From: Terriglobia bacterium
Lineage (GTDB): Bacteria; Acidobacteriota; Terriglobia; Versatilivoradales; Versatilivoraceae
NCBI GenBank assembly: GCA_046331665.1
Contig: JAXLQK010000019.1
Span: 20,692-84,691, forward strand
Direction: 5' to 3'
Length of the DNA stretch: 64,000 nucleotides
Shown: positions 1 through 64,000 of the stretch, piece after piece
Layout: each line of letters begins with the position of its first letter
How positions within the stretch are numbered: the first letter of the stretch is position 1
The notes under the pieces: model-generated
Seen by the model: the letters and a program-made list of their open reading frames with translations, nothing else
The model's database searches: none
What the model was told of the DNA's origin: nothing
Position numbers and translations under genes: made by a program

Positions 1-948
1 GGACAACGGATTCCCAGAGTCCATGAGAATCCGAGGCCATATCTGGCGACCTGTTTCATGAGCGAAATAGGCGTTCACTTCCGCAATCCATTGAACGGGC
101 CGGTCCAAAGATTGAAAATAGGACATGGGGGCAAACACCTCGACGAATTTCGAAAGCCGCTTCAAATCTTGACCGGCCACCTGATAAATCGCATTGTTGT
201 ATTCAGTGGACTGCCAGGGAATGGCTGATAGTGCAATGAGTGTCGTGGGCCGGGTGCGGTCGCGCAGTTGACTGACCTTGTCACAAAACGCCGTGATCTG
301 GTCGGCCCGCCACCGAATCCAGCGACTGGCCTGATTTTGGCGAATCCAGGCCGCTTGATCTGCCACTTGTTTAAGTTCGCGCGGTATCTGGATCCCTGTT
401 TGCTTCTGAAACTTACCGAGACACACACGGCAGTAACAGGTGTCCGGCAACTCAGGGTTCGAGCTTTTCCATTGAACCGGATACTGCAGAAAGTCGAGCG
501 CGATGACATCGTAGTATCCATGCTGGAGCAGCGTCTTGATCTCTTCGAGCTTTAATTTTTGTAACCATTCCTGGTTGGGGCAGACGCCCGCGTAATCCTG
601 AAATTGAGGCAGGGGACTTCCGTCAGACATCACGGGTTGAGACTCAGGATGGGACTTCCAATGCTCTTCTCCTTCCCAGAGCACGATCATTCCTAAAGTC
701 TTCATCCCGGCGGCGCGAAGCTGTTTGGGCAGCGTGCCATCCTGAAACCGCCCTCCCACCAGCGTTACCCCCATGGACTTCAGGAAGCGAACTTGCTGTT
801 CAACCGTTTTTCCTTGTAACACTCCTGAAGGAGGAAAAACAGGATAAGCGCCCCTGATGACTTGACCCAATAAGTTGGGGCCAAGGGTTGCAATAAGCAG
901 GAATACCAAACCTATCGGTAGGAAAAATTTGGAAGGTACTTCGCTCAA
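1..948 (-). CDS. Glycoside-hydrolase-like family 10 (DUF187/YngK-like) secreted or membrane-anchored protein, C-terminus cut by the window start
   Basis: The minus-strand frame is open from about 948 to position 1 and runs off the window, so it is absent from the ORF track. The translation reads ...LPIGLVFLLIATLGPNLLG (signal/anchor)...GMIVLWEGEEHW...YYDVIALDFLQYP...CYCRVCLGKF. The D.I.LDF..YP motif resembles the GHL10 family. The start is uncertain: TTG at 948, or the first ATG near 810. Confidence 0.5.
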   Translation of the reverse strand, partial: MSEVPSKFFLPIGLVFLLIATLGPNLLGQVIRGAYPVFPPSGVLQGKTVEQQVRFLKSMGVTLVGGRFQDGTLPKQLRAAGMKTLGMIVLWEGEEHWKSHPESQPVMSDGSPLPQFQDYAGVCPNQEWLQKLKLEEIKTLLQHGYYDVIALDFLQYPVQWKSSNPELPDTCYCRVCLGKFQKQTGIQIPRELKQVADQAAWIRQNQASRWIRWRADQITAFCDKVSQLRDRTRPTTLIALSAIPWQSTEYNNAIYQVAGQDLKRLSKFVEVFAPMSYFQSLDRPVQWIAEVNAYFAHETGRQIWPRILMDSGNPLS

Positions 949-1116
949 GACCCAATCTCCGGTTTGGAGTATATTTCACACTCTCTTAAAACGGCTAGTC
1001 AAAAGATTCGCCGTCGATAGACTTGAGTAAGGAATCAAACCCAAAGCGAATCTTACATCAATAAGCCTGATGGAGATTTTTGTTTCTACTTTCTACGGGG
1101 AGATAAATAAGGACCT

Positions 1117-1446
1117 ATGAAAATCATTCAGTCATCGCTGTTCTTTATCCTCGCCGGATTGTGTGAGATCGGGGGAGGGTACCTTGTCTGGCTCTGGCTT
1201 CGCGAAAGCCGAAGTATTGCTTACGGAATTCTAGGGAGCGGGATTCTCGTCCTCTACGGGATCATTCCAACCTTCCAACCCGCCCATTTCGGACGCGTTT
1301 ACGCGGCCTACGGCGGAGTCTTCATCGCGCTTTCCATGCTTTGGGGGTGGCAGGTGGATCGTGTGGTTCCGGACAAATACGACGTCATCGGGGCGGCACT
1401 CGCACTGATTGGCGTCCTCGTCATCATGGACTGGCCAAGAGGTTAA
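1117..1446 (+). CDS. ynfA: YnfA/UPF0060 family small inner-membrane protein
   Basis: 109 aa with four TM segments and the ...[15 protein letters not shown]...[18 protein letters not shown]... signature typical of YnfA. AAGGA lies 4 nt upstream of the ATG. Confidence 0.8.
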
Positions 1447-1655
1447 CCCGAAGCAGGGCACCTTCTCGTACCAGCGATCCTTGCTTCCCTATCATTGAAC
1501 CTAAGCCTCCGAGGCCTTTCAATGTGCCCCCTTTACATCAGGCATTTAGGTGTTGAAAGTTCCGAATTTGAATCTCCTAACCTGCAGTGGATGATGAATT
1601 TATGAGCCCACGAGGGAACCATAATCCAGATCGTCGAACCTGCCGATAAATTTCC

Positions 1656-1985
1656 ATGGGACCTTCGGCATTCGAGACAACCGGAGGCAAAGGAAAGTTT
1701 ATGGCAAGCGGGAGCAATGCCGTTCGCACCCATGAAGATTCAAAGCTTCTCATTAAATGGACGAACGTCGACGGAATTCAGATGACCGAGCAATCCGTCA
1801 CGAATGACATCAGTGAAAATGGGATCTCATTCTATCTCAAGACCCCTGTTTGGTTGGACACACACCTCATCATCACGATTGGATCCAGTGAGCTATTCGG
1901 CCGATTGCAAACACTAAATGGGAAGGTTGTTCGCATCCAAACGGATCCTTCTGGCAATCAACTGGTTGGCGTACGGTTTGATTAG
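1656..1985 (+). CDS. PilZ-domain (c-di-GMP binding) protein
   Basis: A D-I-S-E-N-G motif (DxSxxG) sits in a beta-barrel-like sequence ending GKVVRIQTDPSGNQLVGVRF. The likelier start is the internal ATG at 1701, which has AAGGAAAG 4 nt upstream. Confidence 0.55.
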   Translation: MGPSAFETTGGKGKFMASGSNAVRTHEDSKLLIKWTNVDGIQMTEQSVTNDISENGISFYLKTPVWLDTHLIITIGSSELFGRLQTLNGKVVRIQTDPSGNQLVGVRFD

Positions 1986-2294
1986 TTGCCGTTGTCCTTG
2001 AGAGACGGATTCCGCTGGCGATGACCTCCTCAAAGTAAGTCGAGCCCCGAGAACTTCCATGTTTTCCCATGTGATCATGAACTCTCTTGAAGTGGACAAA
2101 TGCTTCTCCCAGGACAATCTGAAAACACTCTTTTGCATCCATCGACCCGGCTGAGGATCCTCTTGCATTCACAACCAATTCCCATTTTGTTCTTGCAACC
2201 ATTCAGCGCAACGCTTCCATTGACAATTGCGGAACACCTTCCATAGACTTCTAAAAGGTTTCTAACACCGCTGGATGGAGGAGGCTGGAGCAAC

Positions 2295-3539
2295 ATGCCT
2301 GCTGAATCAATTTCCAGGCGCCTATTCTTAGGGGGAATGCTGTCACCGCTGGTGGCGGGGATCCATAGCTTGCAGGCCCTGGCCGCCCCTCCAATGAAGA
2401 TTACAAAGATAGAAACGGTTTACTGGAAGAGCTCCCAGGATGCTCCCTGGCTTCCCAATTGGACATGGATCAAGATTCATACGGACACCGGTCATTCGGG
2501 AATTGGTGAAACTTATCCCCGGAGTGAGGCTGAGGCCGCACTCGTCCACTCCACGGTGGCACGCCTCTTACTCGGCCATGACCCCCGAGATATTGACCGC
2601 ATTTGGGCAGAACTCTACTTCACTTTCGATTTTCAAATCATTGGTGGAACCGAGATGCGGGTGCTCAGCGCGATTGATCTGGCATTGTGGGACTTATTGG
2701 GAAAATCGCTATCGATGCCCGTCTATCGGCTCATCGGAGGAATGTCCAATTCTCAAATTCGTGTGTACAACACTTGTTTCCCGCAACGCTACGACTTCCT
2801 TAAAGACCCTGAAAAGATTGTCAGAGAGCTCATTGATGGCTACGGCATTAAGGCGATCAAGATCTGGCCCTTTGATGAAGCTGCACGCCGGACGAAGCGA
2901 CAATACATAACGCAGTCGGATATCGAAGAAGCACTTGCCCCCGTCCGCAAATTACGGGATGTCTTTGGGTTCGATATTGAAATTCTCATGGAATTCCATA
3001 GTAACTGGAATTTGCCTTCTGCGATCCGGATCGCTCGGGCTCTGGAACCCTATAAGCCCATGTGGCTGGAAGATATGTTAATGCCCGGCCAGTTTTCTCA
3101 ATATCGCCAGTTAGCCGAGGCGACTTCCATCCCTTTGACGATTAGTGAGCGCATGGCAGGCCGGATGCAATATATTCAATTGCTTGAATCGCGTGCCGCG
3201 AAGTATGTCATGTTCGACGTCTGCTGGTGTGGAGGGATCAGTGAAGCGCGAAAGATTGCCTCCATGGCAGAAGCTTTTCAACTGCCAATTGCCCCTCATA
3301 CAGCGGGAGGCCCGCTCCTTTTCTACGCCTCCACCCATTTAAGCACAGCCGCCACCAACGTTGCGATTCAGGAAAGCGTTCAGCGTTACTACGAAACGGA
3401 TTGGCCCAAGATGCTGGAGAACCCTATTATTCCCAAGAATGGAACCGTGTCAGCTCCGGATCTTCCGGGTTTTGGAATGTTGATCAAGCCTGAAGTCTGG
3501 GATCACCCGGCAGCGATCAGGCGGACTTCGACTCTGTAA
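2295..3539 (+). CDS. Enolase-superfamily enzyme (mandelate racemase/muconate lactonizing enzyme or dehydratase family) with a Tat signal peptide
   Basis: The N-terminus SRRLFLGGMLSPLVAGIHSLQALAAP is a twin-arginine signal. MR/MLE N- and C-domain signatures are present (IKIWPFDEA..., LEDMLMPGQ..., FDVCWCGGISEA). GGAGG lies upstream. Confidence 0.75.
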   Translation: MPAESISRRLFLGGMLSPLVAGIHSLQALAAPPMKITKIETVYWKSSQDAPWLPNWTWIKIHTDTGHSGIGETYPRSEAEAALVHSTVARLLLGHDPRDIDRIWAELYFTFDFQIIGGTEMRVLSAIDLALWDLLGKSLSMPVYRLIGGMSNSQIRVYNTCFPQRYDFLKDPEKIVRELIDGYGIKAIKIWPFDEAARRTKRQYITQSDIEEALAPVRKLRDVFGFDIEILMEFHSNWNLPSAIRIARALEPYKPMWLEDMLMPGQFSQYRQLAEATSIPLTISERMAGRMQYIQLLESRAAKYVMFDVCWCGGISEARKIASMAEAFQLPIAPHTAGGPLLFYASTHLSTAATNVAIQESVQRYYETDWPKMLENPIIPKNGTVSAPDLPGFGMLIKPEVWDHPAAIRRTSTL

Positions 3540-3541
3540 GA

Positions 3542-3566
3542 CTCGATGGAGCCAGCCGAGTCGCCT
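3542..3566 (+). terminator. Possible hairpin downstream of the enolase-superfamily gene
   Basis: GACTCG-N12-CGAGTC inverted repeat immediately after the stop, followed by a T-rich stretch. It is a weak call. Confidence 0.25.
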
Positions 3567-3648
3567 ACTTTGCTAATTTTCTGTTTTAATTAAGTGGATT
3601 TGGAATTCGGTTTTGCGATCCGAAAAATAACTTGAGGAGACAAAGCAT

Positions 3649-4668
3649 ATGTCATTAAAGACTGGCAAGGTGTGGAGAGTTTGTGCAGGAATAGGGCTCC
3701 TCTTGTCGCTTCTGGCTTGTTCAAAAGCTCCGTCAGACGTCACTGTGAGTGATGCGATCAAAGGCCGCTTTTATTCAGACCCTCAACTCAAGAACGAAAA
3801 TATTCAAGTATCTGTCGCCAATGGGGAGGCGACGCTTTCGGGACAAGTGTCCGGCGATCCAGCCCATCAACAGGCTGTTAGCGTCGCCCAGGGGACGGAA
3901 GGAGTAAAAAAGGTGATTGACCAGCTCCAATTTCCCTCCTCTCCGGGTGGGATGCCACCGATGTCGTCCAATCAGCTTCAATCCGGCTCCTCACCGGGAG
4001 GAATGCCGCCGATGTCCTCGAATCAACAACAATCGATGCAATCCCCCCAATCCGGTGGTCCTGCGGCAGGGGGGAGTCCCGCCGCGGAAAACGTCCCCGG
4101 CAACAATCCCCCGGCACCAGAACCTCCGCCACCACCGCCACCTCGAAAATACACCATCCCATCGGGAACCAATGTTCGAATCCAGATGATTGATACGATC
4201 GATTCCAAGACCAGCAAGCCGGGAGATTCATTCCGGGCTTCGCTCGCCTCGCCCATTGTCTCGGGGAATGATGTGGTTGTCCGTCAAGGAGCGAATGTCG
4301 TGGTCAAGTTACTGGAATCCAAAACATCCGGCAAGTTCAAGGGACAGAGCGAGCTGGAAGTGACTCTCGATCAGATTGAGCTGAATGGGAAACGATACGA
4401 CGTGTCTTCTTCGTCAGTTCAGGAAGTGGGAAAATCCCGAGGAAAGGACACAGCCAAGAAAACCGGCCTGGGGGCGGCCATTGGAGCGGGGATTGGAGCG
4501 ATTGCTGGCGGCGGAAAAGGGGCCGCCATTGGGGCGGGAATTGGAGCTGGCGCTGGAGCCGGATCTCAGCTTTTTTTGAAAGGAAAGCAAGTCTCCATTC
4601 CCTCGGAAACCAAATTGGATTTCAAGCTGTCGGCTCCAGTGACCTTTACGCTTCCTCCGAAGAGTTAA
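3649..4668 (+). CDS. Lipoprotein with an N-terminal BON domain, a Pro/Gly-rich repeat linker and a C-terminal glycine-zipper domain
   Basis: There is a lipobox, LLSLLAC. The BON-like segment is VTVSDAIKGRFYSDPQLKNENIQVSVANGEATLSGQVS...GVKKVIDQL. SSPGGMPPMSSNQ occurs twice in tandem, followed by PPPPPPP. GAAIGAGIGA occurs twice 16 aa apart, forming a glycine zipper. Confidence 0.7.
   Translation: MSLKTGKVWRVCAGIGLLLSLLACSKAPSDVTVSDAIKGRFYSDPQLKNENIQVSVANGEATLSGQVSGDPAHQQAVSVAQGTEGVKKVIDQLQFPSSPGGMPPMSSNQLQSGSSPGGMPPMSSNQQQSMQSPQSGGPAAGGSPAAENVPGNNPPAPEPPPPPPPRKYTIPSGTNVRIQMIDTIDSKTSKPGDSFRASLASPIVSGNDVVVRQGANVVVKLLESKTSGKFKGQSELEVTLDQIELNGKRYDVSSSSVQEVGKSRGKDTAKKTGLGAAIGAGIGAIAGGGKGAAIGAGIGAGAGAGSQLFLKGKQVSIPSETKLDFKLSAPVTFTLPPKS
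3937..4026 (+). repeat. Imperfect in-frame tandem repeat (51-nt period) encoding SSPGGMPPMSSNQ twice
   Basis: 3937-3975 and 3988-4026 are near-identical copies at the DNA level. A second internal duplication, 4471-4500 versus 4519-4548, encodes the glycine-zipper unit. Confidence 0.8.
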
Positions 4669-4956
4669 CGTCCGACCGGATGGGTGTTTTGGACTTTGCG
4701 GAAAAATTTTCGTCCTGCCTTGAGGCTACTCCGGCGTGCCTTTATCATCATTCCCTGCCATCCCGGGCTGGCTGTCAACTGGCTTGAGTTGGGATGGAGA
4801 AAAACCTCTGCTCAATAAATTCTGCGACTGGTTTTGCGGGAGACGCATGGCCGCCAATATCTCTCCATAGCAGAGAAAGGCAGTGGAATTGGCCTTTGAA
4901 AGACCCTATAATAGGGGTCATCTCGGCGTAAGAAACTCGTTTCAACTAGTGCGACG

Positions 4957-7425
4957 ATGATCCGCAAGCCACCAAAGATCCTAAAGAGATTACTGTTATT
5001 CGGCAGCCTGCTCTTCTTGCCTCAGTCCCAAGGACCCTCTCTTCTCGGTCAGGGAGCGGCACCCCAAGCGAAGATTGAATTCAATCGGGATATCCGTCCA
5101 ATTCTATCTGACAACTGTTACACCTGCCACGGTCCCGACAAAGCCAACCGAAAGACCAGCCTTCGTCTGGATAACGAGGCGGGCATCTATGAGGATCTCG
5201 GAGGGTATCAAGCAGTTGTCCCGGGAAATCCGGATAAGAGCGAGTTATATCGCAGAGTTTCGTCTCAAGATGAGTCTCGACGCATGCCTCCTGTTTATTC
5301 GGGACGAACTCTGACAGCGAACCAGGTTGCCCTCATCCGTCAATGGATCGAACAAGGCGCTAAATGGCAAAAGCACTGGGTTTTTGTTCCTCCGGTTCGT
5401 CCCGAGCTTCCACAAGTCAATCAAAAGACATGGCCACGTAATGCGATTGATTATTTTGTCCTTGAACGATTGGAAAAGGAAGGGCTGACGCCATCCCCTG
5501 AGGCTCCGCCGGAAATCCTGATTCGTCGAGTGACACTCGATTTGACCGGCTTGCCCCCCTCCCCGCAGGAACTGGATGCTTATTTGTCGGACCATTCTCC
5601 CAATGCATACGAAAAGGTGGTTGACCGTTTGCTGCAGTCCTCGCGCTTCGGAGAACGAATGGCCATTCGTTGGCTCGAGGCTGCGCGTTACGCTGATACC
5701 AATGGCTATCAAACCGACGCAGAAAGGATCATGTGGCGCTGGAGAGATTGGGTAATTGACGCCTTTAACCGAAATATGCCATTCGACGAGTTCACGATTG
5801 AACAGATCGGCGGAGACTTGCTGCCGAATGCGACCACGGATCAGAAGCTGGCGACAGGTTTCAATCGGAATCATCGCGGGAATGGCGAAGGGGGAATCAT
5901 CCCCGAAGAATACGCAGTGGAATATGTTGCGGACCGTGTCGATACGGTCTCGACGGTGTGGCTCGGGTTAACTATGGGTTGCTCGCGTTGTCATGACCAC
6001 AAGTATGACCCCGTCACACAAAAAGAGTATTACCAGCTCTTCGCCTTCTTTAATAATGTCCCGGAGAAAGGCCATGCCAATAAATTCGGGAACTCACCGC
6101 CGGTCATCAAGACTCCAACGTCACAGCAGGAGGCGGAACTCTGGGACCTTGATCGGCGGCAGGTTGAGGCAGACAAGGTTTGGAAATCACTGCAACCCCA
6201 ATTGATTGCCGCGGAGCGAGGTTGGGAAAAGAACTTCAACCGATCGCGCCTGATCGACTGGTCCCTCACAGACGGCCTGGAAGCCTATTTCCCGTTGGAT
6301 GGAAACACCACGGATCGTTCCCGTAAAACCACCCCGGAGAAGACCGCTCAGCCTTCTTTCCGTGATGGTAATCCTGACTATGCGGCTGGACAAGTCGGGC
6401 TTTCCGGCTCCTTTGATGGGAAGCGCTTTGTCGATGCAGGGAACGTTGCTGATTTTGGATTCTATGACAAGTTTACAATGGCGGCTTGGATTTACCCACT
6501 TGACGAAAAGGGTGGCGCCATTCTGACGCGAACCAAAGACCTCAGCAAGGAGCAAGGCTACGGCCTCTATTGGGTGGATGGGAAACTCCAGGTAAACCTG
6601 GTTCAGCGTTGGCTGGATGATGCCCTGCGACTCGAAACTCAACAATCGTTTTCACCTGGACAGTGGTATCACGTGGCGGTTACCTATGACGCTTCCCGAA
6701 CAGCCGACTCCGTAAGGCTTTATGTCAACGGGAGCCCGGTTCAGTTGAAGGTCCTGCTCGATGATTTCTATCAAACATTCAAGATTGCTGAACCGTTTCG
6801 GATTGGAGGAGGGGGCGGCCCTGAAATCCGTTTCCATGGCTACATCGATGAAGTAAGAGTCTATAACCGGGTCCTGGCTCCGGACGAAATTCAACTCGTC
6901 TCTTGTAAAGATCGAATTAGCGAGATCGTTGCCATCCCCCCGGACCAGCGTACCGAAACGCAAAGCGCAAAACTAAGAGCCTACTTTGTCTCCACCGGTG
7001 CTGCCAAACCCATCCAGGAGGCTTACGCGAGGATCATCGCACTACAGCGAGAGCGCGAGAAACTCATCGACTCCATTCCGACGACTATGGTCATGCAGGA
7101 AATGAATCCTCCCCGGAATTCCTACATTTTGATTCGGGGTTCCTACGATCGTCATGGCGAGCGCGTTCAGCCTGCCGTCCCCGCCGTTTTCAACCCTCTT
7201 CCTGCAGGGCTCCCGGCCAATCGACTCGCTCTCGGGAAATGGCTTGTGGATCCCGCCAACCCCGTCACCGCTCGTGTAATCGTCAACCGGTTTTGGCAGA
7301 TGTATTTCGGAAATGGATTGGTCCGGACAGTCGAAAATTTTGGTTCCCAGGGGGAATGGCCGACCCACCCCGCGCTACTGGATTGGCTGGCGACCGAGTT
7401 TGTTCTAAATCGCTGGAACGTGTAA
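4957..7425 (+). CDS. PSCyt1 (c-type heme CxxCH) / DUF1549 (PSCyt2) / LamG-like lectin insertion / DUF1553 (PSD1) protein, N-terminal 822 aa, ending at a premature in-frame TAA
   Basis: A signal peptide is present. CYTCHGPDKANRK is the heme-binding motif, and the DUF1549 region follows. A concanavalin/LamG-like block (FDGKRFVDAGNVADFGFYDKFTMAAWIY...LYVNGSP...IDEVRVYNRVL) precedes DUF1553. The ORF stops at TAA 7423-7425, in the middle of the domain, relative to its paralogue at 14892-17594. Confidence 0.85.
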   Translation: MIRKPPKILKRLLLFGSLLFLPQSQGPSLLGQGAAPQAKIEFNRDIRPILSDNCYTCHGPDKANRKTSLRLDNEAGIYEDLGGYQAVVPGNPDKSELYRRVSSQDESRRMPPVYSGRTLTANQVALIRQWIEQGAKWQKHWVFVPPVRPELPQVNQKTWPRNAIDYFVLERLEKEGLTPSPEAPPEILIRRVTLDLTGLPPSPQELDAYLSDHSPNAYEKVVDRLLQSSRFGERMAIRWLEAARYADTNGYQTDAERIMWRWRDWVIDAFNRNMPFDEFTIEQIGGDLLPNATTDQKLATGFNRNHRGNGEGGIIPEEYAVEYVADRVDTVSTVWLGLTMGCSRCHDHKYDPVTQKEYYQLFAFFNNVPEKGHANKFGNSPPVIKTPTSQQEAELWDLDRRQVEADKVWKSLQPQLIAAERGWEKNFNRSRLIDWSLTDGLEAYFPLDGNTTDRSRKTTPEKTAQPSFRDGNPDYAAGQVGLSGSFDGKRFVDAGNVADFGFYDKFTMAAWIYPLDEKGGAILTRTKDLSKEQGYGLYWVDGKLQVNLVQRWLDDALRLETQQSFSPGQWYHVAVTYDASRTADSVRLYVNGSPVQLKVLLDDFYQTFKIAEPFRIGGGGGPEIRFHGYIDEVRVYNRVLAPDEIQLVSCKDRISEIVAIPPDQRTETQSAKLRAYFVSTGAAKPIQEAYARIIALQREREKLIDSIPTTMVMQEMNPPRNSYILIRGSYDRHGERVQPAVPAVFNPLPAGLPANRLALGKWLVDPANPVTARVIVNRFWQMYFGNGLVRTVENFGSQGEWPTHPALLDWLATEFVLNRWNV

Positions 7426-7443
7426 TCACTCCAGAAAGAGATC

Positions 7444-8157
7444 GTGATGAGTGCCACGTACCGTCAATCCTCAAAGATAACTCCGACCTCGATGCTGCGT
7501 GATCCGGAAAATCGGCTGTTGTCCAGAGGGCCGCGGCTGAGGCTTACGGCAGAAATGGTGCGCGACCAGGCCCTCGCGATCAGCGGGCTCCTCGTGGAAA
7601 AAATTGGCGGCCCCTCGGTAAAGCCTTATCAGCCTGAGGGTCTGTGGAAAGAGCTCAGCGGCGGGGACGACTATGAACCCGACAAAGGCGAAAACCTTTA
7701 TCGCCGAAGCCTCTACACCTATTGGAAACGGACAGCCGCCCCTCCCGCAATGATGACTTTTGATGCCCCCTCCCGCGAAACCTGCGCCGTCCGGCAGACG
7801 CGAACCAATACCCCTCTTCAAGCCCTGAACTTGATGAATGATGTGACTTATATGGAGGCGGCTCGGGCGCTGGCACAACGGACCATGAATGAAGCCGGCC
7901 AGACTCCTGAAGCCCGTCTGAAGCTGGCCTTTCGTCTGGCCACCTGTCGTTGGCCCACGACTGTGGAACTTCAAAAACTCCAGGATGGGTTCCAATTCCA
8001 ACTGGGTCAGTTTCGAGCCGATCCATCGGCCGCCTTGAAATTGGTTAGCGTTGGTGAATATCCGATCAATCAGAAGCTGGATATCGCAGAGCTGGCTGCT
8101 TATGCGACACAAGCCAGCCTCATCCTGAATCTGGATGAGACCATGAGTAAGGAATGA
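7444..8157 (+). CDS. C-terminal DUF1553 (PSD1) fragment, in frame with 4957-7425; the two are probably one gene separated by the TAA at 7423
   Basis: Same reading frame as the upstream ORF, since 7444-4957 is divisible by 3. The sequence across the stop, NRWNV*SLQKEIVMSATYRQSS, aligns with the paralogue's ENWNVKRMHKLIVMSATYRQSS. An AAGAGA-like RBS lies 6 nt upstream of ATG 7444. Confidence 0.6.
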   Translation: MMSATYRQSSKITPTSMLRDPENRLLSRGPRLRLTAEMVRDQALAISGLLVEKIGGPSVKPYQPEGLWKELSGGDDYEPDKGENLYRRSLYTYWKRTAAPPAMMTFDAPSRETCAVRQTRTNTPLQALNLMNDVTYMEAARALAQRTMNEAGQTPEARLKLAFRLATCRWPTTVELQKLQDGFQFQLGQFRADPSAALKLVSVGEYPINQKLDIAELAAYATQASLILNLDETMSKE

Positions 8158-8160
8158 ATC

Positions 8161-9627
8161 ATGAACCCTATTCGTGAACGAGAACTTCATCTGAACCGTC
8201 GTCATCTTCTGAGCTTCGCAGGCCGTGGGATCGGATTGGCCGCCTTGATGTCACTGCTCAATGAGGATATTCCCTCCGCTTTGGCTGGAGAGCTGCCCAA
8301 TTCCACCGCTACTTCCAGCGAGTTCCCCAACTTCGCTCCCAAAGCCAAACGCGTCATTTATCTCTTTCAATCCGGGGCTCCCTCGCAGCTTGAACTGTTT
8401 GATTACAAGCCCAAAATTGCAGAGCTTCGGGGCACGGAGCTGCCGGATTCCATCCGAAAAGGTCAGCGCCTGACTGCCATGACGTCAGCCCAATCGAGTT
8501 TTCCGGTGGTCCCCTCGCTTTTCAAGTTTGCCCAGCATGGACAGTCCGGGACATGGGTGAGTGAACTCATGCCTCACACGGCAAAAATCGTGGATGAGCT
8601 ATGCTTCATCAAGTCCATGCACACGGAGGCGATTAATCACGACCCGGCTATAACCTTTTTTCAAACCGGCGCTCAGTTGGCAGGGAGGCCCAGTATCGGT
8701 GCCTGGTTAACCTACGGGCTCGGGAGCGAAAACAAAGATCTGCCTGCGTTCGTGGTCATGATCTCTCAAGGCTCCGGAAATCCCGCGGATCAACCGCTTT
8801 ACGATCGCCTGTGGGGAAGCGGCTTTCTTCCTCCCCAATATCAGGGAGTGAAATTTCGTTCCGGAAGCGATCCGGTCCTTTACCTTTCGAATCCGCCGGG
8901 CATGTCAGATCCTTCACGCCGGCGTTTTCTCGATGACCTGGCCCAACTGAATCAGCTGAGCCTAAATGAATTTGGCGATCCGGAAATCTCCACTCGAATC
9001 TCCCAGTATGAGATGGCTTACCGGATGCAAACGTCCGTGCCTGAGTTGACAGACCTCTCGGGAGAACCCGCCCAGGTGTTTGAGCTTTATGGTCCAGAAT
9101 CGAAGAAGCCTGGAACGTATGCCGCCAATTGCCTATTGGCAAGGCGCCTCGCGGAAAGAGGGGTGAGGTTCATCCAGCTCTATCATCGGGGTTGGGACCA
9201 ACACTTTACCCTGCCAAAACAGATCGTGGGACAATCCCGGGACACGGACCAGGCTTCAGCAGCCCTGATCCTGGACCTCAAACAACGTGGGCTGTTGGAT
9301 GACACACTGGTGGTTTGGGGCGGGGAGTTTGGAAGAACCATCTATTGTCAGGGGAAATTAACCGCTGATGATTACGGCAGGGATCATCACCCCCGGTGCT
9401 TTACAGTTTGGCTGGCCGGCGGAGGGATCAAGTCCGGGATTACCTTTGGGTCCACCGATGATTACTGTTACAACATCACGGAGAATCCGGTTCACGTCCA
9501 TGATCTCCATGCCACGATGCTCCATTGCTTGGGAATTGACCATACTCGACTCACCTACAAGTACCAGGGACGCTACTTCCGATTGACCGACATTAGCGGC
9601 GAAGTGGTGAGCAAAGTGTTGACTTAA
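8161..9627 (+). CDS. DUF1501 protein (sulfatase/alkaline-phosphatase fold) with a Tat signal
   Basis: [20 protein letters not shown] is a Tat motif. Conserved DUF1501 blocks are present ([10 protein letters not shown]..., [27 protein letters not shown]). The start lies 3 nt after the stop of the upstream PSCyt gene, so the two are translationally coupled. Confidence 0.85.
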
Positions 9628-9662
9628 CCCCTCCCAATTACGTTGGCCTACAGATTACGTAC

Positions 9663-10517
9663 TCATCCCTTTCCGTAGAGCTGGCGATAGCGTTCGAAGT
9701 ATTGGCGAACCTGCTCCATGATTTGCTGGTATTCCGGATCACTCCGCAGTTTCTCAAAATTCTTGTCCCGCTGGAACCAGGGGTAATTATGGTTCCCCAA
9801 TTCCATACTTCGGCGCAACCAAGACAAGGCTTGGCTTCTATCACCCAGCAGGGAATAGACTGAAGTGATCCAATAGGCCAAATCTCCATCAATGACATCT
9901 TCCCGGTTGGGGCTTAATACCTTGGGGTCTATTTTCTGTCGATTGCCTTGAGAGGCATACAAGAATCCAAGGAAATACAGCGGTGCATCGTCCCCCTTCG
10001 GACCGCTAAGTTCTTTGGCTTTGAGGAGTATTGGTTCTGCTTCGGCAAGTTTCCCCTGGTAATAGAGAAACTCGCCAAGATAAGCCATGGCTTTGTATTG
10101 GTCGGGAGAATTGGCTAATATGCGCCGCATTTCCTCCTCTGCCTCTTTGACCTTTCCCAGGTAAAGCAGCATGCGGGCATGCATCCAGTGGACTCGATGG
10201 GACGTTGGATTGAGTTCCATACTGCGTAGGTATTCTCTCTCAGCCAGATCGATTAAACCGGTATAGTGATAAGCATAACCCAGCATATCGTGCGCCCAGT
10301 CGGAATTTGGGGCCATACCATTCCCCTTCTTGAGCTTTTCAATGGCCTCCACATTACGGCCAAGTTGAATATAGATTCCGCCCATTGATATGTAGACGTC
10401 TGCAAGACGCGGATTCAATTGCATGGCTTTTTGAGCCATTCGCTCCGCATACGCCAAGTTTCCCCGAGCGTTATCAATAAAGTTCGCGGCCTCCATCATG
10501 CAAACATCCGCCAGCAA
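9663..10517 (-). CDS. TPR-repeat protein; probably the displaced C-terminal TPR domain of the upstream Ser/Thr kinase
   Basis: At least six TPR-like repeats. The ORF-track start is a TTG with no RBS. The same frame stays open upstream to 10559 ([16 protein letters not shown]...), overlapping the kinase stop. Confidence 0.6.
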   Translation of the reverse strand: MLADVCMMEAANFIDNARGNLAYAERMAQKAMQLNPRLADVYISMGGIYIQLGRNVEAIEKLKKGNGMAPNSDWAHDMLGYAYHYTGLIDLAEREYLRSMELNPTSHRVHWMHARMLLYLGKVKEAEEEMRRILANSPDQYKAMAYLGEFLYYQGKLAEAEPILLKAKELSGPKGDDAPLYFLGFLYASQGNRQKIDPKVLSPNREDVIDGDLAYWITSVYSLLGDRSQALSWLRRSMELGNHNYPWFQRDKNFEKLRSDPEYQQIMEQVRQYFERYRQLYGKG

Positions 10518-10543
10518 TGTATAAGCTTGAACAAATGTGGGGT

Positions 10544-12148
10544 CTAATTTGATGGCTTCTCAAGAAGGGTCTGCCCTCGCTGGAGGCTTTCCAGGCGAGA
10601 ACGCATGGCGTACTCATTCCAATAAAATCGGGCTTGGATATAGAGATTATAGGCATCCGGAGAATGTGTCATCGGAGCCGTCATACAAGCTTGCTCGTCT
10701 TCCGTCACTGATACACTCAATCCTTCGACCACCTTCTGGGCTACTTGATCTTGGAACATCAGCATATCTTTGGCCCGCAAATCATACCGTTGGGCCCAAC
10801 GGGTTGACCGACTCTTAGGGTCACTGAGAAGAACCGACACCCGCATGACATCGCCAACGCGCTGAAAGGTTCCTTCCAGAACGGACTCTACATCAAGCTC
10901 CTGGGCGACCTGGGCCGGATCGGCTGGCGCCTGCACATATTTCAACACCGAGCTCGTAGGCCGGACTGCCAGGTTCTGCAAGGTGGCCATCCGGCTGATG
11001 ATGGCATCGGACATCCCAATCCCCCACGCCTGGTTCTCTTCTTTCCCAGCAAGATCCCGGAACGGGAGCACCGCTACTGTTCGCACCGCGGACTTTGCAA
11101 TGGCCGGCGGAGAATTGGGAACGGGATTGCCCTGCCTTGACTCGAAAAACCATGCCGCGACACTGAGGATCAGAATGGCAAGGGAAGCGACCACTGCCCA
11201 AATTCGGAAACGAGATCCTTTCGACCTTTTGTTTGGTCCTGTAGAGTTTGAAGCCGCCCTCAAGCGGGTGGACTCTAGATCACGTTTCAGGCGTCTCAGG
11301 TCCCCCCTTAAGTCGGACGCGGACTGGTAGCGCAGCTCACGATCCTTCTCGAGGGCTTTGAAGATGATTCGCTCCAACTCGGCCGGTAATTCTGGATTAA
11401 TGGTTCTTGGCGATACGGAGGCGCGGTTAAGGATAGAGTCAAAGAGGATGGCGGGGGTATTCCCATTAAAAGGTGGACCACCCGTAGCCATCTCATAAAG
11501 CACAGCCCCAAACGAAAAAAGATCGGAACGTCCATCCAATTCTTCTCCCCGAGCTTGCTCAGGAGACATATAGGCGATGGTGCCGATGGTTGATCCCGGG
11601 CTGGTTAATTGCGGATCGCGCATCGACACCGTCAAGAGGTCTGTAGGTGCCGCAGTTTTCGCGTCTTTTTCTTTGGAGGTCGCTAATTTTGCCAATCCAA
11701 AATCCAAAAGTTTGACTTGAGCCCGTTGCGTCACAAAAATATTGGCGGGCTTGATATCCCGATGAACAATTCCCTTGCTGTGGGCCGCCTCGAGCGCGTC
11801 GATGATTTGAATCGCCAAATCTAATAACGGCTCGATCTTGAGGGGGTTGCCGTCAATGAAAGAGCGGAGGGTCATGCCCTCCATCAATTCCATGACAATA
11901 AAGGGTTGGCCTTCGGACTCGTCAACCTCATGAATGGTACAGATGTTGGGATGGTTCAATGCCGAAGCGGCTCTCGCCTCACGTTGGAATCGTTCCAGCG
12001 CCTGCTTGTCTTGGGCGAGGTCCCCGGGTAGAAACTTCAACGCCACTTGCCGGTTAAGTTTGAGGTCCTCAGCCAGATACACAACCCCCATTCCACCACC
12101 GCCAAGTTTTTCAACGATCTGATAATGGGTAACAGTTCTGCCGATCAT
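10544..12148 (-). CDS. Hanks-type Ser/Thr protein kinase with a TM helix and an extracytoplasmic TolB_N-like domain
   Basis: Kinase motifs are present: [13 protein letters not shown]...[26 protein letters not shown] segment, [19 protein letters not shown], follows. [30 protein letters not shown] matches the TolB_N-like domain, which in related kinases precedes TPRs. The gene ends PSN* in a different frame from the TPR ORF that follows. Confidence 0.85.
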
Positions 12149-12349
12149 AAGGAGTTTTAGAAAACGATGTTAAGGAGTAGATCGTTCCAAGTCAATTGAG
12201 GATTTGGGGGGGGAGAGGCATTGCGGCAGAGCTCTTCTCTACTCTGCCCTTGACACCCTTTGAGGTTCACATAAAATGACCCTGCTCCGGCCATGAGAGG
12301 AGAGCCCCGCTGTTGAAGGACTAGCTTGATTCCAAAGGAGGTTTCCGCA

Positions 12350-13258
12350 GTGGCAAAGTTGCTTTCAATCGGCACTTGGGCCTATGCCTTTGGGCCCTAC
12401 CAGTCAAATCCTGTTCCCTTTGAAACCGTATTGCAGAAGCTGGGCGAGCTTCATTATGACGGCGTGGAAATCGGGGCCTTTAAACCCCATATCCATCCTG
12501 ACGATTACCCCACCCTCGCAGATCGTCAGCGCGTGAGATCCATGATTCAAGAAAACCAGTTGCGTGTCTCCGGACTCGCGGCTGATTTCTGGGGGGATAA
12601 AGGACCTGGCACGGACGCCGCACAAGAAAACGACTACTATCTTCACCTCTTTGAAAAAAACTTGAAGCTGTGCGCTGACCTGGGCTCTCCCAATATTCGG
12701 GTGGATACGGTCAGCGGCCCCGATGGTGTACCGGGAATAGATGGGAAGACCGCCCGGAAGCGAATTATTGAATTATGGAAGTTGTGTGCCGAAATGGCCC
12801 GGCGGAAGGGAGTCAAGGTTGTCTGGGAATTCGAACCCGGTTTCCTCTTCAACAAACCTTCTGAAGTCGCCCAACTGGTGGCTGATGTCAATCATCCTAA
12901 CTTCACGGTGCTCTTCGACACCTGCCATGCTTATATGTGCAGTGTCGTCGGCGCGCGCCAAGCCGGAAATAAAGAACTCCTGAAAGGCGGAGTGGTCGAA
13001 TTTGCTCAAATGCTAAAGGGAAAGATCGGACATGTCCACGTCATTGACTCGGACGGGACGCTCCATGGAGAGGAGACCAGCACCCATCGCCCGTTTGGTG
13101 AAGGATTCATCCATTTTGAGGAAGCTCTGGACGCCATTTTTCATGGCGCAGGATATCAGGGCGAGTGGTTGACTGTGGATTTGTGCTTCTGGCCTGAAGC
13201 GTGGGAGGTTACGGCCAAAGCCAAGGAGTTTCTTAGTCCCTACCTGGCCAAGTATTGA
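12350..13258 (+). CDS. Sugar phosphate isomerase/epimerase (xylose-isomerase-like TIM barrel)
   Basis: The AP-endonuclease-2/XylA-like TIM-barrel pattern is present (HYDGVEIG, VDTVSG, VWEFEPGF, DTCHA, HVHVIDSDG). The ORF track starts at 12326. I prefer GTG 12350, which has AAGGAGG 8 nt upstream. Confidence 0.7.
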   Translation: MAKLLSIGTWAYAFGPYQSNPVPFETVLQKLGELHYDGVEIGAFKPHIHPDDYPTLADRQRVRSMIQENQLRVSGLAADFWGDKGPGTDAAQENDYYLHLFEKNLKLCADLGSPNIRVDTVSGPDGVPGIDGKTARKRIIELWKLCAEMARRKGVKVVWEFEPGFLFNKPSEVAQLVADVNHPNFTVLFDTCHAYMCSVVGARQAGNKELLKGGVVEFAQMLKGKIGHVHVIDSDGTLHGEETSTHRPFGEGFIHFEEALDAIFHGAGYQGEWLTVDLCFWPEAWEVTAKAKEFLSPYLAKY

Positions 13259-13380
13259 TCAATCCCGTATTCCGGGGGATTTCACCTTGGCTCGATGAAT
13301 GTACCCTGTCACCCGTTCCATATCCGATCTGGTCTGATAAAGTGTGTGACGGTCTGCCCGGCGACCAAACCGGCAAATGG

Positions 13381-14826
13381 TCAGGCCAAAAGTTTGGGAA
13401 CGACATTGCCTGCGACATCGGTCAGCCGGAAATCACGCCCTTGATGGTGATAGGTCAGCTTCTCATGATCAAAACCCAAACATTGCAGGATCGTGGCATG
13501 CAAGTCGTGCACATGGATGCGGTCTTCCACGACGTTGAGGCACAGGTCATCGGTTTTGCCAATCACTTGCCCCCCTTTAATGCCTCCCCCTGCCATCCAG
13601 ATACTAAAGGCAAAGGGGTGGTGATCACGTCCTTCACTTCCTTTCTTGGGGTTCCGGCTCTCAACTAACGGAGTTCTCCCGAATTCCCCGGCCCAAATCA
13701 CCAGGGTTGAATCGAGCAATCCACGCTGCTTCAAATCCTTGAGTAAGGCGGCTACGGGCTGGTCGGTAATATCGCAATTCTTCTTCAAATGACTGACCAA
13801 TTCTGCGTGGTCATCCCAGCTCGCATGCATGATCTGGACAAAACGAACTCCCCGTTCCACCATCCTGCGAGCCAGCAGGCAATTCGAGGCAAAGGGTTTT
13901 GTGGGTTCCTTGTCGACCCCGTACATCTCGAGGGTCTTGGGAGACTCCTTGGAGAAATCAAGGAGTTCCGGGGCCGCTGCCTGCATCCGGAATGCAAGTT
14001 CGTAAGACGCAATTCGGGAGGCGATTTCAAAATCCCCGCTTTCCATGTAATTGGCCTCATTTAAATCTCGAATCACGTCGAGAGTTGACCGCTGGAGCTG
14101 ACGATTCAGGCCTTGAGGATTGGAAAGATAAAGCACGGGATCACCGCTGTTGCGGAAGGTAACGCCCTGGTAGGTAGAGGGCAGAAATCCGCTGGACCAA
14201 TTGGCACTTCCGGCACTGGTGCCGACTCCCGAGCTCAGGACCACAAATCCCGGTAGATTTTGAGATTCACTCCCCAAGCCATAAGTCACCCAGGCTCCCA
14301 TGGAGGGGCGCCCCACCAGTGGTGAGCCGCAATTGAGCATTAACTGCCCCGGATGATGGTTGAATTGCTCCGTATACATGGAGCGGATCATGCAGATATC
14401 ATCGGCACAGGTCGCGAGATGTGGAAGGTAGTCGGAAATTTCGATGCCGCTCTGCCCGTAAGGCTTAAACTCTCTCGGACTGGCCCAAACCCGGGCATTT
14501 GGCTTAATGAAAGCCAGTTTTAAATTCTTGGTCATCGATTCCGGGAGCGGGTGGCCGTCCCACTTTCGCATTTCTGGCTTCGGATCGAAAAGATCCAGCT
14601 GGCTGGGGGCTCCTTCCATGAAGAAAAAGATGACATTCTTGGCCTTGGGGGCAAATTGAGGAGGTTTCGGCTGCATGGGATTGACGCTCGGCAAAGTGCC
14701 CGCCAGGGCAGTCGTGAGCCCCTCACTCGCCAACAATTGCCATAAGCCAATGGCCCCAACACCCCCGACGCATTCCGCGAGAAACTTACGACGGGAATGA
14801 ATTTTCTGGAATTCCTGGAAATTCAT
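13381..14826 (-). CDS. DUF1501 protein (sulfatase-like fold) with a Tat signal; paralogue of 8161-9627
   Basis: SRRKFLAECVGGVGAIGL is a Tat motif. The same conserved blocks occur (VIWAGEFGRT, DHHPFAFSIWMAGGGIKGG). GGGAGG lies 5 nt upstream of the ATG. Confidence 0.85.
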   Translation of the reverse strand: MNFQEFQKIHSRRKFLAECVGGVGAIGLWQLLASEGLTTALAGTLPSVNPMQPKPPQFAPKAKNVIFFFMEGAPSQLDLFDPKPEMRKWDGHPLPESMTKNLKLAFIKPNARVWASPREFKPYGQSGIEISDYLPHLATCADDICMIRSMYTEQFNHHPGQLMLNCGSPLVGRPSMGAWVTYGLGSESQNLPGFVVLSSGVGTSAGSANWSSGFLPSTYQGVTFRNSGDPVLYLSNPQGLNRQLQRSTLDVIRDLNEANYMESGDFEIASRIASYELAFRMQAAAPELLDFSKESPKTLEMYGVDKEPTKPFASNCLLARRMVERGVRFVQIMHASWDDHAELVSHLKKNCDITDQPVAALLKDLKQRGLLDSTLVIWAGEFGRTPLVESRNPKKGSEGRDHHPFAFSIWMAGGGIKGGQVIGKTDDLCLNVVEDRIHVHDLHATILQCLGFDHEKLTYHHQGRDFRLTDVAGNVVPKLLA

Positions 14827-14891
14827 CGATCCTCCCCTGTAAGCGCTTGTCTTCCTATGAACATCGCCCCACGTTTGAGCTCCTGAACTTT

Positions 14892-17594
14892 TTAACCTCG
14901 TGTGATGAACTCATCCAGGTTAAGCAGAGCCCTAGAAATGCTAACCCAGATTGCGGCCTCGGTTGCATCGACCCCTTCAACTCCATGTGCCGCATAGAGA
15001 CTCTCTGCCACATCCGGGTTCTCCTTCAAAAAGGCTTTCTGGTCATCATAATAGCGAACCAACCTCTCCCGCTCCGCAGGTTTGGGGGGCCGGGCAAGAC
15101 AGAGTCGGAATGCATAGTCAATCCGCTCGTTCAAGCTGCCCGGTTTTTCACGCAAGACCCGGGTTGCCAGACCCTGAGCCGCTTCAAAGAAGACAGGGTC
15201 GTTCAGAAGATTGAGCGCTTGCAAGGGAGTTGTGGAACGCTCCCGGCGACTGCAAACGAGTAACGAGTTCGGAGCATCGAAATTCATCAATTCGGGGTAT
15301 GGCGTCGTTCGCTGGAAAAAGACATAGAGTCCTCGTCGATACCGGGCCGTCCCTTCACTTTCTTTCCACTTGACGCTCATCGCATAGCCCAGGTCGGTCA
15401 CCCCCTTCGGAATGACAGGGCGGACGCTTTTTCCTCCGATGGTCGGGTCCAGCAGTCCGCTCGTCGCCAGCGCATTATCCCGAATCAATTCCGCCGGCAA
15501 ACGCAAACGCGATTGCCGGGCGATCCACTTGTTATAGGGATCCCGTGCTTCCAGCTCTTTTCTCGTTTTGGAAGATTGGCGGTAAGTCGCTGACATCACA
15601 ATCAGCTTATGCATGCGCTTGACGTTCCAATTCTCCCTGACAAATTCGGCCGCCAACCAATCGAGCAATTCTGGATGCGTCGGGCGCTCCCCTTTGATTC
15701 CAAAATCCTCCGAGGTTTCCACAATCCCATGGCCGAAAAATTCCTGCCACATCCGGTTCATCGTGACCCGGGGCGTTAAGGGATTTTCAGAGGAGACTAG
15801 CCAGCGGGCAAACCGAAGACGGGCAGGTTCATTTGTGACAGGAAAGGGCGGCAAGACCGCCGGCGTGCCAGGAGAAACTTCAATCCCCGGTTGCAAGTAA
15901 TCCCCTCTGATCAAGACGTGGGTCTTGGGGGGATTTGGATTTTCGGTAATCGTGGGCGCTTCTGTCAGACTCGGGTACTGTTCGGAAAGCTGGTCAAGTT
16001 TTTCACCAAGCTCCTTGAACTTGAGCTCATCGTAACGATCTTTCCCCTCGGCAATGGAATAATATCGGACAATGTGGTCGGTAAGCCTGTCTTGCTCCTT
16101 CTGCGTTCGTTCGGTTGGATTCTTCAAAAGAATCTCTTGACCGTGATCCAACATTTTGCCGACAGTGTCCCAAGACACATCGTATGGAACGTTGATGCCG
16201 GGATGAGTGGAGGCCTCCAGGGTCTTCTTCTCCCAGTCACCCTGAATTTCGGCAACCTTATATTCCTCCAGCAAGGCCTTCCGTTTCTTGTCGTACTCGG
16301 GTTTGCCCTGAAGATAGCCCCCTATTTCTCCAGGAGACGGAGCTTCAACATTAACTTCACGCGCTGTATTAAAAAAGGCGAGGAGCTGATAGAACTCCCG
16401 CTGGCTGATGGGATCGTATTTGTGATCGTGACAACGAGCACAGCCGATAGTTAACCCCATCCAGGTGGTCCCTGTCGTGATCGTACGGTCGAGCACTTGT
16501 TCGACGCGAAATTCCTCGTTATCGACCCCGCCCTCCCGGTTCGTCAGAGTGTTGCGATTGAAACCCGTGGCGATTTTTTGATTAAGCGTTGCGCGCGGCA
16601 ACTGATCCCCGGCAATCTGTTCGATGGTAAACTCGTCGAAGGGTAAATTGCGATTGAGCGCTTCGATCACCCACTGCCGGTATCTCCATGCGTAGGGCCG
16701 AACATTGTCCTTCTCATACCCATCACTATCCGCATAGCGAGCCAGATCGAGCCAATGGCGGGCCCACTTTTCGCCGTAGTGGGGGGAATCGAGAAGGCGA
16801 TTCACGAGCCTTTCATAGGCATCGGGGGAATCATCCGCAACAAAGTTCGACACTTCCTCGGGAGTCGGAGGCAGACCCGTAAGATCAAAGCTTAATCGCC
16901 GAATCAAGGTGATCCGATCGGCTTCAGGAGAAGGCTGGACCTGCTCCGATTCCAGCTTACTTAAAATAAAGGCATCGATTGGATTTCTTATCCAGGCTGA
17001 GTTACCGACACGAGGCAAGGGAGGCTGCTTGAGGGGCTGAAAAGCCCAATGCGACCTTCGAGGATCTTCACTGGCCCTTGCGATGGGCTTTGCCCCATCC
17101 TCCGACCAGTCGACACCTTGATCAATCCATGCCCTCAGCAATCCAACCTGTTCGGCCGTCAAGCGATCTCCGGCCGGGGGCATGACCTTCCCCTCGTCCG
17201 CTCCTGCCACCAAGCGAATCAGTTTGCTCCCTGCACTGTCCGCCGGCTTGATCACGGCACCAGAGTTTCCGCCATCCAGTGCATGTTGACGACTGTCAAG
17301 CCGGAGGCCGCTCATTTGCATCTGAGGCCCGTGACAGGACAGGCAGCGACTGCTCAAAATCGGTTGGACGTCGCGCTTGAAATCTATTTTCTGAGTGGCT
17401 GCCGGAGGCAAGTCCGGTTTCGCAGCTAGCTGTGTCTGAGCCTTGTAGCCCCCGACACATAGCAGGAGCAATGGCAAAACTGTCAGGTTGCAGCGTAGGC
17501 CTCGGATACTCAGGGCAGATCGAAATCCATCCATCTCGTTATTTGTTTTCTCCCAATCTAGCGGCGCCCGTTTCTTCTGCTTTTGGACTGCCAT
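14892..17594 (-). CDS. PSCyt1 (CxxCH heme) / DUF1549 / DUF1553 protein, intact 900-aa paralogue
   Basis: RCLSCHGPQMQMSGLRLD is the heme-binding region. The DUF1549 and DUF1553 blocks are collinear with 4957-8157 but lack the LamG insertion. A signal-like N-terminus is present. Confidence 0.85.
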   Translation of the reverse strand: MAVQKQKKRAPLDWEKTNNEMDGFRSALSIRGLRCNLTVLPLLLLCVGGYKAQTQLAAKPDLPPAATQKIDFKRDVQPILSSRCLSCHGPQMQMSGLRLDSRQHALDGGNSGAVIKPADSAGSKLIRLVAGADEGKVMPPAGDRLTAEQVGLLRAWIDQGVDWSEDGAKPIARASEDPRRSHWAFQPLKQPPLPRVGNSAWIRNPIDAFILSKLESEQVQPSPEADRITLIRRLSFDLTGLPPTPEEVSNFVADDSPDAYERLVNRLLDSPHYGEKWARHWLDLARYADSDGYEKDNVRPYAWRYRQWVIEALNRNLPFDEFTIEQIAGDQLPRATLNQKIATGFNRNTLTNREGGVDNEEFRVEQVLDRTITTGTTWMGLTIGCARCHDHKYDPISQREFYQLLAFFNTAREVNVEAPSPGEIGGYLQGKPEYDKKRKALLEEYKVAEIQGDWEKKTLEASTHPGINVPYDVSWDTVGKMLDHGQEILLKNPTERTQKEQDRLTDHIVRYYSIAEGKDRYDELKFKELGEKLDQLSEQYPSLTEAPTITENPNPPKTHVLIRGDYLQPGIEVSPGTPAVLPPFPVTNEPARLRFARWLVSSENPLTPRVTMNRMWQEFFGHGIVETSEDFGIKGERPTHPELLDWLAAEFVRENWNVKRMHKLIVMSATYRQSSKTRKELEARDPYNKWIARQSRLRLPAELIRDNALATSGLLDPTIGGKSVRPVIPKGVTDLGYAMSVKWKESEGTARYRRGLYVFFQRTTPYPELMNFDAPNSLLVCSRRERSTTPLQALNLLNDPVFFEAAQGLATRVLREKPGSLNERIDYAFRLCLARPPKPAERERLVRYYDDQKAFLKENPDVAESLYAAHGVEGVDATEAAIWVSISRALLNLDEFITRG

Positions 17595-17669
17595 GGTACT
17601 ATTCTTTCTAATTTACCCGTACTTCTCTGACTCTTCAATCGTAATCATAACTGCAGATTTGACAGCAAT

Positions 17670-17993
17670 TTAGCTCAACACCCAGTTCTTTGGAGTCTCC
17701 ACGAATCGGATGCCAACCTTCTTTTTCATCTCACTCTCGTCCATCCAAACGGCCTTAACTTCGGCGTTACATATGAACTTTCCCTGAAAAGCCGTTAACT
17801 TGACGATGCTACCCAACTTCAAGATGTGGTCGACTAAAACGCAGGCCCCAAGCTTGCTGACGTTTTCCGTCGTGGTTTCCTCAATGAAATGCTGATCGTC
17901 AGCGTCAGCCCCTTCGAGGACTACGGGGATAGCCAGGAGGACACGAGTCTCCTTTCGTTTTACCCTCCAGAAATCCACACGTTCTCCAGTCAA
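17670..17993 (-). CDS. PilZ-domain protein, last gene of the dnaK operon
   Basis: RKETR (RxxxR) and ENVSKLGA (DxSxxG-like) motifs are present, with the typical C-terminal GIRF. The start overlaps the stop of the upstream ATPase gene. Confidence 0.6.
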   Translation of the reverse strand: MTGERVDFWRVKRKETRVLLAIPVVLEGADADDQHFIEETTTENVSKLGACVLVDHILKLGSIVKLTAFQGKFICNAEVKAVWMDESEMKKKVGIRFVETPKNWVLS

Positions 17994-17995
17994 GG

Positions 17996-18742
17996 TCAGT
18001 ATTGGTATTGTGCTTGTTTAACTTTGAGTCGGAAGTCAAAACCTTCGATACGAATCACTTTGCACATCTCGTACAGCCGGGAGCGCAAACGTGTCCCGAT
18101 ACGGTCTTCGAGACTTTCTTCCTTTGACAATACGGTCCCATTGGAAAGCGTTTTGGGTTCCCTTAGTTGGTCGTCAAAGTTTGTGGTGATGATGGTTGTT
18201 AAGCGCCGATTATATCTGGAATTAATGATATAAGAGACCGTCTCCCGAACCCATTCGGTAGGTCGTTCAGCCCCCAGGTCATCTAGCACCAGCAGATCAC
18301 TGTTTAAGACGGGCTCAAGAATTTCCAGCTCGGAGGACTGAGAAACAGGGTTATAGGAATTCTGAATCCGTTTGAGCAACTCACGAAAATCACAGAACAA
18401 ACCCCGAGCCCCCACCTTCTGAATGATTTCCCGCAAAATCGACACAGCCAAGTGGGTCTTGCCCACACCGCAAGGCCCCAGAATCAACAGGCCACAATCC
18501 ACCAGAGGATATTCTTCTACAAACTTCAGCGCGGCCGCCTTAACCAGTTTAAGGCGTTCCGTGATCGGATTAAAGTTTTCGAATGAACAATGCTCATAGC
18601 GTGCGGGGAGATGAGCAAGTTCAATCAATCTCTCTAATTTTCGTTGCTGCACACAGGCACAAGGAACGACCCCCTGCGGTTCGGCATCTTCGAGATACCG
18701 CCAACCGGTCCCTCCACAGATTTGACATTCTGCAGTTAGCAT
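17996..18742 (-). CDS. DnaC/IstB-like AAA+ ATPase (putative helicase-loader-type protein) with an N-terminal four-Cys motif
   Basis: Walker A LILGPCGVGKTHLAVSI and Walker B LLVLDDLG are present. The N-terminus carries CQICGGTGW...VPCACV, which is zinc-ribbon-like. It starts 9 nt downstream of hspR. Confidence 0.65.
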   Translation of the reverse strand: MLTAECQICGGTGWRYLEDAEPQGVVPCACVQQRKLERLIELAHLPARYEHCSFENFNPITERLKLVKAAALKFVEEYPLVDCGLLILGPCGVGKTHLAVSILREIIQKVGARGLFCDFRELLKRIQNSYNPVSQSSELEILEPVLNSDLLVLDDLGAERPTEWVRETVSYIINSRYNRRLTTIITTNFDDQLREPKTLSNGTVLSKEESLEDRIGTRLRSRLYEMCKVIRIEGFDFRLKVKQAQYQY

Positions 18743-18751
18743 CGCTTCGAG

Positions 18752-19141
18752 TTAACGATCCAATCGAACCATCTTAGAGGGGATGGTTCGCACCAAGGCA
18801 TTTTGAGCGTCGGATCGAGGCTCCGACATGCGCCCAGAAAGCTCCGTTTGAATTAGTTTCATAAACTGGCGCATTTCTTTTTGCATTTCTTCAACCCGGG
18901 CCCGCATGTTCAAAATGATTTCCACTCCGGCCAAGTTTACACCCAGGTCGCGAGTTAAGTTCAAAATCAATTCCAGCCGTTTCAAATCCTCATCGGTGTA
19001 AAGACGGGTATTTCCTTCAGAACGGGAAGGCTTCAGGAGCCCCTGACGTTCGTAAAGACGCAAGGTTTGTGGATGAACGTCGTAAGTCTTGGCCACATTA
19101 CTGATCATGTAAGCCGCTTTGTCCTTCTTCTTCCTGACCAT
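18752..19141 (-). CDS. hspR: MerR-family heat-shock repressor HspR
   Basis: A MerR HTH (YMISNVAKTYDVHPQTLRLYERQGLLKPSRSEGNTRLYTDEDL) and a coiled-coil C-terminus. It lies directly downstream of dnaJ, as in hspR operons. Confidence 0.8.
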   Translation of the reverse strand: MVRKKKDKAAYMISNVAKTYDVHPQTLRLYERQGLLKPSRSEGNTRLYTDEDLKRLELILNLTRDLGVNLAGVEIILNMRARVEEMQKEMRQFMKLIQTELSGRMSEPRSDAQNALVRTIPSKMVRLDR

Positions 19142-19153
19142 CGTGCAAGCCCC

Positions 19154-20257
19154 TTATTGACCAAACAAACCCTGGCGAGGGTTCTCCGGATTCAACCGAC
19201 CCAACTCCCGAAGCAGCTCTTTGCTCCGCTCATCCACTAGTTTGGGTGTAACGACGCGTACTTCAACATATTGGTCCCCGTGGGTTGGGGCCCTCAAAGA
19301 GGGAGCCCCCTTCTCTCTCAATCGGAATTTCTGTCCGCTCTGGGTCCCGGGAGGTATTTTCAAAAGAGCACGACCTTCCACGGTGGGGACTTCAATCTTG
19401 GCGCCCAGAGCAGCTTCAGTCAGTGTGATGGGAATCTTGCAGTAGATGTTGTCCCCCTTTCTCTCAAAAAAGGGGTGGCTGCTCACTGTGGTCACAATAT
19501 AAAGATCCCCGGGAGTCCCTCCATTCATTCCAAAATCTCCCCGGCCGGCAAAACGAATTCGTGAACCAGTTTGGACTCCTGCCGGAATCTTGATTTCGAG
19601 GCTTTCTGACTTTTGAACTCGCCCTTCGCCACGGCATTGGGAACAAGGTGTCGTGACTTTCCCGCTTCCACCACATTGAGGACAGGTGGTCGAAAACCGC
19701 ATCTTCCCCTTTAGCTGTTCCACCTTGCCGGATCCCCGGCAATAAGGGCAATCCTGATCTTTTCCTTCGCCGCTCACCCCTTTTCCATGGCAGGTAGGGC
19801 AAATCTCACGACGCAAGTAGCTGATGCGGGTCTGCAGTCCCTTCAACGCGTCGTCAAAGCTTATCGAAACCTGGTACTCCAAGTCATCCCCTTTCTGAGG
19901 ACGGTTTGCGGAACGGTGCCCGCCAAAAAGCTGGGAGAAGAGATCCCCAAACCCTGAGCCTCCTATATTGGAGAAATCGAATCCTTCGAAATCCACTTGC
20001 GGCCCAGGTTGCGGTCCTGGGCCGGGTCGGAAGTTATCAGAATAGGTTCCGTAGTTGTCATAGATTTCCCGCTTTTTTGGATCGCTCAGGACCTCATAGG
20101 CCTCGGAAATCTTCTTAAACCGCTCCTCAGCGCGCTTGTCCCCCGGATTGACATCAGGGTGATGCTTGCGTGCAAGTTTCCGGTACGCTTTCTTAATGGC
20201 TTCTGGAGAGGCGTTTCTCGGGATATTCAAAAGTTGATAATAGTCTTCCGTTGCCAT
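19154..20257 (-). CDS. dnaJ: Molecular chaperone DnaJ
   Basis: J domain with HPD ([30 protein letters not shown]). Four CxxCxGxG zinc-finger repeats and the C-terminal domains are present. Confidence 0.95.
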
Positions 20258-20423
20258 ATTCGTGGATTTAATTGTTGGACAGACTGGGGAGTTTCTCGGG
20301 AAAGCGCGGCTGAGGCCCCTAGCATCCGCACACCCTGACTTTTAAGCTCAAGGGGTAGAGCATGCCTGAATTGACAAATCCTCCCAGGGGACTCGAAGGT
20401 CCCCTGGCAAGTCATTGGCAGAA

Positions 20424-22340
20424 TCACTTCTTCTTCTCGTCAACTTCGTCATAATCTGCGTCGATGATTTCCCCTTCAGCAGGTTTCGAATTCGCCGAAG
20501 ATCCCGTTCCTGCAGCCCCCGCTGCGGCCCCCGGCTGGGCCCCTGCCTGCTTGTAAAGGACATCCGCCATTTTGTGAGTCGCGGAGGTGAGCCGCTCCAC
20601 GGCCGCGTTGATGCGATCAGCCCCGCCCTCTGCAATGGCGCGCTTGCATTCTTCCAAAGCGGATTCAATAGATTTGGCATCGGCCTCGGAGACCTTTTCC
20701 CGATTCTCTTTGAGCAGCTTCTCCGTGTTATAAACCAGGGAATCGGCGCGATTCTTGGCTTCGACTTCCTCACGATATTTCCGGTCCTCCTCAGCATGGG
20801 ACGATGCATCCTTGGTCATACGGTCAATCTCATCCTTGTTTAAGCCGCTCGTTGCAGTGATCGTGATCTTTTGCTCTTTGGAAGTCGCCATGTCTTTCGC
20901 CGACACATTGACGATCCCATTGGCGTCAATATCGAAGGTCACTTCGATTTGAGGAACTCCTCGAGGGGCAGGAGGGATCCCTACCAAATGAAATTTCCCC
21001 AGTGTTCGGTTGTCCCGAGCCATGCTTCGTTCCCCTTGAAGCACGTGGACTTCTACCGATGTCTGGTTGTCCGCAGCCGTTGAAAAGATTTCGCTCTTCC
21101 GCGTCGGGATCGTCGTATTTCTGTCAATCAGCTTCGTGAACACACCCCCCAGAGTTTCAATCCCCAGGGACAATGGCGTCACATCCAGGAGGAGAAGATC
21201 TTTGACATCCCCTGCTAATACCCCTGCTTGAACCGCCGCTCCAATGGCTACGACTTCATCAGGATTGACTCCCTTGTGAGGCTCTTTCTTGAAGAGATCG
21301 CGCACAATTTGCTGAACTCTGGGGATGCGCGTCGACCCCCCAACCAACACGACTTCGTCAATCTCTTCCGGCTTCACTCCGGCATCGGAAAGCGCCTGCT
21401 TACAGGGATTCGCACTCCGCTGCAGGATGTCTTCTACCAACGCTTCGAATTTCGCACGAGTCAGCTTCATGCTCAAGTGACGCGGACCCGAGGCATCGGC
21501 AGTGATAAAGGGTAAATTGATCTCTGTTTCCAGGACACTGGAAAGTTCCATCTTCGCTTTTTCGGCTGCTTCTTTGAGACGTTGCAGTGCCATCTTGTCC
21601 TTGGAGAGATCAATGCCTTGATCCTTGATAAATTCATCAACGATCCAATCCATCACCCGTTGATCAATATTGTCTCCCCCGAGATGGGTGTCGCCATTCG
21701 TGGACTTCACCTCGACAACGCCTTCTCCTACCTCCAGGATCGAGATGTCGAAGGTTCCCCCGCCAAAATCGTAGACCGCAATCGTTTCATCCTTTTTCTT
21801 GTCCAATCCGTAGGCAAGCGCAGCCGCCGTCGGCTCATTGACGATGCGCAAGACCTCCAACCCAGCAATCTTGCCGGCATCTTTGGTGGCCTGCCTCTGA
21901 GAATCGTTGAAATAAGCGGGCACAGTAATGACCGCCTTGGTCACTTTCTCCCCCAAGTATTCTTCTGCAGCCTGCCTCATCTTTTGCAGGATCATTGAAG
22001 AGATCTCTGGAGGACTATATTCCTTTCCCATAACAACAACTCGAGCATCGCTGTTGGATGCCCGGGCCACCCGGTATGGAACGATCTTCATTTCTTCATT
22101 TACTTCATCATATTTTCGTCCCATGAACCGCTTGATCGAGTACACTGTGTTTTCGGGATTGGTCACCGCCTGACGCTTGGCAACCTGGCCCACCAGCCTT
22201 TCCCCATTCTTTGTAAAGGCTACGACCGACGGCGTCGTGCGACTCCCTTCAGGATTCGTGATGACTATGGGTTCCCCACCCTCCATCACCGCAACCACCG
22301 AGTTCGTTGTACCCAAATCTATTCCGATAATCTTACTCAT
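20424..22340 (-). CDS. dnaK: Molecular chaperone DnaK (Hsp70)
   Basis: [22 protein letters not shown] and the full Hsp70 architecture. 638 aa. Confidence 0.97.
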
Positions 22341-22415
22341 TTAACGCTCCTCTCAAGAAATCTCCAAGCCATGCACAACAATTACTAAGCTACTAGATCG
22401 TCATAAGACGGCAAA

Positions 22416-22444
22416 AATATAATATCTGAGTATGTCATTGTCAA
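22416..22444 (-). promoter_or_regulatory. Sigma70-type promoter for the dnaK operon (TTGACA-N17-TATATT on the minus strand), overlapped by an inverted repeat
   Basis: The minus strand reads TTGACA (22444-22439), a 17-nt spacer, then TATATT (22421-16), about 70 nt upstream of the dnaK ATG. The inverted repeat CTGAGTATG (22426-34) / CATACTAAG (22460-68) spans the spacer and -35. An ACTCAAG HAIR half-site lies at 22496-22502. Confidence 0.5.
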
Positions 22445-22639
22445 ATCTTATTAGCTGCGCATACTAAGAGTCTATTCCCTGCCATTCTTCTTGTGACTCA
22501 AGGGCTTACGAGATCCAAGACTTTCATAGGATAGCCTTGGACCGAGCATATAACTTATTCGGATCTCCAGCTCTTCCCTGGACAGCTCAACCTGACGACT
22601 GAAGATCTCCGACAGAGGCGTCGGAAGGCCTAAATTGAA

Positions 22640-24964
22640 TTGAATCATGATCCTTCAGGCCCCCAGTTCCGGTTTTTCCTGGATTCTGTCCTTTATTTTG
22701 AGATTGTTTCTTGCTATTTATTGGTCGATAGTGCCATGGCATCCATATCGATACACACATCAAAAGAAAAAATTATTAGAATTCTTATCTTCTTGGTTTT
22801 ATTGTTTTGTTCGGTAGCCTTGGGAGCCTTTGCCGGCCTACTGATCGTATATAAGAGTGATTTGCCGGAAGTCAGGTCGCTGGAGAATTATCAACCCAAT
22901 GTAATTACAGAACTCTATTCGGATGACGGAAGAATCATTGGCACATTTGCCCTCGAACGACGGATCATTATCACTTACGACCAGATTCCGAAGCTGCTGC
23001 GCGACGCCTTGATCTCGGCTGAAGATAAGAATTTCGAAACTCATTGGGGTATTGATCTGAGGGGGTTGGCCAGGGCGGCGATCAAAGACCTGCTTGCCTG
23101 GAAGAAGAAGCAGGGAGCAAGTACGCTCACGCAACAACTGAGTCGGCGTTGCTTCTTAACCACCGAAAAGAGCTTCAAACGAAAATTTCAAGAATTTCTG
23201 TTCACGATTCAGATCGAGCGGCACTACTCCAAGTCCCAAATCTTGACGTTTTACTGCAATCAATTCTTCCTCGGGCATGGAACCTATGGATTCGAGGCAG
23301 CTTCTCAATTTTATTTCAGCAAGAATCTTAAAGACTTGAGGCTGGAGGAAATTGCCTTGCTGGCTGCCTTGCCAGCGACCGCCCATCTTTATTCGCCGAT
23401 TAACCAGCCCGAGAAGATCAAGATCCGCCGCGATTACGTTTTGGATCGAATGGTGGACGACGGGAAAATCACCGTCGCGGATGCTGAGCGCGCCAAGAAG
23501 GCTCCCATGGTGCTTCAGATCTCTTCCCGGCAGAACTCTTTGGCGCCTTATTTTGCCGAAGAGATTCGTAAATATCTTGAGCAAAAGTATGGATCTGAAG
23601 CCGTCAACGAGCGGGGACTGCGCGTTTATACAACCCTCAATCTGGAAATGCAACAGGCGGCCAATCTCGCGGTCCGGCAGGGATTGGAAAATTTCGATAA
23701 ACGCCACGGGTGGAGGGGAGTTTCGAAAAATGTGTTGAAGCTAAAGGGGACAACGCTGCAGTCTTTCGTCCATGAGGACTGGAAGAAGCCAAAGGTGGTC
23801 GGGGCGCAGTTGACCGGGTTGGTTCTGGCCGTGAAGCCCAAGTTGGCGCGGGTTCGATTCGGAGACTACGAGGCTCAACTGAGTGATGCGGACATCAAGT
23901 GGACAGGACGAACTTCGGTGTCGGAGCTGTTGAAACCGGGGGACCTGGCACTATTTCGCATCAAGAAGATCGAGCCAGCCAGGAAACAATTGACTGTTGA
24001 GCTTGATCAACGTCCGGAAGTTCAAGGGGCGCTGGTTGCCATCGACGCCACGAACGGAGAAATTAAAGCGATGGTGGGGGGATATGATTTTGAGTCGAGT
24101 AAGTTCAATCGGGCCACCCAGGCCTATCGCCAAACTGGATCCGCATTCAAACCTTTTGTCTATACTATGGCGGTCGATCAGGGAATGTCCCCTACCGACA
24201 CGATTGTGGATAGTCCGATTTCCTACCCGAGCAACCAGGGAGTCTGGACGCCTCAGAACTATGATCACAAGTTTGAAGGCACCATCACGTTGCGGCGGGC
24301 TCTTGCCCAGTCGAGAAATATTCCCGCCGTCAAGTTGCTCAGCAAATACGGGGTCGACCTCGGCATTGATTACGTAAAGAAGTTTGGGGTGACCAGTCCC
24401 AATCTGGCGCCGTATTTACCCTTAGCCTTGGGTTCTGCCGAAATTACCCTTTTGGAGATGACTTCCGCCTATTCAGTTTTTCCCAATGCTGGAGTGCACA
24501 TACTCCCGCGATTCATTCGACGGGTAACAGATTACAGCGGTGAAACCAGGGAAGAAAACCTCATCGACATCAAGGAGGTCGTCTCCCAGAAAACGTCCAA
24601 GATGATGGTTGACCTGTTAGAGGGAGTCGTGGAATTCGGAACCGCCCAAAAAGCCAAGGCTTTGCAAAGGCCCATTGCAGGCAAGACAGGTACGACCAAT
24701 AACTATACCGATGCCTGGTTTATCGGCTTTACACCTTCTCTGACCTGCGGGGTTTGGGTTGGGTACGATCAAAAGAAACCCTTAGGCAAGGGAGAAACCG
24801 GCGCCAGGGCCGCTCTTCCCCTTTGGATTGATTTCATGCAACAAGTCCTGAAAAATAAACCACGAGAGGAATTCACCTTGGTGGATTCGGGAAAGATCGT
24901 ATTGCCTCAGCCAGTCGACACGGACGACAAGGCTGCAGGAGATGGGGAGACCGCTCCAGAATGA
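22640..24964 (+). CDS. mrcA: Class A penicillin-binding protein (PBP1A; glycosyltransferase plus transpeptidase)
   Basis: GT51 motifs (EDKNFETHWGIDL, RQGASTLTQQL) and transpeptidase SxxK/SxN/KTG motifs (STFKPF, SRN, KTGTT). The N-terminal TM is ILIFLVLLFCSVALGAF. The start may be the later ATG at 22736. Confidence 0.85.
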   Translation: MNHDPSGPQFRFFLDSVLYFEIVSCYLLVDSAMASISIHTSKEKIIRILIFLVLLFCSVALGAFAGLLIVYKSDLPEVRSLENYQPNVITELYSDDGRIIGTFALERRIIITYDQIPKLLRDALISAEDKNFETHWGIDLRGLARAAIKDLLAWKKKQGASTLTQQLSRRCFLTTEKSFKRKFQEFLFTIQIERHYSKSQILTFYCNQFFLGHGTYGFEAASQFYFSKNLKDLRLEEIALLAALPATAHLYSPINQPEKIKIRRDYVLDRMVDDGKITVADAERAKKAPMVLQISSRQNSLAPYFAEEIRKYLEQKYGSEAVNERGLRVYTTLNLEMQQAANLAVRQGLENFDKRHGWRGVSKNVLKLKGTTLQSFVHEDWKKPKVVGAQLTGLVLAVKPKLARVRFGDYEAQLSDADIKWTGRTSVSELLKPGDLALFRIKKIEPARKQLTVELDQRPEVQGALVAIDATNGEIKAMVGGYDFESSKFNRATQAYRQTGSAFKPFVYTMAVDQGMSPTDTIVDSPISYPSNQGVWTPQNYDHKFEGTITLRRALAQSRNIPAVKLLSKYGVDLGIDYVKKFGVTSPNLAPYLPLALGSAEITLLEMTSAYSVFPNAGVHILPRFIRRVTDYSGETREENLIDIKEVVSQKTSKMMVDLLEGVVEFGTAQKAKALQRPIAGKTGTTNNYTDAWFIGFTPSLTCGVWVGYDQKKPLGKGETGARAALPLWIDFMQQVLKNKPREEFTLVDSGKIVLPQPVDTDDKAAGDGETAPE

Positions 24965-26088
24965 AGGTAGCGCTAGACATCCGCAAACTAAACGATTTTG
25001 GGATCGGCACCTATATCCGGAATCTGGTGGTCCATCTCGCCAAGTTGGACAAGGAAAGTTCGTATTTTCTCGTCGGAATTCCCCGGGATACGGCGGAATT
25101 GGGTCCATTGCCTCCGAACTTCTCATTCATTGCAGCCTCTCCTTTGCAGAGTTCGCTGTGGAATGAGTGTGCCCTGCCTATTCTGCTCAAGAAGAATCAA
25201 GTTCAGGTCCTGCACACGCCGCACTACACCCCTCCCTATTTTCTGTTTTGCAAGTCCATCATCACCATTCACGATTGTGTTCATATCCTTTTCCCTGTTT
25301 CCAAAGAGAGCGGGGGTAGGGCTAAAAAGGCAACGCGAAGGGCAATCAAAAGAAGCAGCCATGTGTTTACGGTCTCAGAAGCCACCCAGCGGGATTTAAT
25401 TCGGCTTTTTGGTCTTCCGGAAGAAAAAATCAGCGTCGTCTATAACGCCATCGATGAACGCGTGACCTTGTCCAATCCCCCGGATGATGATCGCAAAGTT
25501 CTCGAACGCTATCAAATCCATGACCCCTTTCTTCTCTATGCTGGAAACATCAAGCCCCACAAAAATCTGGAGCGTTTGATTGAAGCTTTCTCCGTCTTGA
25601 AGGGGGAGTTGAAAGAGGACGAGCGGTGGAAAAGTCTGAAACTCGTCATCATCGGGGACGAACTCTCGAAACGCCAGGCGCTGCGTCGAACGGTTATTCG
25701 CAGCGGCGTACAGCATGATGTGCGTTTCTTCGGCTTTGTTCCCTATGAAACGTTGCGGGTTTTCTATAAATCGGCCGAGGTATTCGTTTTCCCTTCCCTC
25801 TACGAGGGGTTTGGATTACCTCCACTGGAAGCCATGGCCACTGGGACCCCAGTCTTGACTTCCAATATTTCCTCGCTCCCTGAAGTTTTGGAAGACGCAG
25901 CCCTTTTTGTGAACCCGGAAAATGTTTTTGAGATTTGCAAGGGAATCAAACATCTCCTTTATGACACGCAGCTCCGAACCGAACTCATTGAAAAAGGGTT
26001 TCATCAGTCCAGTAAATACTCCTGGTCAACCAGCGCGCAACTCGTTCTGGAGACCTATCGGAAAATCGCCGGGAACACGTCCTTCTAA
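24961..26088 (+). CDS. Group 1 (GT4) glycosyltransferase
   Basis: GT-B fold. The C-terminal EX7E-like region is FVFPSLYEGFGLPPLEAMATGTPV. The start overlaps the PBP stop (ATGA). Confidence 0.8.
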   Translation: MKVALDIRKLNDFGIGTYIRNLVVHLAKLDKESSYFLVGIPRDTAELGPLPPNFSFIAASPLQSSLWNECALPILLKKNQVQVLHTPHYTPPYFLFCKSIITIHDCVHILFPVSKESGGRAKKATRRAIKRSSHVFTVSEATQRDLIRLFGLPEEKISVVYNAIDERVTLSNPPDDDRKVLERYQIHDPFLLYAGNIKPHKNLERLIEAFSVLKGELKEDERWKSLKLVIIGDELSKRQALRRTVIRSGVQHDVRFFGFVPYETLRVFYKSAEVFVFPSLYEGFGLPPLEAMATGTPVLTSNISSLPEVLEDAALFVNPENVFEICKGIKHLLYDTQLRTELIEKGFHQSSKYSWSTSAQLVLETYRKIAGNTSF

Positions 26089-26121
26089 GCCCTCTCCTTC
26101 AAAATTTTGCGGACTCGCTCC

Positions 26122-26137
26122 GGCCGAAGCTTCGGCC
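26122..26137. terminator. Perfect 16-nt palindrome GGCCGAAGCTTCGGCC between convergent genes (candidate bidirectional terminator hairpin)
   Basis: Read directly from the sequence. It sits between the GT4 stop (26088) and the Nudix stop (26155), with a T-rich tract downstream. Confidence 0.35.
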
Positions 26138-26154
26138 CGATTGCCCTCCCCCTT

Positions 26155-26586
26155 TCATTTCCGTTTTTCCCTAAATAGCTCACGAAGGACTTCCCCAGTT
26201 CCTTGGGTCAGATCCAGACTGTCGAGAGAGTCGATGTCAAAGTACGCCGCCTCAGCAGCATCCGAAGCTGGACGGGGGGTACCTGATTGGATTTCGCAAA
26301 GGTAGTCGATAATGACATAGTGAAAGGAGATCTTCCCGCGGGAATCCCGAAAGATGCGCTCCAAAACCTTGCCCACCCGGATGGGGCAAATTTGGATTTG
26401 CAATTCCTCCCTGAGCTCCCGTTTAACAGCCTCTTCCAGCGTTTCACCCAAGTCAACGGCACCACCTGGAATCGACCATTTCCCTTGAGCAGGCGGCTTA
26501 CCGCGTTTTACGAGCAGCACTTGATTTCCTTTGAATATGATTCCTCCCACCGCACAAACGGGAGCACGTGGATAGACTCGACTCAT
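26155..26586 (-). CDS. NUDIX hydrolase
   Basis: Nudix box GGAVDLGETLEEAVKRELREELQI. Confidence 0.85.
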   Translation of the reverse strand: MSRVYPRAPVCAVGGIIFKGNQVLLVKRGKPPAQGKWSIPGGAVDLGETLEEAVKRELREELQIQICPIRVGKVLERIFRDSRGKISFHYVIIDYLCEIQSGTPRPASDAAEAAYFDIDSLDSLDLTQGTGEVLRELFREKRK

Positions 26587-26756
26587 CGTTCCCTCGATTC
26601 GTATCAGCTTCGTTCCTCTGGTTCGGATCCATGAACCCCTCGACTCTGATGATCCTCATCTTTTTTTGTGACAAAAGATTTTTCTATCTTCGCATGTTTG
26701 CCGTTCAGTTCGCTTATAATTTCCGGAAGGAGAATTCTCAACTTGAGGGAGTGCGG

Positions 26757-27431
26757 ATGGGGAAATCATATCGACGGTCAGGCTTGACGAAGAAGCAGTT
26801 TCAACTCTTCTCTTTCGTTCAGTCCTTTCTCGAGGAGGAAGGATATTGCCCGAGTATCGAAGAAATTGGAAAAAGCCTCGGACTCTCCTCGACGGCCACC
26901 GTTCATAAACATCTCAGTAACCTGGAAGCCAAAGGGTATCTCCGTCGTGAACGAAATCGGAGCCGATCGATTGAGATCCTGCAGGCTCTGCCCAGCCCTC
27001 CGACCAGGGACCTCCCAGGAAGGCGGGAACTCACCCCCGATGGCCGGCAGATGTTGTCCCTCCCCCTGAAGGGCCGAATTGCCGCTGGAAAGCCGTTAGA
27101 GGCTGTCTCCGGCGATGAAACCCTCTCCCTAAGTGAGTTCTCCGAAAATGAAAGGGTTTATGTGTTGCAGGTGAAAGGCAACTCCATGGTCGATGATCAT
27201 ATTTGTAATGGCGACTATGTGGTTGTTGAAAGAGTTTCGACAGCCAATCCGGGTGATACGGTGGTGGCACTGTTAGGTAACCATGAGGCCACTCTCAAGA
27301 AATATTTTCGTGAGAAAGGCAGTCTTGTTCGGCTGCAGCCAGCCAATACGTCGATGCAGCCGCTTTTCGTTCCGGAGCAAGAGGTGAAAATACAGGGGCG
27401 TGTCATCGCGGTCTTACGAAAGTATCAGTGA
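26757..27431 (+). CDS. lexA: LexA repressor (S24 peptidase)
   Basis: Winged HTH (FQLFSFVQSFLEEEGYCPSIEEIGKSLGLSSTATVHKHL). The cleavage and catalytic region is VKGNSM...GDTVVALLGNHEATLKKY. The ORF-track start at 26568 is an out-of-context extension. ATG 26757 has GAGGGA 6 nt upstream. Confidence 0.85.
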   Translation: MGKSYRRSGLTKKQFQLFSFVQSFLEEEGYCPSIEEIGKSLGLSSTATVHKHLSNLEAKGYLRRERNRSRSIEILQALPSPPTRDLPGRRELTPDGRQMLSLPLKGRIAAGKPLEAVSGDETLSLSEFSENERVYVLQVKGNSMVDDHICNGDYVVVERVSTANPGDTVVALLGNHEATLKKYFREKGSLVRLQPANTSMQPLFVPEQEVKIQGRVIAVLRKYQ

Positions 27432-27454
27432 CGAGACGGAAGAGAGGCTTTAGG

Positions 27455-28630
27455 ATGGAGGAAGGAATCCGCAAAGTCATTTTTCATGTGGATATGGATG
27501 CGTTTTTTGTTTCCGTTGAAGAGCTCTTTGACCCTGGCTTAAAAGGAAAAGCGGTCATTGTCGGTGGGAAGCCGGATCAGAGAGGGGTGGTTTCTGCCGC
27601 CTCCTATGAAGCCCGGAAATTTGGGATTCATTCCGCCATGCCTTTAGTGACTGCGAAGCGACTCTGTCCTCACGCAATTTTTCTCCCGGGGCGGCATAAG
27701 ACATACGCGCAATATTCGGAGTGGATCCGTCACCTCCTGGAATCTTACAGCCCGATTGTGGAAATGGTCTCCATTGATGAGGCCTACTTGGACCTCACCG
27801 GATTCCAGCGCACTTACGGTCATCCCCAAGCCTTGGCCGAACGTTTGCGAAATCATTTGCTGGGTGAGACCGGGCTCAGCGCCTCGGTGGGGATATCGGC
27901 AAGCAAACTTGTCTCGAAAGTGGCTTCGGATTTGGCTAAACCCAAGGGAGTCCTTTACGTTCTTCCGGGTCATGAGGCAGCCTTCCTGGGGTCCCTGGGT
28001 GTCGGGAAATTACCGGGAGTAGGAAAGGTGACTCAGCAAAGACTCCGCGAACTGGGGATCTCACGGGTTGGGCAACTGGCGGAAATGGGGACAAACTCCC
28101 TTCGAGAGTTATTTGGAAGGTGGGGAGAGTCTCTCTATCAGAAATCCCAAGGAATGGATACGGCCCATTTCGAGTTTCGTAATGAACCCCAGTCGATCGG
28201 CCACGAACACACCTTTGACCGGGACACAGGAGATTCCGAGGAGATCCAGAAAACGATCGCCATCTTAGTCGACAAATGCTGCCATCGTTTGCGGAAACAT
28301 CGAATGTTTGCCAAAACGGTGAGGTTAAAAATACGTGATCAGAAATTCTATACCCAAGTAAAAGCCCTAACCTTGCAGGAATCGACACAGCTGGATGTAG
28401 AAATCCTGCATGGCGCCTTGACGCTTCTCGAACGGCATTGGAAGCAGGGCACCAAACTTCGCTTGGTGGGGGTTTCCTTGTCAGGACTCGATTTCAATGC
28501 AGGTCAAGAAGCGCTTTTTTCCCAAGACCGTCGAGACAAGATGCTGCGGCTCCATCAGGCAGCCGATCGGGTGCGAAAGCGCTACGGGTTCGAAGCAATC
28601 CACTCCGCCCGAACATCGAAAGAACGGTAA
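27455..28630 (+). CDS. dinB: DNA polymerase IV (Y-family, DinB)
   Basis: IFHVDMDAFFVSVE...SIDEAYLDLT is the Y-family palm. The little-finger domain is present. ATG 27455 has a GAGAGG RBS and lies 23 nt after the lexA stop. Confidence 0.85.
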   Translation: MEEGIRKVIFHVDMDAFFVSVEELFDPGLKGKAVIVGGKPDQRGVVSAASYEARKFGIHSAMPLVTAKRLCPHAIFLPGRHKTYAQYSEWIRHLLESYSPIVEMVSIDEAYLDLTGFQRTYGHPQALAERLRNHLLGETGLSASVGISASKLVSKVASDLAKPKGVLYVLPGHEAAFLGSLGVGKLPGVGKVTQQRLRELGISRVGQLAEMGTNSLRELFGRWGESLYQKSQGMDTAHFEFRNEPQSIGHEHTFDRDTGDSEEIQKTIAILVDKCCHRLRKHRMFAKTVRLKIRDQKFYTQVKALTLQESTQLDVEILHGALTLLERHWKQGTKLRLVGVSLSGLDFNAGQEALFSQDRRDKMLRLHQAADRVRKRYGFEAIHSARTSKER

Positions 28631-28631
28631 G

Positions 28632-30017
28632 ATGAAAAGAACCGCCATTGAAATCGTCAGGAAGCTCCGTCAGGCAGGTTTCCAGGCCTACTGGGTAGGC
28701 GGGTGCGTTCGCGATTTGGTGATGGGCCACTCCCCCACCGACTACGATATTGCCACGAGCGCAACCCCCGAGGAGCTATTTCATTTGTTCCCGCGAGGAC
28801 TGGCCGTGGGAGCCCAATTCGGGGTGGTCATCATCCCCGAAGAAGGGAATCTCTATGAAGTTGCCACGTTTCGCTCCGAAGAGAAATACACCGACGGACG
28901 ACACCCCGATCGTGTGCGGTATACGCTTGATCCGCGCGAGGACGTGCAGCGAAGGGATTTCACCATCAACGGTCTCCTTTATGATCCCTTGGAGGAAGAG
29001 GTCATTGACTATGTCGGGGGGCAGTCAGACATCCACTCGCGCATCATTCGAACCATTGGAGATCCTTGGCGCCGGTTTGAAGAAGACCGGCTCCGCTTGA
29101 TTCGGGCCGTGCGTTTCGCTGCTCGTTTTGACTACCAAATTGAGACCAATACCTGGCAGGCCCTGTCTGAACTTGCCCCGAATATCGAGCAAGTTAGCCC
29201 GGAAAGAATTCGTGATGAACTGATCAAGATTTTGACTCAGGGCTATGCGGCACGAGGCATGACTCTCTTGGACTCTTGCGGTCTACTGCGCATCATCCTC
29301 CCGGAAATAACCCATTTGCATGGAGTGGAGCAGCCACCGGAATTTCACCCCGAGGGCGATGTTTGGATCCATACGATCCTGATGCTCGGATTGATGGATC
29401 AGCGGACTCTTGAAGGAAGAAGGGAGCCCAGCTCGGACTCTCTGGAGGAATCGGGACCGAACCCGCCCTCTTCTTTGAGTTCTTATCCGTCCCCCACTTT
29501 GGCCCTGGGCGTATTGCTCCATGACATTGGTAAGCCGGAAACGTTTGAGCGCTCGGATCGCATTCGCTTTAACAACCATCCCGAAGTAGGCTCCCGCATG
29601 GCCGTGGGGATCTGCGAACGCCTCCGCTTTCCCACCAGGCAGGTCGCAAGGATCTCTGAACTCGTTCGGGATCATCTCAGATTCAAAGATGTCCCCCAGA
29701 TGAAACTGTCAACCCTGAAACGCTTCTTACGAAGGGACGGGTTTGCCGAACATCTGGAATTGCATCGCTTGGACTGCCTGTCCAGCCATCGCAATCTGGC
29801 AACCTGGCAGTTCCTTACAGAAAAAATGAACGAGATGGGACCCGAGGAAACCCGGCCCAAACCTCTTCTTTCTGGTAATGATCTGATACGGCTTGGATTC
29901 CTCCCGGGGCCTAGGTTCAAGGAGATTCTTAAATCGGTTGAGGACGCCCAGTTGGATAATGTGGTGAGCTCCGAGGAAGAAGCGACAAAATTTGTCCTCG
30001 AGCACTTTTCTAGGTAG
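28632..30017 (+). CDS. cca: CCA-adding tRNA nucleotidyltransferase (Pol-beta NTase head plus HD domain)
   Basis: GGCVRDLVMG...DYDIAT head motif and an HD domain (HDIGKP...). ATG 28632 is 1 nt after the dinB TAA. The ORF-track N-terminal extension from 28497 overlaps dinB and is rejected. Confidence 0.8.
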   Translation: MKRTAIEIVRKLRQAGFQAYWVGGCVRDLVMGHSPTDYDIATSATPEELFHLFPRGLAVGAQFGVVIIPEEGNLYEVATFRSEEKYTDGRHPDRVRYTLDPREDVQRRDFTINGLLYDPLEEEVIDYVGGQSDIHSRIIRTIGDPWRRFEEDRLRLIRAVRFAARFDYQIETNTWQALSELAPNIEQVSPERIRDELIKILTQGYAARGMTLLDSCGLLRIILPEITHLHGVEQPPEFHPEGDVWIHTILMLGLMDQRTLEGRREPSSDSLEESGPNPPSSLSSYPSPTLALGVLLHDIGKPETFERSDRIRFNNHPEVGSRMAVGICERLRFPTRQVARISELVRDHLRFKDVPQMKLSTLKRFLRRDGFAEHLELHRLDCLSSHRNLATWQFLTEKMNEMGPEETRPKPLLSGNDLIRLGFLPGPRFKEILKSVEDAQLDNVVSSEEEATKFVLEHFSR

Positions 30018-30029
30018 GCCAATAGAACA

Positions 30030-30938
30030 ATGCCGGAACTGCCTGAAGTCGAAACCATCCGTCGCGGTCTGGAAAAGAAGGCTCTTCAGAAGACCATTGA
30101 ACGGGTTGAAGTCCGCTGTCGCAAGATTATTCTTCGTCCCCAGGCAAGCCAGCTGGCCGTAGAGCTGGCGGGGCAGACCATCGAGGAAATTCGTCGTCGC
30201 GGAAAATTCCTGGTCCTTGGGACCCGGGACTTCATCTTGCTCATTCATCTCGGAATGACGGGACAGCTCACCTATTGGGATAAGACTGAAAAAGATGCTG
30301 AAGCGTTTTCCATCAATCCTTTGACGGGACTGCAACAGGCTCATCAGCACGCGATCGATAAGCATACCCATATCATCATCTATTTCACGGACGGAAATGC
30401 CCTGCATTACCGGGACGTTCGCCAGTTTGGAAAATGGCGTCTTTATGCAAAGGAGGAATTCGGTGAGGCTCAAGAGTTCTGGCGGCTTGGACTTGAGCCC
30501 TTTTCCCCCGAATATACGTGGAAGGGTTTCGAAGCCCGCTTTGGAAAACGCAACCTCCGAATCAAATCCCTGCTGCTGGACCAGGGGTTTGTGGCAGGGG
30601 TAGGGAATATCTATGCCGACGAGGCCTTATTTGAAGCGAGGGTACACCCAGAGCGGCGCGTCAGTGGTCTTTCTCAAGATGAGAAATTGAAACTCTTTAA
30701 GGCAATTCCCAAAGTGCTCCGGAGAGGGATCCACTTCGGGGGAACCACTTTTCAAAGCTATTTGAATGCGGAGGGAAAAGCGGGAGGCTTTCAGGAGTAT
30801 CTGAATGTCTACGGCCGGGAGCGTCAGCATTGCCGTCGATGCGAGTCGCAAATTCAGCGGCTGGTCATCAGTCAGCGCTCCAGTCATTTTTGCCCAAACT
30901 GCCAGCCTCGAAGAAGATCACGCACCTTGCGAAAGTGA
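30030..30938 (+). CDS. mutM: Formamidopyrimidine-DNA glycosylase
   Basis: The N-terminus is MPELPEVE. An H2TH domain and a C-terminal CxxC...CxxC zinc finger are present. Confidence 0.9.
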   Translation: MPELPEVETIRRGLEKKALQKTIERVEVRCRKIILRPQASQLAVELAGQTIEEIRRRGKFLVLGTRDFILLIHLGMTGQLTYWDKTEKDAEAFSINPLTGLQQAHQHAIDKHTHIIIYFTDGNALHYRDVRQFGKWRLYAKEEFGEAQEFWRLGLEPFSPEYTWKGFEARFGKRNLRIKSLLLDQGFVAGVGNIYADEALFEARVHPERRVSGLSQDEKLKLFKAIPKVLRRGIHFGGTTFQSYLNAEGKAGGFQEYLNVYGRERQHCRRCESQIQRLVISQRSSHFCPNCQPRRRSRTLRK

Positions 30939-31023
30939 GCTCTTCTTTTTTGAACATGCCCTTGGCGGGAAACAGGAATGAGGCTCGACGAGGGGACGCA
31001 GAACCGCAATGCCCCTTTGTCCA

Positions 31024-32838
31024 TCAGAAAAGTCGTTTCCCGCAGTGATGGCAGAACTGACTGTTGGAATCCAGACTGGTTCCGCAGGTTTGGCAATAGG
31101 TTTCAATGTTTCTATTGGGCTCAGATTTGCGCTCGGGTTTGCTTCGCCGACGGACGAACTCAACGAACTCGCGAGCCTGGGTGTGGTTTGGATTGACCTG
31201 CAGGACCTCGCGAGCCGCCATCAGCGCCTCTGAAAATTTTCCTTCCTGATAAAAAGAGACGGCCGTACGCATAAGAGTCGCCGCCTCGACCTCAAAACTC
31301 TTCATCGCCTTCAAGTCACCCAAGCGCCGCGAGGTATTTTCAACGAACGCCTGAATTTCGGGATTGTGCGGGAATAATACCCGAATACGATCCAGCTCTT
31401 GCGAGCACAAATCATATTGTTCCTGATAGAGATACTTCTTAATTTGCGCAATCGAGACGGCTTTGATCTCGGAATTGTAAATTTCCGCCGAACGCTGCTC
31501 GAGTTTGCGGTCAATGATTTCCTGCGGAGGCATTTCCCGGGCTGATGTGATGCTGTCAAAAACTTTCACACCTGGGAGGCGGACAACAGGCGGTGGAATC
31601 TCAGATGAAGACGGTAGGGGATCAGAGGGCATTTCAAGAATTTCAGGAGACGGAATGATATCCTTGGTTGAACTTCTCTCACTTCCAACCTCTTGGTGAG
31701 GAGAAGCCTGTTTCGGGCTTAGGGTAATCGGTGTTGTCAAAATGACTTCTTTAGGGAGATCCTTCGAAACCTGTTGCAAAGGCGGCCGCAAGGACACTGG
31801 AGTCGGGGAAAGGGGGGGGTGACTGACGGGGACATTTTCAGGTGCAGGCTTGTGAAGAGGAATCGCCTCCTTGTTACCCTTCGTCAAAGGCTCTTGTACC
31901 CCGGAGGGAACCTGACTGGGAGGCGCCTGCACAGCCTGGGTCGGCGTCTCCTCGTGCAGGAACAACCGTGGTGGAGGAGAGGTCTCGGCGACGGGATCAA
32001 AAAGATCGGACAGAGATTCTGGGAGAAAGTCCACACGAAGGCTCGACTTCGCCTCGGCAGGAACTGCCATGGGTAATCCGTCATGCTGCTGATTCTCTGC
32101 CGATTCAGGTTCAATTTCAGGAGTGGCCTTGACGGCAGTTTCTAAACTCCCCTCTCCTGTCTCCTCGACGGGAACGAATGGCACAGGTTCGGGCAGAGAG
32201 ACGGTATTCACCTCGGCCGCCCGATCGAGAGCGGTATTTCCACGCTGCAAACTCTTCCATTCTCCGACATCCTTGCTACGATCCCGCAGAAGTTCCACCA
32301 TGGCCGCAATTGTTTGTTCTCGCATGGAGCCTGGCATTGTTGTCAGGGAAGTTTCGGCTGATCTTCTGGGTCGCGACGCTGGGGGAAGTGGTCTGGATCG
32401 GGAGAAGGAGGCGGGGGATTTCTCCTGCCTCCGTAGTGGCGTGACTCGATTTCGTTCAGGACCAGAACCGGCGGCTTCTCTTTTGCCTGAGGGAGAGACT
32501 TGCTGAGGCCCGCTCGGAAGAGGGTCTGAGGAGAGTGAAGCGGATGGCGGCTCCGCCGTAAGCCTTGGGTCCACCATTTTCTTGTAGAGCTTCCGTTTGG
32601 CCAGTTTGATCGACGTCAGCTCAAGCAGCGCCTTTGCTTTCGTGTTGTGGGGATCGGCCGCCAGAACTTCCAGAATGGCTTGCTCACAGAGGCTGTACTC
32701 GTGGAGGCTGAAAAGTCGTCGGGCGTCCACAAGTTTACGTTCGACTTCACTGGCGTCGTCGCCAGTTCTAATAGGAACCACATTCCCGGAGAAATCGGGA
32801 TTGCTATTTTGGGAATCGCTGGACATAAGGCGATTCAT
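31024..32838 (-). CDS. Hypothetical protein: TPR-like ends, about 350 aa of proline-rich disordered core, C-terminal double zinc ribbon
   Basis: The C-terminus is CQTCGTSLDSNSQFCHHCGKRLF. The middle third is extreme low-complexity P/S/E/V sequence. TPR-like helices occur at both ends. Confidence 0.6.
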   Translation of the reverse strand: MNRLMSSDSQNSNPDFSGNVVPIRTGDDASEVERKLVDARRLFSLHEYSLCEQAILEVLAADPHNTKAKALLELTSIKLAKRKLYKKMVDPRLTAEPPSASLSSDPLPSGPQQVSPSGKREAAGSGPERNRVTPLRRQEKSPASFSRSRPLPPASRPRRSAETSLTTMPGSMREQTIAAMVELLRDRSKDVGEWKSLQRGNTALDRAAEVNTVSLPEPVPFVPVEETGEGSLETAVKATPEIEPESAENQQHDGLPMAVPAEAKSSLRVDFLPESLSDLFDPVAETSPPPRLFLHEETPTQAVQAPPSQVPSGVQEPLTKGNKEAIPLHKPAPENVPVSHPPLSPTPVSLRPPLQQVSKDLPKEVILTTPITLSPKQASPHQEVGSERSSTKDIIPSPEILEMPSDPLPSSSEIPPPVVRLPGVKVFDSITSAREMPPQEIIDRKLEQRSAEIYNSEIKAVSIAQIKKYLYQEQYDLCSQELDRIRVLFPHNPEIQAFVENTSRRLGDLKAMKSFEVEAATLMRTAVSFYQEGKFSEALMAAREVLQVNPNHTQAREFVEFVRRRSKPERKSEPNRNIETYCQTCGTSLDSNSQFCHHCGKRLF

Positions 32839-33133
32839 CCTGTGTATACAATTTGGGCGCGTCTTCTTTGCTGCACGCGGTGACTGGAACTTTGAGAACC
32901 CGGACCTTGATCAACTGTCCGCGGAGCCGCATTTCAAACTGGTCTCCCGGCCTCAGCAGGTGCGATGCCTTTACCGCATGCCCATTGATTAGGACTGCGC
33001 CCTGGGTGCAGATATCATGAGCCACGGACCTGCGCGGCACCAGTCGGGAATACTTTAGAAACAGATCCAAACGAATCTTGGGCTCTTTTGATTCAGCTGG
33101 AGTGCCTTCCCCCTCTGATCGGCCAGGCCTCAC
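32804..33133 (-). CDS. S4-domain RNA-binding protein (Hsp15/RluA-N-like)
   Basis: IRLDLFLKYSRLVPRRSVAHDICTQGAVLINGHAVKASHLLRPGD is a classic S4 fold. Confidence 0.65.
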   Translation of the reverse strand: MRPGRSEGEGTPAESKEPKIRLDLFLKYSRLVPRRSVAHDICTQGAVLINGHAVKASHLLRPGDQFEMRLRGQLIKVRVLKVPVTACSKEDAPKLYTQDESPYVQRFPK

Positions 33134-34194
33134 TTACTCTTTCCTTTTTTCCCCTTTTCACCAGAATCTTCAGACTGAAGTTCGGCTTGAAGAAGGGAGG
33201 GCACGGCTCCACTGTCAACAAAGCCAGATCTTACTTGAATGTAACTCTTCTGGCGGAGTTTGATCAGATAGGCTTGGATTGCAGGCTGCGCTTTATCTCC
33301 GAAAAGCCGGTCGCGGATCTCATTCTGAACTACTTCCATTTTCTGGATCCCCGCCTCGTGCTTTTCCTCGACTTTGATAATCACCAAACCATACTTTGTT
33401 TTGATGATGTCACTGACCTGCCCTCGGCGGAGGCTAAAGGCAACCTCCTCAATCTCTTTTACCATTTTCCCCTTGGGGAAGAATCCCAAGTCTCCCCCCT
33501 CTTTACCCGTTGGCCCATCTGAATATTTTGCAGCCAGCTCTTCAAACTTATCGCCCGTTTTGGCCTTTTGCAGCACTTCTTGTGCTCTTTTTTGTAAGGC
33601 AGCCAGGTCCACTTCCTTCTTGCCTTCGGTCGTGATCAGGATTTCCCGAATTCGTACTTCCTCGGGACGGTCAAAATCCTGTTTATGGGCCTCATAGTAT
33701 TTGGAAATCTCTTCGGTGGTAATTTGAATGTGTGAATAAACTTCCCGAGCCAAGACCATCTGCTTTAAAGCCTGCGTTTTCGCATTCTGTTTGAATTCAA
33801 TCGGGTCTACTCCCTGCTGTATCATCATCTTTTCCAAGTCTTCCATACTGTCGACGTTGAAATCCCGGCGAATTCGGTCCAGATATTTAATGACCTCGGT
33901 ATCCGCAGTGAGTCCCAGCTCTGTCGCTTTCTGGACAAGAAGCTGATCATCAATCATCGATTTCAAGATTTCCTTTTCTTGTAAGGCATAGACCCGGTCA
34001 AATTCGGGGCCTTTGAGCCCCTTCTGCAGCTCCTTTCGAAGAAGTTCCTTATTCCTTTCGAAGTCGCTGAGCGTTATGATGTCGTTATTCACCCAAACAA
34101 TAATCTGTTCAAAGACCTGATCCGCCCGCAGAAGGAATTGGTTCGCACAGATCAGGAACAACAGACCGCCTAGGGTCTTGGAAATGAATTTCAT
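33130..34194 (-). CDS. Periplasmic peptidyl-prolyl isomerase, SurA-like (SurA N-domain plus one parvulin domain)
   Basis: A signal peptide is present. The parvulin block is FEELAAKYSDGPTGKEGGDLGFFPKGKMVKEIEEVAFSL. Confidence 0.75.
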   Translation of the reverse strand: MKFISKTLGGLLFLICANQFLLRADQVFEQIIVWVNNDIITLSDFERNKELLRKELQKGLKGPEFDRVYALQEKEILKSMIDDQLLVQKATELGLTADTEVIKYLDRIRRDFNVDSMEDLEKMMIQQGVDPIEFKQNAKTQALKQMVLAREVYSHIQITTEEISKYYEAHKQDFDRPEEVRIREILITTEGKKEVDLAALQKRAQEVLQKAKTGDKFEELAAKYSDGPTGKEGGDLGFFPKGKMVKEIEEVAFSLRRGQVSDIIKTKYGLVIIKVEEKHEAGIQKMEVVQNEIRDRLFGDKAQPAIQAYLIKLRQKSYIQVRSGFVDSGAVPSLLQAELQSEDSGEKGKKGKSK

Positions 34195-34403
34195 GAGTAG
34201 TACCTAAAGGTAATATTGTGAGGTAGTTTAATGGACGCTTGTATCATAATGGCCTTAGGATTCCGCAGCGTAAGACATCCATAGGTAAATCAAGATGATA
34301 GCTTAAAGTGAATTGGTTGTTAAGTACGATTTCAGTTTCCAAAAAGGCCGGTGGAAGGCCAAGGCCCGAAGGGCATGCCAAACGGCATGGTCTAATTTCG
34401 ACT

Positions 34404-37400
34404 TCAGGGAAGAAGTTCCAGCAGAATCGCCCTTATCGAAGGAATGATTTCCGAGTTAAGTAACCCCGCGGTTTGTACCCGGAGAGCCCCCGAAGGCATG
34501 ACTGACGTCTCCGGATGAGAAGAGACAAATTCAACCACCCGCTGCGCCTGCACAGGGGTCTTTTCATGGAACTTAATAGAGATAGTGTCTCGTTCTCTTT
34601 CAATACTTTGGACCAAAGCTCTCTGAGCCACCAACCGCAAACGAACAAAATCGATCAGGTTTACAACTTCTTTCGGTACTCCCCCATAACGGTCTTCCAA
34701 TTCAATAAGTAATTCATCCATTTCCCGTTCATGTTTCAATGAAGAGATTCTCTTGTAAATACTTAACCGCTGACGTTCGTCGGCAATATAATCTGTAGGA
34801 ATTTTCACCGGAATCTTGAGGTTGATCTGAGTTTGAATCTCAGGTACGACCTCATTGCCCTGCAATTCTTCTATTGTCCTCTCCAAGATTTGGCAATAGA
34901 AGTCGAAGCCAAGGGCATTGATATGACCATGCTGCTCTCCGCCCAAGAGGTTTCCCGCACCGCGAAGCTCCAAATCAAGCGCCGCTACCTTAAACCCTGA
35001 TCCCAGTTCGCTGAATTCCTTTAGAGCCGCCAAGCGTTGGCGCGCTACTCCGGTCAGCGCTTTGTCCGGGGGCGTCAGGAGGTATGCGTAGGCTCTGCGG
35101 TTAGAACGTCCTACTCTCCCACGCAATTGATAAAGCTGGGCCAACCCAAATCGATCCGCACGATTTACAATAAGAGTATTGACCAAGGGGATGTCCAAAC
35201 CATTTTCTATAATCGTAGTAGAAACTAAGACATCTGCCTCATGCCTTACAAACTTCAGCATGGTTGCCTCTAATTCCTTTTCCCCCATTTGACCGTGCCC
35301 TACAAGGATTCGGGCCTTAGGGCAGAGTTTGCTGATCATCGAAGCAACGGAGTAGATGGATAGCACTTTGTTATGTACAAAATAAACCTGCCCTCCACGG
35401 CTCAATTCCTGCTCAATGGCCGCCTGAATCACCTGTTTATTAAATGGTACTACAAATGTCTGAATAGACAGTCTATCGCGTGGTGCGGTTTCTATGACCG
35501 ACATATCTCTCATTCCCATTAACGACATATGTAGTGTTCTGGGAATTGGTGTGGCGGTCATAGTCAGGGTATCCACGTTAATTTTCAATTGTTTCAGCTT
35601 TTCCTTATGGCTTACGCCAAACTGCTGTTCTTCGTCAACGATCAACAATCCGAGATCCCTGTACTGGACATCTTTGGACAATAGCCGATGCGTTCCGATG
35701 ATAATATCAACCTGGCCGGCGTCTATTTTCTTGGTGATTTCCACTTGATCCTTTGGAGTTCGGAATCGGCTCAACATTTCGATGTTCATTGGAAACGCGT
35801 TGAAGCGCTGCTTGAACCTGAGGTAGTGTTGATAGGACAGAACGGTGGTGGGAGCCAGGACTGCCACCTGCTTTCCATCAAATACGGCCTTAAAGGCCGC
35901 TCTCATTGCGACCTCTGTTTTTCCAAACCCAACATCCCCGCAAAGCAGCCTGTCCATGGGGACTTCGGACTCCATGTCTTTATAAACATCCTGAATGGCG
36001 GAAGCCTGGTCCGGAGTTTCCACGAATTCAAAGACATCTTCAAACTCTTTGTGCCAATGTCCTTGTGGGGAAAAGGCATAACCCGGTGATATTTTTCTGC
36101 CCGCATATAATTTGAGCAAATCGTCAGCCATGTCCCGCAAGGACTTCTTGACCCGGCTCTTCGTTTTCACCCAGGTTGTTCCACCAAGTTTGTCCAATTG
36201 TGGGCGCGCCCCTTCGGCACTGCTGTATTTCTGAACTAGGTCCAACCTTTCCAGGGGAACATAGATCTTGTCGTCCCCCAGATAAGTGATAACCATGAAT
36301 TCACGCCCAGCGCCTTCGGCAAACATCTGCTTCACCCCAAGAAATCGTCCAATTCCATGGTCAATGTGGACCACATGATCTCCAGGCTTCAATTCTCTTA
36401 AGTCCGAGATGAACGTCGTGCTCTTTTGCTTCGAGCGTACCGGCCTGTCGAGTAACTCCACTTCATCGAAGACATCTGTTTCCCCAAGGATGAGGATGCC
36501 TTCGAGTCTAACCTCAAATCCTTCATATACTTCTCCACATACTACGAAAGTAGCTAATTGAACTTCACTCAGGCCCGGGGAGGTTCCCTCTTTCTGGGAT
36601 TGAAAAGCAGGACTTACGTCCAAATCGTACTCCTTGAGAATCTCATAGACTCTCTCTGCTTTTCCCAAGGTGCCTTGGACCAGCACTTGAACCGTACCTT
36701 GTTGCGCTCCACGCTCGATATCCCGAACTAGTTCTCTTAGATTCCCGTGGTACTTCCTTGAGGGACGGATATCGCAAACAATTCGCACGGTATCTTTCCC
36801 CTCTTGAAATGGACTGCTGTCATCCGCGGATTCAGAATCTGGACTTACTTCGTGTGGCCTCTCCCTTCGCAGGACATCTGTAGCCAATTCATTTTCATGC
36901 TGAGGCAAGCCCTCGCTCTTCCGGGGATGTAACGCGTCGTGATCTCTCCGGGTGGATCGGGGCTCTTTTTGAAACAAGGAATCCTCTTGGAAGGTGCCCA
37001 ACTGATCCAGCAGAACTGAGGAGTGCCGGGAAGTTAAGCCGGACAGCTCCTCAAAGCTAATGAAGAGCTCTTCTATGGCGGCGGATGGAATGCCCCGAGA
37101 TCTCAATGCCGCCTGCTCTTTGAGACATTTCTCGTACCAGTGCTGGTAATCTGATTGGAGATCCAACGGTTCATCGATAACCAAAAAGAACTCGGGAATG
37201 AAATCGAACACGGTGTGCGGAAGTGTCTGGGTCATGGGGAGGGCGTATTCGACCCCTTGAAAAAATTCCCCGTTCAGGGCACAGGTGACCTGATGATCGA
37301 GGAAATCCTGTGAGGTCTCGTTCCCCAGCCTCAATTTGGCCTGCTCTCCCCATTCCTTGAGAGCAGAGGGATCCAGGAGGATTTCCCGCATTGGGACACA

Positions 37401-38090
37401 GAGCACTTCTTGCACGGGGCCAATGGACCTCTGCGATTTGACTGAAAACTCCCGTAAGGACTCGACTTCATCCCCGAAAAATTCGATTCGACACGGATTC
37501 TCGGAATCAGGGGGAAAAACATCCAAAATCCCGCCTCTTACGGAGTAGGAACCATGGCTGTTGACGGGCTCCTCATGAACATAACCGGCGGCCAGCAGGT
37601 AGTTGGTGATCGTCTGTAGAGAGTATTCGGTACCAACCTTCAGACGGGGTACAGCAGTAAAGATCTCGCGAAGGTTTGGGACCCGGCTGAGAACCGCGGT
37701 CAGTGGACAAAGCAGGATGTCAACGGTCGACTCAAAGACCCTCCATAAAGAGAGAGCCCTTTCCTCCAAAACCTCCGCATGAGGGGATAGACCACTATAG
37801 GCATCAGGTTCGAGCGCAGGAAAGACGGACAACCTCGCTCCATTTCGGTTGGAAAATACATCAAGATAGAAGGCTGCTGCGTTACGGAGAGAGTCGAGAT
37901 TGGAACTATCCCTTCCAATGTAGAGGATGGGTTTCTTGAGCTGATGATGGAGCCCTGCCAGGACCGCCGGTTTTGCTGATGGGGTAATCCCCGTCAAGAC
38001 GAATCTTGAGGCACCGGATTCCAACTGACGGAGAATCTGATCAATCCCCGTTGCCCGAATTAGTTTTTCAGTCCAGTCCCGCGATGACAT
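34404..38090 (-). CDS. mfd: Transcription-repair coupling factor Mfd
   Basis: 1228 aa. UvrB-homology N-terminus, DEAD-box SF2 translocase motifs (LLCGDVGFGKTEVA, DEEQQFG), and a TRCF C-domain. Confidence 0.95.
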   Translation of the reverse strand: MSSRDWTEKLIRATGIDQILRQLESGASRFVLTGITPSAKPAVLAGLHHQLKKPILYIGRDSSNLDSLRNAAAFYLDVFSNRNGARLSVFPALEPDAYSGLSPHAEVLEERALSLWRVFESTVDILLCPLTAVLSRVPNLREIFTAVPRLKVGTEYSLQTITNYLLAAGYVHEEPVNSHGSYSVRGGILDVFPPDSENPCRIEFFGDEVESLREFSVKSQRSIGPVQEVLCVPMREILLDPSALKEWGEQAKLRLGNETSQDFLDHQVTCALNGEFFQGVEYALPMTQTLPHTVFDFIPEFFLVIDEPLDLQSDYQHWYEKCLKEQAALRSRGIPSAAIEELFISFEELSGLTSRHSSVLLDQLGTFQEDSLFQKEPRSTRRDHDALHPRKSEGLPQHENELATDVLRRERPHEVSPDSESADDSSPFQEGKDTVRIVCDIRPSRKYHGNLRELVRDIERGAQQGTVQVLVQGTLGKAERVYEILKEYDLDVSPAFQSQKEGTSPGLSEVQLATFVVCGEVYEGFEVRLEGILILGETDVFDEVELLDRPVRSKQKSTTFISDLRELKPGDHVVHIDHGIGRFLGVKQMFAEGAGREFMVITYLGDDKIYVPLERLDLVQKYSSAEGARPQLDKLGGTTWVKTKSRVKKSLRDMADDLLKLYAGRKISPGYAFSPQGHWHKEFEDVFEFVETPDQASAIQDVYKDMESEVPMDRLLCGDVGFGKTEVAMRAAFKAVFDGKQVAVLAPTTVLSYQHYLRFKQRFNAFPMNIEMLSRFRTPKDQVEITKKIDAGQVDIIIGTHRLLSKDVQYRDLGLLIVDEEQQFGVSHKEKLKQLKINVDTLTMTATPIPRTLHMSLMGMRDMSVIETAPRDRLSIQTFVVPFNKQVIQAAIEQELSRGGQVYFVHNKVLSIYSVASMISKLCPKARILVGHGQMGEKELEATMLKFVRHEADVLVSTTIIENGLDIPLVNTLIVNRADRFGLAQLYQLRGRVGRSNRRAYAYLLTPPDKALTGVARQRLAALKEFSELGSGFKVAALDLELRGAGNLLGGEQHGHINALGFDFYCQILERTIEELQGNEVVPEIQTQINLKIPVKIPTDYIADERQRLSIYKRISSLKHEREMDELLIELEDRYGGVPKEVVNLIDFVRLRLVAQRALVQSIERERDTISIKFHEKTPVQAQRVVEFVSSHPETSVMPSGALRVQTAGLLNSEIIPSIRAILLELLP

Positions 38091-38220
38091 TTTGATTAAG
38101 CTTGCTTACGGATGGAACGGGACATACGCCTGAGGCACCTGATGTTACGCGGCACGACCATCCGAATCGCCCTGGTTTCTTGCTAGTGTCTAGGAATATC
38201 GACGGCAATCTGATGCCTCC

Positions 38221-38745
38221 CTAAGGGTGCGGGGGGGAGTCTTCGTCTTGGGAATTCTGCTTGAGAATCCGTTCCACGATTTGGGAGGTTGAGAATCCTG
38301 TCTCATAGGGCAGGGCAATGACTTTTCCTCCGCTCTCCTCCACTTCTTTTCGCCCAACGATTTCGTGAAGTCCCCAATCCCCGCCCTTGACAAGTACGTC
38401 GGGGAGAATGGTACGGATTAGGTCGAGCGGAGTGTTCTCATCGAAGATGGTGATGAAGCTGACGCTTTCTAATCCGGACAACACGATGGCACGCTCTAAT
38501 TCGGAAAGGATGGGTCGAGTTGGCCCTTTGATTTCCCTTATGGATCGGTCACTGTTCAGGCCGACAATAAGCACATCGCCCAATTGGCGAGCCGCTCTCA
38601 GATAATGAATGTGTCCCGGGTGGATTAAATCAAAGCAACCGTTGGTGAAGACAACTTTCCGGCCCTCGCTCTTTAGGGTCTGGACCTGTTCCTTCAACTC
38701 TGTCAAGCTTAACAGCTTCTCCAATCCGCCTCCTTGCTTTGCCAT
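38221..38745 (-). CDS. D-glycero-beta-D-manno-heptose-1-phosphate adenylyltransferase (RfaE/HldE domain II type cytidylyltransferase, stand-alone)
   Basis: VVFTNGCFDLIHPGHIHYLRAARQLGDVLIVGLNSD...LVKGGDW matches the HldE C-domain over its whole length. I prefer start ATG 38745 (MAKQGG...). The ORF-track upstream extension to 39144 has no domain and overlaps the divergent gene start. Confidence 0.75.
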   Translation of the reverse strand: MAKQGGGLEKLLSLTELKEQVQTLKSEGRKVVFTNGCFDLIHPGHIHYLRAARQLGDVLIVGLNSDRSIREIKGPTRPILSELERAIVLSGLESVSFITIFDENTPLDLIRTILPDVLVKGGDWGLHEIVGRKEVEESGGKVIALPYETGFSTSQIVERILKQNSQDEDSPPHP

Positions 38746-38934
38746 TTCTTTACGCAGTAGAAAGTACGACCACCTGTTCCGCGGGGGATTATAGCACGTG
38801 CTGGAGTGGCCGGGTCGAGCTGGCGCCGAAACTTCCCAATCGGTTGACTTCAGCCTCGGCAGCCTCGATATAATCGAGCGCAGGGTTATTTCGGCGAGGG
38901 GAGCGATAGACGCAACAGCCGCTCCTCGAAAGGG

Positions 38935-40581
38935 TTGCTCCATGAAGGACGGGAGATATCCATGACCACGGGTCGCACTGATTTCATTTGCCTGATAGCC
39001 GCTTTGGGAATTCTCCTTGCGCTGGAGTTGGCCAGTCGACATCTGGCCAAAGATCTGGAAATCATCGAAACGGCCCTCCCCAACGCACCGCGAACTCCCA
39101 TTGTGATCATTCAGAAACGGCCTGGTGCAAATGCTCCCAACCAACCAGGGGCAGGGGCTAACGTCAAACTGTTATTGATTCACGGGCTGTCGGCGAGCAA
39201 ATCAACCATGATGCAAATGGGAATGGCTCTCGCACAATCTGGCGCGGAATGTTATCTGATCGACCTTCCCGGTCATGGCGCCTCCACCGGGAAATTCTCC
39301 TGGCCAGCAGGCCTGGATGCTGTCGCAGCGGCTTCGCGCTGGATTCTCGCCGAGCGCAACCCTGATTCAATTGGATCATCAAGGCACGGTTTCTTCCTCA
39401 TCGGTCACTCTCTCGGAGGGGGGATCGTCATTAAATCAGCTCAACTCAATTCACAGGTGACAGGAGTTGTTGCCTTGTCTCCCACGGCTGTTCCTGTGAC
39501 GTTAAACTCTCCAAACCACATGTTGATCCTGGTCGGGGAAAACGATTTTCCTTTTGTCAAACGCAGCGCCGCCTTTTTGTTTGAGAGCACGACATCCCAA
39601 ACCATTCACCCGTCATCCTCCATCACCCGATGGGAAAACCAGGAAAAAACCCAACGCCTCGTCTTCCTTCCCCTTACGGAGCATTCGGGAAGTCTATTCC
39701 AAGCCAAGGTCTACGGGGAGATCGAGCATTGGATCAACCAAACGCTCCAGCCTTCGGCCATCGGCCTGCGCCCCTCTGTTGCATCGGGAAAACAAGTTGT
39801 TATCAATGGATTACTTTGTCTTTCGGCACTGATGTCTTGGTTTCCCGCGTTTTCCCTGTTGGCAAAGTGGAAACCCACCAACACAGATCAAAGAGTAGAA
39901 TCTGGTTCAGCTCCTTGGCACGGCAATGCGATAGGCACTCATTGCCTCACGGGCTTTCAGATTTATCGAGCCTACGCCCTTTTCTCCTTTCTCGCGCTCC
40001 TCATCCTGCGATGGCATGATCCTTGGAATTACCTGCATTTGATGGGAGGCGGGTTTCTCACGGGATTTCTTTCGCTGACGGGTTTATTTCTTTTCCTATG
40101 GCGAAGGCCCTCCAGGAAGATCATGCGCTTTAACATCATGCCTCTTCTTACTGCGGTCGCGGGGGTCGTCTTGCTTTTACTCTATCCGTTTCCGTTGCTC
40201 ACGCAACACTTCGTCTTCCTGCAATGCACCCCAATCCGAAGTTGGAATTTCCTTTTGATTGCCATCAGCCTGATGCCGTTTTTCGTATGGGAGGAGTGGA
40301 TATTTCGACAAGGATTGGCCCTTCCAGGAAACTGGCAGAGAGCCGTTCACTTTGTCTCGACACGACTTATCCTGGCTTTCACTCTGATGATTGGATTTTT
40401 GTTCTTGAACAACTCTCAGTTTCTAATACTCTTATTGCTTCCGGGACTTGCGCTCTTAAGCCTGCTCGTTTGGCTGGGTTCTGGGTGGGTATTTTTCAAA
40501 ACAGGCAGTAGCGTGGCCTCGGCGCTTTTTGGTAGTTTATTGACTGGCCTGATCTTCAGCGCGTTCTTTACCCGGGTATAA
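38935..40581 (+). CDS. Fusion protein: N-terminal alpha/beta-hydrolase domain plus C-terminal CPBP (CAAX-protease/Abi-like) intramembrane domain
   Basis: N-terminal TM anchor, then HGLSASKS...GHSLGGG (a nucleophile elbow). At least eight TM helices follow, carrying WEEWIFRQG (the EExxxR CPBP motif 1) and downstream FxxxH/HxxxN-like residues. Confidence 0.7.
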   Translation: MLHEGREISMTTGRTDFICLIAALGILLALELASRHLAKDLEIIETALPNAPRTPIVIIQKRPGANAPNQPGAGANVKLLLIHGLSASKSTMMQMGMALAQSGAECYLIDLPGHGASTGKFSWPAGLDAVAAASRWILAERNPDSIGSSRHGFFLIGHSLGGGIVIKSAQLNSQVTGVVALSPTAVPVTLNSPNHMLILVGENDFPFVKRSAAFLFESTTSQTIHPSSSITRWENQEKTQRLVFLPLTEHSGSLFQAKVYGEIEHWINQTLQPSAIGLRPSVASGKQVVINGLLCLSALMSWFPAFSLLAKWKPTNTDQRVESGSAPWHGNAIGTHCLTGFQIYRAYALFSFLALLILRWHDPWNYLHLMGGGFLTGFLSLTGLFLFLWRRPSRKIMRFNIMPLLTAVAGVVLLLLYPFPLLTQHFVFLQCTPIRSWNFLLIAISLMPFFVWEEWIFRQGLALPGNWQRAVHFVSTRLILAFTLMIGFLFLNNSQFLILLLLPGLALLSLLVWLGSGWVFFKTGSSVASALFGSLLTGLIFSAFFTRV

Positions 40582-40604
40582 TTTAGGGCAGGGACACACT
40601 CGAC

Positions 40605-41756
40605 ATGATGAGAGTTGCCGTCATTGGGGCAGGTCCGGGGGGAGCCTATTGCGCCTCGCTCCTAGCCGGCAAAGGGTTTGGAGTTTCCTTGTTTGACTTC
40701 CATGCCGCATGGGAAAAACCCTGTGGCGGTGGCGTCACGTTTAAGGCCATTCAGAGATACCCGTTTTTGCGGCAAGCACTACAACCCCACCGCGCGATTC
40801 AGGCGATCGAAGTTCTATCCCCGTCTGACCAACGCGTCACGATTCCCTTAACTTCGCCTCTTTCCATCTACTCTCGCAACGTCCTCAATCAGATTATTCT
40901 CGATCAGGCGGTTTCTCAAGGAGTGAATTTTCATCAAGAACGCGTGTTGACCTTTTCCAAACACGGATCACAGTGGCAGATCCAAACCGATCGAGCCGCT
41001 TATGAGGTCGATTACCTGGTCGGAGCGGACGGGGTCAACAGCTTCGTACGAAAACGTCTGGGAAAAAAGTTTGAAGCCGAAGACCTGATGATGACGTTTG
41101 GATACCGTTTGCCCGGGGTTATGGATGATCGCATCATAATCAAATTCTACCCGAAATTTCACGGTTACCTCTGGGCGTTTCCGCGCCCAGAACATGTTTC
41201 CCTCGGGATTTGCGCCCGACTGCATCGCTATGGGATGAAGGAGCTCAAAACGCACTTGCATGAGTTCATGAGAAAATCATTCACTTCCAAGGATTTTCAA
41301 GCGGAAGAAGGGACGATTTACAGTTCTCTCATCCCTTCTCTGCGCCCAGAGTCCCTCAGGGAGAACCGCATCTGTGGAGAGGGCTGGGCATTGGTTGGCG
41401 ATGCCGCCGGTTTCTGTGACCCGATTACCTGCGAGGGCATTTATTTTGCGCTCCGTTCCGGAGAATTATTGGCGGAAACCCTCGCTGAAGGAGACAAACA
41501 ACTCTACGTGCGGTCTTGCAGTCAAGAATTCGTGGGTGACTTCATTTGCGGCGCAAACCTGTTTGAGAAATTTTACGCAGGCCAAATCATGGGCCGGGAT
41601 TTCATTACGCGGATGGTGCAATGGAGCCGGAAAAGCAAAATCCTTTGCGCCACGATGAATGCTTTTGTCGCCGGAAAGCAAAACTATCGGACTTTGAAAT
41701 ACTCCCTGCTTCGAAAGTCCCCTTTGATACTGCTCGAGTTGCTCCTTGGAACCTGA
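40605..41756 (+). CDS. Geranylgeranyl reductase family FAD-dependent oxidoreductase
   Basis: The Rossmann motif is VAVIGAGPGGAYCA. The GDAAGFCDPITCEGIYFA block is typical of ChlP/GGR-like reductases. It lies 24 nt downstream of the hydrolase-CPBP gene. Confidence 0.7.
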   Translation: MMRVAVIGAGPGGAYCASLLAGKGFGVSLFDFHAAWEKPCGGGVTFKAIQRYPFLRQALQPHRAIQAIEVLSPSDQRVTIPLTSPLSIYSRNVLNQIILDQAVSQGVNFHQERVLTFSKHGSQWQIQTDRAAYEVDYLVGADGVNSFVRKRLGKKFEAEDLMMTFGYRLPGVMDDRIIIKFYPKFHGYLWAFPRPEHVSLGICARLHRYGMKELKTHLHEFMRKSFTSKDFQAEEGTIYSSLIPSLRPESLRENRICGEGWALVGDAAGFCDPITCEGIYFALRSGELLAETLAEGDKQLYVRSCSQEFVGDFICGANLFEKFYAGQIMGRDFITRMVQWSRKSKILCATMNAFVAGKQNYRTLKYSLLRKSPLILLELLLGT

Positions 41757-41816
41757 CTCCAACGAGCGATGACCTTCTGGGATCTTGCTACAGCCGGAAG
41801 AACAGCCTGTGGCCCG

Positions 41817-42716
41817 TCAGCCCGCCGAAGAGCGTTTCGCCTTCTGAAGCCCCACGGAACGCATGATAAAATAATCAAATATTCTCTCAGGCAGGAATCG
41901 CTTCATCGCAAGGAAGAGATGGGCATGGCCGGGTGCCGCATAACGGAAGCGGGGCTTTTCATCTTTGAAGGCACGGAGGATAAGCGTGGCGATCTGATCG
42001 GGGCGGCCTGCGATGCTTCGGGCACGCTGTCGCGTTAGTGAAAGGTCTGAAAAATAAGGAGCGTAGGGTCCTGCACGATCAAGGATCGGCCGGGAGATTC
42101 GATCCGAGGCTTCCAGGAATTCCGTGAGAATAAATCCGGGTTCAATCAGGATTACCTGAATTCCAAAGATCGAAAGTTCACCGCGCAGCCCGTCAGTAAT
42201 GGCTTCCAAAGCGTGCTTCGTCGCATCGTAAATCGAGGAGAGAGGGCGGGCAATTTTCCCCGCTACGGAGCCGACATGGACAATTCTGCCCGTCCCTTGT
42301 TTCCGCATCGTGGGAATGACAGCCTGAGTCAAGGCGATTAAGGAAAACAAGTTGGTTTCGAAGTTCTGACGAATCGCTTCGACAGGTACCAGCTCAACAG
42401 GACCCCGGTGTCCGTACCCGGCGTTATTGACAAGACCATCAATTCTCCCGAAAGTTTGTAACGTCGTAGCAATAATTCGCTCACGATCCTGGGGGAGTGT
42501 AATATCGGCCGGAATAATAACCGACTTGCCGGCAGATGTTTGCAAGACGGGATCGCCGGTTTTCTCCAGGTCCGCCTTGAGGGAGAGGAGACGCTCCTGA
42601 CGTCGCGCAACCAGTGCCAAAGAGGCCCCTTCTCGTGCCAATAGCCTGGCAGTCGCTTCACCAATCCCGGAGGAGGCACCGGTAATGATAATGGCCTTCC
42701 CCTGAATCACGCCCAT
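41817..42716 (-). CDS. Short-chain dehydrogenase/reductase (SDR)
   Basis: TGASSGIG cofactor motif and a YxxxK active site (YDATKHAL). Confidence 0.85.
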   Translation of the reverse strand: MGVIQGKAIIITGASSGIGEATARLLAREGASLALVARRQERLLSLKADLEKTGDPVLQTSAGKSVIIPADITLPQDRERIIATTLQTFGRIDGLVNNAGYGHRGPVELVPVEAIRQNFETNLFSLIALTQAVIPTMRKQGTGRIVHVGSVAGKIARPLSSIYDATKHALEAITDGLRGELSIFGIQVILIEPGFILTEFLEASDRISRPILDRAGPYAPYFSDLSLTRQRARSIAGRPDQIATLILRAFKDEKPRFRYAAPGHAHLFLAMKRFLPERIFDYFIMRSVGLQKAKRSSAG

Positions 42717-42962
42717 TCTTCTCCTCCTGCTAACCCCTTATTTCTGCCTGCGAATATTTATCAATCTCAATGTAAAAATGTTCCGCTGGGAGATGCGCGG
42801 AACCAACTCAACAAATTTCCAGGCTCAAGCATGCCGTCCTTGGCAGAGTATAGCACAAGGAGAAAAGGCACTCAGGTTAAGGGGAAGAGGCTTATTCCCT
42901 GCTTTGAAGAATCCAAGGTGTTGGTCTGTGTTTGAAGAGTCAGTCCTGGATATTGCAGCAGG

Positions 42963-44132
42963 ATGTACAAAATCAGCCTGGAACTTCTTGCTTCAGTCAG
43001 GTGGTTGAGAAAATTCGAGCCGCGTGATAGGTTTGCCTGGGACTGCGAGTTAGAAAGGAAATTTCAGCGCCTGGAAGGTTCATTCATGAAGAAAGCGGGA
43101 CAGTATGGGATCAGCCTGGGACTTACCGCTCTCATCGGCTATCTCGTTTACAGGGGGGTGCCAGACTGGCATTATGCCTGGCACGTGATGATTCAGGGGA
43201 ACCCCCTCTGGCTTTTAAGCGGTCTTTTTTTTGTAATCCTGCACATGACTTTGAGAGCCCTCCGCTGGGGGATCCTGCTTTCCCCAGTCAAACATCGGAT
43301 TGCTTTCAGGAATCTTTTTTCTCTGACCCTGATCAAATATGTCGTAAATGCGGTTCCTCCACGAGCCGGCGAGGTCGCAGCTTCCATCCTCCTGGCACGG
43401 AAAGAAAAAATCTCAGTGGCTTCGGTGATTGCCGCCTCGCTTTTGGAACGCATACTGGATATGGTCACGGTCATCGTCATTTTCGGATATTACCTGATCT
43501 TTTATGCTTCCCGATTTATGCCAAACTCAAATCGTGGACGGGAGATCATGACGATGATCCAGAAGTACTCCCTCAAAGGGATGCTGGTTCTTGGTCTTCT
43601 CTTTGGCGTGTTGGCCTTCCTATTATGGAAGGACCGCTGGCTGAGTCAGCTCCCCGTTCGGGCTCAAGATCTTCTTCGCTCATTCCTGGGGGGGTTCAAG
43701 GGACTTCAGAAGGGCACCGTGGTCCTGAAATCCGCGATACTTTCCCTGGCAATTTGGATTTCAATCACCTTGCAACTGTGGTCGATGCTCCAGGCTTATG
43801 TGGATGTCTTTCCATTTGCAGGCGCTCTTTTTCTGATGTCTATCACGGTGGTGGGCGTGGCTATCCCGACCCCAGGCGGTGTCGGGGGATTTCAATTCTT
43901 CATGAATTTGGGGCTCATTAACTTCTTTGCTCAATACCTCGCCACCTCGGACCCTGTCTCGCAAGCGGCCGGCATCAGCAATGGATGTTATCTGGCCTCG
44001 ATGGTGCCTGTCATGCTCCTTGGCTTGTATTTTCTCAATCGAGAAGGGCTGTCTTTCGGCCGGATTTCCAAGCTCGACGCAGAGCAAAAACCCCGGGAGT
44101 TGGAGAAATTGGGTTCCACGCCTGAGTTGTGA
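42963..44132 (+). CDS. Flippase-like / lysylphosphatidylglycerol-synthase-TM-domain (UPF0104) family membrane protein
   Basis: Multi-TM protein with the conserved RWGILL and NAVPPRAGEVAASILLARKEKIS blocks of the LPG_synthase_TM family. The start may be ATG 43086. Confidence 0.6.
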   Translation: MYKISLELLASVRWLRKFEPRDRFAWDCELERKFQRLEGSFMKKAGQYGISLGLTALIGYLVYRGVPDWHYAWHVMIQGNPLWLLSGLFFVILHMTLRALRWGILLSPVKHRIAFRNLFSLTLIKYVVNAVPPRAGEVAASILLARKEKISVASVIAASLLERILDMVTVIVIFGYYLIFYASRFMPNSNRGREIMTMIQKYSLKGMLVLGLLFGVLAFLLWKDRWLSQLPVRAQDLLRSFLGGFKGLQKGTVVLKSAILSLAIWISITLQLWSMLQAYVDVFPFAGALFLMSITVVGVAIPTPGGVGGFQFFMNLGLINFFAQYLATSDPVSQAAGISNGCYLASMVPVMLLGLYFLNREGLSFGRISKLDAEQKPRELEKLGSTPEL

Positions 44133-44309
44133 GGTAGCGGCTCGCCGAGGCGTCTGGCTTCAGGACCTGATCCAGGGAATCTGAGGTTCGCCTTAGCCCA
44201 ATTGCCGTCTGCATTTCCCGGGGCCACACTTCAACCAAAAACCACAGTAATTTGGAACTCTGCCTATGGGAAGTGCCTATTCAAGCCTTTTCCTACGGCT
44301 CCAGCCCGT

Positions 44310-45455
44310 TCAATGGGACAGGCTTTCTTTCTTGGCGGCGATCGCCCGTATCAACGTTTCGAAGGAATCGAGAAACAGCTTGACGCCCTCGGTTTGAAGA
44401 GTCTTTCCTACCTGTTCAATGTCGATGCCCAAGGCGGCTAAACGGGTAAACAGAATCTTGGCAGCGTCCAGATCCTGTTCCAAACGGGCTGAAACTTTTC
44501 CATGATCGCGAAATGCGTCCACAGTTGCCGGAGGCAGCGTGTTCACTGTTTCCGGGCCAATCAACTCTTCCACATAGAGTACATCCCGATATTTCGGATT
44601 CTTGGTGCTTGTACTCGCCCAGAGCGGTCGCTGGACTCTCGCCCCTCGTTTGCGCAAAGAGCCGAAATTGGATTCCGAAAAGATTTCCTTGAATTTCTGG
44701 TAGACGAGACGCGAATTGGCAATCGCCGCTTGCCCCATCAGGCTTTGGATGAGTGCCTCCTGTCCTTTCGACGCGGCCAGAGCCTGGTCCAGTAACCGGT
44801 CGATGAGAGTATCCACGCGACTCACAAAGAAGCTGGCTACCGAACCGAGCCGGAGCGGTTGACCATTGCGGGCCCTGATTTCCAAGCCGCGCAGATAAGC
44901 TTCCGCCACACTGACATAGTGCGAGGGGGAGAACATCAGAGTAACGTTCACATTGATCCCTTCGGAAATCAACGTCTCAATGGCGGGGATGCCCTCCGGG
45001 GTGGCCGGAACCTTGATCATAACATTGGGCCGGCTCACTCGCTTCCAGAGCCGTCTGGCCTCTTCAATTGTCTTGTCGGTCTGATGCGCCAGGCGGGGGG
45101 AAACCTCGAGGCTTACATAGCCATCCAAGCCTTGAGTTTCGCGATAGACGGTCTGGAAAAGATCCGTTGCGGCCTGGATATCTTCGACAACGAGAGCCTC
45201 GTAGATCTCGTCAACGCTGGCGCCCTGCTTTGACAGCTTGTCCATTTCCGGATCATAGTCGTGGCTTCCGGTAATGGCCTTTTCAAAAATAGTCGGATTT
45301 GACGTTACGCCACGCAAGCCATCTTCATCAATGAGCTTCTTAAGCTGGCCGCTCCGAAGCAACTGTCTGGAAATGCTGTCCAGCCAAATGCTTTGACCCT
45401 GGGTTTGAAGCCCCAACAAGGGATTTCCAACTTGGGCAGATACCACTTGATCCAT
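44310..45455 (-). CDS. tal: Transaldolase
   Basis: Transaldolase signatures are present (SIWLDSISR, GVTSNPTIFEKA, the VSLEVSP region). Confidence 0.85.
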   Translation of the reverse strand: MDQVVSAQVGNPLLGLQTQGQSIWLDSISRQLLRSGQLKKLIDEDGLRGVTSNPTIFEKAITGSHDYDPEMDKLSKQGASVDEIYEALVVEDIQAATDLFQTVYRETQGLDGYVSLEVSPRLAHQTDKTIEEARRLWKRVSRPNVMIKVPATPEGIPAIETLISEGINVNVTLMFSPSHYVSVAEAYLRGLEIRARNGQPLRLGSVASFFVSRVDTLIDRLLDQALAASKGQEALIQSLMGQAAIANSRLVYQKFKEIFSESNFGSLRKRGARVQRPLWASTSTKNPKYRDVLYVEELIGPETVNTLPPATVDAFRDHGKVSARLEQDLDAAKILFTRLAALGIDIEQVGKTLQTEGVKLFLDSFETLIRAIAAKKESLSH

Positions 45456-45494
45456 AACATCCTCCCCTCATTCAGCAAACTGACTCAAATTCAA

Positions 45495-46967
45495 TTACGG
45501 TCCAAATTGATTAATCAATAATTCATAGAGTTCGTCCTGTCTCATCCTCATCTTCTCATAAACAGGTTGATTCTCGGGATTCGGAAGATAGACACGACCC
45601 AACGGATGAACAACCTGTCCACATGCGAAGATCCTCTTTGTAGTTTCCAGGGCCAGCAGGGCAGCACCACGGCTTGAAGCCTCTGTCACTGCGGAAGCGA
45701 TCACAGGACGACCCAGCACATCCGCCATGATTTGAGTCCATGCCGGAGAATTCAATAACGCCCCTCCGGAAGCCACGATTTCGACGGATTCCGGTGCCAC
45801 GGGCTTGAGCAAAGAGGCAATCTTTGCAAACCGGCAGGCCACCGATTCAAGACTTGCCCTGAGGATCTCAATCGGCCGCGTGTGAAGATTTAAACCGACA
45901 AACGCCGCTCGGGCCTGCCCTCTCCAACCGGGGCTCCTCTCGCCCAAGAGGAACGGGAGCACCGTCAAACCATGAGCCGCCGGCCCCATCGCCGAAAGTT
46001 CTTGTTCCAGCAACTCGGAATTGGCTTCCAGCCGGATGGTGTCCCGCAACCATTCAAAGAGAATGCCCCCGTTACTGAGGGCTCCGCCTATCAAGAAGCG
46101 CCGCCGATCAATATGATAACACCACAATCCCCGGGGGATAAAGGAGGGCGCTCGATCCAAGCTGATTCTCATTGCCCCGGATGTCCCCACCATCAAGGCG
46201 ATTCGTTTCGAGTCAACGCAGCCACTCCCAATATTGCTGCAGGCTCCATCCCCCAACGCCGGGAGCCAGGGGACATCCTTTAACCGCGGCCAGCGTTGGA
46301 TATAGGGCGATCGAAGCTGCTGGAGCGGCGTATCGAGATCTCCCAAGGGAGAAAGCTGCTCTGGAGAAAGTGACAGCGTCCTCAGGATTTCTTCATCCCA
46401 GGCGCAGCGGACCTGATCCAACAATCCGGTTCCTGAGGCCATCGAAATTCCGCAGATGGTCTCCCCAAACAATTTCAGGTAAAGATACTCGCCGAACGAC
46501 ATCCACTTCTTGGTTCGCTCCCAAAGGTCTGGCCGGCTCTGCCTCAACCATCTCAGTTTCGCGGGCCAATAACTCGGGTGTAAAACGGTTCCAGTGCGGG
46601 AGTGAACGGACTCTTCATTCAATTGTTGCTTCAATTCCTCGGCGGCTTCTGCACTCCGCGTATCCGCCCACGAGTACACCGGAGTCAACGGGCACTGGTC
46701 TTTGTCTACTCCCAAGACATTGTGCCAAAAGGTTGAAACTGCCACGGCATCGATTTCTTCGGGATTCCCGATTCCCTTGGCAAACACTTCATCGATGACC
46801 TGACACACCAGCTCGAAGAGGAAATCTGCGTCCACTTCGGCGCCGCCATCGGCTGTGGTTTGAAACTCATATCCTCGCCGGGCGTTTAAGCCCTCGCAAA
46901 GTTGAGCATTGCGATCATACAAACCCGCGCGTACCGATGAACTCCCGACATCGATCGTAAGAATCAT
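45495..46967 (-). CDS. FGGY-family carbohydrate kinase (gluconokinase/xylulokinase-like)
   Basis: IDVGSSSVRAGLYD N-terminus and FGGY C-terminal motifs. Confidence 0.8.
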   Translation of the reverse strand: MILTIDVGSSSVRAGLYDRNAQLCEGLNARRGYEFQTTADGGAEVDADFLFELVCQVIDEVFAKGIGNPEEIDAVAVSTFWHNVLGVDKDQCPLTPVYSWADTRSAEAAEELKQQLNEESVHSRTGTVLHPSYWPAKLRWLRQSRPDLWERTKKWMSFGEYLYLKLFGETICGISMASGTGLLDQVRCAWDEEILRTLSLSPEQLSPLGDLDTPLQQLRSPYIQRWPRLKDVPWLPALGDGACSNIGSGCVDSKRIALMVGTSGAMRISLDRAPSFIPRGLWCYHIDRRRFLIGGALSNGGILFEWLRDTIRLEANSELLEQELSAMGPAAHGLTVLPFLLGERSPGWRGQARAAFVGLNLHTRPIEILRASLESVACRFAKIASLLKPVAPESVEIVASGGALLNSPAWTQIMADVLGRPVIASAVTEASSRGAALLALETTKRIFACGQVVHPLGRVYLPNPENQPVYEKMRMRQDELYELLINQFGP

Positions 46968-47006
46968 GAAATGATCCCAGAAGGATTTGAAGTCATCCGG
47001 AGTCCT

Positions 47007-47708
47007 CTAGTAGAAGTAAATCTTCCGACGAAGTTGGTTCCTGCTGCGCCAGATCATGGCAATTCCAGCGACAAATCCCCCGATGTGCGCCCACCATGCC
47101 GTTCCTCCCATCTGCCCTTTGGAAGCAACCAAGGAGAGCGCTCCGCTGAAAAACTGCATCACAAACCAAAAGCCGATAAAGAGTAGCGCGGGAATTTCGA
47201 CAAGTTGAAAAAAGAAGAAAATGGGGAACAACGTCAAGACTCTGGCTCCCGGGAATAGGATGAGATAAGCCCCGAGTACTCCGGCAATGGCTCCGCTCGC
47301 TCCCACGGTGGGAACCGTCGATCCGGAATTTGTCAAAACATGGAACAGGGTCGCGGCCAGACCGCAGAAGAGGTAGAAAAAAAGATAGCGAAAGTGGCCG
47401 AGACGATCTTCCACATTGTCTCCAAACACCCACAAGTAGAGCATGTTGCCTAGGAAATGAAGCCACCCGCCATGGAGAAACATCGACGAAAACAGCGGAA
47501 GAATTCCGAGAAGAATTCCTTGGTGTGACCAGTATTTCGGGCTGAGAAAGAGGGCCGGAACCACTCCAAAATCATAGATGAAACGGTTCAAGAGATCCCT
47601 CTGGCCAAGGGACAACTCGAAGACAAATACAAGCCCATTGAGAATGATCAAAAAAACGGTGACGAGGGGATAGCTTTCAGAGCGGTTAATGTCTTTGAGG
47701 GGAATCAT
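47007..47708 (-). CDS. Rhomboid-family intramembrane serine protease
   Basis: Six or seven TM helices. GASGAIAGVLGAY (GxSG) is present, and a catalytic His lies in a later TM. Confidence 0.85.
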   Translation of the reverse strand: MIPLKDINRSESYPLVTVFLIILNGLVFVFELSLGQRDLLNRFIYDFGVVPALFLSPKYWSHQGILLGILPLFSSMFLHGGWLHFLGNMLYLWVFGDNVEDRLGHFRYLFFYLFCGLAATLFHVLTNSGSTVPTVGASGAIAGVLGAYLILFPGARVLTLFPIFFFFQLVEIPALLFIGFWFVMQFFSGALSLVASKGQMGGTAWWAHIGGFVAGIAMIWRSRNQLRRKIYFY

Positions 47709-47793
47709 AGCGAATTCCGGGGTCTCATTCTAATGACTCTAATTATGCAAAACCAGTAAAAAGGGGGAGTCAATAGTGTGGGAGGGGGCCAAT

Positions 47794-48447
47794 TCAGTAT
47801 ACGGGATCGAAAAATGTCCCGCGGAGTTGCAAGGGTTGTACATCAGGGTAAATGGTGGGAACAAAGGGGAATCTCAAAAGGGAAGATTCCGTTTTCGAGG
47901 AGCGGGGTTCATCCAAATCGGTTCGCTTGATGTTAAAGGAGCGCTTATTCCAATTTCCATTGACCTTGAAAGAAATATGAATGGATTCCCATTCGACTTC
48001 CTTCGGCCGCTCGATGATGTCGCTTTTACCAGAGGGAGGTGAGAAGTAAACGGTCTTGCTCACGGTCTGTCCAGGTTCAATGGTAATTGGGGCAAAACGA
48101 GAGATGACCGATTGCGGCGACTTCAAATCTCCCGCCGGGAAGAACGTACGTTGAAAGGCCTGCGGCCTTAAACGCAGAAAGGGCGTCTGAGCGAGACCCT
48201 TTAAGAGAGAGGCCTCAATATCGAGCACTGCAGCCCGAACCCGACCCGGGTTGTGAAAGGTCAGATCAAGAACCAACGCAGACTCCTGCGGATTGACGCA
48301 GGAAACGGCGGGAGAATACACCACAAGTTTATAGGGAGAAACACGAACCATCCAAAGGGTATAGATCGAGAACCCAAAGGCGAGGATCGAAAGCAAGATG
48401 GCAATCAGATTGGCTAAAAGAATCATGGATGAACCGATGGATATCAT
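47794..48447 (-). CDS. Hypothetical membrane-anchored protein
   Basis: An N-terminal TM helix (LLANLIAILLSILAFGFSIY) is followed by a roughly 180-aa beta-rich domain with no motif I recognise. Confidence 0.45.
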   Translation of the reverse strand: MISIGSSMILLANLIAILLSILAFGFSIYTLWMVRVSPYKLVVYSPAVSCVNPQESALVLDLTFHNPGRVRAAVLDIEASLLKGLAQTPFLRLRPQAFQRTFFPAGDLKSPQSVISRFAPITIEPGQTVSKTVYFSPPSGKSDIIERPKEVEWESIHISFKVNGNWNKRSFNIKRTDLDEPRSSKTESSLLRFPFVPTIYPDVQPLQLRGTFFDPVY

Positions 48448-48527
48448 GGGATCAACCGAGCTTTCTCGTTACCCTTCAGTGGGTCAAAAACCCTTCCACT
48501 ACTTTTCGGTAGTTTAGGGTTGTCGCT

Positions 48528-49931
48528 TTACAAAAAGCCTTTGAAATCTCGGAGGATGGCAACGGAATCAGCTCGGGGAGAGAGCTGGCTTCCCAAAGCA
48601 TCTGCCACGTAGGAGGGTCGTCGCATCCCATTGAGCACAGAAGAAAGTCCTTCTAGATTCAAGAGGATAGATAGGGTCATCTGGCTAAGTGAATCAGACG
48701 TCTGTGGATAACCAGCCTCATACAGGCTGCTGCGGATTCTGTCGGATTGTGGTTGGTGTTGCAATTGGATAAAACGTTCGGCTGCGTCGGCCGTTGTCTG
48801 GATCAATTGCAGAAACTTTTCAAGCCAGGAATTCCACAAAATAGGATGCGATTGATGGTTGCTCGATTCATTGATCCAACGCTTGAGCGGAGGAACAACA
48901 TACCGATTCATCATCAGATTCCATTGGTCGAGTGATTTGGCCTGGCTCACCAATTGTTCGAGCATTTGAGCCAACCCGGCACTTCGTCCATCCAAAGCGG
49001 CTGCCTGAAGTTCGGCCCCAAGTAATTGCTCATGCTCCCGGAGCGGCCTCAATAATTCCTGAAGTTCTCTTTTTCCTGGAGGCCTCTCCCCTGGCTTCGC
49101 AAAATCAGCCAGGCGGATCACCTTCCCCTTACTGAACGCATTCAGCGGACGGTTAGCCAATACGCCGATGCCGTGTTGTTGACAGAAGCCCAGAACGGTG
49201 TTGCCTTCGTTATTTCGTTCCAGGGCGCCACCGCTTTCGACCAAGTTTAACGGAAGCTGTACTATGTGGAAATGATGCGTGGAACTAACCGTCTCCGCTT
49301 CCGCGAGACAGCGGCTGACGCTCGTCATCGTTGGGTCAGCAGCGGGTAAACCAAAATTGTTCGAGCTAACTCCGTAAAAGCGAATTGCTCCTTCCTGAAC
49401 CTTCTCCTCCAGGAATCGAAAAGCCTCACGGATTCTCCGGTAAAACTCATCGTAGTCTGAGGCGTCAAGTTCTTTGAGGTGGGCCTGATGATTCAGGAAA
49501 TACTCGGGATTATGCAACAGAAGAACATCGAGCTGTTCAAGCTGCAACCGCTTTTGAGACCCTTCGATCTGGGTTTGAAGATACTCCGGATGGATACAAT
49601 GCCAAATTCCTTCGGCATAGGGGACGATTTCCGGAAATCCGCGGGTGCGGGCTATCTCCATGTTCAACCCTTGGATGTATCCCGCCTTCGTAATGGCGAG
49701 GTATTCGTCCCGGGAAAAATCGGAGAGGACCCGCCCAATGAGCCGTTCCGATTCCCCGTTGCCGTAGTTGGCACTGGTATCAATCAGATTTCCGCCGCGC
49801 TCCAGGTACAAACGCAAGGCCGCTTCATGTTCCGGATTGCCTTCCACGACACGGTACCCCCCAAATCCCAATGGGTGGCAATACATGCCGGTGGCGCCCA
49901 GAGTCCGAAAATATTCAGGAATCGCGTTCAT
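48528..49931 (-). CDS. Aldo/keto reductase with a roughly 150-aa C-terminal extension
   Basis: AKR TIM-barrel motifs are present (GFGGYRV, IDTSANYGNGESE, VLLLHNPE). The C-terminal third is unassigned. Confidence 0.75.
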   Translation of the reverse strand: MNAIPEYFRTLGATGMYCHPLGFGGYRVVEGNPEHEAALRLYLERGGNLIDTSANYGNGESERLIGRVLSDFSRDEYLAITKAGYIQGLNMEIARTRGFPEIVPYAEGIWHCIHPEYLQTQIEGSQKRLQLEQLDVLLLHNPEYFLNHQAHLKELDASDYDEFYRRIREAFRFLEEKVQEGAIRFYGVSSNNFGLPAADPTMTSVSRCLAEAETVSSTHHFHIVQLPLNLVESGGALERNNEGNTVLGFCQQHGIGVLANRPLNAFSKGKVIRLADFAKPGERPPGKRELQELLRPLREHEQLLGAELQAAALDGRSAGLAQMLEQLVSQAKSLDQWNLMMNRYVVPPLKRWINESSNHQSHPILWNSWLEKFLQLIQTTADAAERFIQLQHQPQSDRIRSSLYEAGYPQTSDSLSQMTLSILLNLEGLSSVLNGMRRPSYVADALGSQLSPRADSVAILRDFKGFL

Positions 49932-50139
49932 CGTGAAAAGGGTGGTATCTCTTGACGATTGGCCGTCTTAAGTGGAGAGGAGCGCGGTTGCTGGCTTCAC
50001 CGTCGCGTACTCGAGTTCATTCCTGACAGAATTGGAATGGTCTTTTCCGCTATGCACTAAAGTCACGCAAGTTCCCAAGAAAGGAGCCAGACTCCTTTGG
50101 ATCCGGCCTGCGTGGGTCGAAGGAATTTGTATACTCCGA

Positions 50140-51552
50140 TCACTGATTGATCGATTCCCCGACCGCGTCGGCCGCGGCTTCCATGATCGCCTCTGAGAGC
50201 GTAGGGTGTGCGTGAACGGTTTTAAAGATCTCTTCGTAGGTGGCTTCAAGATTCTTGGCCAGTCCCAATTCTGCAATGAGCTCAGTCGCTTCGGATCCAA
50301 GGAGGTGGGCGCCGAGCAACTCTCCGTACCTGGCATCAAAGATCAGTTTCACCAGCCCTTCCGTCTCTCCGATGGCCTTAGCCTTTCCACTGGCCACAAA
50401 CGGGAATCGGCCAATCTTCAGTTCATACCCTTTTTCACGGGCCTTTTCTTCCGTGAGTCCAATACTGGCGACTTGAGGCTGACAATAGGTGCAACCCGGG
50501 ATGTTCTGGTAATTGACCACGAGCCGGTCTTTATGATTTGCCATCCCTTCAACCGCGGAAATGGCCTCGGCAGAAGCCACATGAGCCAGCCACGGAGGGC
50601 CAATGACATCCCCAATCGCATAAATGCCGGGGATATTCGTCTGAAAGTTCCCATTCACCGGAATCGAGCCTTTTTCGATCTTTACGCCCACTTTTTCGAG
50701 ACCGAGTCCCTCGGTATTCCCGGCGACGCCGACCGCCATTAATGCAATTTCTGCCTTGATCTCCGACTTCTCTCCCTTTGAGCTCTCCACAACCGCATTG
50801 ACGCCGTCTTCAGTGGCCTTCAAGGAGGCGACTTTCGTTCCGGTAAGCAATTGAATCCCGTTCTTCTTGAAACTTTTTGCCAGCAATTCTGAAATTTCCT
50901 TATCTTCGATGGGCAATATCGTCGGCAGCATTTCCACAATGGTGACCGAGGATCCGAAAGTATTATAGAAATAGGCAAACTCCACGCCAATTGCCCCGCC
51001 TCCAATCACCAGGAGACTTTTGGGGACCTGTTTCAACGTCATCGCTTCGGAACTTCCGATGATCCGTCTTCCATCGAATGCCACTCCCGGAAGGGCTCTC
51101 GGATGAGCTCCCGTTGCAATAAGGATGCGCGAAGCGGTGAGCGTATTCTTCAATTTTCCATCCACACTCGAGACCTCGACGGTGTCCCCAGCCGTTAACT
51201 TCCCTGTCCCTTCAAAAACACTCACCTTGTTTTTTTTCATGAGGAAGCCGACGCCCCTGCTTATTTTGTCGGAGACATCCCGGCTTCTCTGGATAATTTT
51301 CGTAAAATCGACGCGCAGGTTGTCATACTGAATCCCAAATTCTTCGCTCTTCTGAAACATCCTGTACAACTCGGCGTTTTTGAGCAGGGCCTTGGTCGGA
51401 ATGCATCCCCAATTGAGGCAGATGCCGCCCAACTTATCCTTCTCGACGATGGCAGTTTTCATCCCCAATTGGGAAGCCCGGATCGCTCCTACGTATCCCC
51501 CCGGGCCTGATCCCACAATCACTAGGTCGAAATGATTTTGATTGCTGCTCAC
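50140..51552 (-). CDS. lpdA: Dihydrolipoamide dehydrogenase (E3)
   Basis: FDLVIVGSGPGGYVGA and the redox disulfide GGICLNWGCIPTK. I prefer GTG 51552 as the start. It has GGAGG 7 nt upstream and gives MSSNQNHFDLVIVG. The ORF-track start at 51663 is a long extension with no RBS. Confidence 0.9.
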   Translation of the reverse strand: MSSNQNHFDLVIVGSGPGGYVGAIRASQLGMKTAIVEKDKLGGICLNWGCIPTKALLKNAELYRMFQKSEEFGIQYDNLRVDFTKIIQRSRDVSDKISRGVGFLMKKNKVSVFEGTGKLTAGDTVEVSSVDGKLKNTLTASRILIATGAHPRALPGVAFDGRRIIGSSEAMTLKQVPKSLLVIGGGAIGVEFAYFYNTFGSSVTIVEMLPTILPIEDKEISELLAKSFKKNGIQLLTGTKVASLKATEDGVNAVVESSKGEKSEIKAEIALMAVGVAGNTEGLGLEKVGVKIEKGSIPVNGNFQTNIPGIYAIGDVIGPPWLAHVASAEAISAVEGMANHKDRLVVNYQNIPGCTYCQPQVASIGLTEEKAREKGYELKIGRFPFVASGKAKAIGETEGLVKLIFDARYGELLGAHLLGSEATELIAELGLAKNLEATYEEIFKTVHAHPTLSEAIMEAAADAVGESINQ

Positions 51553-51667
51553 GCTGACGCCTCCAAATTGACGTTCTCCTGTCCCTCGAGGAAAGTGTAA
51601 AGCCCCCGGGCGTTGCTTGTCTAGGGGGGGCACCTTTTCCACGGAAGGAGTTCCCTCGCCCACTATT

Positions 51668-52906
51668 TTAGATCTGAATAAGCATTAAGGCCGGATTCTC
51701 GATGAGTTTGCGGAATTCCTGAAGAAAGATGGCCCCTACCGCCCCATCCACCACTCGATGGTCGCAGCAGAGCGCTACTGTGAGTCGATGCCCAACGACG
51801 ATCTGGTCTTGTGCATTGACAACCGGCTTCTTGACAATACTCCCTACCGCAAGAATCGCCGCTTGGGGAGGATTAATGATGGCGTGAAAACTTTCAATCC
51901 CGGAAGCGCCCAGGTTTGAAATGGTGAAGGTCCCTCCCTGGTATTCGGCAGGTTTGAGCTTTTTGGTACGCGCTTTTTCGATGAGTTCTCTAGCCTCCAG
52001 TGAAAGCTGCCGAAGCTGTTTGGTTTCGGCATTTCGTATGACTGGAGTGATGAGTCCATCCTCGAGGCTCACCGCAAATCCCAAGTGCACCTGAGCATAC
52101 TGCAGGATTCCATTGTCGGTAAAAGAAGCGTTGACCTGGGGCACACGTTTTAGACATTCAACGGTCGCTTTCAGCACAAAATCATTCACACTTAACTTGG
52201 GAGCCCCTTCTGCAGCCAAGGCTTCGTTGGTTAAACCGCGCAACTGAAGCAAGGGGCCGGCATCAAGTTCTGCATCGAGATAAAAATGGGGAATGCGGGT
52301 TTTGCTCTCCACCATCCTTTGCGCAATGACACGACGCATCGCCGTTAAAGGAATCAATCCGCCTGTGGCCGGTTGTCCTTCACCGGCAGAATCTTCCTTT
52401 CGTTTGGCTGCTTGAAACACATCTTCCTGGATGATCCGGCCTCCGGGACCTGACCCCTGCAATTGTTCGACGGGGACATTCATTTGAGAGGCGGTCTTGC
52501 GCGCTAACGGGGATATTTTGATTCGGCCCATTTCAACGGGCTTTTCGGAGACTGCCGGTGCTTTGGCAAGACTTGGGGGAGCCGGCGAAGGAACTGCCGT
52601 CGCAACCTTCTTCGGCGGAGGGGAGGAAACAGGCTGGTCCGCCGGCTTTGGTGGTTGGCCTGCATTTTCGGCTTCGATTAGCGCAATGCGCTCACCGACC
52701 GCCACCTTTTGTCCTTCTTCGGCGAAGATCGCTTTCAGCACGCCGTCGTCGAAAGCCTCCATTTCCATAGTCGCTTTGTCGGTCTCGATTTCCGCCAGGA
52801 CGTCCCCAACCACTACGGCTTCCCCTGGTTTTTTATGCCAACGGACTACCACCCCTTCCGTCATGGTGTCGCTCAGTTTGGGCATGGTAATTTCGGCCAT
52901 GGGCAT
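51668..52906 (-). CDS. pdhC: Dihydrolipoamide acyltransferase E2 (lipoyl, E3-binding and catalytic domains)
   Basis: Lipoyl-lysine motif ETDKATMEME. A Pro/Ala linker. Catalytic DHRVVDGA. Its position after the E1 alpha/beta genes suggests pyruvate dehydrogenase, though branched-chain specificity is not excluded. Confidence 0.85.
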   Translation of the reverse strand: MPMAEITMPKLSDTMTEGVVVRWHKKPGEAVVVGDVLAEIETDKATMEMEAFDDGVLKAIFAEEGQKVAVGERIALIEAENAGQPPKPADQPVSSPPPKKVATAVPSPAPPSLAKAPAVSEKPVEMGRIKISPLARKTASQMNVPVEQLQGSGPGGRIIQEDVFQAAKRKEDSAGEGQPATGGLIPLTAMRRVIAQRMVESKTRIPHFYLDAELDAGPLLQLRGLTNEALAAEGAPKLSVNDFVLKATVECLKRVPQVNASFTDNGILQYAQVHLGFAVSLEDGLITPVIRNAETKQLRQLSLEARELIEKARTKKLKPAEYQGGTFTISNLGASGIESFHAIINPPQAAILAVGSIVKKPVVNAQDQIVVGHRLTVALCCDHRVVDGAVGAIFLQEFRKLIENPALMLIQI

Positions 52907-52946
52907 TATCCTTTTTCGCTGGGATTTTTTGTGATTGAAACCGGCG

Positions 52947-53933
52947 CTATGGCTTGTAGCACACTTGAAGTACTGCCTGGAGGATTTTTTCTTCGCTGGG
53001 TAAGACGGCCGCCTCCAACTTTTCGCTGTAAGGCATGGGGACTTCCTCCTGAGCCACTCGGGTCACCGGGCTATCCAATTCATCAAAAATATCCCGCTGG
53101 ATCTGGTAAGTCAGTTCCGACCCGATGCCGCAGAACGGCTTATCTTGTTCGACGATGACGCAGCGATGCGTCTTCGACACGGAGCCGAGAATCAGATCCA
53201 GATCAAGAGGCTTGATCGACCGCAGATCGAGCACTTCCGCATTGATCCCCTGGGCGGCGAGCGTTTCCGCCGCTGTCAACGCGATTCGCACCGTTTGAGC
53301 ATAACAGATAATGGTCACATCCGTCCCTTCCCGCTTGATTTCCCCTTTTCCCAGTGGAATGAGGAGCTCTTCGCCCTTGTCTTCGATTTGGCCTGTGGTG
53401 TTATAAAGCAGCTCGGATTCCAAGACCAGGACGGGATTATTATCGCGGATCGCCGTTTTCAGTAATCCCTTTGCATCACGTGGGGTGGCAGGAACAGCAA
53501 TTTTGAGCCCCGGAAAGTTGGCATACAAGGGCTCCGTTGCATGGGAGTGGGTAGCTCCCAGCTGGTGGGCGGGACCATTCGGGCCCCTAAAGACAATGGG
53601 GATGTTAAATTGGCCTCCCGACATGGTCAGCATGTTTGGCGCGTTGTTAACCACCTGGTCAAAGGCCACCAGGGAAAAGCTGAACGTCATGAACTCCACA
53701 ACGGGGCGCAACCCAACCATGGCAGCACCCACCCCCAAGCCGGCAAACCCCGTCTCGCTGATGGGGGTGTCGATTACACGTTTGGGCCCAAATTTATCCA
53801 GCAACCCCTGACTGACTTTGTAAGCTCCGTTGTATTCAGCCACTTCCTCGCCGATGAGGAATACATTGGGATCTCGTTGCATTTCCTCTTCAAGTGCTTC
53901 ATTGACTGCCTGACGGTAGGTAATCTCTCTCAC
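52947..53933 (-). CDS. pdhB: Pyruvate/2-oxoacid dehydrogenase E1 component, beta subunit
   Basis: Transketolase-like pyrimidine-binding and C-terminal domains. Confidence 0.85.
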   Translation of the reverse strand: MREITYRQAVNEALEEEMQRDPNVFLIGEEVAEYNGAYKVSQGLLDKFGPKRVIDTPISETGFAGLGVGAAMVGLRPVVEFMTFSFSLVAFDQVVNNAPNMLTMSGGQFNIPIVFRGPNGPAHQLGATHSHATEPLYANFPGLKIAVPATPRDAKGLLKTAIRDNNPVLVLESELLYNTTGQIEDKGEELLIPLGKGEIKREGTDVTIICYAQTVRIALTAAETLAAQGINAEVLDLRSIKPLDLDLILGSVSKTHRCVIVEQDKPFCGIGSELTYQIQRDIFDELDSPVTRVAQEEVPMPYSEKLEAAVLPSEEKILQAVLQVCYKP

Positions 53934-55021
53934 TGGTCATCCCCTTCCACCAAGGTATACTTGTGAAGGTCCTCGATCGGAGGGTCCTCACTTTCCTCAG
54001 CGAATTTGATGGAATCGGCTGCCAGTCTTCTCGCCTCGCGATCCAGCTCTTGAAAACGAGATTCTTCAAGTTTCCCTTCGTGAATCAAGGTTGCCTTGAA
54101 TGCCAAAATGGGATCCTCACTCTTATATTTGTCTACTTCTTCTTTACTCCGGTAGGTCGCAGGGTCCGACATGGAATGCCCTCGATACCGATACGTTCGG
54201 GCTTCCACGAAAAAGGGATAAGGCTTTCTCCTCATCTCCTCGAGAATCCCTTGCATGGTGTCTCGCACATGTCGGACGTCCATTCCATTCACGACCGCCG
54301 AGGGCATATCATACCCTTTGGCTCGATCCGTGAGCTCTTTAACGGCTGTCGATCGCATGACATGGGTTCCCATTCCGAAGAGGTTGTTTTCACAAATAAA
54401 TACGACCGGGAGTTTCCAAAGTGCCGCCAGGTTGACCGCTTCATGGAACGCTCCTTGGTTGATGGCGCCAGCACCGAAGAAACAAAGGGTGCAGCGATCC
54501 TCCCCACGATAGACACTGCCAAACGCTAATCCAGTGGCTAAAGGCAAGTGGCCACCAACAATGGCATGTCCTCCATACATGTGGTTCTTCTTGTCGAAAT
54601 AGTGCATGGAACCGCCCAATCCCCGGGAAATTCCCGTAGCCTTGCCAAAGAGCTCCGCCATGCATTCATTCAGAGTTGCCCCCCGGGCAATGGCATGTCC
54701 GTGGTCACGGTAAGCTGTGATAATAAAATCATCGTTCCTTGCCGCGGCTACAGTCCCAACCGCAACAGCCTCCTGGCCAATGTAGAGATGGCAAAACCCT
54801 CCAATTTTCTGTTGTTGGTAAGCTTGAGAAGCCCGCTCTTCGAAGCGTCGGATAAGCAGCATTAAATAGAGAAGATGCACTTCTGCATCGTCGGCAGTGC
54901 TTAATCCATTCTTATCAGCTAAATCTAAGGGAACGGTTGCTGGCATATGATTTGTGCATTCTCCAAACGGGTGACTAGTCTCTCCCCGTTCTAACGTCCA
55001 AAACTCACTCCCCAGACACAT
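53930..55021 (-). CDS. pdhA: Pyruvate/2-oxoacid dehydrogenase E1 component, alpha subunit (TPP-binding)
   Basis: TPP motif region (GGSMHYF...GGHAIVGGHLP...). Its stop overlaps the pdhB start. The real start may be ATG 54946 (MPATVPL...). Confidence 0.85.
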   Translation of the reverse strand: MCLGSEFWTLERGETSHPFGECTNHMPATVPLDLADKNGLSTADDAEVHLLYLMLLIRRFEERASQAYQQQKIGGFCHLYIGQEAVAVGTVAAARNDDFIITAYRDHGHAIARGATLNECMAELFGKATGISRGLGGSMHYFDKKNHMYGGHAIVGGHLPLATGLAFGSVYRGEDRCTLCFFGAGAINQGAFHEAVNLAALWKLPVVFICENNLFGMGTHVMRSTAVKELTDRAKGYDMPSAVVNGMDVRHVRDTMQGILEEMRRKPYPFFVEARTYRYRGHSMSDPATYRSKEEVDKYKSEDPILAFKATLIHEGKLEESRFQELDREARRLAADSIKFAEESEDPPIEDLHKYTLVEGDDQ

Positions 55022-55370
55022 GCGGAAACATCAATTCTTGGGGAACAAGTTCGTCACGCTCACCATTCGTGAGGTGGCATTAAGTCTTTATACTTCAATA
55101 AATCCGTCTGATCTGTCTCGGTTCCTCGCCTCGTTCTACAAATTCGGAATTCCATTACCTTTTCATTAGGAGCGATTCCGAAATAAGAATCCGCGCTGGG
55201 GGGCCAAGGGTCCAATCTTCGACGACCACGCCCCAATACCCATTGGAAAAATACAATGTGAGCGACGTTTTTTCAACCCAAATCGAATTGCTCGTTCATT
55301 TATGGATAAAGAGATGAGGCAAATGTGCACAACGGCGGGAAGCGCTCAAATCACCCCGAATGGAGCCAGC

Positions 55371-56468
55371 CTACTGCAATGACGTTTTTGACTGGAGGGT
55401 CTTGGGTTCTTTGAAGAATGCGCTGATCACTTGCCGGGCCGAAGAAAGATCTGAACAGCGGTTGACTTGAGTAGAAAGGAAGTGCCCAAAGAAAAGCCAC
55501 TTATGACCCCAGGCCAGGAAAAGCCTCAATCTGGGTAATTGTTCAACAGGACTAAAATGAGCTTCGAGGTAGTCACAAAACCGGGTTAAGGCTCGAAAAT
55601 ACTCAAACCCTTCTTCCTCAGGGGTTCGCGGTGCTTTTTCCCCCTCCCGTCCGGGGGGTGGAGGCAGCCCCAGTGACTCACCTAGTTGCCAGAAGATCCA
55701 TGGGCGGGCCGTTGCGGCACGCGCAACCATAACCCCATCACAGTGGGTCTCCCGATACATTCGCATGGCGTCCTCAGCTACCTGGACATCCCCGTTCCCT
55801 ACGACCGGAATCTTGACAGCCTCCCGAACCCGCCCGATGTACTCCCAATTAGCCACCCCTTTCCGGTGCTGGCTCTGAATCCGGGGATGAAGAGTAATCC
55901 AGTCAGCGCCCGCTTCCTCCAACATTTTGGAGAACTCGACGAGGTATCCTGGATCATCCTTTAGCCCGGTCCGTATTTTTACCGACAGAGGGAGCAGGGA
56001 AAGTCGCCTTGTCTGACGGACTACTGTCTCCGCATACCGGATGTCACCCATCAGACCCACCCCCCAATTATGCTTAAGGACTTTGCTCACGGGGCAGCCC
56101 ATATTGATATCGATTCCAGTGGGACGGATTGCCTGGAGTCTCTCCAGGGATCTCCCGATGAGTTCGGCATCATTTCCAATGATCTGCGGAACCAGATTTC
56201 TCTCTCCATCAACGACCCGGGTCTGTGGCGTTTTACCAACCTCCTCGTGAGGAAGAAGCCGAGTTGAGAGCATCTCCGTAAACAAGAGAGAATTCACATT
56301 CTGAGGGAGATAGGATCGAATTAATTGACGAAAGGCAACATGGGACAGGCCGGCCATGGGAGCGAAGATGATAGGAAAATCGATTGCGTTGCCGCTGCCA
56401 AAGGGGATTCCCGGCAGGCGGCTTTCGCGAAATGCGGTAGATGCGGAAGGTGGATGGGTTTCGATCAT
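55371..56468 (-). CDS. tRNA-dihydrouridine synthase
   Basis: Dus TIM-barrel motifs (FAPMAGLSHVAFR, INMGCPV, the catalytic Cys region, VGNGDV). Confidence 0.8.
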   Translation of the reverse strand: MIETHPPSASTAFRESRLPGIPFGSGNAIDFPIIFAPMAGLSHVAFRQLIRSYLPQNVNSLLFTEMLSTRLLPHEEVGKTPQTRVVDGERNLVPQIIGNDAELIGRSLERLQAIRPTGIDINMGCPVSKVLKHNWGVGLMGDIRYAETVVRQTRRLSLLPLSVKIRTGLKDDPGYLVEFSKMLEEAGADWITLHPRIQSQHRKGVANWEYIGRVREAVKIPVVGNGDVQVAEDAMRMYRETHCDGVMVARAATARPWIFWQLGESLGLPPPPGREGEKAPRTPEEEGFEYFRALTRFCDYLEAHFSPVEQLPRLRLFLAWGHKWLFFGHFLSTQVNRCSDLSSARQVISAFFKEPKTLQSKTSLQ

Positions 56469-56575
56469 GGAGAGTGCGTTACCGGTGGCAAGCGACGATC
56501 AGAAATCTCGCGCGTTACTTCCAGGCCCCCTTCCCGGGCAGGAGGTTTTCGGAGGATCGACTCTTCAATTCGAGG

Positions 56576-57070
56576 TTAATCAAATTTCAAATCAAGACTG
56601 TCAATGGCCTTAAGTGCCACCGGATTCTCTGGATCCAAATCCAACGCCTGAACATATTCTGCCAAGGCCTTGTTGGTTTCGCCTTGAGCCACATAAATAT
56701 GTCCAAGGTTGAGAAATGGAAAGTGTCTTGAGGCGTAGCGCGGCGCTTTCTTGGCCTTTTCTAACCACGGGATGGCATCGTCGAGCAGTCTCAATTGCAT
56801 CAAATAAACTCCGATATCGTTATAGGGATTCCCAAAATCCGGATCAATCAAAATGGCTTTTTGGCACTCCTCCACGGCTTGTTCGAACATGCCAAGAAAC
56901 GAGAGCGCCCATCCCCGATAGGTATGGCCTTCCGCTGTAGGGTAACACTCAAGACTCCGGTTAAAGCAGTCAATCGATGATTGAATACGGCCGCTCATGA
57001 GCTCCTGGACGCCCTCTGCCCACAATTCGTCGGCATGTTCCTTATCTTCAGCAGTCCTTTCAGAATTCAT
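56576..57070 (-). CDS. TPR-repeat protein
   Basis: Three or four TPR repeats. Confidence 0.7.
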   Translation of the reverse strand: MNSERTAEDKEHADELWAEGVQELMSGRIQSSIDCFNRSLECYPTAEGHTYRGWALSFLGMFEQAVEECQKAILIDPDFGNPYNDIGVYLMQLRLLDDAIPWLEKAKKAPRYASRHFPFLNLGHIYVAQGETNKALAEYVQALDLDPENPVALKAIDSLDLKFD

Positions 57071-57140
57071 TCCATGTCACTCCTGTTCTCACTTCAAGAT
57101 TCAGAAATAAACCTTTGGGCAGTCGTGGGATTGGCCCCGG

Positions 57141-58865
57141 TTATGGTTGATTCCAGGAAGGGTTTTGGGGAATGGCTTCTCCATCTTTGCGAGGATCGGA
57201 CCCTCCATAATTCCTTCCTTGATGATCCCGCATCACCGCCTGGCCTCCTCCAACGCCCTCGGAAAACGGACCGAGTAATCGAATGTCGTGCCCCCACTGA
57301 ATCAGGGTCGCTCTTACCTTTTCCGGAACACGACTCTCCATAAGAACATCACACCCTCCAAAGGTTGGTTTCGAGAAACGCGCCGTCTCAAGTGCCTCCT
57401 GGACGTTCATCCCGAAGTCAGCCACATTGGAAACAAACTGAGCGTGAGCTTGTGCCTGGTTCCATCCGCCCATAATCCCAAATCCAATCCGTATTCCGTC
57501 TTTTTCCATGAGAGCTGGAATGATCGTATGCAACGGGCGTTTCCGCGGTTCAAGAGAATTTGGTCGGCCACGGTCCAGGGTAAACAGTGCGCCGCGATTC
57601 TGTAGAGCAAACCCGGTATGTCTCGCCACCAAGCCTGACCCGAATCCGTTATAGTTGCTCTGGATCAAAGAGACGATATTCCCTTCCTGATCAATGGTTG
57701 ACAGGTAAACCGTGTCTCCGCCATAGGCATGGGTGATACTGCTCAAATCGGAAGGCGGGACTTGGCAATTGGCTCTTTCGGGCTGGATTTGATGAGCCCG
57801 TTTTTCTGCAAGGTCCTTGGAAATCATCGCTGCCACCGGCACTTTTGAGAATCGGGGATCCCCGACGTAATTCAGCATATCAGCATAGGCCAACTTTTTG
57901 GCTTCAATCATGATGTGCAAGGCTTGAGCGCTGTGGGATCCGTAATCCTTCAGAGGAAACTGTTCCATCAGGTTTAGCATGATCAGGACTGCAACTCCCT
58001 GGCCGTTCGGGGGAAGCTCATATACCTTCCAGCCCCGGTAGGTCGTCGAAATGGGGTCGACCCATTCAGGCTCGAAATCTGTCAGATCGGAAAGGGCCAG
58101 GGTTCCGTCATTTTCATGGGACACGTCGAGAATGGCTTCAGCCGTGGGCCCGCGATAAAAGCCATCGCGCCCCTTCTCGGCAATCCGCTGCAGCGACGAC
58201 GCCAGATCTGGATTTCTAAACAACTCTCCGACTGCAGGCGAGCGGCCGTTGGGCAAGTAGGTCTCCTTGGTATTGGGCTGTCCTGCGAGAAAGCCGGCGG
58301 CTTGCTCCCAATCCCGTGAGATAAATTCGGTGATGGGAATGCCGTTCTTCGCATAGTAAATGGCTGGCGCTAGAATTTTCGGGAGGTCAAGCCTTCCCAA
58401 TTTGCGTCGCAGCGCCTCCCACCCTGCCACACAGCCGGGGACGGTCACGGAATGGATCCCTGTTTGCGGCATACTGTGAATTCCGCGATTTTCCAACCAA
58501 TTAATCGATAGATTCCGGGGAGCCCAACCGCTCGCATTGAGTCCATAAAGTTTGCCGGATTGCGATTCATAAACCATGGCGAATAGATCGCCTCCAATGC
58601 CGTTACTGCCGGGGTCGACAACCCCCAGGACGGCATTGGCCGCAATCGCGGCGTCAACCGCATTTCCCCCTTGTTCCAGAATGCTGGCTCCTGCGGCAGA
58701 GGCCAGCGATTGACTGGTTGCAACAATGCCAAACCGGGTGATGACCATCGACCTGGCATGGGATCTTGAGTTATCGGATGGAGAGTGGATCACGGCAACC
58801 AATAGGAAGAGTAAGATGGCAAGAACCAGTTTCATGGGGAAGTGGAAATTGAATCTTACCATCAA
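57141..58865 (-). CDS. ggt: Gamma-glutamyltransferase (signal peptide; Ntn-hydrolase)
   Basis: A signal peptide. GGT blocks (SILEQGGNAVDAAIA, the autoproteolytic T-T region TVYLSTID, the GGWNQ region). Confidence 0.85.
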   Translation of the reverse strand: MMVRFNFHFPMKLVLAILLFLLVAVIHSPSDNSRSHARSMVITRFGIVATSQSLASAAGASILEQGGNAVDAAIAANAVLGVVDPGSNGIGGDLFAMVYESQSGKLYGLNASGWAPRNLSINWLENRGIHSMPQTGIHSVTVPGCVAGWEALRRKLGRLDLPKILAPAIYYAKNGIPITEFISRDWEQAAGFLAGQPNTKETYLPNGRSPAVGELFRNPDLASSLQRIAEKGRDGFYRGPTAEAILDVSHENDGTLALSDLTDFEPEWVDPISTTYRGWKVYELPPNGQGVAVLIMLNLMEQFPLKDYGSHSAQALHIMIEAKKLAYADMLNYVGDPRFSKVPVAAMISKDLAEKRAHQIQPERANCQVPPSDLSSITHAYGGDTVYLSTIDQEGNIVSLIQSNYNGFGSGLVARHTGFALQNRGALFTLDRGRPNSLEPRKRPLHTIIPALMEKDGIRIGFGIMGGWNQAQAHAQFVSNVADFGMNVQEALETARFSKPTFGGCDVLMESRVPEKVRATLIQWGHDIRLLGPFSEGVGGGQAVMRDHQGRNYGGSDPRKDGEAIPQNPSWNQP

Positions 58866-58868
58866 TGT

Positions 58869-59726
58869 TTAAAGAAGCTTGTCGATTCCCAGAGCCACCA
58901 ACAATAGCAGGCTGATATAACCGTTCACCGTGAAAAACGCGGCATTGACGCGGGATAAATCATCCGGTCGAACCAGACGATGTTCGTACACCAACAGCGC
59001 CGCAACGATCCCAATCCCCAACAAGCTAATCCAGCCGAGAGCTTCCAGATGGAGGAGAAACAAGAGGAGCAGCAGCATGAAAGCGTGAAGACCGGTTGAG
59101 ATCGACAAGGCGGCTTTTACTCCGAAACGCTTTGGCACCGAATACAAATTACGTCCACGATCAAATTCCGTATCCTGACAGGCATAAATAATATCGAATC
59201 CTGCCGTCCACAAAGTCACAATCAGGCAGAGCAACAAGGGTGTCAGACTGATCTCTCCTCGAATGGCAATCCAGGCCCCCATGGGAGCCATTCCCAGACA
59301 AAAACCAAGGACAAGATGGGAGTAGTTGGTAAATCGTTTTGTATAGGAATAAAAGAAAAGGATCAAAAGAACCGGGACCGACAGCCAAAAACACAAACGG
59401 TTAAGCCGGGAAGCAGCCAGCATAAAAAGGAGGCTCATTGCAACCGTGAAGGCAATGGCAAAGGCCCTGCTTAGTAAGCCGGCCGGTAGGGCGCGGTTTC
59501 GGGTTCTGGGATTGGCTGCATCAATTTTCCAATCTGCAATTCGATTGAAAGTCATGGCTGCACTGCGCGCCCCCACCATGGCCATCACAATCCATCCCAA
59601 TTTGGGAAAGGGCGGTAAGCCGTTTGCAGCCAGAATGGCGCTAAGCAGTGCGAACGGCAACGCAAAAAGCGTGTGCTCAAACTTAATCATCTCCAGCGTA
59701 GTCTTGAGAGGATTGAAGAAGAACAT
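58869..59726 (-). CDS. ubiA: UbiA-family aromatic prenyltransferase (4-hydroxybenzoate polyprenyltransferase-like)
   Basis: Eight or nine TM helices. Asp-rich motif [21 protein letters not shown]. Confidence 0.75.
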
Positions 59727-59833
59727 AGGCTTTATTTGAGCTCCCTTGAGCCAGCCCGCTTACCTGATGCCGGCCACCCAACGCACCATCCTATTCTTTC
59801 ACCATGACTGGCCCGTATGCGGCGCGGGTGAAA

Positions 59834-60442
59834 TCAATCAGCATTTCTTGCGCTTCCTTCCCAGCGGAACGCTTTTTTTGGATTCAATCCCAAGTGCTGC
59901 ATCACGCGATAAAGGAATTGATCCACCGCCTCTTCCAAGGCAGACGGGTGATGATAAAAAGAGGGTACGGCGGGAAACACAATCGCTCCGGCAAGAGTCA
60001 CCATTTTCATATTCTCAAGATGGATTAAATTCAACGGGGTGTCGCGCGTCACCAGCAATAGCTTCCGACGTTCCTTGAGCATCACGTCGGCTGCACGTTG
60101 AATCAAGTCTCGTGAAATGCCATGGGCGATACTTCCCAGTGTCCCCATACTGCACGGAATAATCACCATCGCGTCTACCGGATTTGACCCGCTGGCGATC
60201 CTGGCGCCAACATCGCTATTATTGAGCGGCACGATTTTCGAGTTGTTTCCCCCCGCGAGTTTTTCAGTCAAGGAATGGAGATTCCCTGGACCGATATTTA
60301 GTTCTTCCTGCAAAACCCGTGCTCCGGCCGAGGAAATAACCAGAAAGATCCGCCGGATCTCTGGTTCCTCCAAAAGCAGTTTCAGGAGACGTGACGCGTA
60401 GATCGCTCCGCTTGCGCCAGTGATTCCAATCGTGATTTCCAA
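59834..60442 (-). CDS. ubiX: Flavin prenyltransferase UbiX
   Basis: ITIGITGASGAIYASRLL at the N-terminus and overall UbiX/Pad1 similarity. Confidence 0.85.
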   Translation of the reverse strand: MEITIGITGASGAIYASRLLKLLLEEPEIRRIFLVISSAGARVLQEELNIGPGNLHSLTEKLAGGNNSKIVPLNNSDVGARIASGSNPVDAMVIIPCSMGTLGSIAHGISRDLIQRAADVMLKERRKLLLVTRDTPLNLIHLENMKMVTLAGAIVFPAVPSFYHHPSALEEAVDQFLYRVMQHLGLNPKKAFRWEGSARNAD

Positions 60443-60577
60443 GATTATTAATCCGCCTTTGCAGTTAGAAGGCTGCCCAAACCTTAGGATAATATACCAA
60501 AACGATGGGCCCCGACAGCTACCGCGTCAAAATGGCTGGACAAGAGCAGGCGATGAGGCAAGAATTGGGAGTTCATT

Positions 60578-61324
60578 ATGACCGAAAAGAATATCCGTCA
60601 AATTCTAATGGATGTCCAAAACGGACGATGTTCCGTTGATGAGGGAGTCACTCGTTTTCGGCACCTGCCATTTGAAGATGTGGGATTTGCCAGAATTGAC
60701 CATCATCGGGCACTTCGGCAAGGGTTCCCCGAGGTCATTTTTGGGCGGGGAAAGACCGTAGCTCAAATCAAAGGGATCGCCAAACGGATGCTCTCCAAGA
60801 AGCAGAATTTACTGATAACACGGACGGACAACACCGTGTTCCGTGAAATCAAAAAAATCGATCCCAAAGCCAAGTTCATCCCCGAAGCCGGAATCGTCTT
60901 CGTTCAACAGGATCGGACGGAATACGGGAAAGGGACAATTTTGGTCGCTTGTGCTGGAACGGCGGACATCCCGGTTGCGACGGAGGCCCAAGTCACGGCC
61001 AAAGCCATGGGCAACCGGGTCGAAACTCTCGTGGACGTGGGTGTGGCAGGCATCCACCGCTTGCTCAGTGAACGAGAACGACTGAGCAAAGCCCGGGTGA
61101 TCATTGTCGTCGCCGGAATGGAAGGCGCCCTGCCCAGCGTCGTGGGCGGACTGGTTTCCGTCCCCGTGATTGCCGTCCCGACCAGTGTGGGCTACGGAGC
61201 CAGTTTCCAAGGGGTTGCGGCGCTTTTGGGGATGCTCAACAGTTGCGCCTCGAATGTCACCGTGGTGAACATCGACAACGGCTTTGGGGCTGGATTCGTC
61301 GCCAGTCTGATTAATCGACTATAA
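60578..61324 (+). CDS. larB: LarB-like PurE-family protein (nickel-pincer cofactor biosynthesis carboxylase/hydrolase homologue)
   Basis: An N-terminal LarB-specific region followed by a PurE-like domain ([14 protein letters not shown]...[19 protein letters not shown]...[11 protein letters not shown]). Confidence 0.65.
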
Positions 61325-61406
61325 ACCGACTGCTCGATTCTGGGGATCCTTTCCCGCAAGCCTTGGCCAGAGCGCCCTGGCTCCCTATAAATCTTCCGTG
61401 CCGTCA

Positions 61407-63683
61407 TCACCGGGTTCTGTCCGTCTCGCAGATTTCCACCGCCTGCTGGATCAAAGTAGCTAATTGTTCGAGTGATTTGGCAACGTTCTCGACCTCCCGA
61501 TTGGCTTCTTCCCAATCGTGCTGTTCCACCGCTTCACGCACCCCGGGAACCGTTTTTACGTCGTACCCCGTATACTTTCCCGGCGCATAAAGCTGATGCC
61601 GATACCAGGGGTGCCCGGGAAGCCCTTCAGGACGCAGGAAAGCGCGTTCCGTCTCCAGGAGAATTTGATTGAGTCGATGGCACCTTTCGATAGTCATTCC
61701 GAGCGGGGAGATTTCAAGATTCTTGAGAGCGGACTGGTAGCCCTCGGCACTCTGCCGTAGCTTGCCCAGTGCATTCTGTAAAGGTGAGAAGTTGAGGTAT
61801 GGAACCTCCACCAAGGTTTTAGGAGGACGATATGTTTCCTCTGGTCCCAGGTAAATTTCCATGCTCCGATCTTTGATCAAGCGCTTCTTCTCTTCGTTGG
61901 CGTCTCGAATTGAATCTGTCAGTTTTACCAGCTCTTTAAGATAGGTCTCGACTCTTTCCGTAAGGACGGAAAATTCATAAGGGAGAACGTCGGCATTGGC
62001 CGCACGAAGAACAACTCGTCCCGCGGTTTTGGCCAGGGTAATCCCATAGTCAAATTGGGGGTCGATGAATCGGGTGTAATGGTCGAAAGAGTCGTAAGCG
62101 GAGTGGTAGGAGCCGCCAACGTTTTCTCCCATGAAGAGAAGATTTACCGAAGGAATCCCGAGGTGCTGGAGAAACGGAGTATAGTCTGACCCGGATCCGA
62201 GCGGATAGAGCGGCAAATTTTCCTTTTGACGAGCCTGTTGACGCATCTCCGCATCACCTTTGACGATCGAGTACGCTTTCGCACGTTCAAGAACGGAGAC
62301 CTTCTTCAGTGGATCTGCCACAGACGCAGCCGCCTGATTCACAAATTTTTCAAGGCTTGGCGACCCACCCATTGTCAAGAATCCGGCGCCATTGGAATCT
62401 GAATTCACATAAAGAATGGCTTTCCTTGTTAATTCCGCGGCATGCGCCTCTACCCATTCTGTCGATCCCAGCAGGCCTTCCTCTTCACCATCCCAAGCGC
62501 AATAGAGAATGGTTCGTTTGGGGCGCCACCCGGACTTGGTTAGACCAGCCACTGCGCGGGCTTCTTCCATCATCGCCACCAATCCGCTGATCGGATCCAT
62601 GGCCCCGAATACCCAGGCATCATGATGGTTGCCGCGAATCACCCACTCGTCTGGCCGATCTGATCCGTGCAGACGGGCGATCACATTAAGGGTCGGCACG
62701 GAATTCCATTGAAACTTCAGTTTGAGGTGGACCACAGCTGGGCCCGGCCCCACGTGGTAAGTGATGGGCAACGCCCCTCGCCAATCCTCTGGAGCAACTC
62801 GACCTTGCAATGCTCTAAGTAATGGGAGGGCGTCGCCATACGAAATGGGTAAGACGGGGATTTTCGTAATAGTTTTGGCCTCAGCGAGAGGAATTCGCGT
62901 AGCGGACGCAGTCGCCGCAATACCCGGAGTTAAGGGATCCCCAGGATAAAGGGGCATATCCAGCACGGAGCCGCGTTGGGCTCCCCACTCGTTTCTCCAG
63001 GGCCCTTTGGGATAGTCATCTCCCTGGAAATAGCCGTCGTCTCGCGGGTCCGAATAAATGATGCATCCAATCGCTCCCTGCTCCGCAGCCACTTTGGGTT
63101 TAATCCCCCGCCAGGCACCCCCGTAGCGGGTGATGACTATTTTCCCTTGGACATCAATTCCCCTCGACGCCAGATACTCGTAGTCTTTGGGAAGTCCGTA
63201 ATTGACATAAACAAGCTGACCTTTGACATCCCCATCAATCGAATACGCGTTAAATGGGGGCAGACGTTCTTCTGTCAGGCGCGATGTTTGATCCTGTTCC
63301 AAAGAGGGTTCATCCAGTTTCGCAACGAGATGCTCCGGCTCTATCAGTTCGAGCAAGCGCTGTTGAGGCACTGGGAAGAGGACCTCGAATTTCTCGATTT
63401 CCGTTTCATATCCCCATGACTGGAACTGGCTGGCTACGAATTCCGCAACCTCCCGGTCAAATCGCGATCCAAGATGGTGAGGGTTCGAGGTCAATCGTTT
63501 CATCCAGGGTCCAAGCTGGGTTGGGTCCAAAGCCGAATCGAATTCTTTTTCCAGGGAAAATTGGTGCTGGGAAGACTTCTGTTCAAAACCGAGGAGGCTT
63601 CCAGGAGCCTGCTCTGCCAATGACTTACCGAAAGCACTGAGCAAAAATACCCCCAGGAGAGATGTCATCAATCGGCTTGGCAT
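61407..63683 (-). CDS. Secreted M28-family peptidase of the glutamate-carboxypeptidase-II/transferrin-receptor-like type (PA domain, M28 domain, TFR dimerisation domain)
   Basis: A signal peptide. Zinc-ligand blocks (HHDAW..., DGEEEGLLGS, NSDSNG). The C-terminal helical domain resembles the TFR dimerisation domain. Confidence 0.8.
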   Translation of the reverse strand: MPSRLMTSLLGVFLLSAFGKSLAEQAPGSLLGFEQKSSQHQFSLEKEFDSALDPTQLGPWMKRLTSNPHHLGSRFDREVAEFVASQFQSWGYETEIEKFEVLFPVPQQRLLELIEPEHLVAKLDEPSLEQDQTSRLTEERLPPFNAYSIDGDVKGQLVYVNYGLPKDYEYLASRGIDVQGKIVITRYGGAWRGIKPKVAAEQGAIGCIIYSDPRDDGYFQGDDYPKGPWRNEWGAQRGSVLDMPLYPGDPLTPGIAATASATRIPLAEAKTITKIPVLPISYGDALPLLRALQGRVAPEDWRGALPITYHVGPGPAVVHLKLKFQWNSVPTLNVIARLHGSDRPDEWVIRGNHHDAWVFGAMDPISGLVAMMEEARAVAGLTKSGWRPKRTILYCAWDGEEEGLLGSTEWVEAHAAELTRKAILYVNSDSNGAGFLTMGGSPSLEKFVNQAAASVADPLKKVSVLERAKAYSIVKGDAEMRQQARQKENLPLYPLGSGSDYTPFLQHLGIPSVNLLFMGENVGGSYHSAYDSFDHYTRFIDPQFDYGITLAKTAGRVVLRAANADVLPYEFSVLTERVETYLKELVKLTDSIRDANEEKKRLIKDRSMEIYLGPEETYRPPKTLVEVPYLNFSPLQNALGKLRQSAEGYQSALKNLEISPLGMTIERCHRLNQILLETERAFLRPEGLPGHPWYRHQLYAPGKYTGYDVKTVPGVREAVEQHDWEEANREVENVAKSLEQLATLIQQAVEICETDRTR

Positions 63684-63861
63684 TCATACCTCCCATTCCA
63701 TTTCATTTCGCAATATGAAAAAATGTAAGGCTCGTGGGGCCTTTGATCGTTATAGACTGTTATCGGGGATTTCGTTCAAGCCGGTTCGATTCAGTGGCGC
63801 CAAACTGCCGGTTCCCTGGATCGCAAAGTAACCGGATCGCCGCCTCATACGGAAGAATCTT

Positions 63862-64000
63862 ATGTTGCATTATTGGAAGTACGAAAAAAATTCGCACAAC
63901 GACTGGGTGGTTTTCGTTCACGGCGCAGGAGGTAGTTCCTCCATCTGGTATAAACAGCTGAGAGAATTCCGGAAGCATTTTAACGTCTTGATGATTGATT
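63862..64000 (+). CDS. Alpha/beta-hydrolase (esterase/lipase-like), N-terminal fragment running off the window
   Basis: MLHYWKYEKNSHNDWVVFVHGAGGSSSIWYKQLREF is an HGxGG oxyanion-hole block. GGAAG lies 6 nt upstream. The ORF is open to the window end. Confidence 0.6.
   Translation, partial: MLHYWKYEKNSHNDWVVFVHGAGGSSSIWYKQLREFRKHFNVLMID

Follow-up and report, generated by a model that had tools for sequence, protein, structure and literature searches.

One in-frame TAA interrupts a PSCyt1/PSCyt2/LamG/PSD1 gene in a Terriglobia genome: either an unremarkable young pseudogene or an error in the sequence

Proteins combining the domains PSCyt1, PSCyt2 (DUF1549) and PSD1 (DUF1553), with an optional Laminin_G_3 domain and an adjacent DUF1501 gene, have been described for PVC bacteria (PMC3542564), and the same architecture was noted in metagenome-assembled genomes (MAGs) of Verrucomicrobia (PMC5615132). 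The locus analysed here lies in a 64-kb stretch of DNA (the window) from a Terriglobia MAG; the source is a soil-type bacterium. With the described module it shares all four domains, their order and the DUF1501 gene that follows. It differs in its host group, the Acidobacteriota, and in the presence of an internal TAA, the members of the family that were compared being single chains. Pseudogenes with a single nonsense codon are common in bacterial genomes and correspond to the ‘internal stop’ class of NCBI PGAP. The present gene resembles these in having one in-frame stop and a full-length colinear orthologue, but shows no visible secondary decay, so that the lesion must be extremely young, if it is real at all. 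Translation in bacteria can also resume downstream of a nonsense codon and produce restart fragments, e.g. in lacI and T4 rIIB. The likeness to such cases lies in an in-frame GTG and ATG, 18–21 nt past the stop; the differences are that no Shine-Dalgarno (SD) sequence above background precedes them and that the product would be parted from an exported N-terminal part.

Translation of the complete interrupted gene revealed one internal stop only, at codon 823, with ORF1 and ORF2 sharing a frame on either side of it, as the original prediction had described (Table 1). The four family domains (PF07635, PF07583, PF13385 and PF07587) all scored above the Pfam gathering score and were found in canonical order. 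The single uninterrupted polypeptide that is typical of the PSCyt1/PSCyt2/LamG/PSD1 family was not found here, the chain being broken by the TAA. By inspection, the N-terminus of ORF1 is signal-like, with basic residues followed by LLLFGSLLFL, and residues C54, C57 and H58 of the CxxCH motif were invariant among 56 homologues. As the attachment of haem c takes place on the periplasmic side, these two features make it probable that the ORF1 part is exported. ORF2, which consists of the remainder of PSD1 and a C-terminal tail, begins without a signal-like segment (by inspection). Neither an antisense ORF of 244 aa (7471–8205) nor the ORFs that cover the stop in other frames had a Pfam match, and they were dismissed as shadow ORFs.

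Table 1. Features of the interrupted gene and its DUF1501 partner, in window positions or in residues of ORF1 and of the read-through product.
Feature	Position	Strand	Details
Whole interrupted gene	4957..8157	+	1066 codons including one internal TAA
ORF1	4957..7425	+	822 aa
CYTCH (CxxCH) haem c attachment motif	5116..5130	+	residues 54-58
PSCyt1 in ORF1	aa 54-112	+	Pfam, 58.0 bits
PSCyt2/DUF1549 in ORF1	aa 164-369	+	Pfam, 291.5 bits
Laminin_G_3 in ORF1	aa 493-646	+	Pfam, 90.2 bits
PSD1 in ORF1, first 68 profile positions	aa 755-822	+	Pfam, 109.8 bits
PSD1/DUF1553 read through the stop	7219..7983	+	aa 755-1009, one match to profile positions 1-241 of 244, 339 bits, E 1.5e-101
TAA, codon 823	7423..7425	+	in frame of ATG 4957, between ORF1 and ORF2
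Stop-to-restart spacer	7426..7443	+	six codons, SLQKEI, still aligning to the conserved helix of the homologues
ORF2	7444..8157	+	237 aa from GTG 7444; 236 aa from ATG 7447
DUF1501 partner	8161..9627	+	intact, 488 aa, NCBI MFN8006458; DUF1501 1-390 of 390, E 1.1e-157

The PSD1 profile of Pfam was matched in two complementary parts, positions 1–68 of 244 in the C-terminal end of ORF1 (E 1.8e-31) and positions 76–241 at the start of ORF2 (197.9 bits, E 2.3e-58). Seven profile positions are absent between the two parts, matching the seven codons made up of the TAA and the six that separate it from GTG 7444. When the stop was read through, a single match to the profile was obtained, so that the DUF1553 domain does run across the stop, as had been claimed, and the adjacency of ORF1 and ORF2 is not due to chance. 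Two independent genes would have been indicated by a DUF1553 domain starting after 7444; this is ruled out, the first 68 profile positions preceding the stop. In an AlphaFold2 model of orthologue P0001 (mean pLDDT 76.6, with residues 881–960 poorly modelled), the break falls where a helix modelled with high confidence (residues 822–830, pLDDT 94) makes its first turn. In the PDB, searches by sequence and by fold matched the LamG domain alone and provided no functional lead for PSD1. The locus is one gene, not two.

The 120 best homologues were all single chains of 987–1095 aa. In the column of codon 823, Lys was present in 119 of them and Gln in the remaining one. Among 77 genome loci spanning the site the residues were K (71), R (2), H (2), N (1) and Q (1), and none had a stop there; Lys was encoded by AAA in 34 loci and by AAG in 37. 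The TAA thus occupies the place of a conserved Lys, one substitution away from AAA, in agreement with the original prediction. A syntenic orthologue was found at locus L024, with the order MR_MLE, BON, orthologue of the interrupted gene, DUF1501. Its ORF encodes 1066 aa and aligns without gaps at 75.8% identity (75.7% upstream of the stop and 76.5% downstream), with AAG at the site of the stop. Pfam, the homologue column and the orthologue agree on one PSCyt1/DUF1549/LamG/DUF1553 gene with a single nonsense codon. The intact paralogue proposed earlier as comparator exists, and the string quoted from it, ENWNVKRMHKLIVMSATYRQSS, was found in ORF 14892–17594, but this paralogue is distant (39–50% identity) and has no LamG domain, which makes L024 the better reference. 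No relative above 76% identity was present in the searched collections. At one of the 77 loci, L026, the gene is interrupted by a stop elsewhere in its length, which points to sporadic disruption in the PSCyt/PSD1 family.

The reading that we favour, with a probability of about one half, is that the nonsense mutation is real, carried by the population that the MAG stands for and, in evolutionary terms, very recent; the gene would be functionally lost by it and would now be a pseudogene in progress. A single base change in the conserved Lys-823 codon, most simply AAA to TAA, would have placed the stop inside PSD1/DUF1553. The product of the intact gene is predicted to be an exported PSCyt1-PSCyt2-LamG-PSD1 protein, paired with DUF1501. 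With translation ending at 7425, the cell would make an 822-aa exported product from which the C-terminal tail and about three quarters of PSD1 are missing. If translation restarted at GTG 7444 or ATG 7447, the resulting fragment would have no signal and be held in the cytoplasm, away from the periplasmic N-terminal part, so that the function of the gene would be lost in that case too. If no restart took place, the 735 nt from the stop to the start of DUF1501 would stay untranslated, and polarity may lower the expression of the partner. This partner starts 3 nt past the stop of ORF2, has a twin-arginine-like N-terminus (NRRHLLS) and shows 83% identity to its counterpart in L024, where the gene arrangement is the same. 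A second PSCyt/PSD1 and DUF1501 pair, intact, is located 5 kb away, and the loss of one copy would therefore be tolerable.

The age of the lesion was assessed from the state of the piece downstream. ORF2 breaks none of the 84 columns conserved at 95% or more (homologue mean 1.5), and ORF1 breaks seven of 255 such columns (homologue mean 4.5). The distance of the C-terminal part to the outgroups was 0.326, compared to 0.264–0.330 in intact orthologues. Upon inspection of conserved columns, relative rate and indels relative to L024, neither relaxed constraint nor secondary lesions were found past the stop. With no decay in the downstream piece, the lesion is very young or not real.

The same lack of decay is predicted just as well by an assembly, base-call or consensus artefact. 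The true gene would then be intact, with 1066 aa and Lys (AAA) at 823, and the T at 7423 would be erroneous, or else a minority variant that became fixed in the consensus of the MAG. We consider this a tentative but quite possible explanation. Apart from the stop the gene is flawless, having the length of its orthologue, no indels, no broken conserved column past the stop and normal relative rates, and the sequence comes from a metagenome assembly. Another lesion of a single base, a deletion that causes a 1-nt frameshift, was located in an A-run at about 10557–10561 in a kinase-TPR gene, 3.1 kb from the stop; this gene is contiguous in L024 and was annotated by PGAP as two separate proteins, kinase and TPR. 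Two fresh inactivating lesions at this distance are somewhat above expectation for a free-living bacterium, which gives weight to an artefact. About 4% of the substitutions in the interrupted gene create stops, so that a single stop fits substitution errors at a modest rate. This rate cannot be high, however: about 40 other genes of the window are intact, with full-length domain matches (Pfam) and consecutive NCBI accessions, which argues against generally poor sequence. The stop also lies outside any homopolymer, the internal stop of L026 is another disruption within the family, and the frequency of real single-nonsense pseudogenes among bacteria speaks against an artefact as well. Metagenome contigs were scanned for exact matches to the 28-mer that surrounds the stop, the T being replaced by N; there were none, and no independent assembly of this population exists among these contigs.

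The original prediction also held that the gene may be split and re-initiate at an ‘ATG 7444’ preceded by an SD-like stretch. The codon at 7444 is GTG, the ATG being at 7447, and the Met encoded at 7447 is the conserved M/T of the family motif IV(M/T)SATYRQSS. For the purine-rich stretch before 7444/7447, pairing with the anti-SD gave −1.7 to −2.9 kcal/mol. Internal in-frame ATG and GTG codons in the window, taken as background, had a median of −2.95 kcal/mol, and verified starts averaged −6.4. The ribosome-binding context of these codons is no better than background, and the case for an SD-backed re-initiation is weakened accordingly. No promoter-like site was found on the + strand in 7425–8161, and promoter, terminator and composition scans of this region gave nothing specific. 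A maintained split gene, in which translation terminates at the TAA and re-initiates at GTG 7444 or ATG 7447 to give two jointly functional chains, is for these reasons unlikely, even with a start codon shortly past the stop, the known ability of bacteria to restart after nonsense codons and a perfectly conserved ORF2. None of the 120 homologous proteins or the 77 loci is split here, the break falls inside one Pfam domain and at the start of a helix, and a C-terminal fragment that by inspection lacks an export signal would probably be parted from the cytochrome c part, which needs export.

One observation could be read in favour of a maintained split. Residues L817, R819, S824 and E828, flanking the break, are unique to this lineage and form the densest such cluster in the conserved columns of the protein, resembling local relaxation at a long-standing break. 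Equally large clusters of unique residues were present in 41 of the 120 intact homologues, however, so the cluster is not significant by its size, and its coincidence with the stop alone is mildly of note. Two further explanations were considered and rejected. A compensated pair of frameshifts as the origin of the odd residues does not fit with W820, N821, V822 and L825–K827 being in register in a gapless alignment to L024; gene conversion from the paralogue in the window does not fit with a local DNA identity of just 61% and lineage-unique codons that the paralogue does not share. It is highly improbable that the split is real and maintained with ORF2 re-initiated and still working, for example by attaching in the cytoplasm to the Tat-signal-bearing DUF1501 protein and hitchhiking out with it. 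Under such a scheme the cluster would mean local adaptation or relaxation once the split had arisen.

Programmed read-through or recoding of the UAA would give the full-length protein; the frame is kept, and this product would be a perfect member of the family. In this organism TAA works as a normal terminator, with no reassignment: it closes 14 of 40 long ORFs, both flanking genes included. The base following the TAA is T, and the resulting TAAT context occurs at three of the 41 listed ORF ends, one of which is the premature stop of ORF1, leaving two ordinary genes that end in the same way. No tRNA and no Rfam element, recoding elements included, was detected within the window, and no homologue has a stop at the site. 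To our knowledge there is no UAA-specific recoding system in bacteria. Read-through is thus estimated to have next to no chance of being correct.

Of the three readings initially put forward, the recent nonsense mutation and the base-call error remain live. The locus represents either a young pseudogene of the usual sort or an erroneous sequence, and not a new kind of split gene. The original prediction had further stated that the annotation of the locus should change; this is probably moot. The flanking proteins MFN8006457 and MFN8006458 have consecutive accessions, with none between them for the interrupted gene, and the public annotation evidently gives no protein here.

The finding matters little beyond annotation, where a single interrupted gene should be entered, either as a pseudogene or after correction of the sequence, in place of two proteins or of the longer antisense ORF. 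Its practical value is that of a quality flag for the MAG, in which a nonsense codon and a 1-nt frameshift stand 3.1 kb apart. On the biology of the PSCyt/PSD1-DUF1501 module the lesion throws no light. If a maintained split were nevertheless true, the locus would be a natural experiment, in which a PSD1 domain is assembled from two chains and contacts DUF1501.

The TAA at 7423–7425 lies on the + strand in frame with the ATG at 4957 (CGC TGG AAC GTG TAA TCA CTC CAG AAA GAG ATC GTG ATG AGT), and translation of 4957–8157 gives 1066 codons with codon 823 as the single internal stop. The first in-frame start codons after it are GTG 7444 and then ATG 7447; the original prediction had named an ATG at 7444, one codon off. 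Its claim that the stop splits a PSCyt1/DUF1549/LamG/DUF1553 gene is borne out by Pfam. The PSD1 (DUF1553) profile breaks off at the end of ORF1, upstream of the stop, and resumes in ORF2, downstream of it. Seven profile positions are absent in between, as many as there are codons from the stop up to GTG 7444, and the read-through fragment gives one PSD1 match over positions 1–241 of 244 (E = 1.5e-101). Since this match is continuous across the break, the TAA falls inside the domain, and DUF1553 does not begin after 7444. In an AlphaFold2 model of the intact orthologue P0001 (mean pLDDT 76.6), residue 823 opens helix 822–830, a stretch with a pLDDT of 94; PDB sequence and fold searches gave matches to the LamG domain only. 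An antisense ORF of 244 aa (7471–8205, − strand) overlaps ORF2 fully, is slightly longer and would be the pick of a naive longest-ORF caller; Pfam gives no match for it, and it is evidently a shadow ORF.

Location of Pfam domains in the interrupted gene and of the two halves of the neighbouring kinase-TPR gene
Feature	Location	Strand	Basis
PSCyt1	ORF1 aa 54–112	+	Pfam
PSCyt2/DUF1549	ORF1 aa 164–369	+	Pfam
Laminin_G_3	ORF1 aa 493–646	+	Pfam
PSD1/DUF1553, profile positions 1–68 of 244	ORF1 aa 755–822	+	Pfam
PSD1, profile positions 76–241	ORF2	+	Pfam
Ser/Thr kinase, MFN8006460	10544–12148	−	ORF, one half of the contiguous ORF at L024
TPR protein, MFN8006459	9663–10499	−	ORF, other half of the contiguous ORF at L024

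The best 120 matches from a search of 5.8 billion proteins were taken as homologues. All are single chains of 987–1095 aa with all four domains, the closest being 75–76% identical and exactly 1066 aa long, and the stop column holds Lys in 119 and Gln in one. With the stop inside PSD1 and every homologue a single chain, two independent genes were rejected. Species-representative genomes contributed 80 loci; the 77 that cover the site have no stop there (K 71, R 2, H 2, N 1, Q 1). Lys is encoded by AAG in 37 and by AAA in 34, which makes AAA to TAA the simplest path. The best locus, L024, is syntenic (amino acid identity: MR_MLE 87%, BON 68%, interrupted gene 76%, DUF1501 83%); its ORF equals the window's read-through in length, aligns gap-free and carries AAG at codon 823. 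The locus is thus one gene with a one-base lesion. The L024 contig (CAWBAT010000005.1, 1.76 Mb) is titled 'uncultured Acidimicrobiia bacterium' and shares four-to-five-gene synteny at 68–87% amino acid identity with the Terriglobia MAG that contains the window; the taxonomic label of one of the two is probably wrong.

The lesion shows little sign of age. Identity to L024 is 75.7% ahead of the stop and 76.5% past it. Of the columns at least 95% conserved among the homologues, 255 lie before the stop and 84 after it; the window's protein deviates at 7 of the former (homologue mean 4.5; 30 of the 120 have at least 7) and at 0 of the latter (mean 1.5). Measured to 54 outgroup homologues, its C-terminal part lies at a distance of 0.326, within the 0.264–0.330 of the five intact close orthologues, and no stop or indel besides the TAA was found in the gene. 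On these grounds ORF2 has spent no measurable time evolving as non-coding DNA. Around the stop (7405–7440, codons 817–828), L817, R819, S824 and E828 fall within 12 residues, each present in at most one of the 120 homologues (114 have Gly at the R819 column), forming the densest cluster of unique residues in the protein's conserved columns. As 41 of the 120 intact homologues have clusters just as large, the one mildly notable point is that this cluster coincides with the stop; chance, a clustered mutation, a clustered error or local relaxation around an older break could each account for it.

Exact-sequence look-ups identified the BON gene (3649–4665) as MFN8006457 and the DUF1501 gene (8161–9624) as MFN8006458, and returned no protein record for ORF1 or for ORF2 from either start. 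As this numbering leaves no slot for either ORF, the public annotation appears to treat 4957–8157 as a pseudogene. An assembly or consensus artefact at the TAA is a somewhat less likely alternative to a real mutation. It gains weight, short of proof, from a second fresh single-base lesion 3.1 kb away, likewise without decay, in the kinase-TPR gene. There the kinase frame ends CTT CTT GAG AAG CCA TCA AAT TAG; the frame one base on runs GAA GCC ATC AAA TTA GAC..., and its translation was compared with the L024 protein across the junction. Once repaired, the fusion (828 aa) can be aligned with L024 in one frame over residues 246–828 (79% identity), and conservation in the shifted frame extends to the 20 aa that precede the annotated TPR start. 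Judged from this alignment, the split is a 1-nt deletion at about 10557–10561 relative to the contiguous orthologue; NCBI lists the halves as two proteins, not as a pseudogene. Against an artefact, the window sequence is not generally poor: over the range MFN8006456 to MFN8006500, gaps in the accession numbers equal our own count of long ORFs between anchors, and about 40 other genes have full-length Pfam coverage.

TAA is a genuine stop codon here; it ends 14 of the window's 40 long ORFs, both upstream genes and the DUF1501 gene among them, and the TAAT context closes three of 41 listed ORFs (ORF1 and two ordinary genes). No tRNA genes or Rfam families were found within the 64-kb window. Full-length protein by UAA read-through is most improbable, and recoding was rejected. 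A maintained split gene with re-initiation is quite unlikely, as anti-SD pairing over the 17 nt upstream (GTG 7444, −1.7; ATG 7447, −2.9 kcal/mol) is no stronger than the median of 268 internal in-frame ATG/GTG codons in the window (−2.95 kcal/mol); 13 starts matching NCBI proteins average −6.4 kcal/mol. ATG 7447 corresponds to the M/T that the family conserves in IV(M/T)SATYRQSS, and no promoter-like site was found on the + strand at 7425–8161. ORF1 has a signal-like N-terminus (MIRKPPKILKRLLLFGSLLFL...) and a CxxCH motif invariant in 56 homologues; haem c attachment is periplasmic, so the N-terminal part should be exported. ORF2 begins MSATYRQSSKITPTS... and lacks a hydrophobic segment, so a restarted fragment would be expected to stay cytoplasmic. 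An evolved split was likewise rejected.

The PSCyt/PSD1 family and its pairing with DUF1501 have been described, with function unknown (PMC3542564, PMC5615132). A second module (13381–17594, − strand), 5 kb away from the interrupted one, is intact and consists of a 900-aa PSCyt1/PSCyt2/PSD1 protein and a 481-aa DUF1501 protein bearing a twin-arginine motif (SRRKFL). Its PSCyt protein is the paralogue with which the gene had originally been compared; it does exist in the window, but is distant (39–50% mutual identity between modules) and lacks LamG. Further on, an IstB/DnaC-like ATPase ORF (17996–18742, − strand) sits between a PilZ gene and MerR-DnaJ-DnaK heat-shock genes, with no IstA-type transposase gene nearby. 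A DNA-damage cluster occupies 26155–30938: LexA (26568–27431) overlaps a DinB/pol IV-type IMS gene (27428–28630) by 4 nt, next come a CCA-adding/poly(A) polymerase-family gene and Fpg (30030–30938), and the opposite strand carries a NUDIX gene.

A real, very recent nonsense mutation is our main reading, at a probability of about 0.5: a pseudogene in progress with a truncated 822-aa product and possible polarity on DUF1501. The second, intact module provides redundancy within the family. In locus L026, from a Rhodothermales MAG (OZ244626.1), the PSCyt/PSD1 homologue has an in-frame stop at about 4733 that aligns with query residue 282; this gene was disrupted independently, at a site other than codon 823. 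The interruption was correctly observed but is ordinary; sporadic internal stops, as in that homologue, happen in other members of the family.

Follow-up and report, generated by a model that had tools for sequence, protein, structure and literature searches.

Gene content of the two loci

The window, a stretch of 64,000 nt from a Terriglobia (Acidobacteriota) MAG chromosome, contains two loci. In each of them, a gene for a large PSCyt1–PSCyt2(DUF1549)–PSD1(DUF1553) protein, in which CxxCH occurs twice, is paired with a gene for a twin-arginine DUF1501 protein, as identified by Pfam and in the sequence (Table 1). The DUF1501 profile (PF07394) matches both copies, with E-values of 1e-157 in copy 1 and 1e-159 in copy 2, and the PSCyt1, PSCyt2 and PSD1 domains are present in the partner protein of each copy. 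In copy 1, PSCyt1 is matched at 1.4e-15 and PSCyt2 at 5e-87, while PSD1, also matched, is split by a stop codon. The NCBI names of 100%-identical proteins give the same identity for the module; the DUF1501 protein of copy 1 is such a 100% match, to a Terriglobia MAG protein. A hydrophobic N-terminal signal can be seen in each PSCyt protein, and export is predicted for both partners, by the Sec pathway for one and by the Tat pathway for the other. The stop codon of the PSCyt gene and the start codon of the DUF1501 gene are separated by 3 nt in copy 1 and by 65 nt in copy 2, with the Shine–Dalgarno-like sequences AAGGAA and GGGGAGG, respectively.

Table 1. Positions of the two PSCyt–DUF1501 copies and of the genes between them in the window
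Feature	Position	Strand	Remarks
Copy 1 PSCyt gene, 5' part	4957..7425	+	822 codons; ends at premature TAA; Sec-type signal, PSCyt1, PSCyt2/DUF1549, Laminin_G_3, first 68 PSD1 profile positions
Copy 1 CxxCH motifs	5116-5130; 5980-5994	+	in PSCyt1; in PSCyt2/DUF1549
Copy 1 Laminin_G_3	6433-6894	+	aa 493-646; Pfam 1.9e-25
Copy 1 PSCyt gene, 3' part	7426..8157	+	same frame; rest of PSD1/DUF1553, profile positions 71-241
Copy 1 DUF1501 gene	8161..9627	+	488 aa; alkaline-phosphatase-superfamily fold
Copy 1 twin-arginine motif	8191-8211	+	LNRRHLL
Ser/Thr kinase-TPR gene	9663..12148	-	split by 1-nt deletion near 10556
TPR ORF	10517-9663	-	one half of the split gene
Kinase ORF	12148-10544	-	other half of the split gene
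Xylose-isomerase-like TIM-barrel gene (AP_endonuc_2)	12326..13258	+	lineage-specific neighbour
Copy 2 DUF1501 gene	13381..14826	-	481 aa
Copy 2 twin-arginine motif	14796-14779	-	SRRKFL
Copy 2 PSCyt1-PSCyt2-PSD1 gene	14892..17594	-	intact, 900 codons from first ATG
Copy 2 CxxCH motifs	17345-17331; 16442-16428	-	

These results agree with the domain calls and coordinates of a first-pass annotation, made without database searches, and with its description of a DUF1501 start close to the partner stop and of a twin-arginine signal on each DUF1501 protein. Its restriction of the LamG domain to copy 1 holds as well, no such domain being found in copy 2 by Pfam. It had also described the large proteins as containing CxxCH; the motif is indeed present, but two sites are mapped in each copy, and therefore each protein has two motifs, not one. 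The DUF1501 proteins of the two copies are 48% identical and the PSCyt proteins 50% (N-terminal part) and 39% (C-terminal part), in keeping with the diverged paralogues proposed there. A third copy of the module was not found in the window. The start codon of the copy 2 PSCyt gene is probably Met21 at 17534, because the orthologues have 881 aa.

The large ORF of copy 1 starts at 4957 and runs in a single frame to the TGA at 8155–8157, apart from an in-frame TAA at 7423–7425, which interrupts the cytochrome gene inside PSD1 (Pfam profile positions 68/71). As assembled, copy 1 cannot make a full-length cytochrome partner. Its orthologues, for which P0002 and P0004 served as comparison sequences, are intact and have 1066 aa, and the codon at the position of the stop is AAA or AAG (Lys) in three orthologues. 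Downstream of the stop, the 3' part still matches PSD1 with an E-value of 3.9e-61 and is still 79% identical to the orthologues. The nonsense codon points either to a recent pseudogene or to an error of assembly; copy 2 is thus the only one that is certainly intact. Selenocysteine and programmed read-through were both considered at this position and rejected: the codon is TAA, not TGA, and is aligned to Lys in the three orthologues.

Genes between the two copies

The kinase and TPR ORFs listed separately in the first-pass annotation belong to one gene. A relative has it as one continuous 828-aa protein; here, the loss of one nucleotide in an AAA run has split it. Both this split and the stop codon in the copy 1 cytochrome gene had been overlooked there. 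The gene called a sugar-phosphate isomerase there is a generic xylose-isomerase-like TIM barrel with only weak NCBIfam matches, to epimerases and isomerases.

The convergent arrangement of the two copies is kept in three close relatives (L001, L002 and L004), whose DUF1501 proteins are 83–85% identical. Among 80 other genome loci, the kinase, TPR and isomerase neighbours occur in one, L004, which is of the same lineage as L001 and L002; they are absent from the 79 other scanned loci, so the arrangement is lineage-specific. Taken singly, the kinase, TPR, TIM-barrel, MR_MLE and BON neighbours are each found in 1–4 of the 80 loci, with close homologues only in L004. Judged by this distribution, the kinase-TPR and TIM-barrel genes are inherited, lineage-specific neighbours outside the conserved module, and nothing in it lends functional meaning to the earlier picture of mirror-image copies flanking a kinase island. 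A second DUF1501 gene within 8 kb is not rare either (6 of 75 loci), and Singulisphaera has a tandem pair of pairs. The remainder of the window consists of housekeeping genes, with no CAZyme, sulfatase or tat genes in the window.

Relation to the known module and conservation of the pair

A description of the DUF1501/PSCyt1–PSCyt2–PSD1 module of PVC bacteria that already takes in the Tat signal and the Laminin_G_3 variants dates from 2012 (Kamneva et al., PMC3542564); the module is also covered by He et al. 2017 (PMC5615132). The window shares with it the domain architectures, the adjoining DUF1501 and PSCyt genes, the twin-arginine signal on DUF1501, Laminin_G_3 as an optional insert, and many paralogues per genome. 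Compared with the PVC module, the host here is a Terriglobia MAG of the Acidobacteriota, not a PVC bacterium, and the cytochrome gene of one copy has a premature stop in the present assembly; occasional members outside PVC have already been noted (PMC3542564, PMC5615132). The two loci are best explained as old paralogues of this known two-gene module. The gene pair as such is already described and widespread; the window holds two diverged copies of it, one of them broken. The searched literature on DUF1501, DUF1549, DUF1553 and PSCyt yielded genomic descriptions only and no functional study, and NCBIfam has no model for either core protein. DUF1800 is presumably another partner of DUF1501; a Pfam scan with E-values up to 10 revealed no links of PSD1 or PSCyt2 to other DUF families such as DUF1800.

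Around close DUF1501 orthologues from Acidobacteriota, Planctomycetota, Verrucomicrobiota and other phyla, a LamG-bearing partner lies directly upstream on the same strand in 54 of the 75 evaluable loci; the gap between the two genes has a median of about 15 nt. All five annotated loci of cultured Gammaproteobacteria, Bacteroidota and Planctomycetota likewise have the pair, and the recurrent pairing claimed at first reading is thereby borne out by a neighbourhood comparison. An adjacent PSCyt gene is missing in 21 of the 75 orthologues, with none within 8 kb in about 14; therefore, the coupling is not obligatory at the level of gene order. When the upstream ORFs of these non-adjacent orthologues were checked for CxxCH and by Pfam, a cytochrome-containing giant protein appeared only in L009, and the others were unrelated or gave no match. 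The two partners diverge in a correlated manner (Spearman 0.41–0.44), and identity falls from DUF1501 (69%) through the N-terminal part of PSCyt (63%) and PSD1 (55%) to LamG (40%). In other genomes, the pair is found in GH/PL neighbourhoods. A gene for a DUF2231–PSCyt1–LRR membrane protein adjoins it in Catenovulum and Haliscomenobacter, the latter also having an FGE-like gene near the module, and cytochrome c' and b561 genes adjoin it in Saccharobesus, whose partner protein lacks PSCyt1 entirely. Approximately 29,000 clusters at 50% identity match DUF1501.

Fold and conserved residues of DUF1501

DUF1501 has a sulfatase-like fold, as the first-pass annotation had proposed, of the alkaline-phosphatase (AP) superfamily type. 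Its structural model is moderate (mean pLDDT 67.8), and no match was found in the PDB by sequence. An hhalign comparison with an S1 sulfatase gives an E-value of 6.6e-5 and aligns GEFGRT with SDNGGV, GGGIK with EGGIR, and HDLHATIL with MDLFPTIL. Compared with S1 sulfatases and the AP-superfamily enzymes ENPP, LtaS/EptA, PMH and AP, the order of the C-terminal motifs is sulfatase-like, while DUF1501 is equally distant from all characterised branches of the superfamily. The invariant residues (copy 2 numbering) are S75, D81, H157, D338, H340, E381 and H402, and invariant His, Asp, Glu and Arg occupy the positions of the superfamily metal site.

Several features set DUF1501 apart from S1 sulfatases. 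The formylglycine motif C/S-x-P-x-R is absent after strand 1, where GAPSQ stands instead, and the family has no invariant Cys. Strand 1 ends without an acidic residue, in QSG or MEG, in place of the N-terminal Asp-Asp metal ligands, and the Asp-His/Asn ligands of SDHG/SDNG are replaced by Glu-Phe, with SDNG aligned to GEFG. Furthermore, an invariant Tat signal is a feature of DUF1501; the RR is unchanged in 50 diverse proteins. By its residue set, DUF1501 is not a classical sulfatase. PhoX and PhoD offer an analogy only: these ester hydrolases of the periplasm are also Tat-exported, their Fe/Ca metal centre already assembled, but their folds are unrelated to that of DUF1501 and they have no cytochrome partner.

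Haem sites and structure of the cytochrome partner

Exactly two CxxCH motifs are present in all 48 aligned homologues of the cytochrome partner. The first lies within PSCyt1, a domain that matches solved haem c domains: the PSCyt1 profile matches the haem domain of hydrazine synthase alpha with an E-value of 9.5e-5, and Foldseek gives this match a probability of 1.00. With the C-terminal haem c domain of hydrazine synthase alpha (5c2v), FoxE (5mab) and PccH (4rlr), PSCyt1 shares both the DFxRDIxPIL..C..CH context and the fold. Unlike in these proteins, it is an N-terminal appendage on a helical body of approximately 700 residues, formed by PSCyt2 plus PSD1, which carries the second CxxCH. This second motif is situated in a loop that the structural model predicts with low confidence (pLDDT <50 at 386–391), and the segments 386–391 and 767–791 are invariant with low pLDDT. 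The sequence match of PSCyt in the PDB is confined to the PSCyt1 domain, a Foldseek search of the PDB adds solely hydrazine synthase, and neither search found a solved relative of the PSCyt2/PSD1 body. Flavin, PQQ or Mo-binding signatures were not found by Pfam or NCBIfam.

Proposed mechanism

Taken together with the assignment of the loci as paralogues of the known module, the most likely mechanism has five steps and is, as a whole, somewhat better than an even proposition. The large protein has a Sec-type signal and two invariant CxxCH motifs; it would cross the membrane in an unfolded state and acquire c-type haem once in the periplasm. DUF1501, with its twin-arginine motif, would be exported folded by Tat, probably with its metal centre already loaded; S75, D81, H157, D338, H340, E381 and H402 are the candidate ligands in the alkaline-phosphatase/sulfatase-type fold. 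The two genes point the same way and are closely spaced or translationally coupled, and their products would work jointly as a two-subunit enzyme of the periplasm. Ligand choice may fall to the variable insert that separates PSCyt2 from PSD1 (LamG in copy 1), in line with the fall in identity from DUF1501 to LamG; the ligand is probably a glycan or some other organic polyanion. DUF1501 would then carry out a conserved substitution or hydrolysis on an ester-like group, and the haem c domain would tie this chemistry to electron transfer: it would either oxidise the substrate or product, or control the redox state of the metal site.

From these features we infer the formation of a complex, the occupancy of the haem sites, the metal content and the type of substrate. 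A carbohydrate or sulfated substrate is plausible by analogy, given the LamG insertion and the GH/PL neighbourhoods elsewhere; the window itself gives it no support, because the rest of the window consists of housekeeping genes.

Alternative explanations

As a classical formylglycine-dependent sulfatase, DUF1501 would desulfate sulfated polysaccharides with the cytochrome as an accessory. The fold and C-terminal motifs that resemble S1 sulfatases, the FGE-like gene of Haliscomenobacter and the sulfatase genes noted in the literature near PSCyt genes in Verrucomicrobia are consistent with this role. The lack of C/S-x-P-x-R at the N-terminal position and of a family-invariant Cys, together with the Glu-Phe in place of the metal-binding Asp-Asn/His, makes it very unlikely. 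Nor do S1 sulfatases typically have an invariant Tat signal. Tat is a typical export route for redox enzymes that contain a cofactor. This last point, the two invariant CxxCH motifs per partner, the relation of PSCyt1 to electron-transfer haem domains and the extra cytochrome genes adjoining the pair in Catenovulum, Haliscomenobacter and Saccharobesus suggest instead a mainly redox or respiratory module: a periplasmic dehydrogenase-like complex would take electrons from an organic substrate and feed them, via haem c, into the respiratory chain, and the DUF1501 metal site would serve redox and not hydrolytic chemistry. Such a role is considered unlikely: the flavin, PQQ and Mo-binding signatures are missing, the Saccharobesus partner has no PSCyt1, and the AP superfamily is not known to contain a redox enzyme, except for a side activity of E. 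coli AP on phosphite.

A non-catalytic pair for periplasmic binding or scaffolding, for example in polymer capture, with DUF1501 as a pseudo-enzyme, would suit the many paralogues per genome with variable binding-type inserts and the large helical PSCyt2/PSD1 body, which has no enzyme-like solved relative. However, no other part of the module is as well conserved across phyla as DUF1501, which also retains both the invariant metal-site residues and the invariant Tat signal; this role is therefore judged highly improbable. Lastly, the kinase-TPR and TIM-barrel genes might form one functional island with both flanking copies, in which the kinase would regulate these modules or sense their product. 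The convergent arrangement, with the kinase-TPR and AP_endonuc_2 genes between the copies, is kept in L001, L002 and L004, but shared ancestry at a protein identity of about 80% already accounts for synteny of this depth. In relatives, additional genes of other kinds (PMT_2, SGL) are inserted in the interval, the kinase gene is frameshifted here, and more distant genomes with the pair have already been seen without the arrangement. With the neighbours in so few other loci (1–4 of 80) and their close homologues only in L004, an island of this kind is extremely improbable.

Significance

A wider reading takes the PSCyt–DUF1501 pair as a new class of periplasmic haem-coupled metalloenzyme, consisting of a new AP-superfamily branch and a two-haem partner of novel fold, with interchangeable lectin-type inserts (LamG) setting the substrate specificity; taken jointly, these proposals are doubtful. 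If they were true, Planctomycetota, Verrucomicrobiota, Acidobacteriota and some marine polysaccharide degraders would have a toolkit, comparable to CAZymes, that acts on modified glycans or organic esters. In phyla that are abundant in soil and water, the DUF1501 family, named in 2004–2012, reaches dozens of copies; its function, once solved, would fill a real gap in the understanding of organic-matter processing by the carrier bacteria.

In practical terms, DUF1501 emerges as distinct from the classical sulfatases and has an invariant Tat signal and a defined residue set, while PSCyt2/PSD1 is without a solved relative. The present window is no easier a test case than other genomes, being part of an uncultured MAG with one damaged copy in a housekeeping context. 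Cultured carriers with informative polysaccharide-degradation contexts are Catenovulum, Saccharobesus, Haliscomenobacter and Singulisphaera.

Organization of the two gene pairs

Each of the two convergent gene pairs encodes a large PSCyt protein containing PSCyt1, PSCyt2 (DUF1549) and PSD1 (DUF1553) domains and a smaller protein matching DUF1501 (Pfam, E about 1e-158 for both), and the coordinates in the first-pass annotation were reproduced for both loci by ORF listing and translation. Two CxxCH motifs are present in each large protein, one within PSCyt1 and the other at the end of PSCyt2. As had been proposed, each DUF1501 gene starts close behind the stop of its partner, and its product carries an N-terminal twin-arginine motif (LNRRHLL in copy 1, SRRKFL in copy 2). 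A Shine-Dalgarno-like sequence precedes both DUF1501 genes. Pfam likewise confines the LamG domain to copy 1. The copies are diverged paralogues, as the annotation held, with 48% identity between the DUF1501 proteins and 50% and 39% between the N- and C-terminal parts of the PSCyt proteins; no third copy of the pair was found within the window.

Features of the window and of related loci
Feature	Position	Strand	Remarks
Copy 1 PSCyt, large ORF	4957 to TGA 8155-8157	+	PSCyt1-PSCyt2-LamG-PSD1
Laminin_G_3 domain	6433-6894	+	aa 493-646; copy 1 PSCyt only
In-frame TAA	7423-7425	+	mid-PSD1 domain of copy 1 PSCyt
Copy 1 DUF1501	8161-9627	+	488 aa; 3 nt past large-ORF stop
Ser/Thr kinase-TPR gene	9663-12148	-	two ORFs in different frames; junction near 10556
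Copy 2 PSCyt	17594-14892	-	900 codons
Copy 2 DUF1501	14826-13381	-	481 aa; 65 nt past PSCyt ORF
dnaK, dnaJ, MerR/HspR-like regulator, IstB/DnaA-like AAA ATPase, PilZ	17670-22340	-	adjoining copy 2
1659-aa protein upstream of DUF1501	L009:2861-7837
DUF2231-PSCyt1-LRR protein, Catenovulum	L084:14561-15898
DUF2231-PSCyt1-LRR protein, Haliscomenobacter	L086:4460-5977
Short FGE-sulfatase protein, Haliscomenobacter	L086:3313-3978	-	SUMF1-like
PSCyt partner, DUF1501 and following genes, Saccharobesus litoralis	L087:3529-9475		partner has PSCyt2 + PSD1, no PSCyt1

Conservation of the pair

The pairing of DUF1501 with PSCyt, which had been described as recurrent, is a conserved unit. In 54 of the 75 loci whose upstream sequence was long enough, a PSCyt/PSD1 gene immediately precedes DUF1501 on the same strand, and the gap between the two has a median of about 15 nt; the pair is also found in all five annotated plasmid loci inspected from cultured bacteria. 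Adjacency is missing in the other 21 loci, about 14 of which hold no PSCyt gene within 8 kb, and the upstream genes there are unrelated, except at locus L009, where a GDSL lipase/DUF7133/HEAT/F5_F8 type C protein with a C-terminal cytochrome c is an alternative haem-bearing partner architecture. Compared with the copy 2 profile, all 54 upstream partners are longer by 134 residues or more in the stretch from PSCyt2 to PSD1, and the LamG insertion is therefore a trait of the copy 1 subfamily. A single intact ORF encodes 49 of 55 partners. Over 52 pairs, identity to the window falls from 69% for DUF1501 through 63% for the N-terminal part of PSCyt and 55% for PSD1 to 40% for LamG, and the divergence of PSCyt is correlated with that of DUF1501 (rho 0.41-0.44).

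Close orthologues of copy 1 DUF1501 (64-83% identity) come from MAGs labelled Acidobacteriota, Planctomycetota, Verrucomicrobiota, Armatimonadota-like and Hydrogenedentes. Such identity across phyla (L004-L083) suggests that the protein is under very strong constraint, has been transferred horizontally, or both. A few of the MAGs seem to be mis-binned or mislabelled, namely those labelled Acidimicrobiia (L004), Heliomicrobium (L022) and Akkermansia muciniphila (L008 and L015).

Gene order around the pairs

The DUF1501 and PSCyt proteins of the window are 100% identical to NCBI proteins encoded on a 126-kb contig of a Terriglobia MAG. Three loci with DUF1501 proteins 83-85% identical (L001, L002 and L004) keep the window's gene order: an MR_MLE dehydratase and a BON/Gly-zipper protein, PSCyt-LamG and DUF1501, kinase-TPR on the opposite strand and AP_endonuc_2, a few variable genes, and finally DUF1501 and PSCyt on the opposite strand. 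The first-pass annotation had drawn attention to a kinase island flanked by mirror-image copies; this arrangement is inherited synteny of a single lineage, because L004 alone, in a set of 80 loci drawn from a single genome for each species, has close homologues of the neighbours (kinase, TPR, TIM-barrel and BON). Second copies close by are not unusual: another DUF1501 gene lies within 8 kb in 6 of 75 loci, and a Singulisphaera plasmid holds two pairs in tandem. The remaining window is ordinary chromosome, with dnaK/dnaJ, PBP1A, lexA/dinB, mfd, surA, a 2-oxoacid dehydrogenase complex and transaldolase. The IstB-like ATPase beside copy 2 has no IstA transposase partner nearby.

Single-nucleotide lesions

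The copy 1 PSCyt ORF is interrupted by an in-frame TAA, which had been overlooked. Its orthologues are intact in three loci (1066 aa) with AAA or AAG (Lys) at this codon, and the part beyond the stop still shares 79% identity with them; the lesion is thus recent or an assembly error rather than the mark of a long-decayed gene. Meanwhile, the kinase and TPR ORFs, previously listed separately, are one gene: the L002 counterpart is a single protein of 828 aa, and here the loss of one A from an AAA run has put its kinase and TPR halves out of frame with each other. The 534-aa kinase fragment is present as an NCBI protein; neither copy 1 PSCyt fragment has an exact NCBI match, which would be consistent with a pseudogene call. 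Two such lesions inside 13 kb suggest either errors left in the assembly or genes that are decaying. In L001 (ENA contig_30113), genes unbroken in L002 are fragmented (MR_MLE into 227 + 91 aa, URO-D into 161 + 77 aa, kinase 333 aa), a pattern typical of long-read assemblies rich in indels, and gene calls from L001 therefore need caution.

Structural features and proposed mechanism

DUF1501 is a family of 28,911 representatives (50% identity clusters, E <= 1e-3). The C-terminal half of its profile aligns with an S1 sulfatase (E 6.6e-5) through the motif pairs WAGEFGRT-FTSDNGGV, GGGIK-EGGIR and HDLHATIL-MDLFPTIL. Across 50 diverse members, R12, R13, K83, H157, D338, H340, E381, R384, R400 and H402 (copy 2 numbering) are invariant, and S75, D81, D142, D401, D426 and D441 nearly so. 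Unlike in S1 sulfatases, however, neither C/S-x-P-x-R at the nucleophile position nor any invariant Cys was found in these members. DUF1501 is therefore a separate, probably metal-dependent branch of the alkaline-phosphatase superfamily rather than a formylglycine sulfatase.

The PSCyt model is of good quality (mean pLDDT 79.8, pTM 0.78) and mostly helical. PSCyt1 resembles the solved haem c domains of PccH and of the hydrazine synthase alpha C-terminus (for the latter, profile E 9.5e-5, Foldseek probability 1.00). Two invariant segments, the second CxxCH segment GCxRCHDHKYDP (384-395) and FDAP...C..R..S.TP.QAL (767-791), fall below pLDDT 50, as would fit a need for a cofactor or partner to fold.

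Kamneva et al. 2012 (PMC3542564) reported the module together with its Tat signal, the variants that carry Laminin_G_3 or F5_F8, and its multiplication in the genomes of PVC bacteria and some Acidobacteria, and the module was described again by He et al. 2017 (PMC5615132); each module domain occurs 41 times in R. baltica. No later functional study was found in the literature searched, in agreement with the annotation's statement that no function had been established. The locus is a further member of this known, functionally uncharacterised module, and membership of the window pairs is almost certain. From the signal types, haem motifs, folds, invariant residues, tight co-oriented pairing and fast-evolving lectin insert, a periplasmic two-subunit enzyme may tentatively be proposed, in which the Tat-exported DUF1501 subunit would supply conserved metal-dependent ester-type chemistry, and the Sec-exported PSCyt subunit would select the ligand (through LamG in copy 1) and connect the enzyme to electron transfer by way of haem c. 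This haem-coupled mechanism is, by itself, rather doubtful; module identity and mechanism taken together are rated somewhat better than even.

Pairs in cultured bacteria

The five plasmid loci belong to Chondrinema, Singulisphaera, Catenovulum (GH43, GH115 and GH98 genes around the pair), Saccharobesus (GH88, pectate lyase, TonB-dependent receptor, LamG protein) and Haliscomenobacter (an ECF sigma/FecR/TonB-dependent receptor set). In Saccharobesus, the genes downstream of DUF1501 code for a small hypothetical protein, cytochrome c' and a membrane cytochrome b of the b561 type. Catenovulum (Gammaproteobacteria) and Haliscomenobacter (Bacteroidota) both encode, next to the pair, a protein with DUF2231 (membrane), PSCyt1 and LRR domains. 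It may represent a third cytochrome component, anchored in the membrane, that recurs with the pair; the window lacks an equivalent gene. In addition, the FGE-like gene of Haliscomenobacter lies about 0.5 kb upstream of its cytochrome/DUF1501/DUF1553 cluster.

Follow-up and report, generated by a model that had tools for sequence, protein, structure and literature searches.

Two open reading frames stand next to each other on the minus strand of the window (the whole 64-kb stretch of DNA that was analysed, from an uncultured soil-type Terriglobia bacterium), one encoding a Ser/Thr kinase and the other a series of TPR repeats. Are these two genes, or one gene that has been broken, and if it has been broken, does the break exist in the organism or only in the record? 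The initial annotation proposed a single gene interrupted by a 1-nt frameshift. Comparison with homologous loci bears this out: the kinase and TPR ORFs almost certainly belong to a single gene, which a 1-nt deletion interrupts in this record. The features discussed are collected in Table 1.

Table 1. Coordinates of the kinase-TPR locus and of nearby lesions in the window
Feature	Position	Strand	Details
5′ fragment of broken gene	12148..10544 including stop (10547..12148 coding)	minus	534 codons, GenBank MFN8006460.1
Protein kinase domain	11324..12124	minus	residues 9-275, Pfam PF00069
Single TM helix	11144..11209	minus	residues 314-335
Periplasmic alpha/beta module	10718..11086	minus	~residues 355-477
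Missing-nucleotide site	10556..10561	minus	sole indel relative to L001-L004
Overlap of the two open frames	10544..10562	minus	from TGA 10562-10560 to TAG 10546-10544
3′ fragment of broken gene	9666..10559, stop 9665-9663	minus	298 codons, TPR solenoid, equivalent to homologue residues 531-828
TPR end-of-group domain	9714..9878	minus	residues 228-282 of 3′ fragment, NCBIfam NF047558
Second lesion, in-frame TAA	7423..7425	plus	AAA in all three homologues
Third lesion, SGL-family stub	13265..13384	minus	40 C-terminal codons

The kinase ORF is closed by a TAG and ends at 10544, and the TPR frame, which lies in the −1 frame relative to the kinase, is open from 10559 (EAIKLDPTF...) immediately after a TGA; both boundaries had been reported initially and both are present. 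One base added anywhere within 10561 to 10547 would fuse the two frames. Alignment of the DNA with four syntenic loci (L001-L004; 2487 columns) contains exactly one 1-nt gap and no other indel, and this gap falls where the frameshift had been proposed, inside CTTGA-GAAGCC. Homology puts the lost base within the hexamer GAGAAG, although the alignment does not assign it to one position there. The window reads GAGAAG(CC) at this site where homologues read GAGGAAGCC, GAAGAGGCC, GATCAAGCC or GAGAAAGCC; the 8-nt form of the window is GAGAAGCC, and the 9-nt forms are GAGGAAGCC, GAGAAAGCC and GAGAAGGCC. The longest run at the deletion site is 2 nt, or 3 nt in the intact form, with no long homopolymer. 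The kinase frame terminates 5 codons past the deletion, and the residues KPSN at its end come from four codons that are read out of frame.

Whether the joined protein has full-length homologues encoded by a single ORF had been set beforehand as the test of this proposal. Such proteins were recovered: P0001, P0002 and P0005 are each exactly 828 aa long and match the joined 828-aa protein at 76-79% identity with 100% coverage. Of the 120 matches listed, one is the 534-aa fragment of the window itself (P0008), and all the others are single proteins of 800-932 aa. No split homologue occurs among these other 119 matches or at the six closest loci, and homologous loci that encode the kinase and the TPR part as separate genes, which would speak against a single gene, did not turn up. 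Each of the six closest relatives (74-79% amino-acid identity) carries one uninterrupted 828-codon gene. The gene neighbourhood is common to the five loci whose flanks were compared (L001-L005), all of which encode the kinase-TPR gene as one ORF; the neighbours in the closest relatives are AP_endonuc_2 on one side and DUF1501 and PSCyt/PSD1 on the other.

When three of the single-ORF homologues were used as tblastn queries, residues 1-531 matched the kinase frame and residues 531-828 the TPR frame, contiguously and with E = 0. Because homologue residues map end to end in this manner, the adjacency of the two frames is not a matter of chance. In the AlphaFold model of the closest homologue, residue 531 lies inside a helix (519-535) of a continuous TPR solenoid with pLDDT above 90, and the break is therefore in mid-helix. 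The junction region is conserved across the family, with D536 and F539 invariant.

The 5′ fragment comprises a Hanks-type kinase domain, one TM helix, a periplasmic alpha/beta module and the first ~1.5 TPR-like helices. The kinase profile scores 162.3 bits (cut-off 31.7) and is matched over positions 1-253 of 263, which places the domain in that Pfam family, and the catalytic motifs are all intact (GGGGMG at residue 16, VALK at 35, HRDIKPAN at 129, DFG at 149 and SPE at 195). The TM helix has a Kyte-Doolittle peak of 2.4 at residue 316 and a counterpart at residues 319-338 of the homologue model, and strands and helices form the alpha/beta module at residues 356-477 in the structural model of P0001. 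The architecture described initially was kinase, TM segment, TolB_N-like domain and TPR. The kinase, TM and TPR parts stand and the model contains an alpha/beta module, but the window protein gives no Pfam match to TolB_N at E<=0.01. The label ‘TolB-like’ for this module derives from the JGI names of homologues, which read ‘TolB-like protein / PilF / predicted Ser/Thr protein kinase’.

The 3′ fragment carries TPR repeats recognized by Pfam as TPR_2, TPR_17, TPR_8, TPR_19 and others, followed by the end-of-group domain (64 bits against a cut-off of 32). Its C-terminal cap (GNHNYPWFQRDKN...) is conserved in the receptor kinase family, in which the cap columns G785, N786, N788, P790, W791, F792, D795 and N797 are invariant. 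As first observed, this frame has neither a start codon nor a ribosome-binding site near 10559. No start codon occurs in the 14 codons between 10559 and 10517; the earliest candidate is the TTG at 10517, followed by ATG codons at 10499 and 10496. No clear Shine-Dalgarno sequence precedes the TPR piece, and a weak GGCGGA lies 8-13 nt upstream of ATG 10499. The TTG that had been assigned as the start is the first possible one in frame, but GenBank begins the corresponding entry (MFN8006459.1, a 278-aa TPR protein) at ATG 10499. Neither a signal peptide nor a TM segment was found in the TPR piece, whose top hydropathy is 1.09.

Searches for work or structures related to this protein gave little that is specific to it. 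A literature search turned up no work specific to this kinase architecture in Acidobacteria, a PDB sequence search with the periplasmic part returned generic TPR matches only, and Foldseek results with the whole homologue model were dominated by kinase domains, with no specific solved relative of the sensor part.

Two other lesions lie close to the frameshift. The TAA that had been noted 3 kb away is indeed an in-frame stop, located in a conserved PSCyt1/PSCyt2/Laminin_G_3/PSD1 gene of 1066 codons (4957..8157). A gapless 3201-nt alignment with three homologues reveals the change of AAA (Lys) to TAA in the window, and a single continuous tblastn HSP reads through the stop. The third lesion is the SGL-family stub, which in tblastn matches only residues 283-322 of the SGL protein of L002, at 75% identity. 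Relative to L002 and L005, the PMT_2 gene and SGL codons 1-282 are absent from the window, a difference of ~2.7 kb. The remainder of the window appears sound. Ten window genes are colinear in one frame with the syntenic loci, 27 of 30 further ORFs have Pfam domain matches, and suspicious adjacent pairs proved to be separate genes. About 40 other window genes look intact, and the frameshift is the only one among those checked. Rfam and tRNA scans of the window returned no matches.

The initial annotation also raised relaxed selection on this island as a possible cause. The third lesion fits this idea weakly, but kinase homologues at 58-64% identity have unrelated neighbours, and a pathway-loss link between the kinase and the PSCyt/DUF1501 genes is for this reason not supported. 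Values of dN/dS are 0.07-0.12 for the TPR part and 0.08-0.13 for the kinase part (75-80% amino-acid identity), with no sign of relaxed selection downstream of the frameshift. The value of ~0.1 pertains to the TPR part, as the PSCyt comparisons have saturated dS. The downstream 894 nt of the TPR part hold no second lesion, with no further stop or indel, and neither excess amino-acid divergence nor additional indels or stops were seen downstream of both point lesions.

How did the break arise? We lean towards a genuine and very recent mutation, for which the sampled population may still be polymorphic. The ancestral gene, running from 12148 to 9663, would have encoded an 828-residue receptor-type Hanks Ser/Thr kinase with a cytoplasmic kinase domain, one TM helix, a periplasmic alpha/beta module and a ~350-residue TPR solenoid with a conserved end cap. 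In this lineage, one nucleotide would then have been lost in GAGAAG (10561-10556). The predicted product is a 534-aa membrane kinase with its catalytic motifs intact and 36% of the protein missing, a portion that probably represents nearly all of the periplasmic TPR sensor or partner-binding domain. The 298 codons at the 3′ end are presumably a dead remnant, because they lack a start for 14 codons and have no signal peptide or TM segment. If translated from ATG 10499, the TPR piece would likely remain in the cytoplasm, away from the normal site of this domain. Terriglobia carry very many copies of the receptor kinase family, and a 6-kb stretch of locus L012 holds two paralogues; the loss of one paralogue should therefore be cheap for the cell. 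A real lesion must be very recent, because the TPR part shows no decay.

A second explanation, to which we give a substantial but smaller chance, holds that the base was lost for technical reasons. An intact gene of 828 codons would then be hidden by a fault of assembly, polishing or consensus calling in a metagenome-assembled genome (MAG), and the TAA may likewise be an artefact of the consensus or of strain mixing. The record is indeed a MAG contig, whose consensus may be a blend of strains or contain isolated indel errors. Preservation of the downstream 894 nt under purifying selection, in a gene that is otherwise colinear, is what an error in an intact gene would look like; with the TPR part as conserved as the kinase part, a recent mutation and a consensus error look alike. 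The deletion falls in a short repeat of purines, in which runs of 2-3 nt can lose a base, and related public long-read assemblies of the clade, L001 among them, carry many such errors.

Other observations argue against error and for a real mutation. The rest of the window is clean, with one frameshift among ~40 checked genes in 64 kb, whereas genes of the truly noisy assembly L001 each change frame 5-6 times; the assembly is evidently not generally prone to indels. At 2-3 nt, the run at the site is short, and the deletion lies outside any long homopolymer. The neighbouring change of AAA to TAA is a substitution, and random substitution errors seldom yield a stop (~4% of substitutions do so). 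The stub of a 2.7-kb structural deletion is located 2.8 kb away, and the SGL gene of the same neighbourhood has been degraded independently in L003 and L004. Membership in a multi-copy family also favours a real loss. The clustering of lesions carries no such weight and is not significant, as two point lesions in a 64-kb window would fall 3.1 kb or less apart in ~10% of cases by chance.

Several searches were made for sequences from the same species, to see whether the lesion recurs, and none was recovered. A gapped exact pattern spanning the junction gave 0 matches in metagenome contigs, and a pattern spanning the TAA site also gave 0 matches. Among genome contigs, only a 79%-identical relative (L005) was found. 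In the 90% cluster of the DUF1501 protein encoded next to the kinase, every member has 87-92% identity and is therefore not from the same species, and an exact look-up of P0008 among contigs gave no match.

Gene fission would require that both pieces work, and we give it a very slim chance. Under this proposal, a truncated and perhaps deregulated kinase without its TPR sensor would be accompanied by the 278-aa TPR protein made from ATG 10499. Both pieces are annotated as proteins, the catalytic motifs of the kinase are intact, and re-initiation is conceivable since ATG 10499 lies 45 nt past the kinase stop with the weak GGCGGA upstream. However, the break interrupts a helix within a continuous solenoid, the TPR frame has no start for 14 codons and no clear Shine-Dalgarno sequence, and a TPR piece without a signal peptide or TM segment would have no way into the periplasm, the compartment to which the model topology assigns the TPR domain. 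The absence of any split among the other homologues listed and at the six closest loci also speaks against fission. A broader form of this idea, in which the split is real and tolerated as incipient fission, is very unlikely too, though a shade less so. It would pair a sensor-less, possibly deregulated 534-aa membrane kinase with a re-initiated cytoplasmic TPR protein, and together with the PSCyt/PSD1 nonsense codon and the PMT_2/SGL deletion would mark a locus under active remodelling.

Programmed −1 ribosomal frameshifting, or transcriptional slippage, could in principle restore the full-length protein, given the −1 position of the TPR frame and an overlap of 16 nt between the two frames. 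Now and then, a spontaneous slip at A-AAT ahead of the TAG could also leave traces of full-length product. We rejected both mechanisms as having a negligible chance of operating here. The overlap GAG AAG CCA TCA AAT TAG contains no X_XXY_YYZ heptamer, and transcriptional slippage would need a longer A/T run than any present. A 136-nt segment spanning and following the site has a predicted MFE of −29.3 kcal/mol versus a shuffle mean of −34.5 (z = +1.37), and an equal or better fold was reached by 186 of 200 shuffled sequences. Moreover, all homologues are single-frame across the junction, and a programmed event is thus not conserved. The reading as two genuinely separate genes was rejected, given that no split homologue was found among the matches listed, the break is in mid-helix, and the TPR part is without a start, RBS or signal peptide.

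The chief value of these findings is for annotation. GenBank entries MFN8006460.1 (534 aa) and MFN8006459.1 (278 aa) correspond to the two halves of the same gene and ought to be annotated together as one frameshifted locus, and the adjacent PSCyt/PSD1 gene is likewise interrupted by a stop codon. If real, the lesions offer a limited view of how a paralogue is lost from the very large Terriglobia receptor-kinase repertoire; if they are technical, two consensus errors have been flagged in an otherwise clean MAG contig. Understanding of these kinases is unchanged by either outcome.

The closest known counterparts of the window gene are the ~820-830-aa receptor Ser/Thr kinases of Terriglobia and other Acidobacteriota, including P0001, P0002 and P0005. 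The window gene is colinear with these over all 828 codons, and its domain order (kinase, TM, ‘TolB-like’ module, TPR), TPR repeats and C-terminal cap match theirs. It differs in being one nucleotide short, so that it is read as ORFs of 534 aa and 278-298 aa rather than as a single uninterrupted ORF. The window copy is a disrupted member of this receptor kinase family, at least in this record.

More distant systems share parts of this layout. Mycobacterium tuberculosis PknB and Staphylococcus aureus Stk1 have a similar kinase fold and motifs (Foldseek TM 0.80-0.89 and 36-38% identity with the homologue model), and likewise join one TM helix to an extracytoplasmic sensor domain. However, this domain is built of PASTA repeats in PknB and Stk1 and of an alpha/beta module plus TPR solenoid in the window kinase. 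Assignment as a PASTA kinase (NF033483) was rejected, as the score of 326.5 bits is below the cut-off of 450, the alignment covers residues 8-294 only, and there are no PASTA matches. A weak sequence resemblance to E. coli CadC (residues 298-531 of the window protein versus CadC 151-369, E = 1e-7) extends from the TM helix through the alpha/beta module into the first helices, and the general layout, with a helical subdomain after an alpha/beta one, is similar. The window protein scores 31 bits against the NCBIfam CadC cut-off of 400, and its output domain is a kinase rather than a DNA-binding domain; the likeness to CadC is a resemblance only.

The break itself has parallels among the ordinary frameshift pseudogenes and split-gene artefacts of draft genomes and MAGs, with which the locus shares a single-base indel, overlapping adjacent frames and a start-less downstream piece. 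Its one special feature is that a nonsense codon and a deletion stub are found within 8.5 kb as well. The split is an ordinary pseudogene or sequencing slip, and not a new gene arrangement.

A kinase ORF (GenBank MFN8006460.1) and the adjacent ORF for a tetratricopeptide-repeat (TPR) protein (MFN8006459.1) are the two parts of a single gene broken by a frameshift. The initial annotation had proposed as much, and its description of the ORFs is accurate. The TPR frame is the -1 frame, its codons starting one base 5′ of those of the kinase frame, and a single base inserted at any point from 10561 to 10547 fuses the two. The earliest candidate starts in the TPR frame (TTG at 10517 and ATG at 10499/10496) lie 14-21 codons past the frame opening, and a convincing Shine-Dalgarno sequence is absent at all of them.

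Coordinates of the split gene and of the other two lesions in its neighbourhood
Feature	Position	Strand	Description
Kinase ORF	12148..10544	-	534 aa; TAG stop at 10546-10544
TPR frame	open from 10559, stop 9665-9663	-	closed upstream by TGA 10562-10560
TAA lesion	7423-7425, in gene 4957..8157	+	nonsense substitution; PSCyt1/PSCyt2/Laminin_G_3/PSD1 gene, 1066 codons
SGL stub	13384..13265	-	last 40 codons of SGL-family gene only; tblastn against syntenic loci

Full-length homologues, nucleotide alignment, contiguous tblastn matches and the position of the break within a helix support the proposal that a 1-nt frameshift has split one gene. When the two frames were joined (...QTLLE-K-AIKLDP...) and searched against 5.8 billion proteins, the best matches (P0001, P0002 and P0005) were each 828 aa, the length of the joined protein, with 76-79% identity and 100% coverage. 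The remaining matches among the 120 listed are single proteins of 800-932 aa with kinase and TPR Pfam domains, the sole short exception being P0008, the 534-aa fragment of the window itself ([quoted passage not shown]), encoded on a contig of 126 kb.

We also compared the DNA of four close relatives (loci L001-L004) and a GTDB representative genome (L005), which share with the window an AP_endonuc_2 gene upstream and DUF1501 and 1066-aa PSCyt1/PSCyt2/Laminin_G_3/PSD1 genes downstream, all on the strand opposite to the kinase. In all five, a single reading frame covers residues 1-828 of the kinase-TPR protein. A MAFFT alignment of 2486 nt of the window with the 2487/2430-nt genes of L001-L004 contains only one internal indel: the window is short of one nucleotide at CTTGA-GAAGCC, where these loci read CTCGAGGAAGCC, CTCGAAGAGGCC, CTCGATCAAGCC and CTTGAGAAAGCC. 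By tblastn, homologue residues 1-531 match the kinase frame (12148..10556) and residues 531-828 match the TPR frame (10559..9666). The L005 contig (CAWBAT010000005.1, 1.76 Mb) is titled “uncultured Acidimicrobiia bacterium”; its kinase locus is of Terriglobia type, in full synteny with the other loci and 79-94% identical to them at the protein level, and the taxonomic label of this MAG looks doubtful.

The 534-aa piece carries a complete Hanks-type kinase domain (PF00069, 162 bits, residues 9-275) with the full set of catalytic motifs, then one strongly hydrophobic helix (residues 314-335), followed by nothing more than a weak likeness to the CadC periplasmic region. The 298-codon piece consists of TPR repeats ending in the NCBIfam “TPR end-of-group” domain (64 bits; cut-off 32), and no hydrophobic segment resembling a signal peptide or anchor was found in it. 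An AlphaFold2 model of P0001, built with 54 family members in the input (mean pLDDT 82, >90 throughout the solenoid), shows in order the kinase domain, a TM helix (319-338), an alpha/beta module (356-477) and an unbroken helical solenoid (483-826). The break point, residue 531, falls inside the helix spanning residues 519-535, and thus the frameshift falls mid-helix in an uninterrupted domain.

On balance, the missing base is slightly more likely than not to be a real and recent mutation. The ten genes compared with syntenic loci are colinear and each in a single frame, 27 of 30 further ORFs have Pfam domain matches and typical lengths, and suspicious adjacent ORF pairs all proved to be separate genes; the rest of the window thus argues against a generally error-prone assembly. 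Moreover, the deletion lies outside any long homopolymer, and random consensus errors would seldom yield a nonsense substitution such as the one nearby. By contrast, L001 has 5-6 frame changes within single genes. In this locus (ENA ERZ25039488 contig_39052, 12515-17210 and 18685-19697) DUF1501 is in five pieces, PSCyt in six and RhaT in three; it is evidently a noisy assembly and looks like an unpolished long-read one.

A technical error is nonetheless quite possible, as the source record is a MAG. Conservation of the TPR part matches that of the kinase part (amino acid identity 75-80%; dN/dS 0.07-0.12 versus 0.08-0.13), and alignment with L001-L004 reveals no second lesion past the frameshift, so the event either happened very recently or has no biological origin. 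A pair of point lesions separated by 3.1 kb within 64 kb would arise by chance roughly 10% of the time, which is not statistically remarkable, and the kinase is unlinked to the PSCyt/DUF1501 genes in more distant relatives, which leaves no pathway logic joining the lesions. No same-species sequence for comparison was found among genome contigs, metagenome contigs or members of the DUF1501 90% cluster.

It is unlikely that the two pieces function as separate proteins, since the TPR part would normally lie past the TM helix, in the periplasm according to the model topology, while the TPR piece has neither an export signal nor a nearby start and opens in mid-helix. Nor is there support for programmed -1 frameshifting: neither an X_XXY_YYZ heptamer nor a slippery A/T run occurs in the overlap GAG AAG CCA TCA AAT TAG, shuffled controls fold better than the 136 nt around the site (z = +1.37), and none of the homologues listed or aligned has a frameshift at the junction.

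The TAA that the initial annotation placed 3 kb upstream does exist, and gapless alignment to L002-L004 shows it to be a nonsense substitution. ORFs 4957..7425 and 7444..8157 share a frame and together match the 3201-nt genes of these loci without gaps over 3201 nt; the TAA site reads AAA (Lys) in all three, within the conserved motif W-N-V-K-A-L-Q-K. The gene fragments are absent as proteins from the protein collection, and the source may have treated the gene as a pseudogene. Relative to L002 and L005, the window lacks the PMT_2 gene and SGL codons 1-282 (~2.7 kb), and the SGL stub directly adjoins the DUF1501 gene stop. SGL is damaged independently in L003 (7872-8838; split over two frames) and L004 (8348-8894; internal deletion of about residues 72-201), and seems dispensable in the clade. 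The kinase lies between two paralogous PSCyt/PSD1 and DUF1501 pairs, at 4957-9627 (+) and 13381-17594 (-), which have about 40-50% identity to one another, and their convergent and divergent arrangement is kept in L002-L005. A RhaT-family transporter gene between MR_MLE and BON in L001, L003 and L005 is missing from the window, which has a 113-nt spacer at 3536-3649.

Elsewhere in the window, an IstB_IS21-like ATPase ORF of about 250 aa (17996-18742, -) lies between MerR-family and PilZ genes, downstream of DnaJ; its position is conserved in L001, L003 and L004, and it is therefore probably a resident AAA+ gene and not an active IS21 element. The 845 nt at 38091-38934, between a divergent Mfd-like gene (34404..38090, -) and a hydrolase gene (38935.., +), hold only a 72-aa ORF and have no tRNA or Rfam match. 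Two overlapping ORFs of 109 and 150 aa (27644-28388, -) have no Pfam match, and the longer may not be coding, given its unusually low GC3 (0.40 versus about 0.57 elsewhere).

Translation of the gene as written ends after residue 534. The product would keep the kinase, TM helix, alpha/beta module and 1.5 solenoid helices, and would lose about 300 TPR residues and the conserved end cap, presumably the ligand- or partner-binding part. The remnant TPR ORF may be silent or yield a mislocalised cytoplasmic fragment. Paralogues of this family are extremely numerous in Terriglobia (at least 8000 candidates in our search), and loss of one copy is therefore probably near-neutral; L012, a more distant relative's locus, has two copies within 6 kb.

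In practice, the annotation of MFN8006460.1 and MFN8006459.1 needs correcting to one gene. Genes split by a single-base frameshift into adjacent overlapping ORFs are ordinary and already known in draft genomes. This one is a disrupted member of a common Terriglobia family of kinase-TM-“TolB-like”-TPR receptor kinases, whose kinase domain is alike in fold to PknB/Stk1 (TM 0.80-0.89). The protein is not itself a PASTA kinase, as it scores under the NF033483 cut-off and carries no PASTA repeats.

Follow-up and report, generated by a model that had tools for sequence, protein, structure and literature searches.

Comparison of sequences across the Acidobacteriota indicates that a gene for a DnaC-type AAA+ ATPase is a conserved additional cargo of the acidobacterial dnaK-dnaJ-hspR operon, and that this association recurs in two classes. 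In the window, by which we mean the whole 64-kb stretch of Terriglobia DNA that was analysed, the minus strand carries five co-directional genes encoding DnaK, DnaJ, a MerR repressor of the HspR type, an AAA+ ATPase of 248 aa and a small PilZ-domain protein, and all five open reading frames lie where the initial annotation had placed them (Table 1). The best NCBIfam matches of the repressor are two HspR models, the equivalog scoring 101.9 bits, just below its cutoff of 105. The genes are separated by 166 nt (dnaK-dnaJ), 12 nt (dnaJ-hspR) and 9 nt (hspR-ATPase), as originally annotated; the 1-nt overlap given for the ATPase-pilZ pair is replaced by a gap of 2 nt to the first TTG of pilZ or, with the GTG at 17978 as start, of 17 nt. 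Elsewhere in the window, the functionally unrelated genes for PBP1A and a GT4 glycosyltransferase overlap by 4 nt on the same strand.

Table 1. Genes and transcription signals of the heat-shock operon (positions in the window).
Feature	Position	Strand	Details
dnaK (Hsp70)	20424..22340	-	638 aa; Pfam HSP70 898 bits; NCBIfam DnaK 1040 bits, cutoff 648
dnaJ, type I, four-CXXCXGXG zinc-finger domain	19154..20257	-	367 aa; Pfam DnaJ, DnaJ_CXXCXGXG, DnaJ_C; NCBIfam DnaJ_bact 401 bits, cutoff 377
hspR-type MerR-family repressor	18752..19141	-	129 aa; Pfam MerR_1 66.8 bits
DnaC-type AAA+ ATPase (Aquifex-DnaC-like helicase-loader family)	17996..18742	-	248 aa; Pfam IstB_IS21 62.8 bits
Single-domain PilZ	17670..17978	-	102 aa from GTG 17978, or 107 aa from TTG 17993; Pfam PilZ 30.2 bits, cutoff 22.5
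Putative operon promoter, sigma-70-type, TTGACA-17-TATATT	22416..22444	-	promoter scan 11/12
ACTCA(G) element in promoter spacer	22431..22427	-	conserved; site TTGACA-N7-ACTCAGA
Predicted stem-loop CCAGGGGAC-N6-GUCCCCUGG	20384..20407	-	16 nt past dnaK stop; poor U-tract; in MFE and centroid folds

Profile searches and a predicted fold place the ATPase in the DnaC/DnaI helicase-loader family, nearest to Aquifex DnaC and phage loaders, in agreement with its initial description as a DnaC/IstB-like protein of loader type. A phmmer search of the PDB ranks Aquifex aeolicus DnaC (3ECC) at 5e-31, followed by DnaI (7e-19), E. coli DnaC (3e-14) and IstB (2e-7). Across its AAA+ domain the protein is 37-45% identical to Aquifex DnaC, and the AF2 model (pLDDT 86) has 3ECC as its top Foldseek match, with a TM score of 0.86 on the target. 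The PHROG 50 profile, 'DnaC-like helicase loader', matches at 199.8 bits, and the protein scores under every NCBIfam DnaC, DnaI and IstB equivalog cutoff. It contains a Walker A motif (GPCGVGKTHLA, residues 89-99), Walker B D153/D154, the sensor-I residue N188 and an arginine cluster (R214/R218/R220/R222), and its N-terminus has a knuckle, C6-x2-C9-x-G-x-G followed by C28-x-C30, that is predicted to bind zinc; PHROG 50 aligns this region from residue 3 and the firmicute DnaC-like profile PRK06835 from residue 5. The catalytic motifs and the CxxCxGxG...CxC knuckle are invariant among 81 orthologues. The family assignment contained in the original term 'replication-initiation-type' thus holds, and the function it implies is uncertain because Acidobacteria carry DciA too, according to published tables. 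The survey of Brezellec et al. 2016 lists Acidobacteria with DciA plus one PF01695 protein, and Aquificae with a domesticated dnaC and no DciA. The acidobacterial entry strains the reported exclusivity of dciA and dnaC, and the housekeeping loader of Acidobacteria may be DciA rather than this ATPase.

The comparison set comprised 80 related acidobacterial species genomes or loci, of which 22 loci are syntenic. The ATPase gene is found in 80 of the 80 retrieved species genomes, and in about 26 of them it lies directly downstream of dnaK, dnaJ or hspR, usually after 7-14 nt; 15 of the 22 syntenic loci have no more than 14 nt between the ATPase gene and its upstream neighbor, which is hspR or, in L016, dnaK. 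The gene order is not fixed. For example, one locus has dnaK-hspR-ATPase (L011), in two the ATPase gene comes immediately after dnaK (L013, L022), and in L016 the ATPase start is only 14 nt past the dnaK stop. Distant branches (L050, L052, L039) also show the linkage, and so do Vicinamibacteria, whose genes run dnaK-dnaJ-hspR-sigma-ATPase, stop codons overlapping start codons, or dnaK-sigma-ATPase in L090. Other stress genes, for hsp20, a group-2 sigma factor and HtrA, accompany the linkage in the two classes. The hspR-ATPase part of the order first annotated is thus no isolated case, and its extension to pilZ is confined to three close relatives.

In approximately two thirds of the acidobacterial genomes sampled the ATPase gene has no heat-shock gene next to it, so the linkage can be dispensed with; in most Terriglobales and Acidobacteriaceae the gene occupies other contexts. 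A DUF1376-like gene adjoins it upstream in all eight such Terriglobales loci (5 nt away in L053), a pairing that we take to be the one seen in the replication modules of prophages (e.g., ydaU-ydaV of E. coli Rac). In 41 loci a gene for a UvrC-N-half/Cho-like nuclease follows 3' on the same strand, usually within approximately 100 nt, a gene for HU is also among the neighbours in other lineages, and a 41%-identical relative occurs within a replicon module, parA-parB-RepA(RPA)-ATPase-dnaN (L092). The clades of a neighbor-joining tree of the ATPase agree with the synteny groups, and pairwise identities of ATPase and DnaK are correlated (r = 0.92, 171 pairs). The ATPase gene is a vertically inherited resident of Acidobacteriota.

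Upstream of dnaK, 18 of 19 related loci share the architecture TTGACA-N7-ACTCA-N2-TATTATATT, once per locus and 101-109 nt 5' of the dnaK ATG, and the N7 stretch varies between loci while ACTCA is constant. Vicinamibacteria and L050 have the version TTGAC-N8-GCTCA, giving the consensus across operons TTGACA-N7-RCTCA-...-TATATT, in which RCTCA is invariant. We propose this site as a HAIR-like candidate operator for HspR that overlies the -35/-10 region. No canonical HAIR (CTTGAGT-N7-ACTCAAG) was found with up to three mismatches allowed, the closest site being mismatched at 5 of 14 positions, and for this reason HspR control, which the initial annotation had extended to the ATPase and PilZ, is something we infer, with the conserved single promoter and its HAIR-like element in its favor. 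From dnaJ to pilZ, the hspR-ATPase junction included, neither a sigma-70-like promoter nor a convincing terminator was detected, and spacing and conservation point to co-transcription and heat induction of the operon. The stem-loop past dnaK has counterparts at the same place in L002, L003 and Versatilivoraceae loci, with differing sequences, and the dnaK-dnaJ spacers of these loci consist of GC-rich hairpins with no AT-rich promoter. The stem-loop probably either acts as a partial terminator or stabilizes the mRNA, and so sets the ratio of DnaK to DnaJ, though it could end most transcripts, in which case a promoter of an unrecognized type (e.g., non-sigma-70) would serve the downstream genes.

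The closest parallel is the Helicobacter pylori cbpA-hspR-'helicase' operon, in which HspR bound over the -35/-10 region represses transcription, induction by heat is rapid, and grpE is located elsewhere. Both operons, the present one read from its sequence, have a gene for a J-domain co-chaperone, hspR and a gene for a DNA-related NTPase, in that order and in one transcription unit, but the acidobacterial operon is headed by dnaK, has a full type-I DnaJ instead of CbpA and has PilZ appended. The NTPase gene of H. pylori is a putative DNA helicase by description only, whereas the acidobacterial one encodes a DnaC-type AAA+ protein with a predicted zinc knuckle. We found no paper that names HspR together with DnaC, in keeping with the original impression of an undescribed arrangement, but the H. 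pylori operon qualifies it. The dnaK-grpE-dnaJ-hspR operons of Streptomyces and Mycobacterium are autoregulated through HAIR operators with DnaK as co-repressor. The present operon is similar to these in that the regulator gene hspR lies promoter-distally in a dnaK operon and that the proposed operator is an inverted repeat whose left arm resembles a -35 box, but it differs in lacking grpE, in carrying the DnaC-like ATPase and PilZ cargo past hspR, and in a candidate operator that is only HAIR-like (TTGACA-N7-ACTCAG compared with CTTGAGT-N7-ACTCAAG). A tblastn search with E. coli GrpE detected no grpE in the window, nor did it detect one in the 80 related loci (best E = 0.64). The absence noted initially is thus correct, but because it is clade-wide, and because HspR operons without grpE are known, as in H. 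pylori, it is unremarkable and grpE has not been 'replaced' by the ATPase and PilZ genes.

Aquifex DnaC (3ECC/3EC2) shares with the acidobacterial ATPase the Walker A and B motifs, sensor I, the arginine residues, a length of approximately 240 aa and a short N-terminal domain; one difference is that the acidobacterial gene sits inside a heat-shock operon. The phage lambda P protein is a helicase loader, unrelated in sequence to the AAA+ loaders, whose productive action depends on DnaK-DnaJ-GrpE. In the case of the acidobacterial enzyme, the gene for a loader-like ATPase is tied physically and evolutionarily to dnaK and dnaJ, and it is this linkage that suggests a dependence on DnaK. The heptacistronic hrcA-grpE-dnaK-dnaJ-yqeT-yqeU-yqeV operon of Bacillus subtilis (cargo also named prmA, rsmE and mtaB) likewise has additional non-chaperone genes downstream of dnaJ, but it is under HrcA/CIRCE rather than HspR, and its cargo is methyltransferase- and MiaB-like, with no DnaC-like ATPase.

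We assign a probability of roughly 0.6 to the overall explanation that this is an HspR-type autoregulated heat-shock operon whose loader-family ATPase cargo is kept for fork rebuilding under stress. One strong promoter would drive dnaK, with the stem-loop past dnaK attenuating or stabilizing the transcript, and read-through would express dnaJ, hspR and then the ATPase gene, translationally close-coupled to hspR, and in the present lineage pilZ as well. HspR would occupy the HAIR-like element, the left arm of which would serve also as the -35 box, and DnaK would probably act as the co-repressor, as it does in Streptomyces and Mycobacterium. Unfolded proteins would titrate DnaK, and HspR would then leave the operator, so that all genes of the operon, including that for the ATPase, would be stress-induced. 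The ATPase may bind the replicative helicase DnaB via its zinc-knuckle N-terminus and load or reload it on DNA, and its gene would be retained in a stress operon because forks need rebuilding after proteotoxic or DNA stress. DnaK and DnaJ may also be required for release of the helicase from the loader, as with lambda P.

It is unlikely, though a reading to be taken seriously, that the linkage is a relic of history without functional significance. In that case the 3'-terminal part of the dnaK operon would simply house an ordinary factor for replication or restart, and read-through or an internal promoter would express it essentially constitutively, without any particular tie to heat shock. Unrelated genes are packed just as tightly elsewhere in the window (the PBP1A/GT4 pair) and behind pilZ in L003, the ATPase gene has its other contexts in most Terriglobales and Acidobacteriaceae, and the B. 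subtilis dnaK operon carries unrelated cargo. The association has nevertheless outlived the loss of dnaJ and/or hspR (L011, L013, L016, L022), and its occurrence in two classes together with hsp20, group-2 sigma factor and HtrA genes exceeds what drift usually preserves. If the ATPase is instead a stress-induced brake, its overproduction after heat shock would sequester or inhibit DnaB and pause replication until proteostasis returns, with DnaK and DnaJ afterwards dissolving the ATPase-DnaB complex. The family and motif evidence is identical to that for a loader, the presence of DciA in the phylum would allow the ATPase a regulatory role in place of a housekeeping one, and excess E. coli DnaC inhibits DnaB; we consider this improbable, however, as the neighbors in other lineages (the L092 replicon module, the DUF1376-like gene, the UvrC-like nuclease and HU) suggest constructive DNA transactions.

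The same DNA-related neighbors argue against the very improbable proposal that the ATPase is no replication protein but an AAA+ accessory remodeling HspR, a neighboring sigma factor or DnaK clients, which its knuckle, spelled CxxCxGxG like the DnaJ zinc-finger motif, would bind. Heat-shock and regulatory neighbors in several lineages and the scores under the equivalog cutoffs are compatible with this proposal, but sequence and fold put the protein in the DnaC/DnaI/DnaA initiator clade, with the identity to Aquifex DnaC given above, and its knuckle region aligns to the phage and firmicute DnaC-like profiles. Finally, the initial annotation had raised the alternative of a transposon fossil, the ATPase being a degraded IstB helper of IS21. 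IstB_IS21 is the sole Pfam family above threshold, but the NCBIfam model IS21_help_AAA, with a cutoff of 200 bits, gives 72, the IstB structures rank lowest among the PDB matches, no IstA or other transposase adjoins the gene, and its presence in all 80 retrieved genomes, stable synteny and co-divergence with DnaK refute such an origin, which we regard as hardly credible.

The PilZ protein fits its annotation as a single-domain, putative c-di-GMP receptor, with intact c-di-GMP-binding motifs, RxxxR (RKETR) and NxSxxG (NVSKLG). The GTG start has a GGAG Shine-Dalgarno sequence and is common to the L002 and L003 orthologues, and motifs and start codon are kept in L002, L003 and L008, the only 3 of the 22 syntenic loci with pilZ behind the ATPase gene. 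This distribution marks pilZ as a recent, lineage-specific passenger of the operon. One of the three pilZ-bearing relatives has a terminator-like hairpin ahead of pilZ, and in L003 an unrelated PSCyt/DUF1553 gene begins approximately 9 nt past it.

The operon comprises five genes on the minus strand, and the co-directional arrangement described in the initial annotation is borne out by the ORF listing and profile searches, as are the first three of its intergenic gaps (166, 12 and 9 nt); the fourth, given there as -1 nt, is instead 2 nt if pilZ starts at a TTG or 17 nt if it starts at a GTG, which is preceded by a GGAG Shine-Dalgarno sequence and is the start codon common to the orthologues. 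A PBP1A gene is the divergent neighbor upstream of the operon, and a PSCyt/DUF1549/DUF1553 gene and a DUF1501 gene lie downstream.

Coordinates of the operon, its promoter and the other features discussed, within the window or within the named related locus
Feature	Sequence	Position	Strand	Remarks
sigma-70-type promoter, TTGACA-17-TATATT	window	22444..22416	-	sole good one on the operon strand
dnaK	window	22340..20424	-	638 aa
dnaJ	window	20257..19154	-	type I, with zinc-finger domain
hspR-type MerR regulator gene	window	19141..18752	-	top two NCBIfam matches are HspR models
AAA+ ATPase gene	window	18742..17996	-	248 aa; Pfam IstB_IS21 62.8 bits
pilZ	window	start GTG 17978 or TTG; end 17670	-	Pfam PilZ 30.2 bits (cutoff 22.5)
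second single-domain PilZ ORF	window	1656..1985	+	109 aa; Pfam 28.9 bits
lexA to mutM cluster	window	26568..30938	+	
Mfd gene	window	34404..38090	-	
hsp20 between dnaK and dnaJ	L006	5821..6264		
DUF1376-like gene and ATPase locus	L053	7469..10518		
conserved HU-ATPase stretch	L056	7600..7940		
dnaK-dnaJ-hspR-sigma-ATPase	L086	1566..6783		Vicinamibacteria
dnaJ-hspR-sigma-ATPase-htrA	L088	3513..6837		Vicinamibacteria
dnaK-sigma-ATPase	L090	1800..5779		
parA-parB-RepA(RPA)-ATPase-dnaN	L092	1575..7850		

The ATPase has the fold and motifs of the DnaC family. It contains the Walker A sequence GPCGVGKTHLA (GPCGVGKT being residues 89-96), the Walker B sequence LVLDD at 150-154, the sensor I sequence TTN188, and an arginine cluster formed by R214, R218, R220 and R222; all of these are invariant or nearly so in comparisons of 50-81 orthologues, and C6, C9, C28, C30 and C52 are invariant in 81. 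The AlphaFold2 model has a pLDDT of 86.4, with the N-terminal Cys4 knuckle and its helix predicted at 71-91, and Foldseek places four DnaC structures at ranks 1-4, the first being Aquifex aeolicus DnaC 3ECC with a target-normalized TM score of 0.86. The same structure is the top phmmer match in the PDB (5e-31), ahead of a streptococcal DnaI-like primosome component (7e-19), E. coli DnaC (3e-14) and DnaI, whereas the match to IS21 IstB is far weaker (2e-7). PHROG 50, "DnaC-like helicase loader," matches at 199.8 bits in an alignment that begins at residue 3 and so covers the N-terminal knuckle. The protein falls under every loader equivalog cutoff (DnaC PRK07952, 59.4 against 357; DnaI PRK08939, 85.2 against 228), and its nearest NCBIfam model is PRK08116 (153.6 bits; cutoff 189). 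Because it is nearest to PRK08116 yet under the DnaI, DnaC and IstB cutoffs, these profile scores define it as a distinct subfamily within the DnaC/DnaI clade. The NCBI record of the identical protein reads "MAG: ATP-binding protein [Terriglobia bacterium]" and lies on a 126-kb contig. We also note that residues 6-13 read C-x2-C-x-G-x-G and are followed by a C-x-C pair, a consensus that matches the DnaJ zinc-finger repeats, and that the DnaJ encoded two genes upstream has the same CxxCxGxG consensus.

The initial annotation had raised the scenario of a transposon fossil, in which the ATPase would cluster with IS21 IstB beside an IstA remnant. This is refuted: the score for the IS21_help_AAA model of NCBIfam is 72 bits (cutoff 200), neither istA nor any other transposase gene lies nearby, and the chromosomal synteny is stable.

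The relationship of the ATPase gene to the heat-shock genes was examined by searching GTDB species, each represented by a single genome; this found 155 relatives, of which the best 80 were used with synteny called by tblastn. Nearly all carry titles of Acidobacteriota MAGs, with a few titled otherwise (for instance Acidimicrobiia or Dormiibacterota). The linkage to dnaK and hspR is tight and deeply conserved. Within these best 80 of 155, the order dnaK-(hsp20)-dnaJ-hspR-ATPase is found in 19 loci (L002-L010, L012, L014, L015, L017-L021 and the distant L050 and L052), in some of which the contig stops short of dnaK, while L011 has dnaK-hspR-ATPase, L013, L016 and L022 have the ATPase directly after dnaK, and the deep-branching L039 has an HspR fragment upstream of it. 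Complete chromosomes with the dnaK-linked ATPase are OZ244053.1, OZ240232.1, OZ242296.1 and OY762429.1. In 15 of the 22 syntenic loci the ATPase begins no more than 14 nt after the preceding gene, which is hspR or, in L016, dnaK, whose stop is 14 nt from the ATPase start, and the position of hspR, 12 nt after dnaJ in the window, is kept in more than 20 loci. In a neighbor-joining tree of the ATPase, whose clades agree with the synteny groups, the dnaK-linked loci form one large clade and three isolated occurrences, and pairwise identities of the ATPase and DnaK correlate with r = 0.92 over 171 pairs; this grouping and correlation show the ATPase to be a resident gene that is inherited vertically with the operon. 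Ten more distant family representatives, sampled beyond the best 80 of 155, include two Vicinamibacteria, L086 and L088, and also L090, where a group-2, RpoS/SigB-like sigma factor is encoded between hspR (or dnaK) and the ATPase, with the sigma stop codon overlapping the ATPase start. Since these sigma-containing Vicinamibacteria operons carry the ATPase, its association with stress genes extends to at least two classes of Acidobacteriota, and the linkage of hspR to the ATPase, proposed for the window, recurs among relatives. L086 also has genes for PilZ and RarA/MgsA, 3-4 kb downstream. An hsp20 (alpha-crystallin) gene is present between dnaK and dnaJ in L004 and L006-L009, and the 166-nt dnaK-dnaJ spacer of the window may be a remnant after hsp20 loss or the site of hsp20 insertion.

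A single conserved promoter precedes the operon, and from dnaJ to pilZ the scan found no other promoter and no convincing terminator. The promoter has the form TTGACA-N7-ACTCA(G/A)N-TATTATATT in 18 of 19 related loci, with one copy of the TTGACA-N7-ACTCA motif per locus, 101-109 nt before the dnaK ATG; its N7 varies and its ACTCA is nearly invariant, the three departures being ATTCA in L013 and L022, which have no hspR at the locus, and GCTCA in L012, which has kept it. The canonical HspR-associated inverted repeat (HAIR), CTTGAGT-N7-ACTCAAG, has no match in the window at up to three mismatches, and the window carries only the HAIR-like TTGACA-N7-ACTCAG, which shares the inverted-repeat geometry but has the left arm merged with the -35 box. 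TTGAC-N8-GCTCA is found before the Vicinamibacteria operons and in L050, so that the RCTCA arm and the spacing of the HAIR-like element are kept across two classes. Against the NCBIfam HspR equivalog, with a cutoff of 105 bits, the window protein scores 101.9 and the Vicinamibacteria orthologue 103.4. As the canonical HAIR is absent, control of the operon by HspR is inferred on good grounds rather than demonstrated, and it would act through the HAIR-like element.

A by-eye reading of the sequence upstream of dnaK gave no CIRCE repeat, Rfam models at their gathering thresholds had no match in the window or in three related loci, and the dnaK 5' UTR, considered as a thermometer, folds no better than its shuffles (z = +0.6). 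The fold of the whole dnaK-dnaJ spacer is not significant (z = -0.7), and what is notable there is a local 9-bp stem-loop after the dnaK stop codon. Hairpins of differing sequence occupy the same position in relatives, in spacers that are GC-rich and contain no promoter-like elements. This hairpin probably acts through attenuation or stabilization to set the stoichiometry of DnaK to DnaJ, with read-through past it allowing expression of dnaJ, hspR and the ATPase.

The initial annotation supposed that the extra genes replace grpE. A tblastn search with E. coli GrpE did not find grpE in the window or in the best 80 of 155 loci, and Pfam scans of 25 window ORFs returned neither GrpE nor DUF721/DciA; the absence is a trait of the whole clade and not the outcome of a replacement. 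The PilZ protein has intact c-di-GMP motifs, RxxxR (RKETR) and NxSxxG (NVSKLG), conserved in four orthologues, and by domain score and motifs it is a predicted c-di-GMP receptor of the PilZ family; a search of the PDB gave no informative sequence relative. Among the best 80 of 155 relatives, L002, L003 and L008 alone have an orthologue of it behind the ATPase, and this limited adjacency indicates that the PilZ linkage is a recent, local addition. A hairpin with a T-run is located in front of pilZ in L008. The second PilZ ORF of the window was considered as a paralogue and rejected, the two sequences being unrelated, which suggests that PilZ genes are common in the source genome.

In other lineages the ATPase gene has different neighbors. 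In Terriglobales a DUF1376-like gene precedes it, adjacent in all eight such loci (L031, L035, L037, L042, L043, L047, L048 and L053, with a gap of 5 nt in the last), in the order LysR, DUF1376-like gene, DnaC-like ATPase; the DUF1376-like protein has a Cys-rich C terminus and a Pfam score of 22.8 bits, which is under the cutoff. We take this pair to resemble the ydaU-ydaV replication pairing of prophages. In 41 loci of Terriglobales and Acidobacteriaceae, among the best 80 of 155 relatives, the next gene on the ATPase strand, in most cases no more than about 100 nt away, encodes a GIY-YIG and UVR nuclease resembling the N-terminal half of UvrC or Cho, often with a DinB_2 protein gene after it. 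In the loci with the DUF1376-like gene, the nuclease and DinB_2 genes come directly after the ATPase in L043 and L053 and lie 2-7 kb downstream elsewhere. This arrangement has the look of a replication pair that was domesticated from a phage and joined to a repair module. In Acidobacteriaceae an HU gene is divergently upstream of the ATPase, and in L051-L081 a non-coding stretch between the two is conserved, from about -400 to -60 of the ATPase start; it has no Rfam match and may be the leader of HU or a regulatory region that both genes share. Both of its strands yield spurious ORF clusters, and clusters c7, c11, c8 and c21 were discarded as false frames that overlie the HU gene and this leader. 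In locus L092, an ATPase relative of 41% identity is part of a module beside a phage-type integrase that looks like the replication module of a plasmid, ICE or secondary replicon.

The nearest described arrangement is the tricistronic cbpA-hspR-"helicase" operon of Helicobacter pylori, which is heat-induced and repressed by HspR over its -35/-10 region, with hrcA-grpE-dnaK elsewhere, and the actinobacterial dnaK-grpE-dnaJ-hspR operons share the autoregulatory logic proposed for this operon. The literature searched contains no paper that names HspR along with DnaC. The observation made in the initial annotation is confirmed, and its interpretation is supported in part.

Domesticated dna[CI] and dciA have been reported never to co-occur (Brezellec et al. 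2016). The supplementary table of that study nevertheless lists one PF01695 protein and one DciA for each of Granulicella tundricola and Terriglobus saanensis, eight and one for Solibacter, and two and none for A. capsulatum; a later survey likewise lists acidobacterial DciA homologues. The PF01695 gene studied here presumably corresponds to these UniProt entries, given that its orthologues in MAGs of Acidobacteriaceae are single-copy. A DnaC-type gene with vertical inheritance seems to co-exist with DciA, which has a bearing on the model of dciA-versus-dnaC replacement: either there are exceptions to the rule of exclusivity, or the subfamily took on another, stress-specific job.

In the mechanism favored for the operon, HspR/DnaK-dependent repression would be relieved by stress with induction of all operon genes, the ATPase would bind DnaB through its predicted zinc-knuckle domain and reload the helicase after stress, and release might be assisted by DnaK/DnaJ, possibly as for lambda P. 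A further, tentative reading, to which we would give a probability of roughly 0.3, is that Acidobacteriota use DciA for routine initiation and additionally have a phage-derived, resident DnaC-type loader wired into the HspR/DnaK stress regulon and, in Vicinamibacteria, that of the group-2 sigma factor as well; this loader would serve as a DnaK/DnaJ-dependent, stress-inducible factor for helicase reloading or restart. If true, this would break the reported strict exclusivity of dciA and dna[CI] and tie proteostasis directly to replisome reassembly.

The linkage could also reflect neutral hitch-hiking, as dnaK operons such as that of B. subtilis can carry unrelated cargo; set against this is the recurrence of the linkage, with stress genes, in two classes. 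It is also conceivable that the ATPase is a stress-induced brake on DnaB, for which the loader-family motifs and co-existence with DciA could be cited, or a non-replicative AAA+ accessory, a possibility in keeping with its scores under every loader cutoff; the DNA-transaction neighbors across lineages, on the other hand, support a helicase-loader-type biochemical activity. The consequences differ accordingly. If the linkage is neutral, no more than one variant of the dnaK operon in Acidobacteriota has been neatly described. A functional linkage would provide a genetically tractable helicase loader inside a heat-shock regulon, and would connect replication restart or pausing with the DnaK system across a phylum whose members abound in soil. 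The locus is an HspR/dnaK operon with cargo, and the cargo gene raises the testable question of dual helicase handling in Acidobacteriota.

The window contains no tRNAs. Elsewhere in it, genes for LexA (the longest ORF gives it a long N-terminal extension), the IMS-family polymerase DinB (Pol IV), a CCA-adding/polyA-polymerase enzyme with an HD domain, and MutM run in one direction with junctions that are short or overlap, and the cluster looks like an SOS-type unit; a gene for Mfd is also present.
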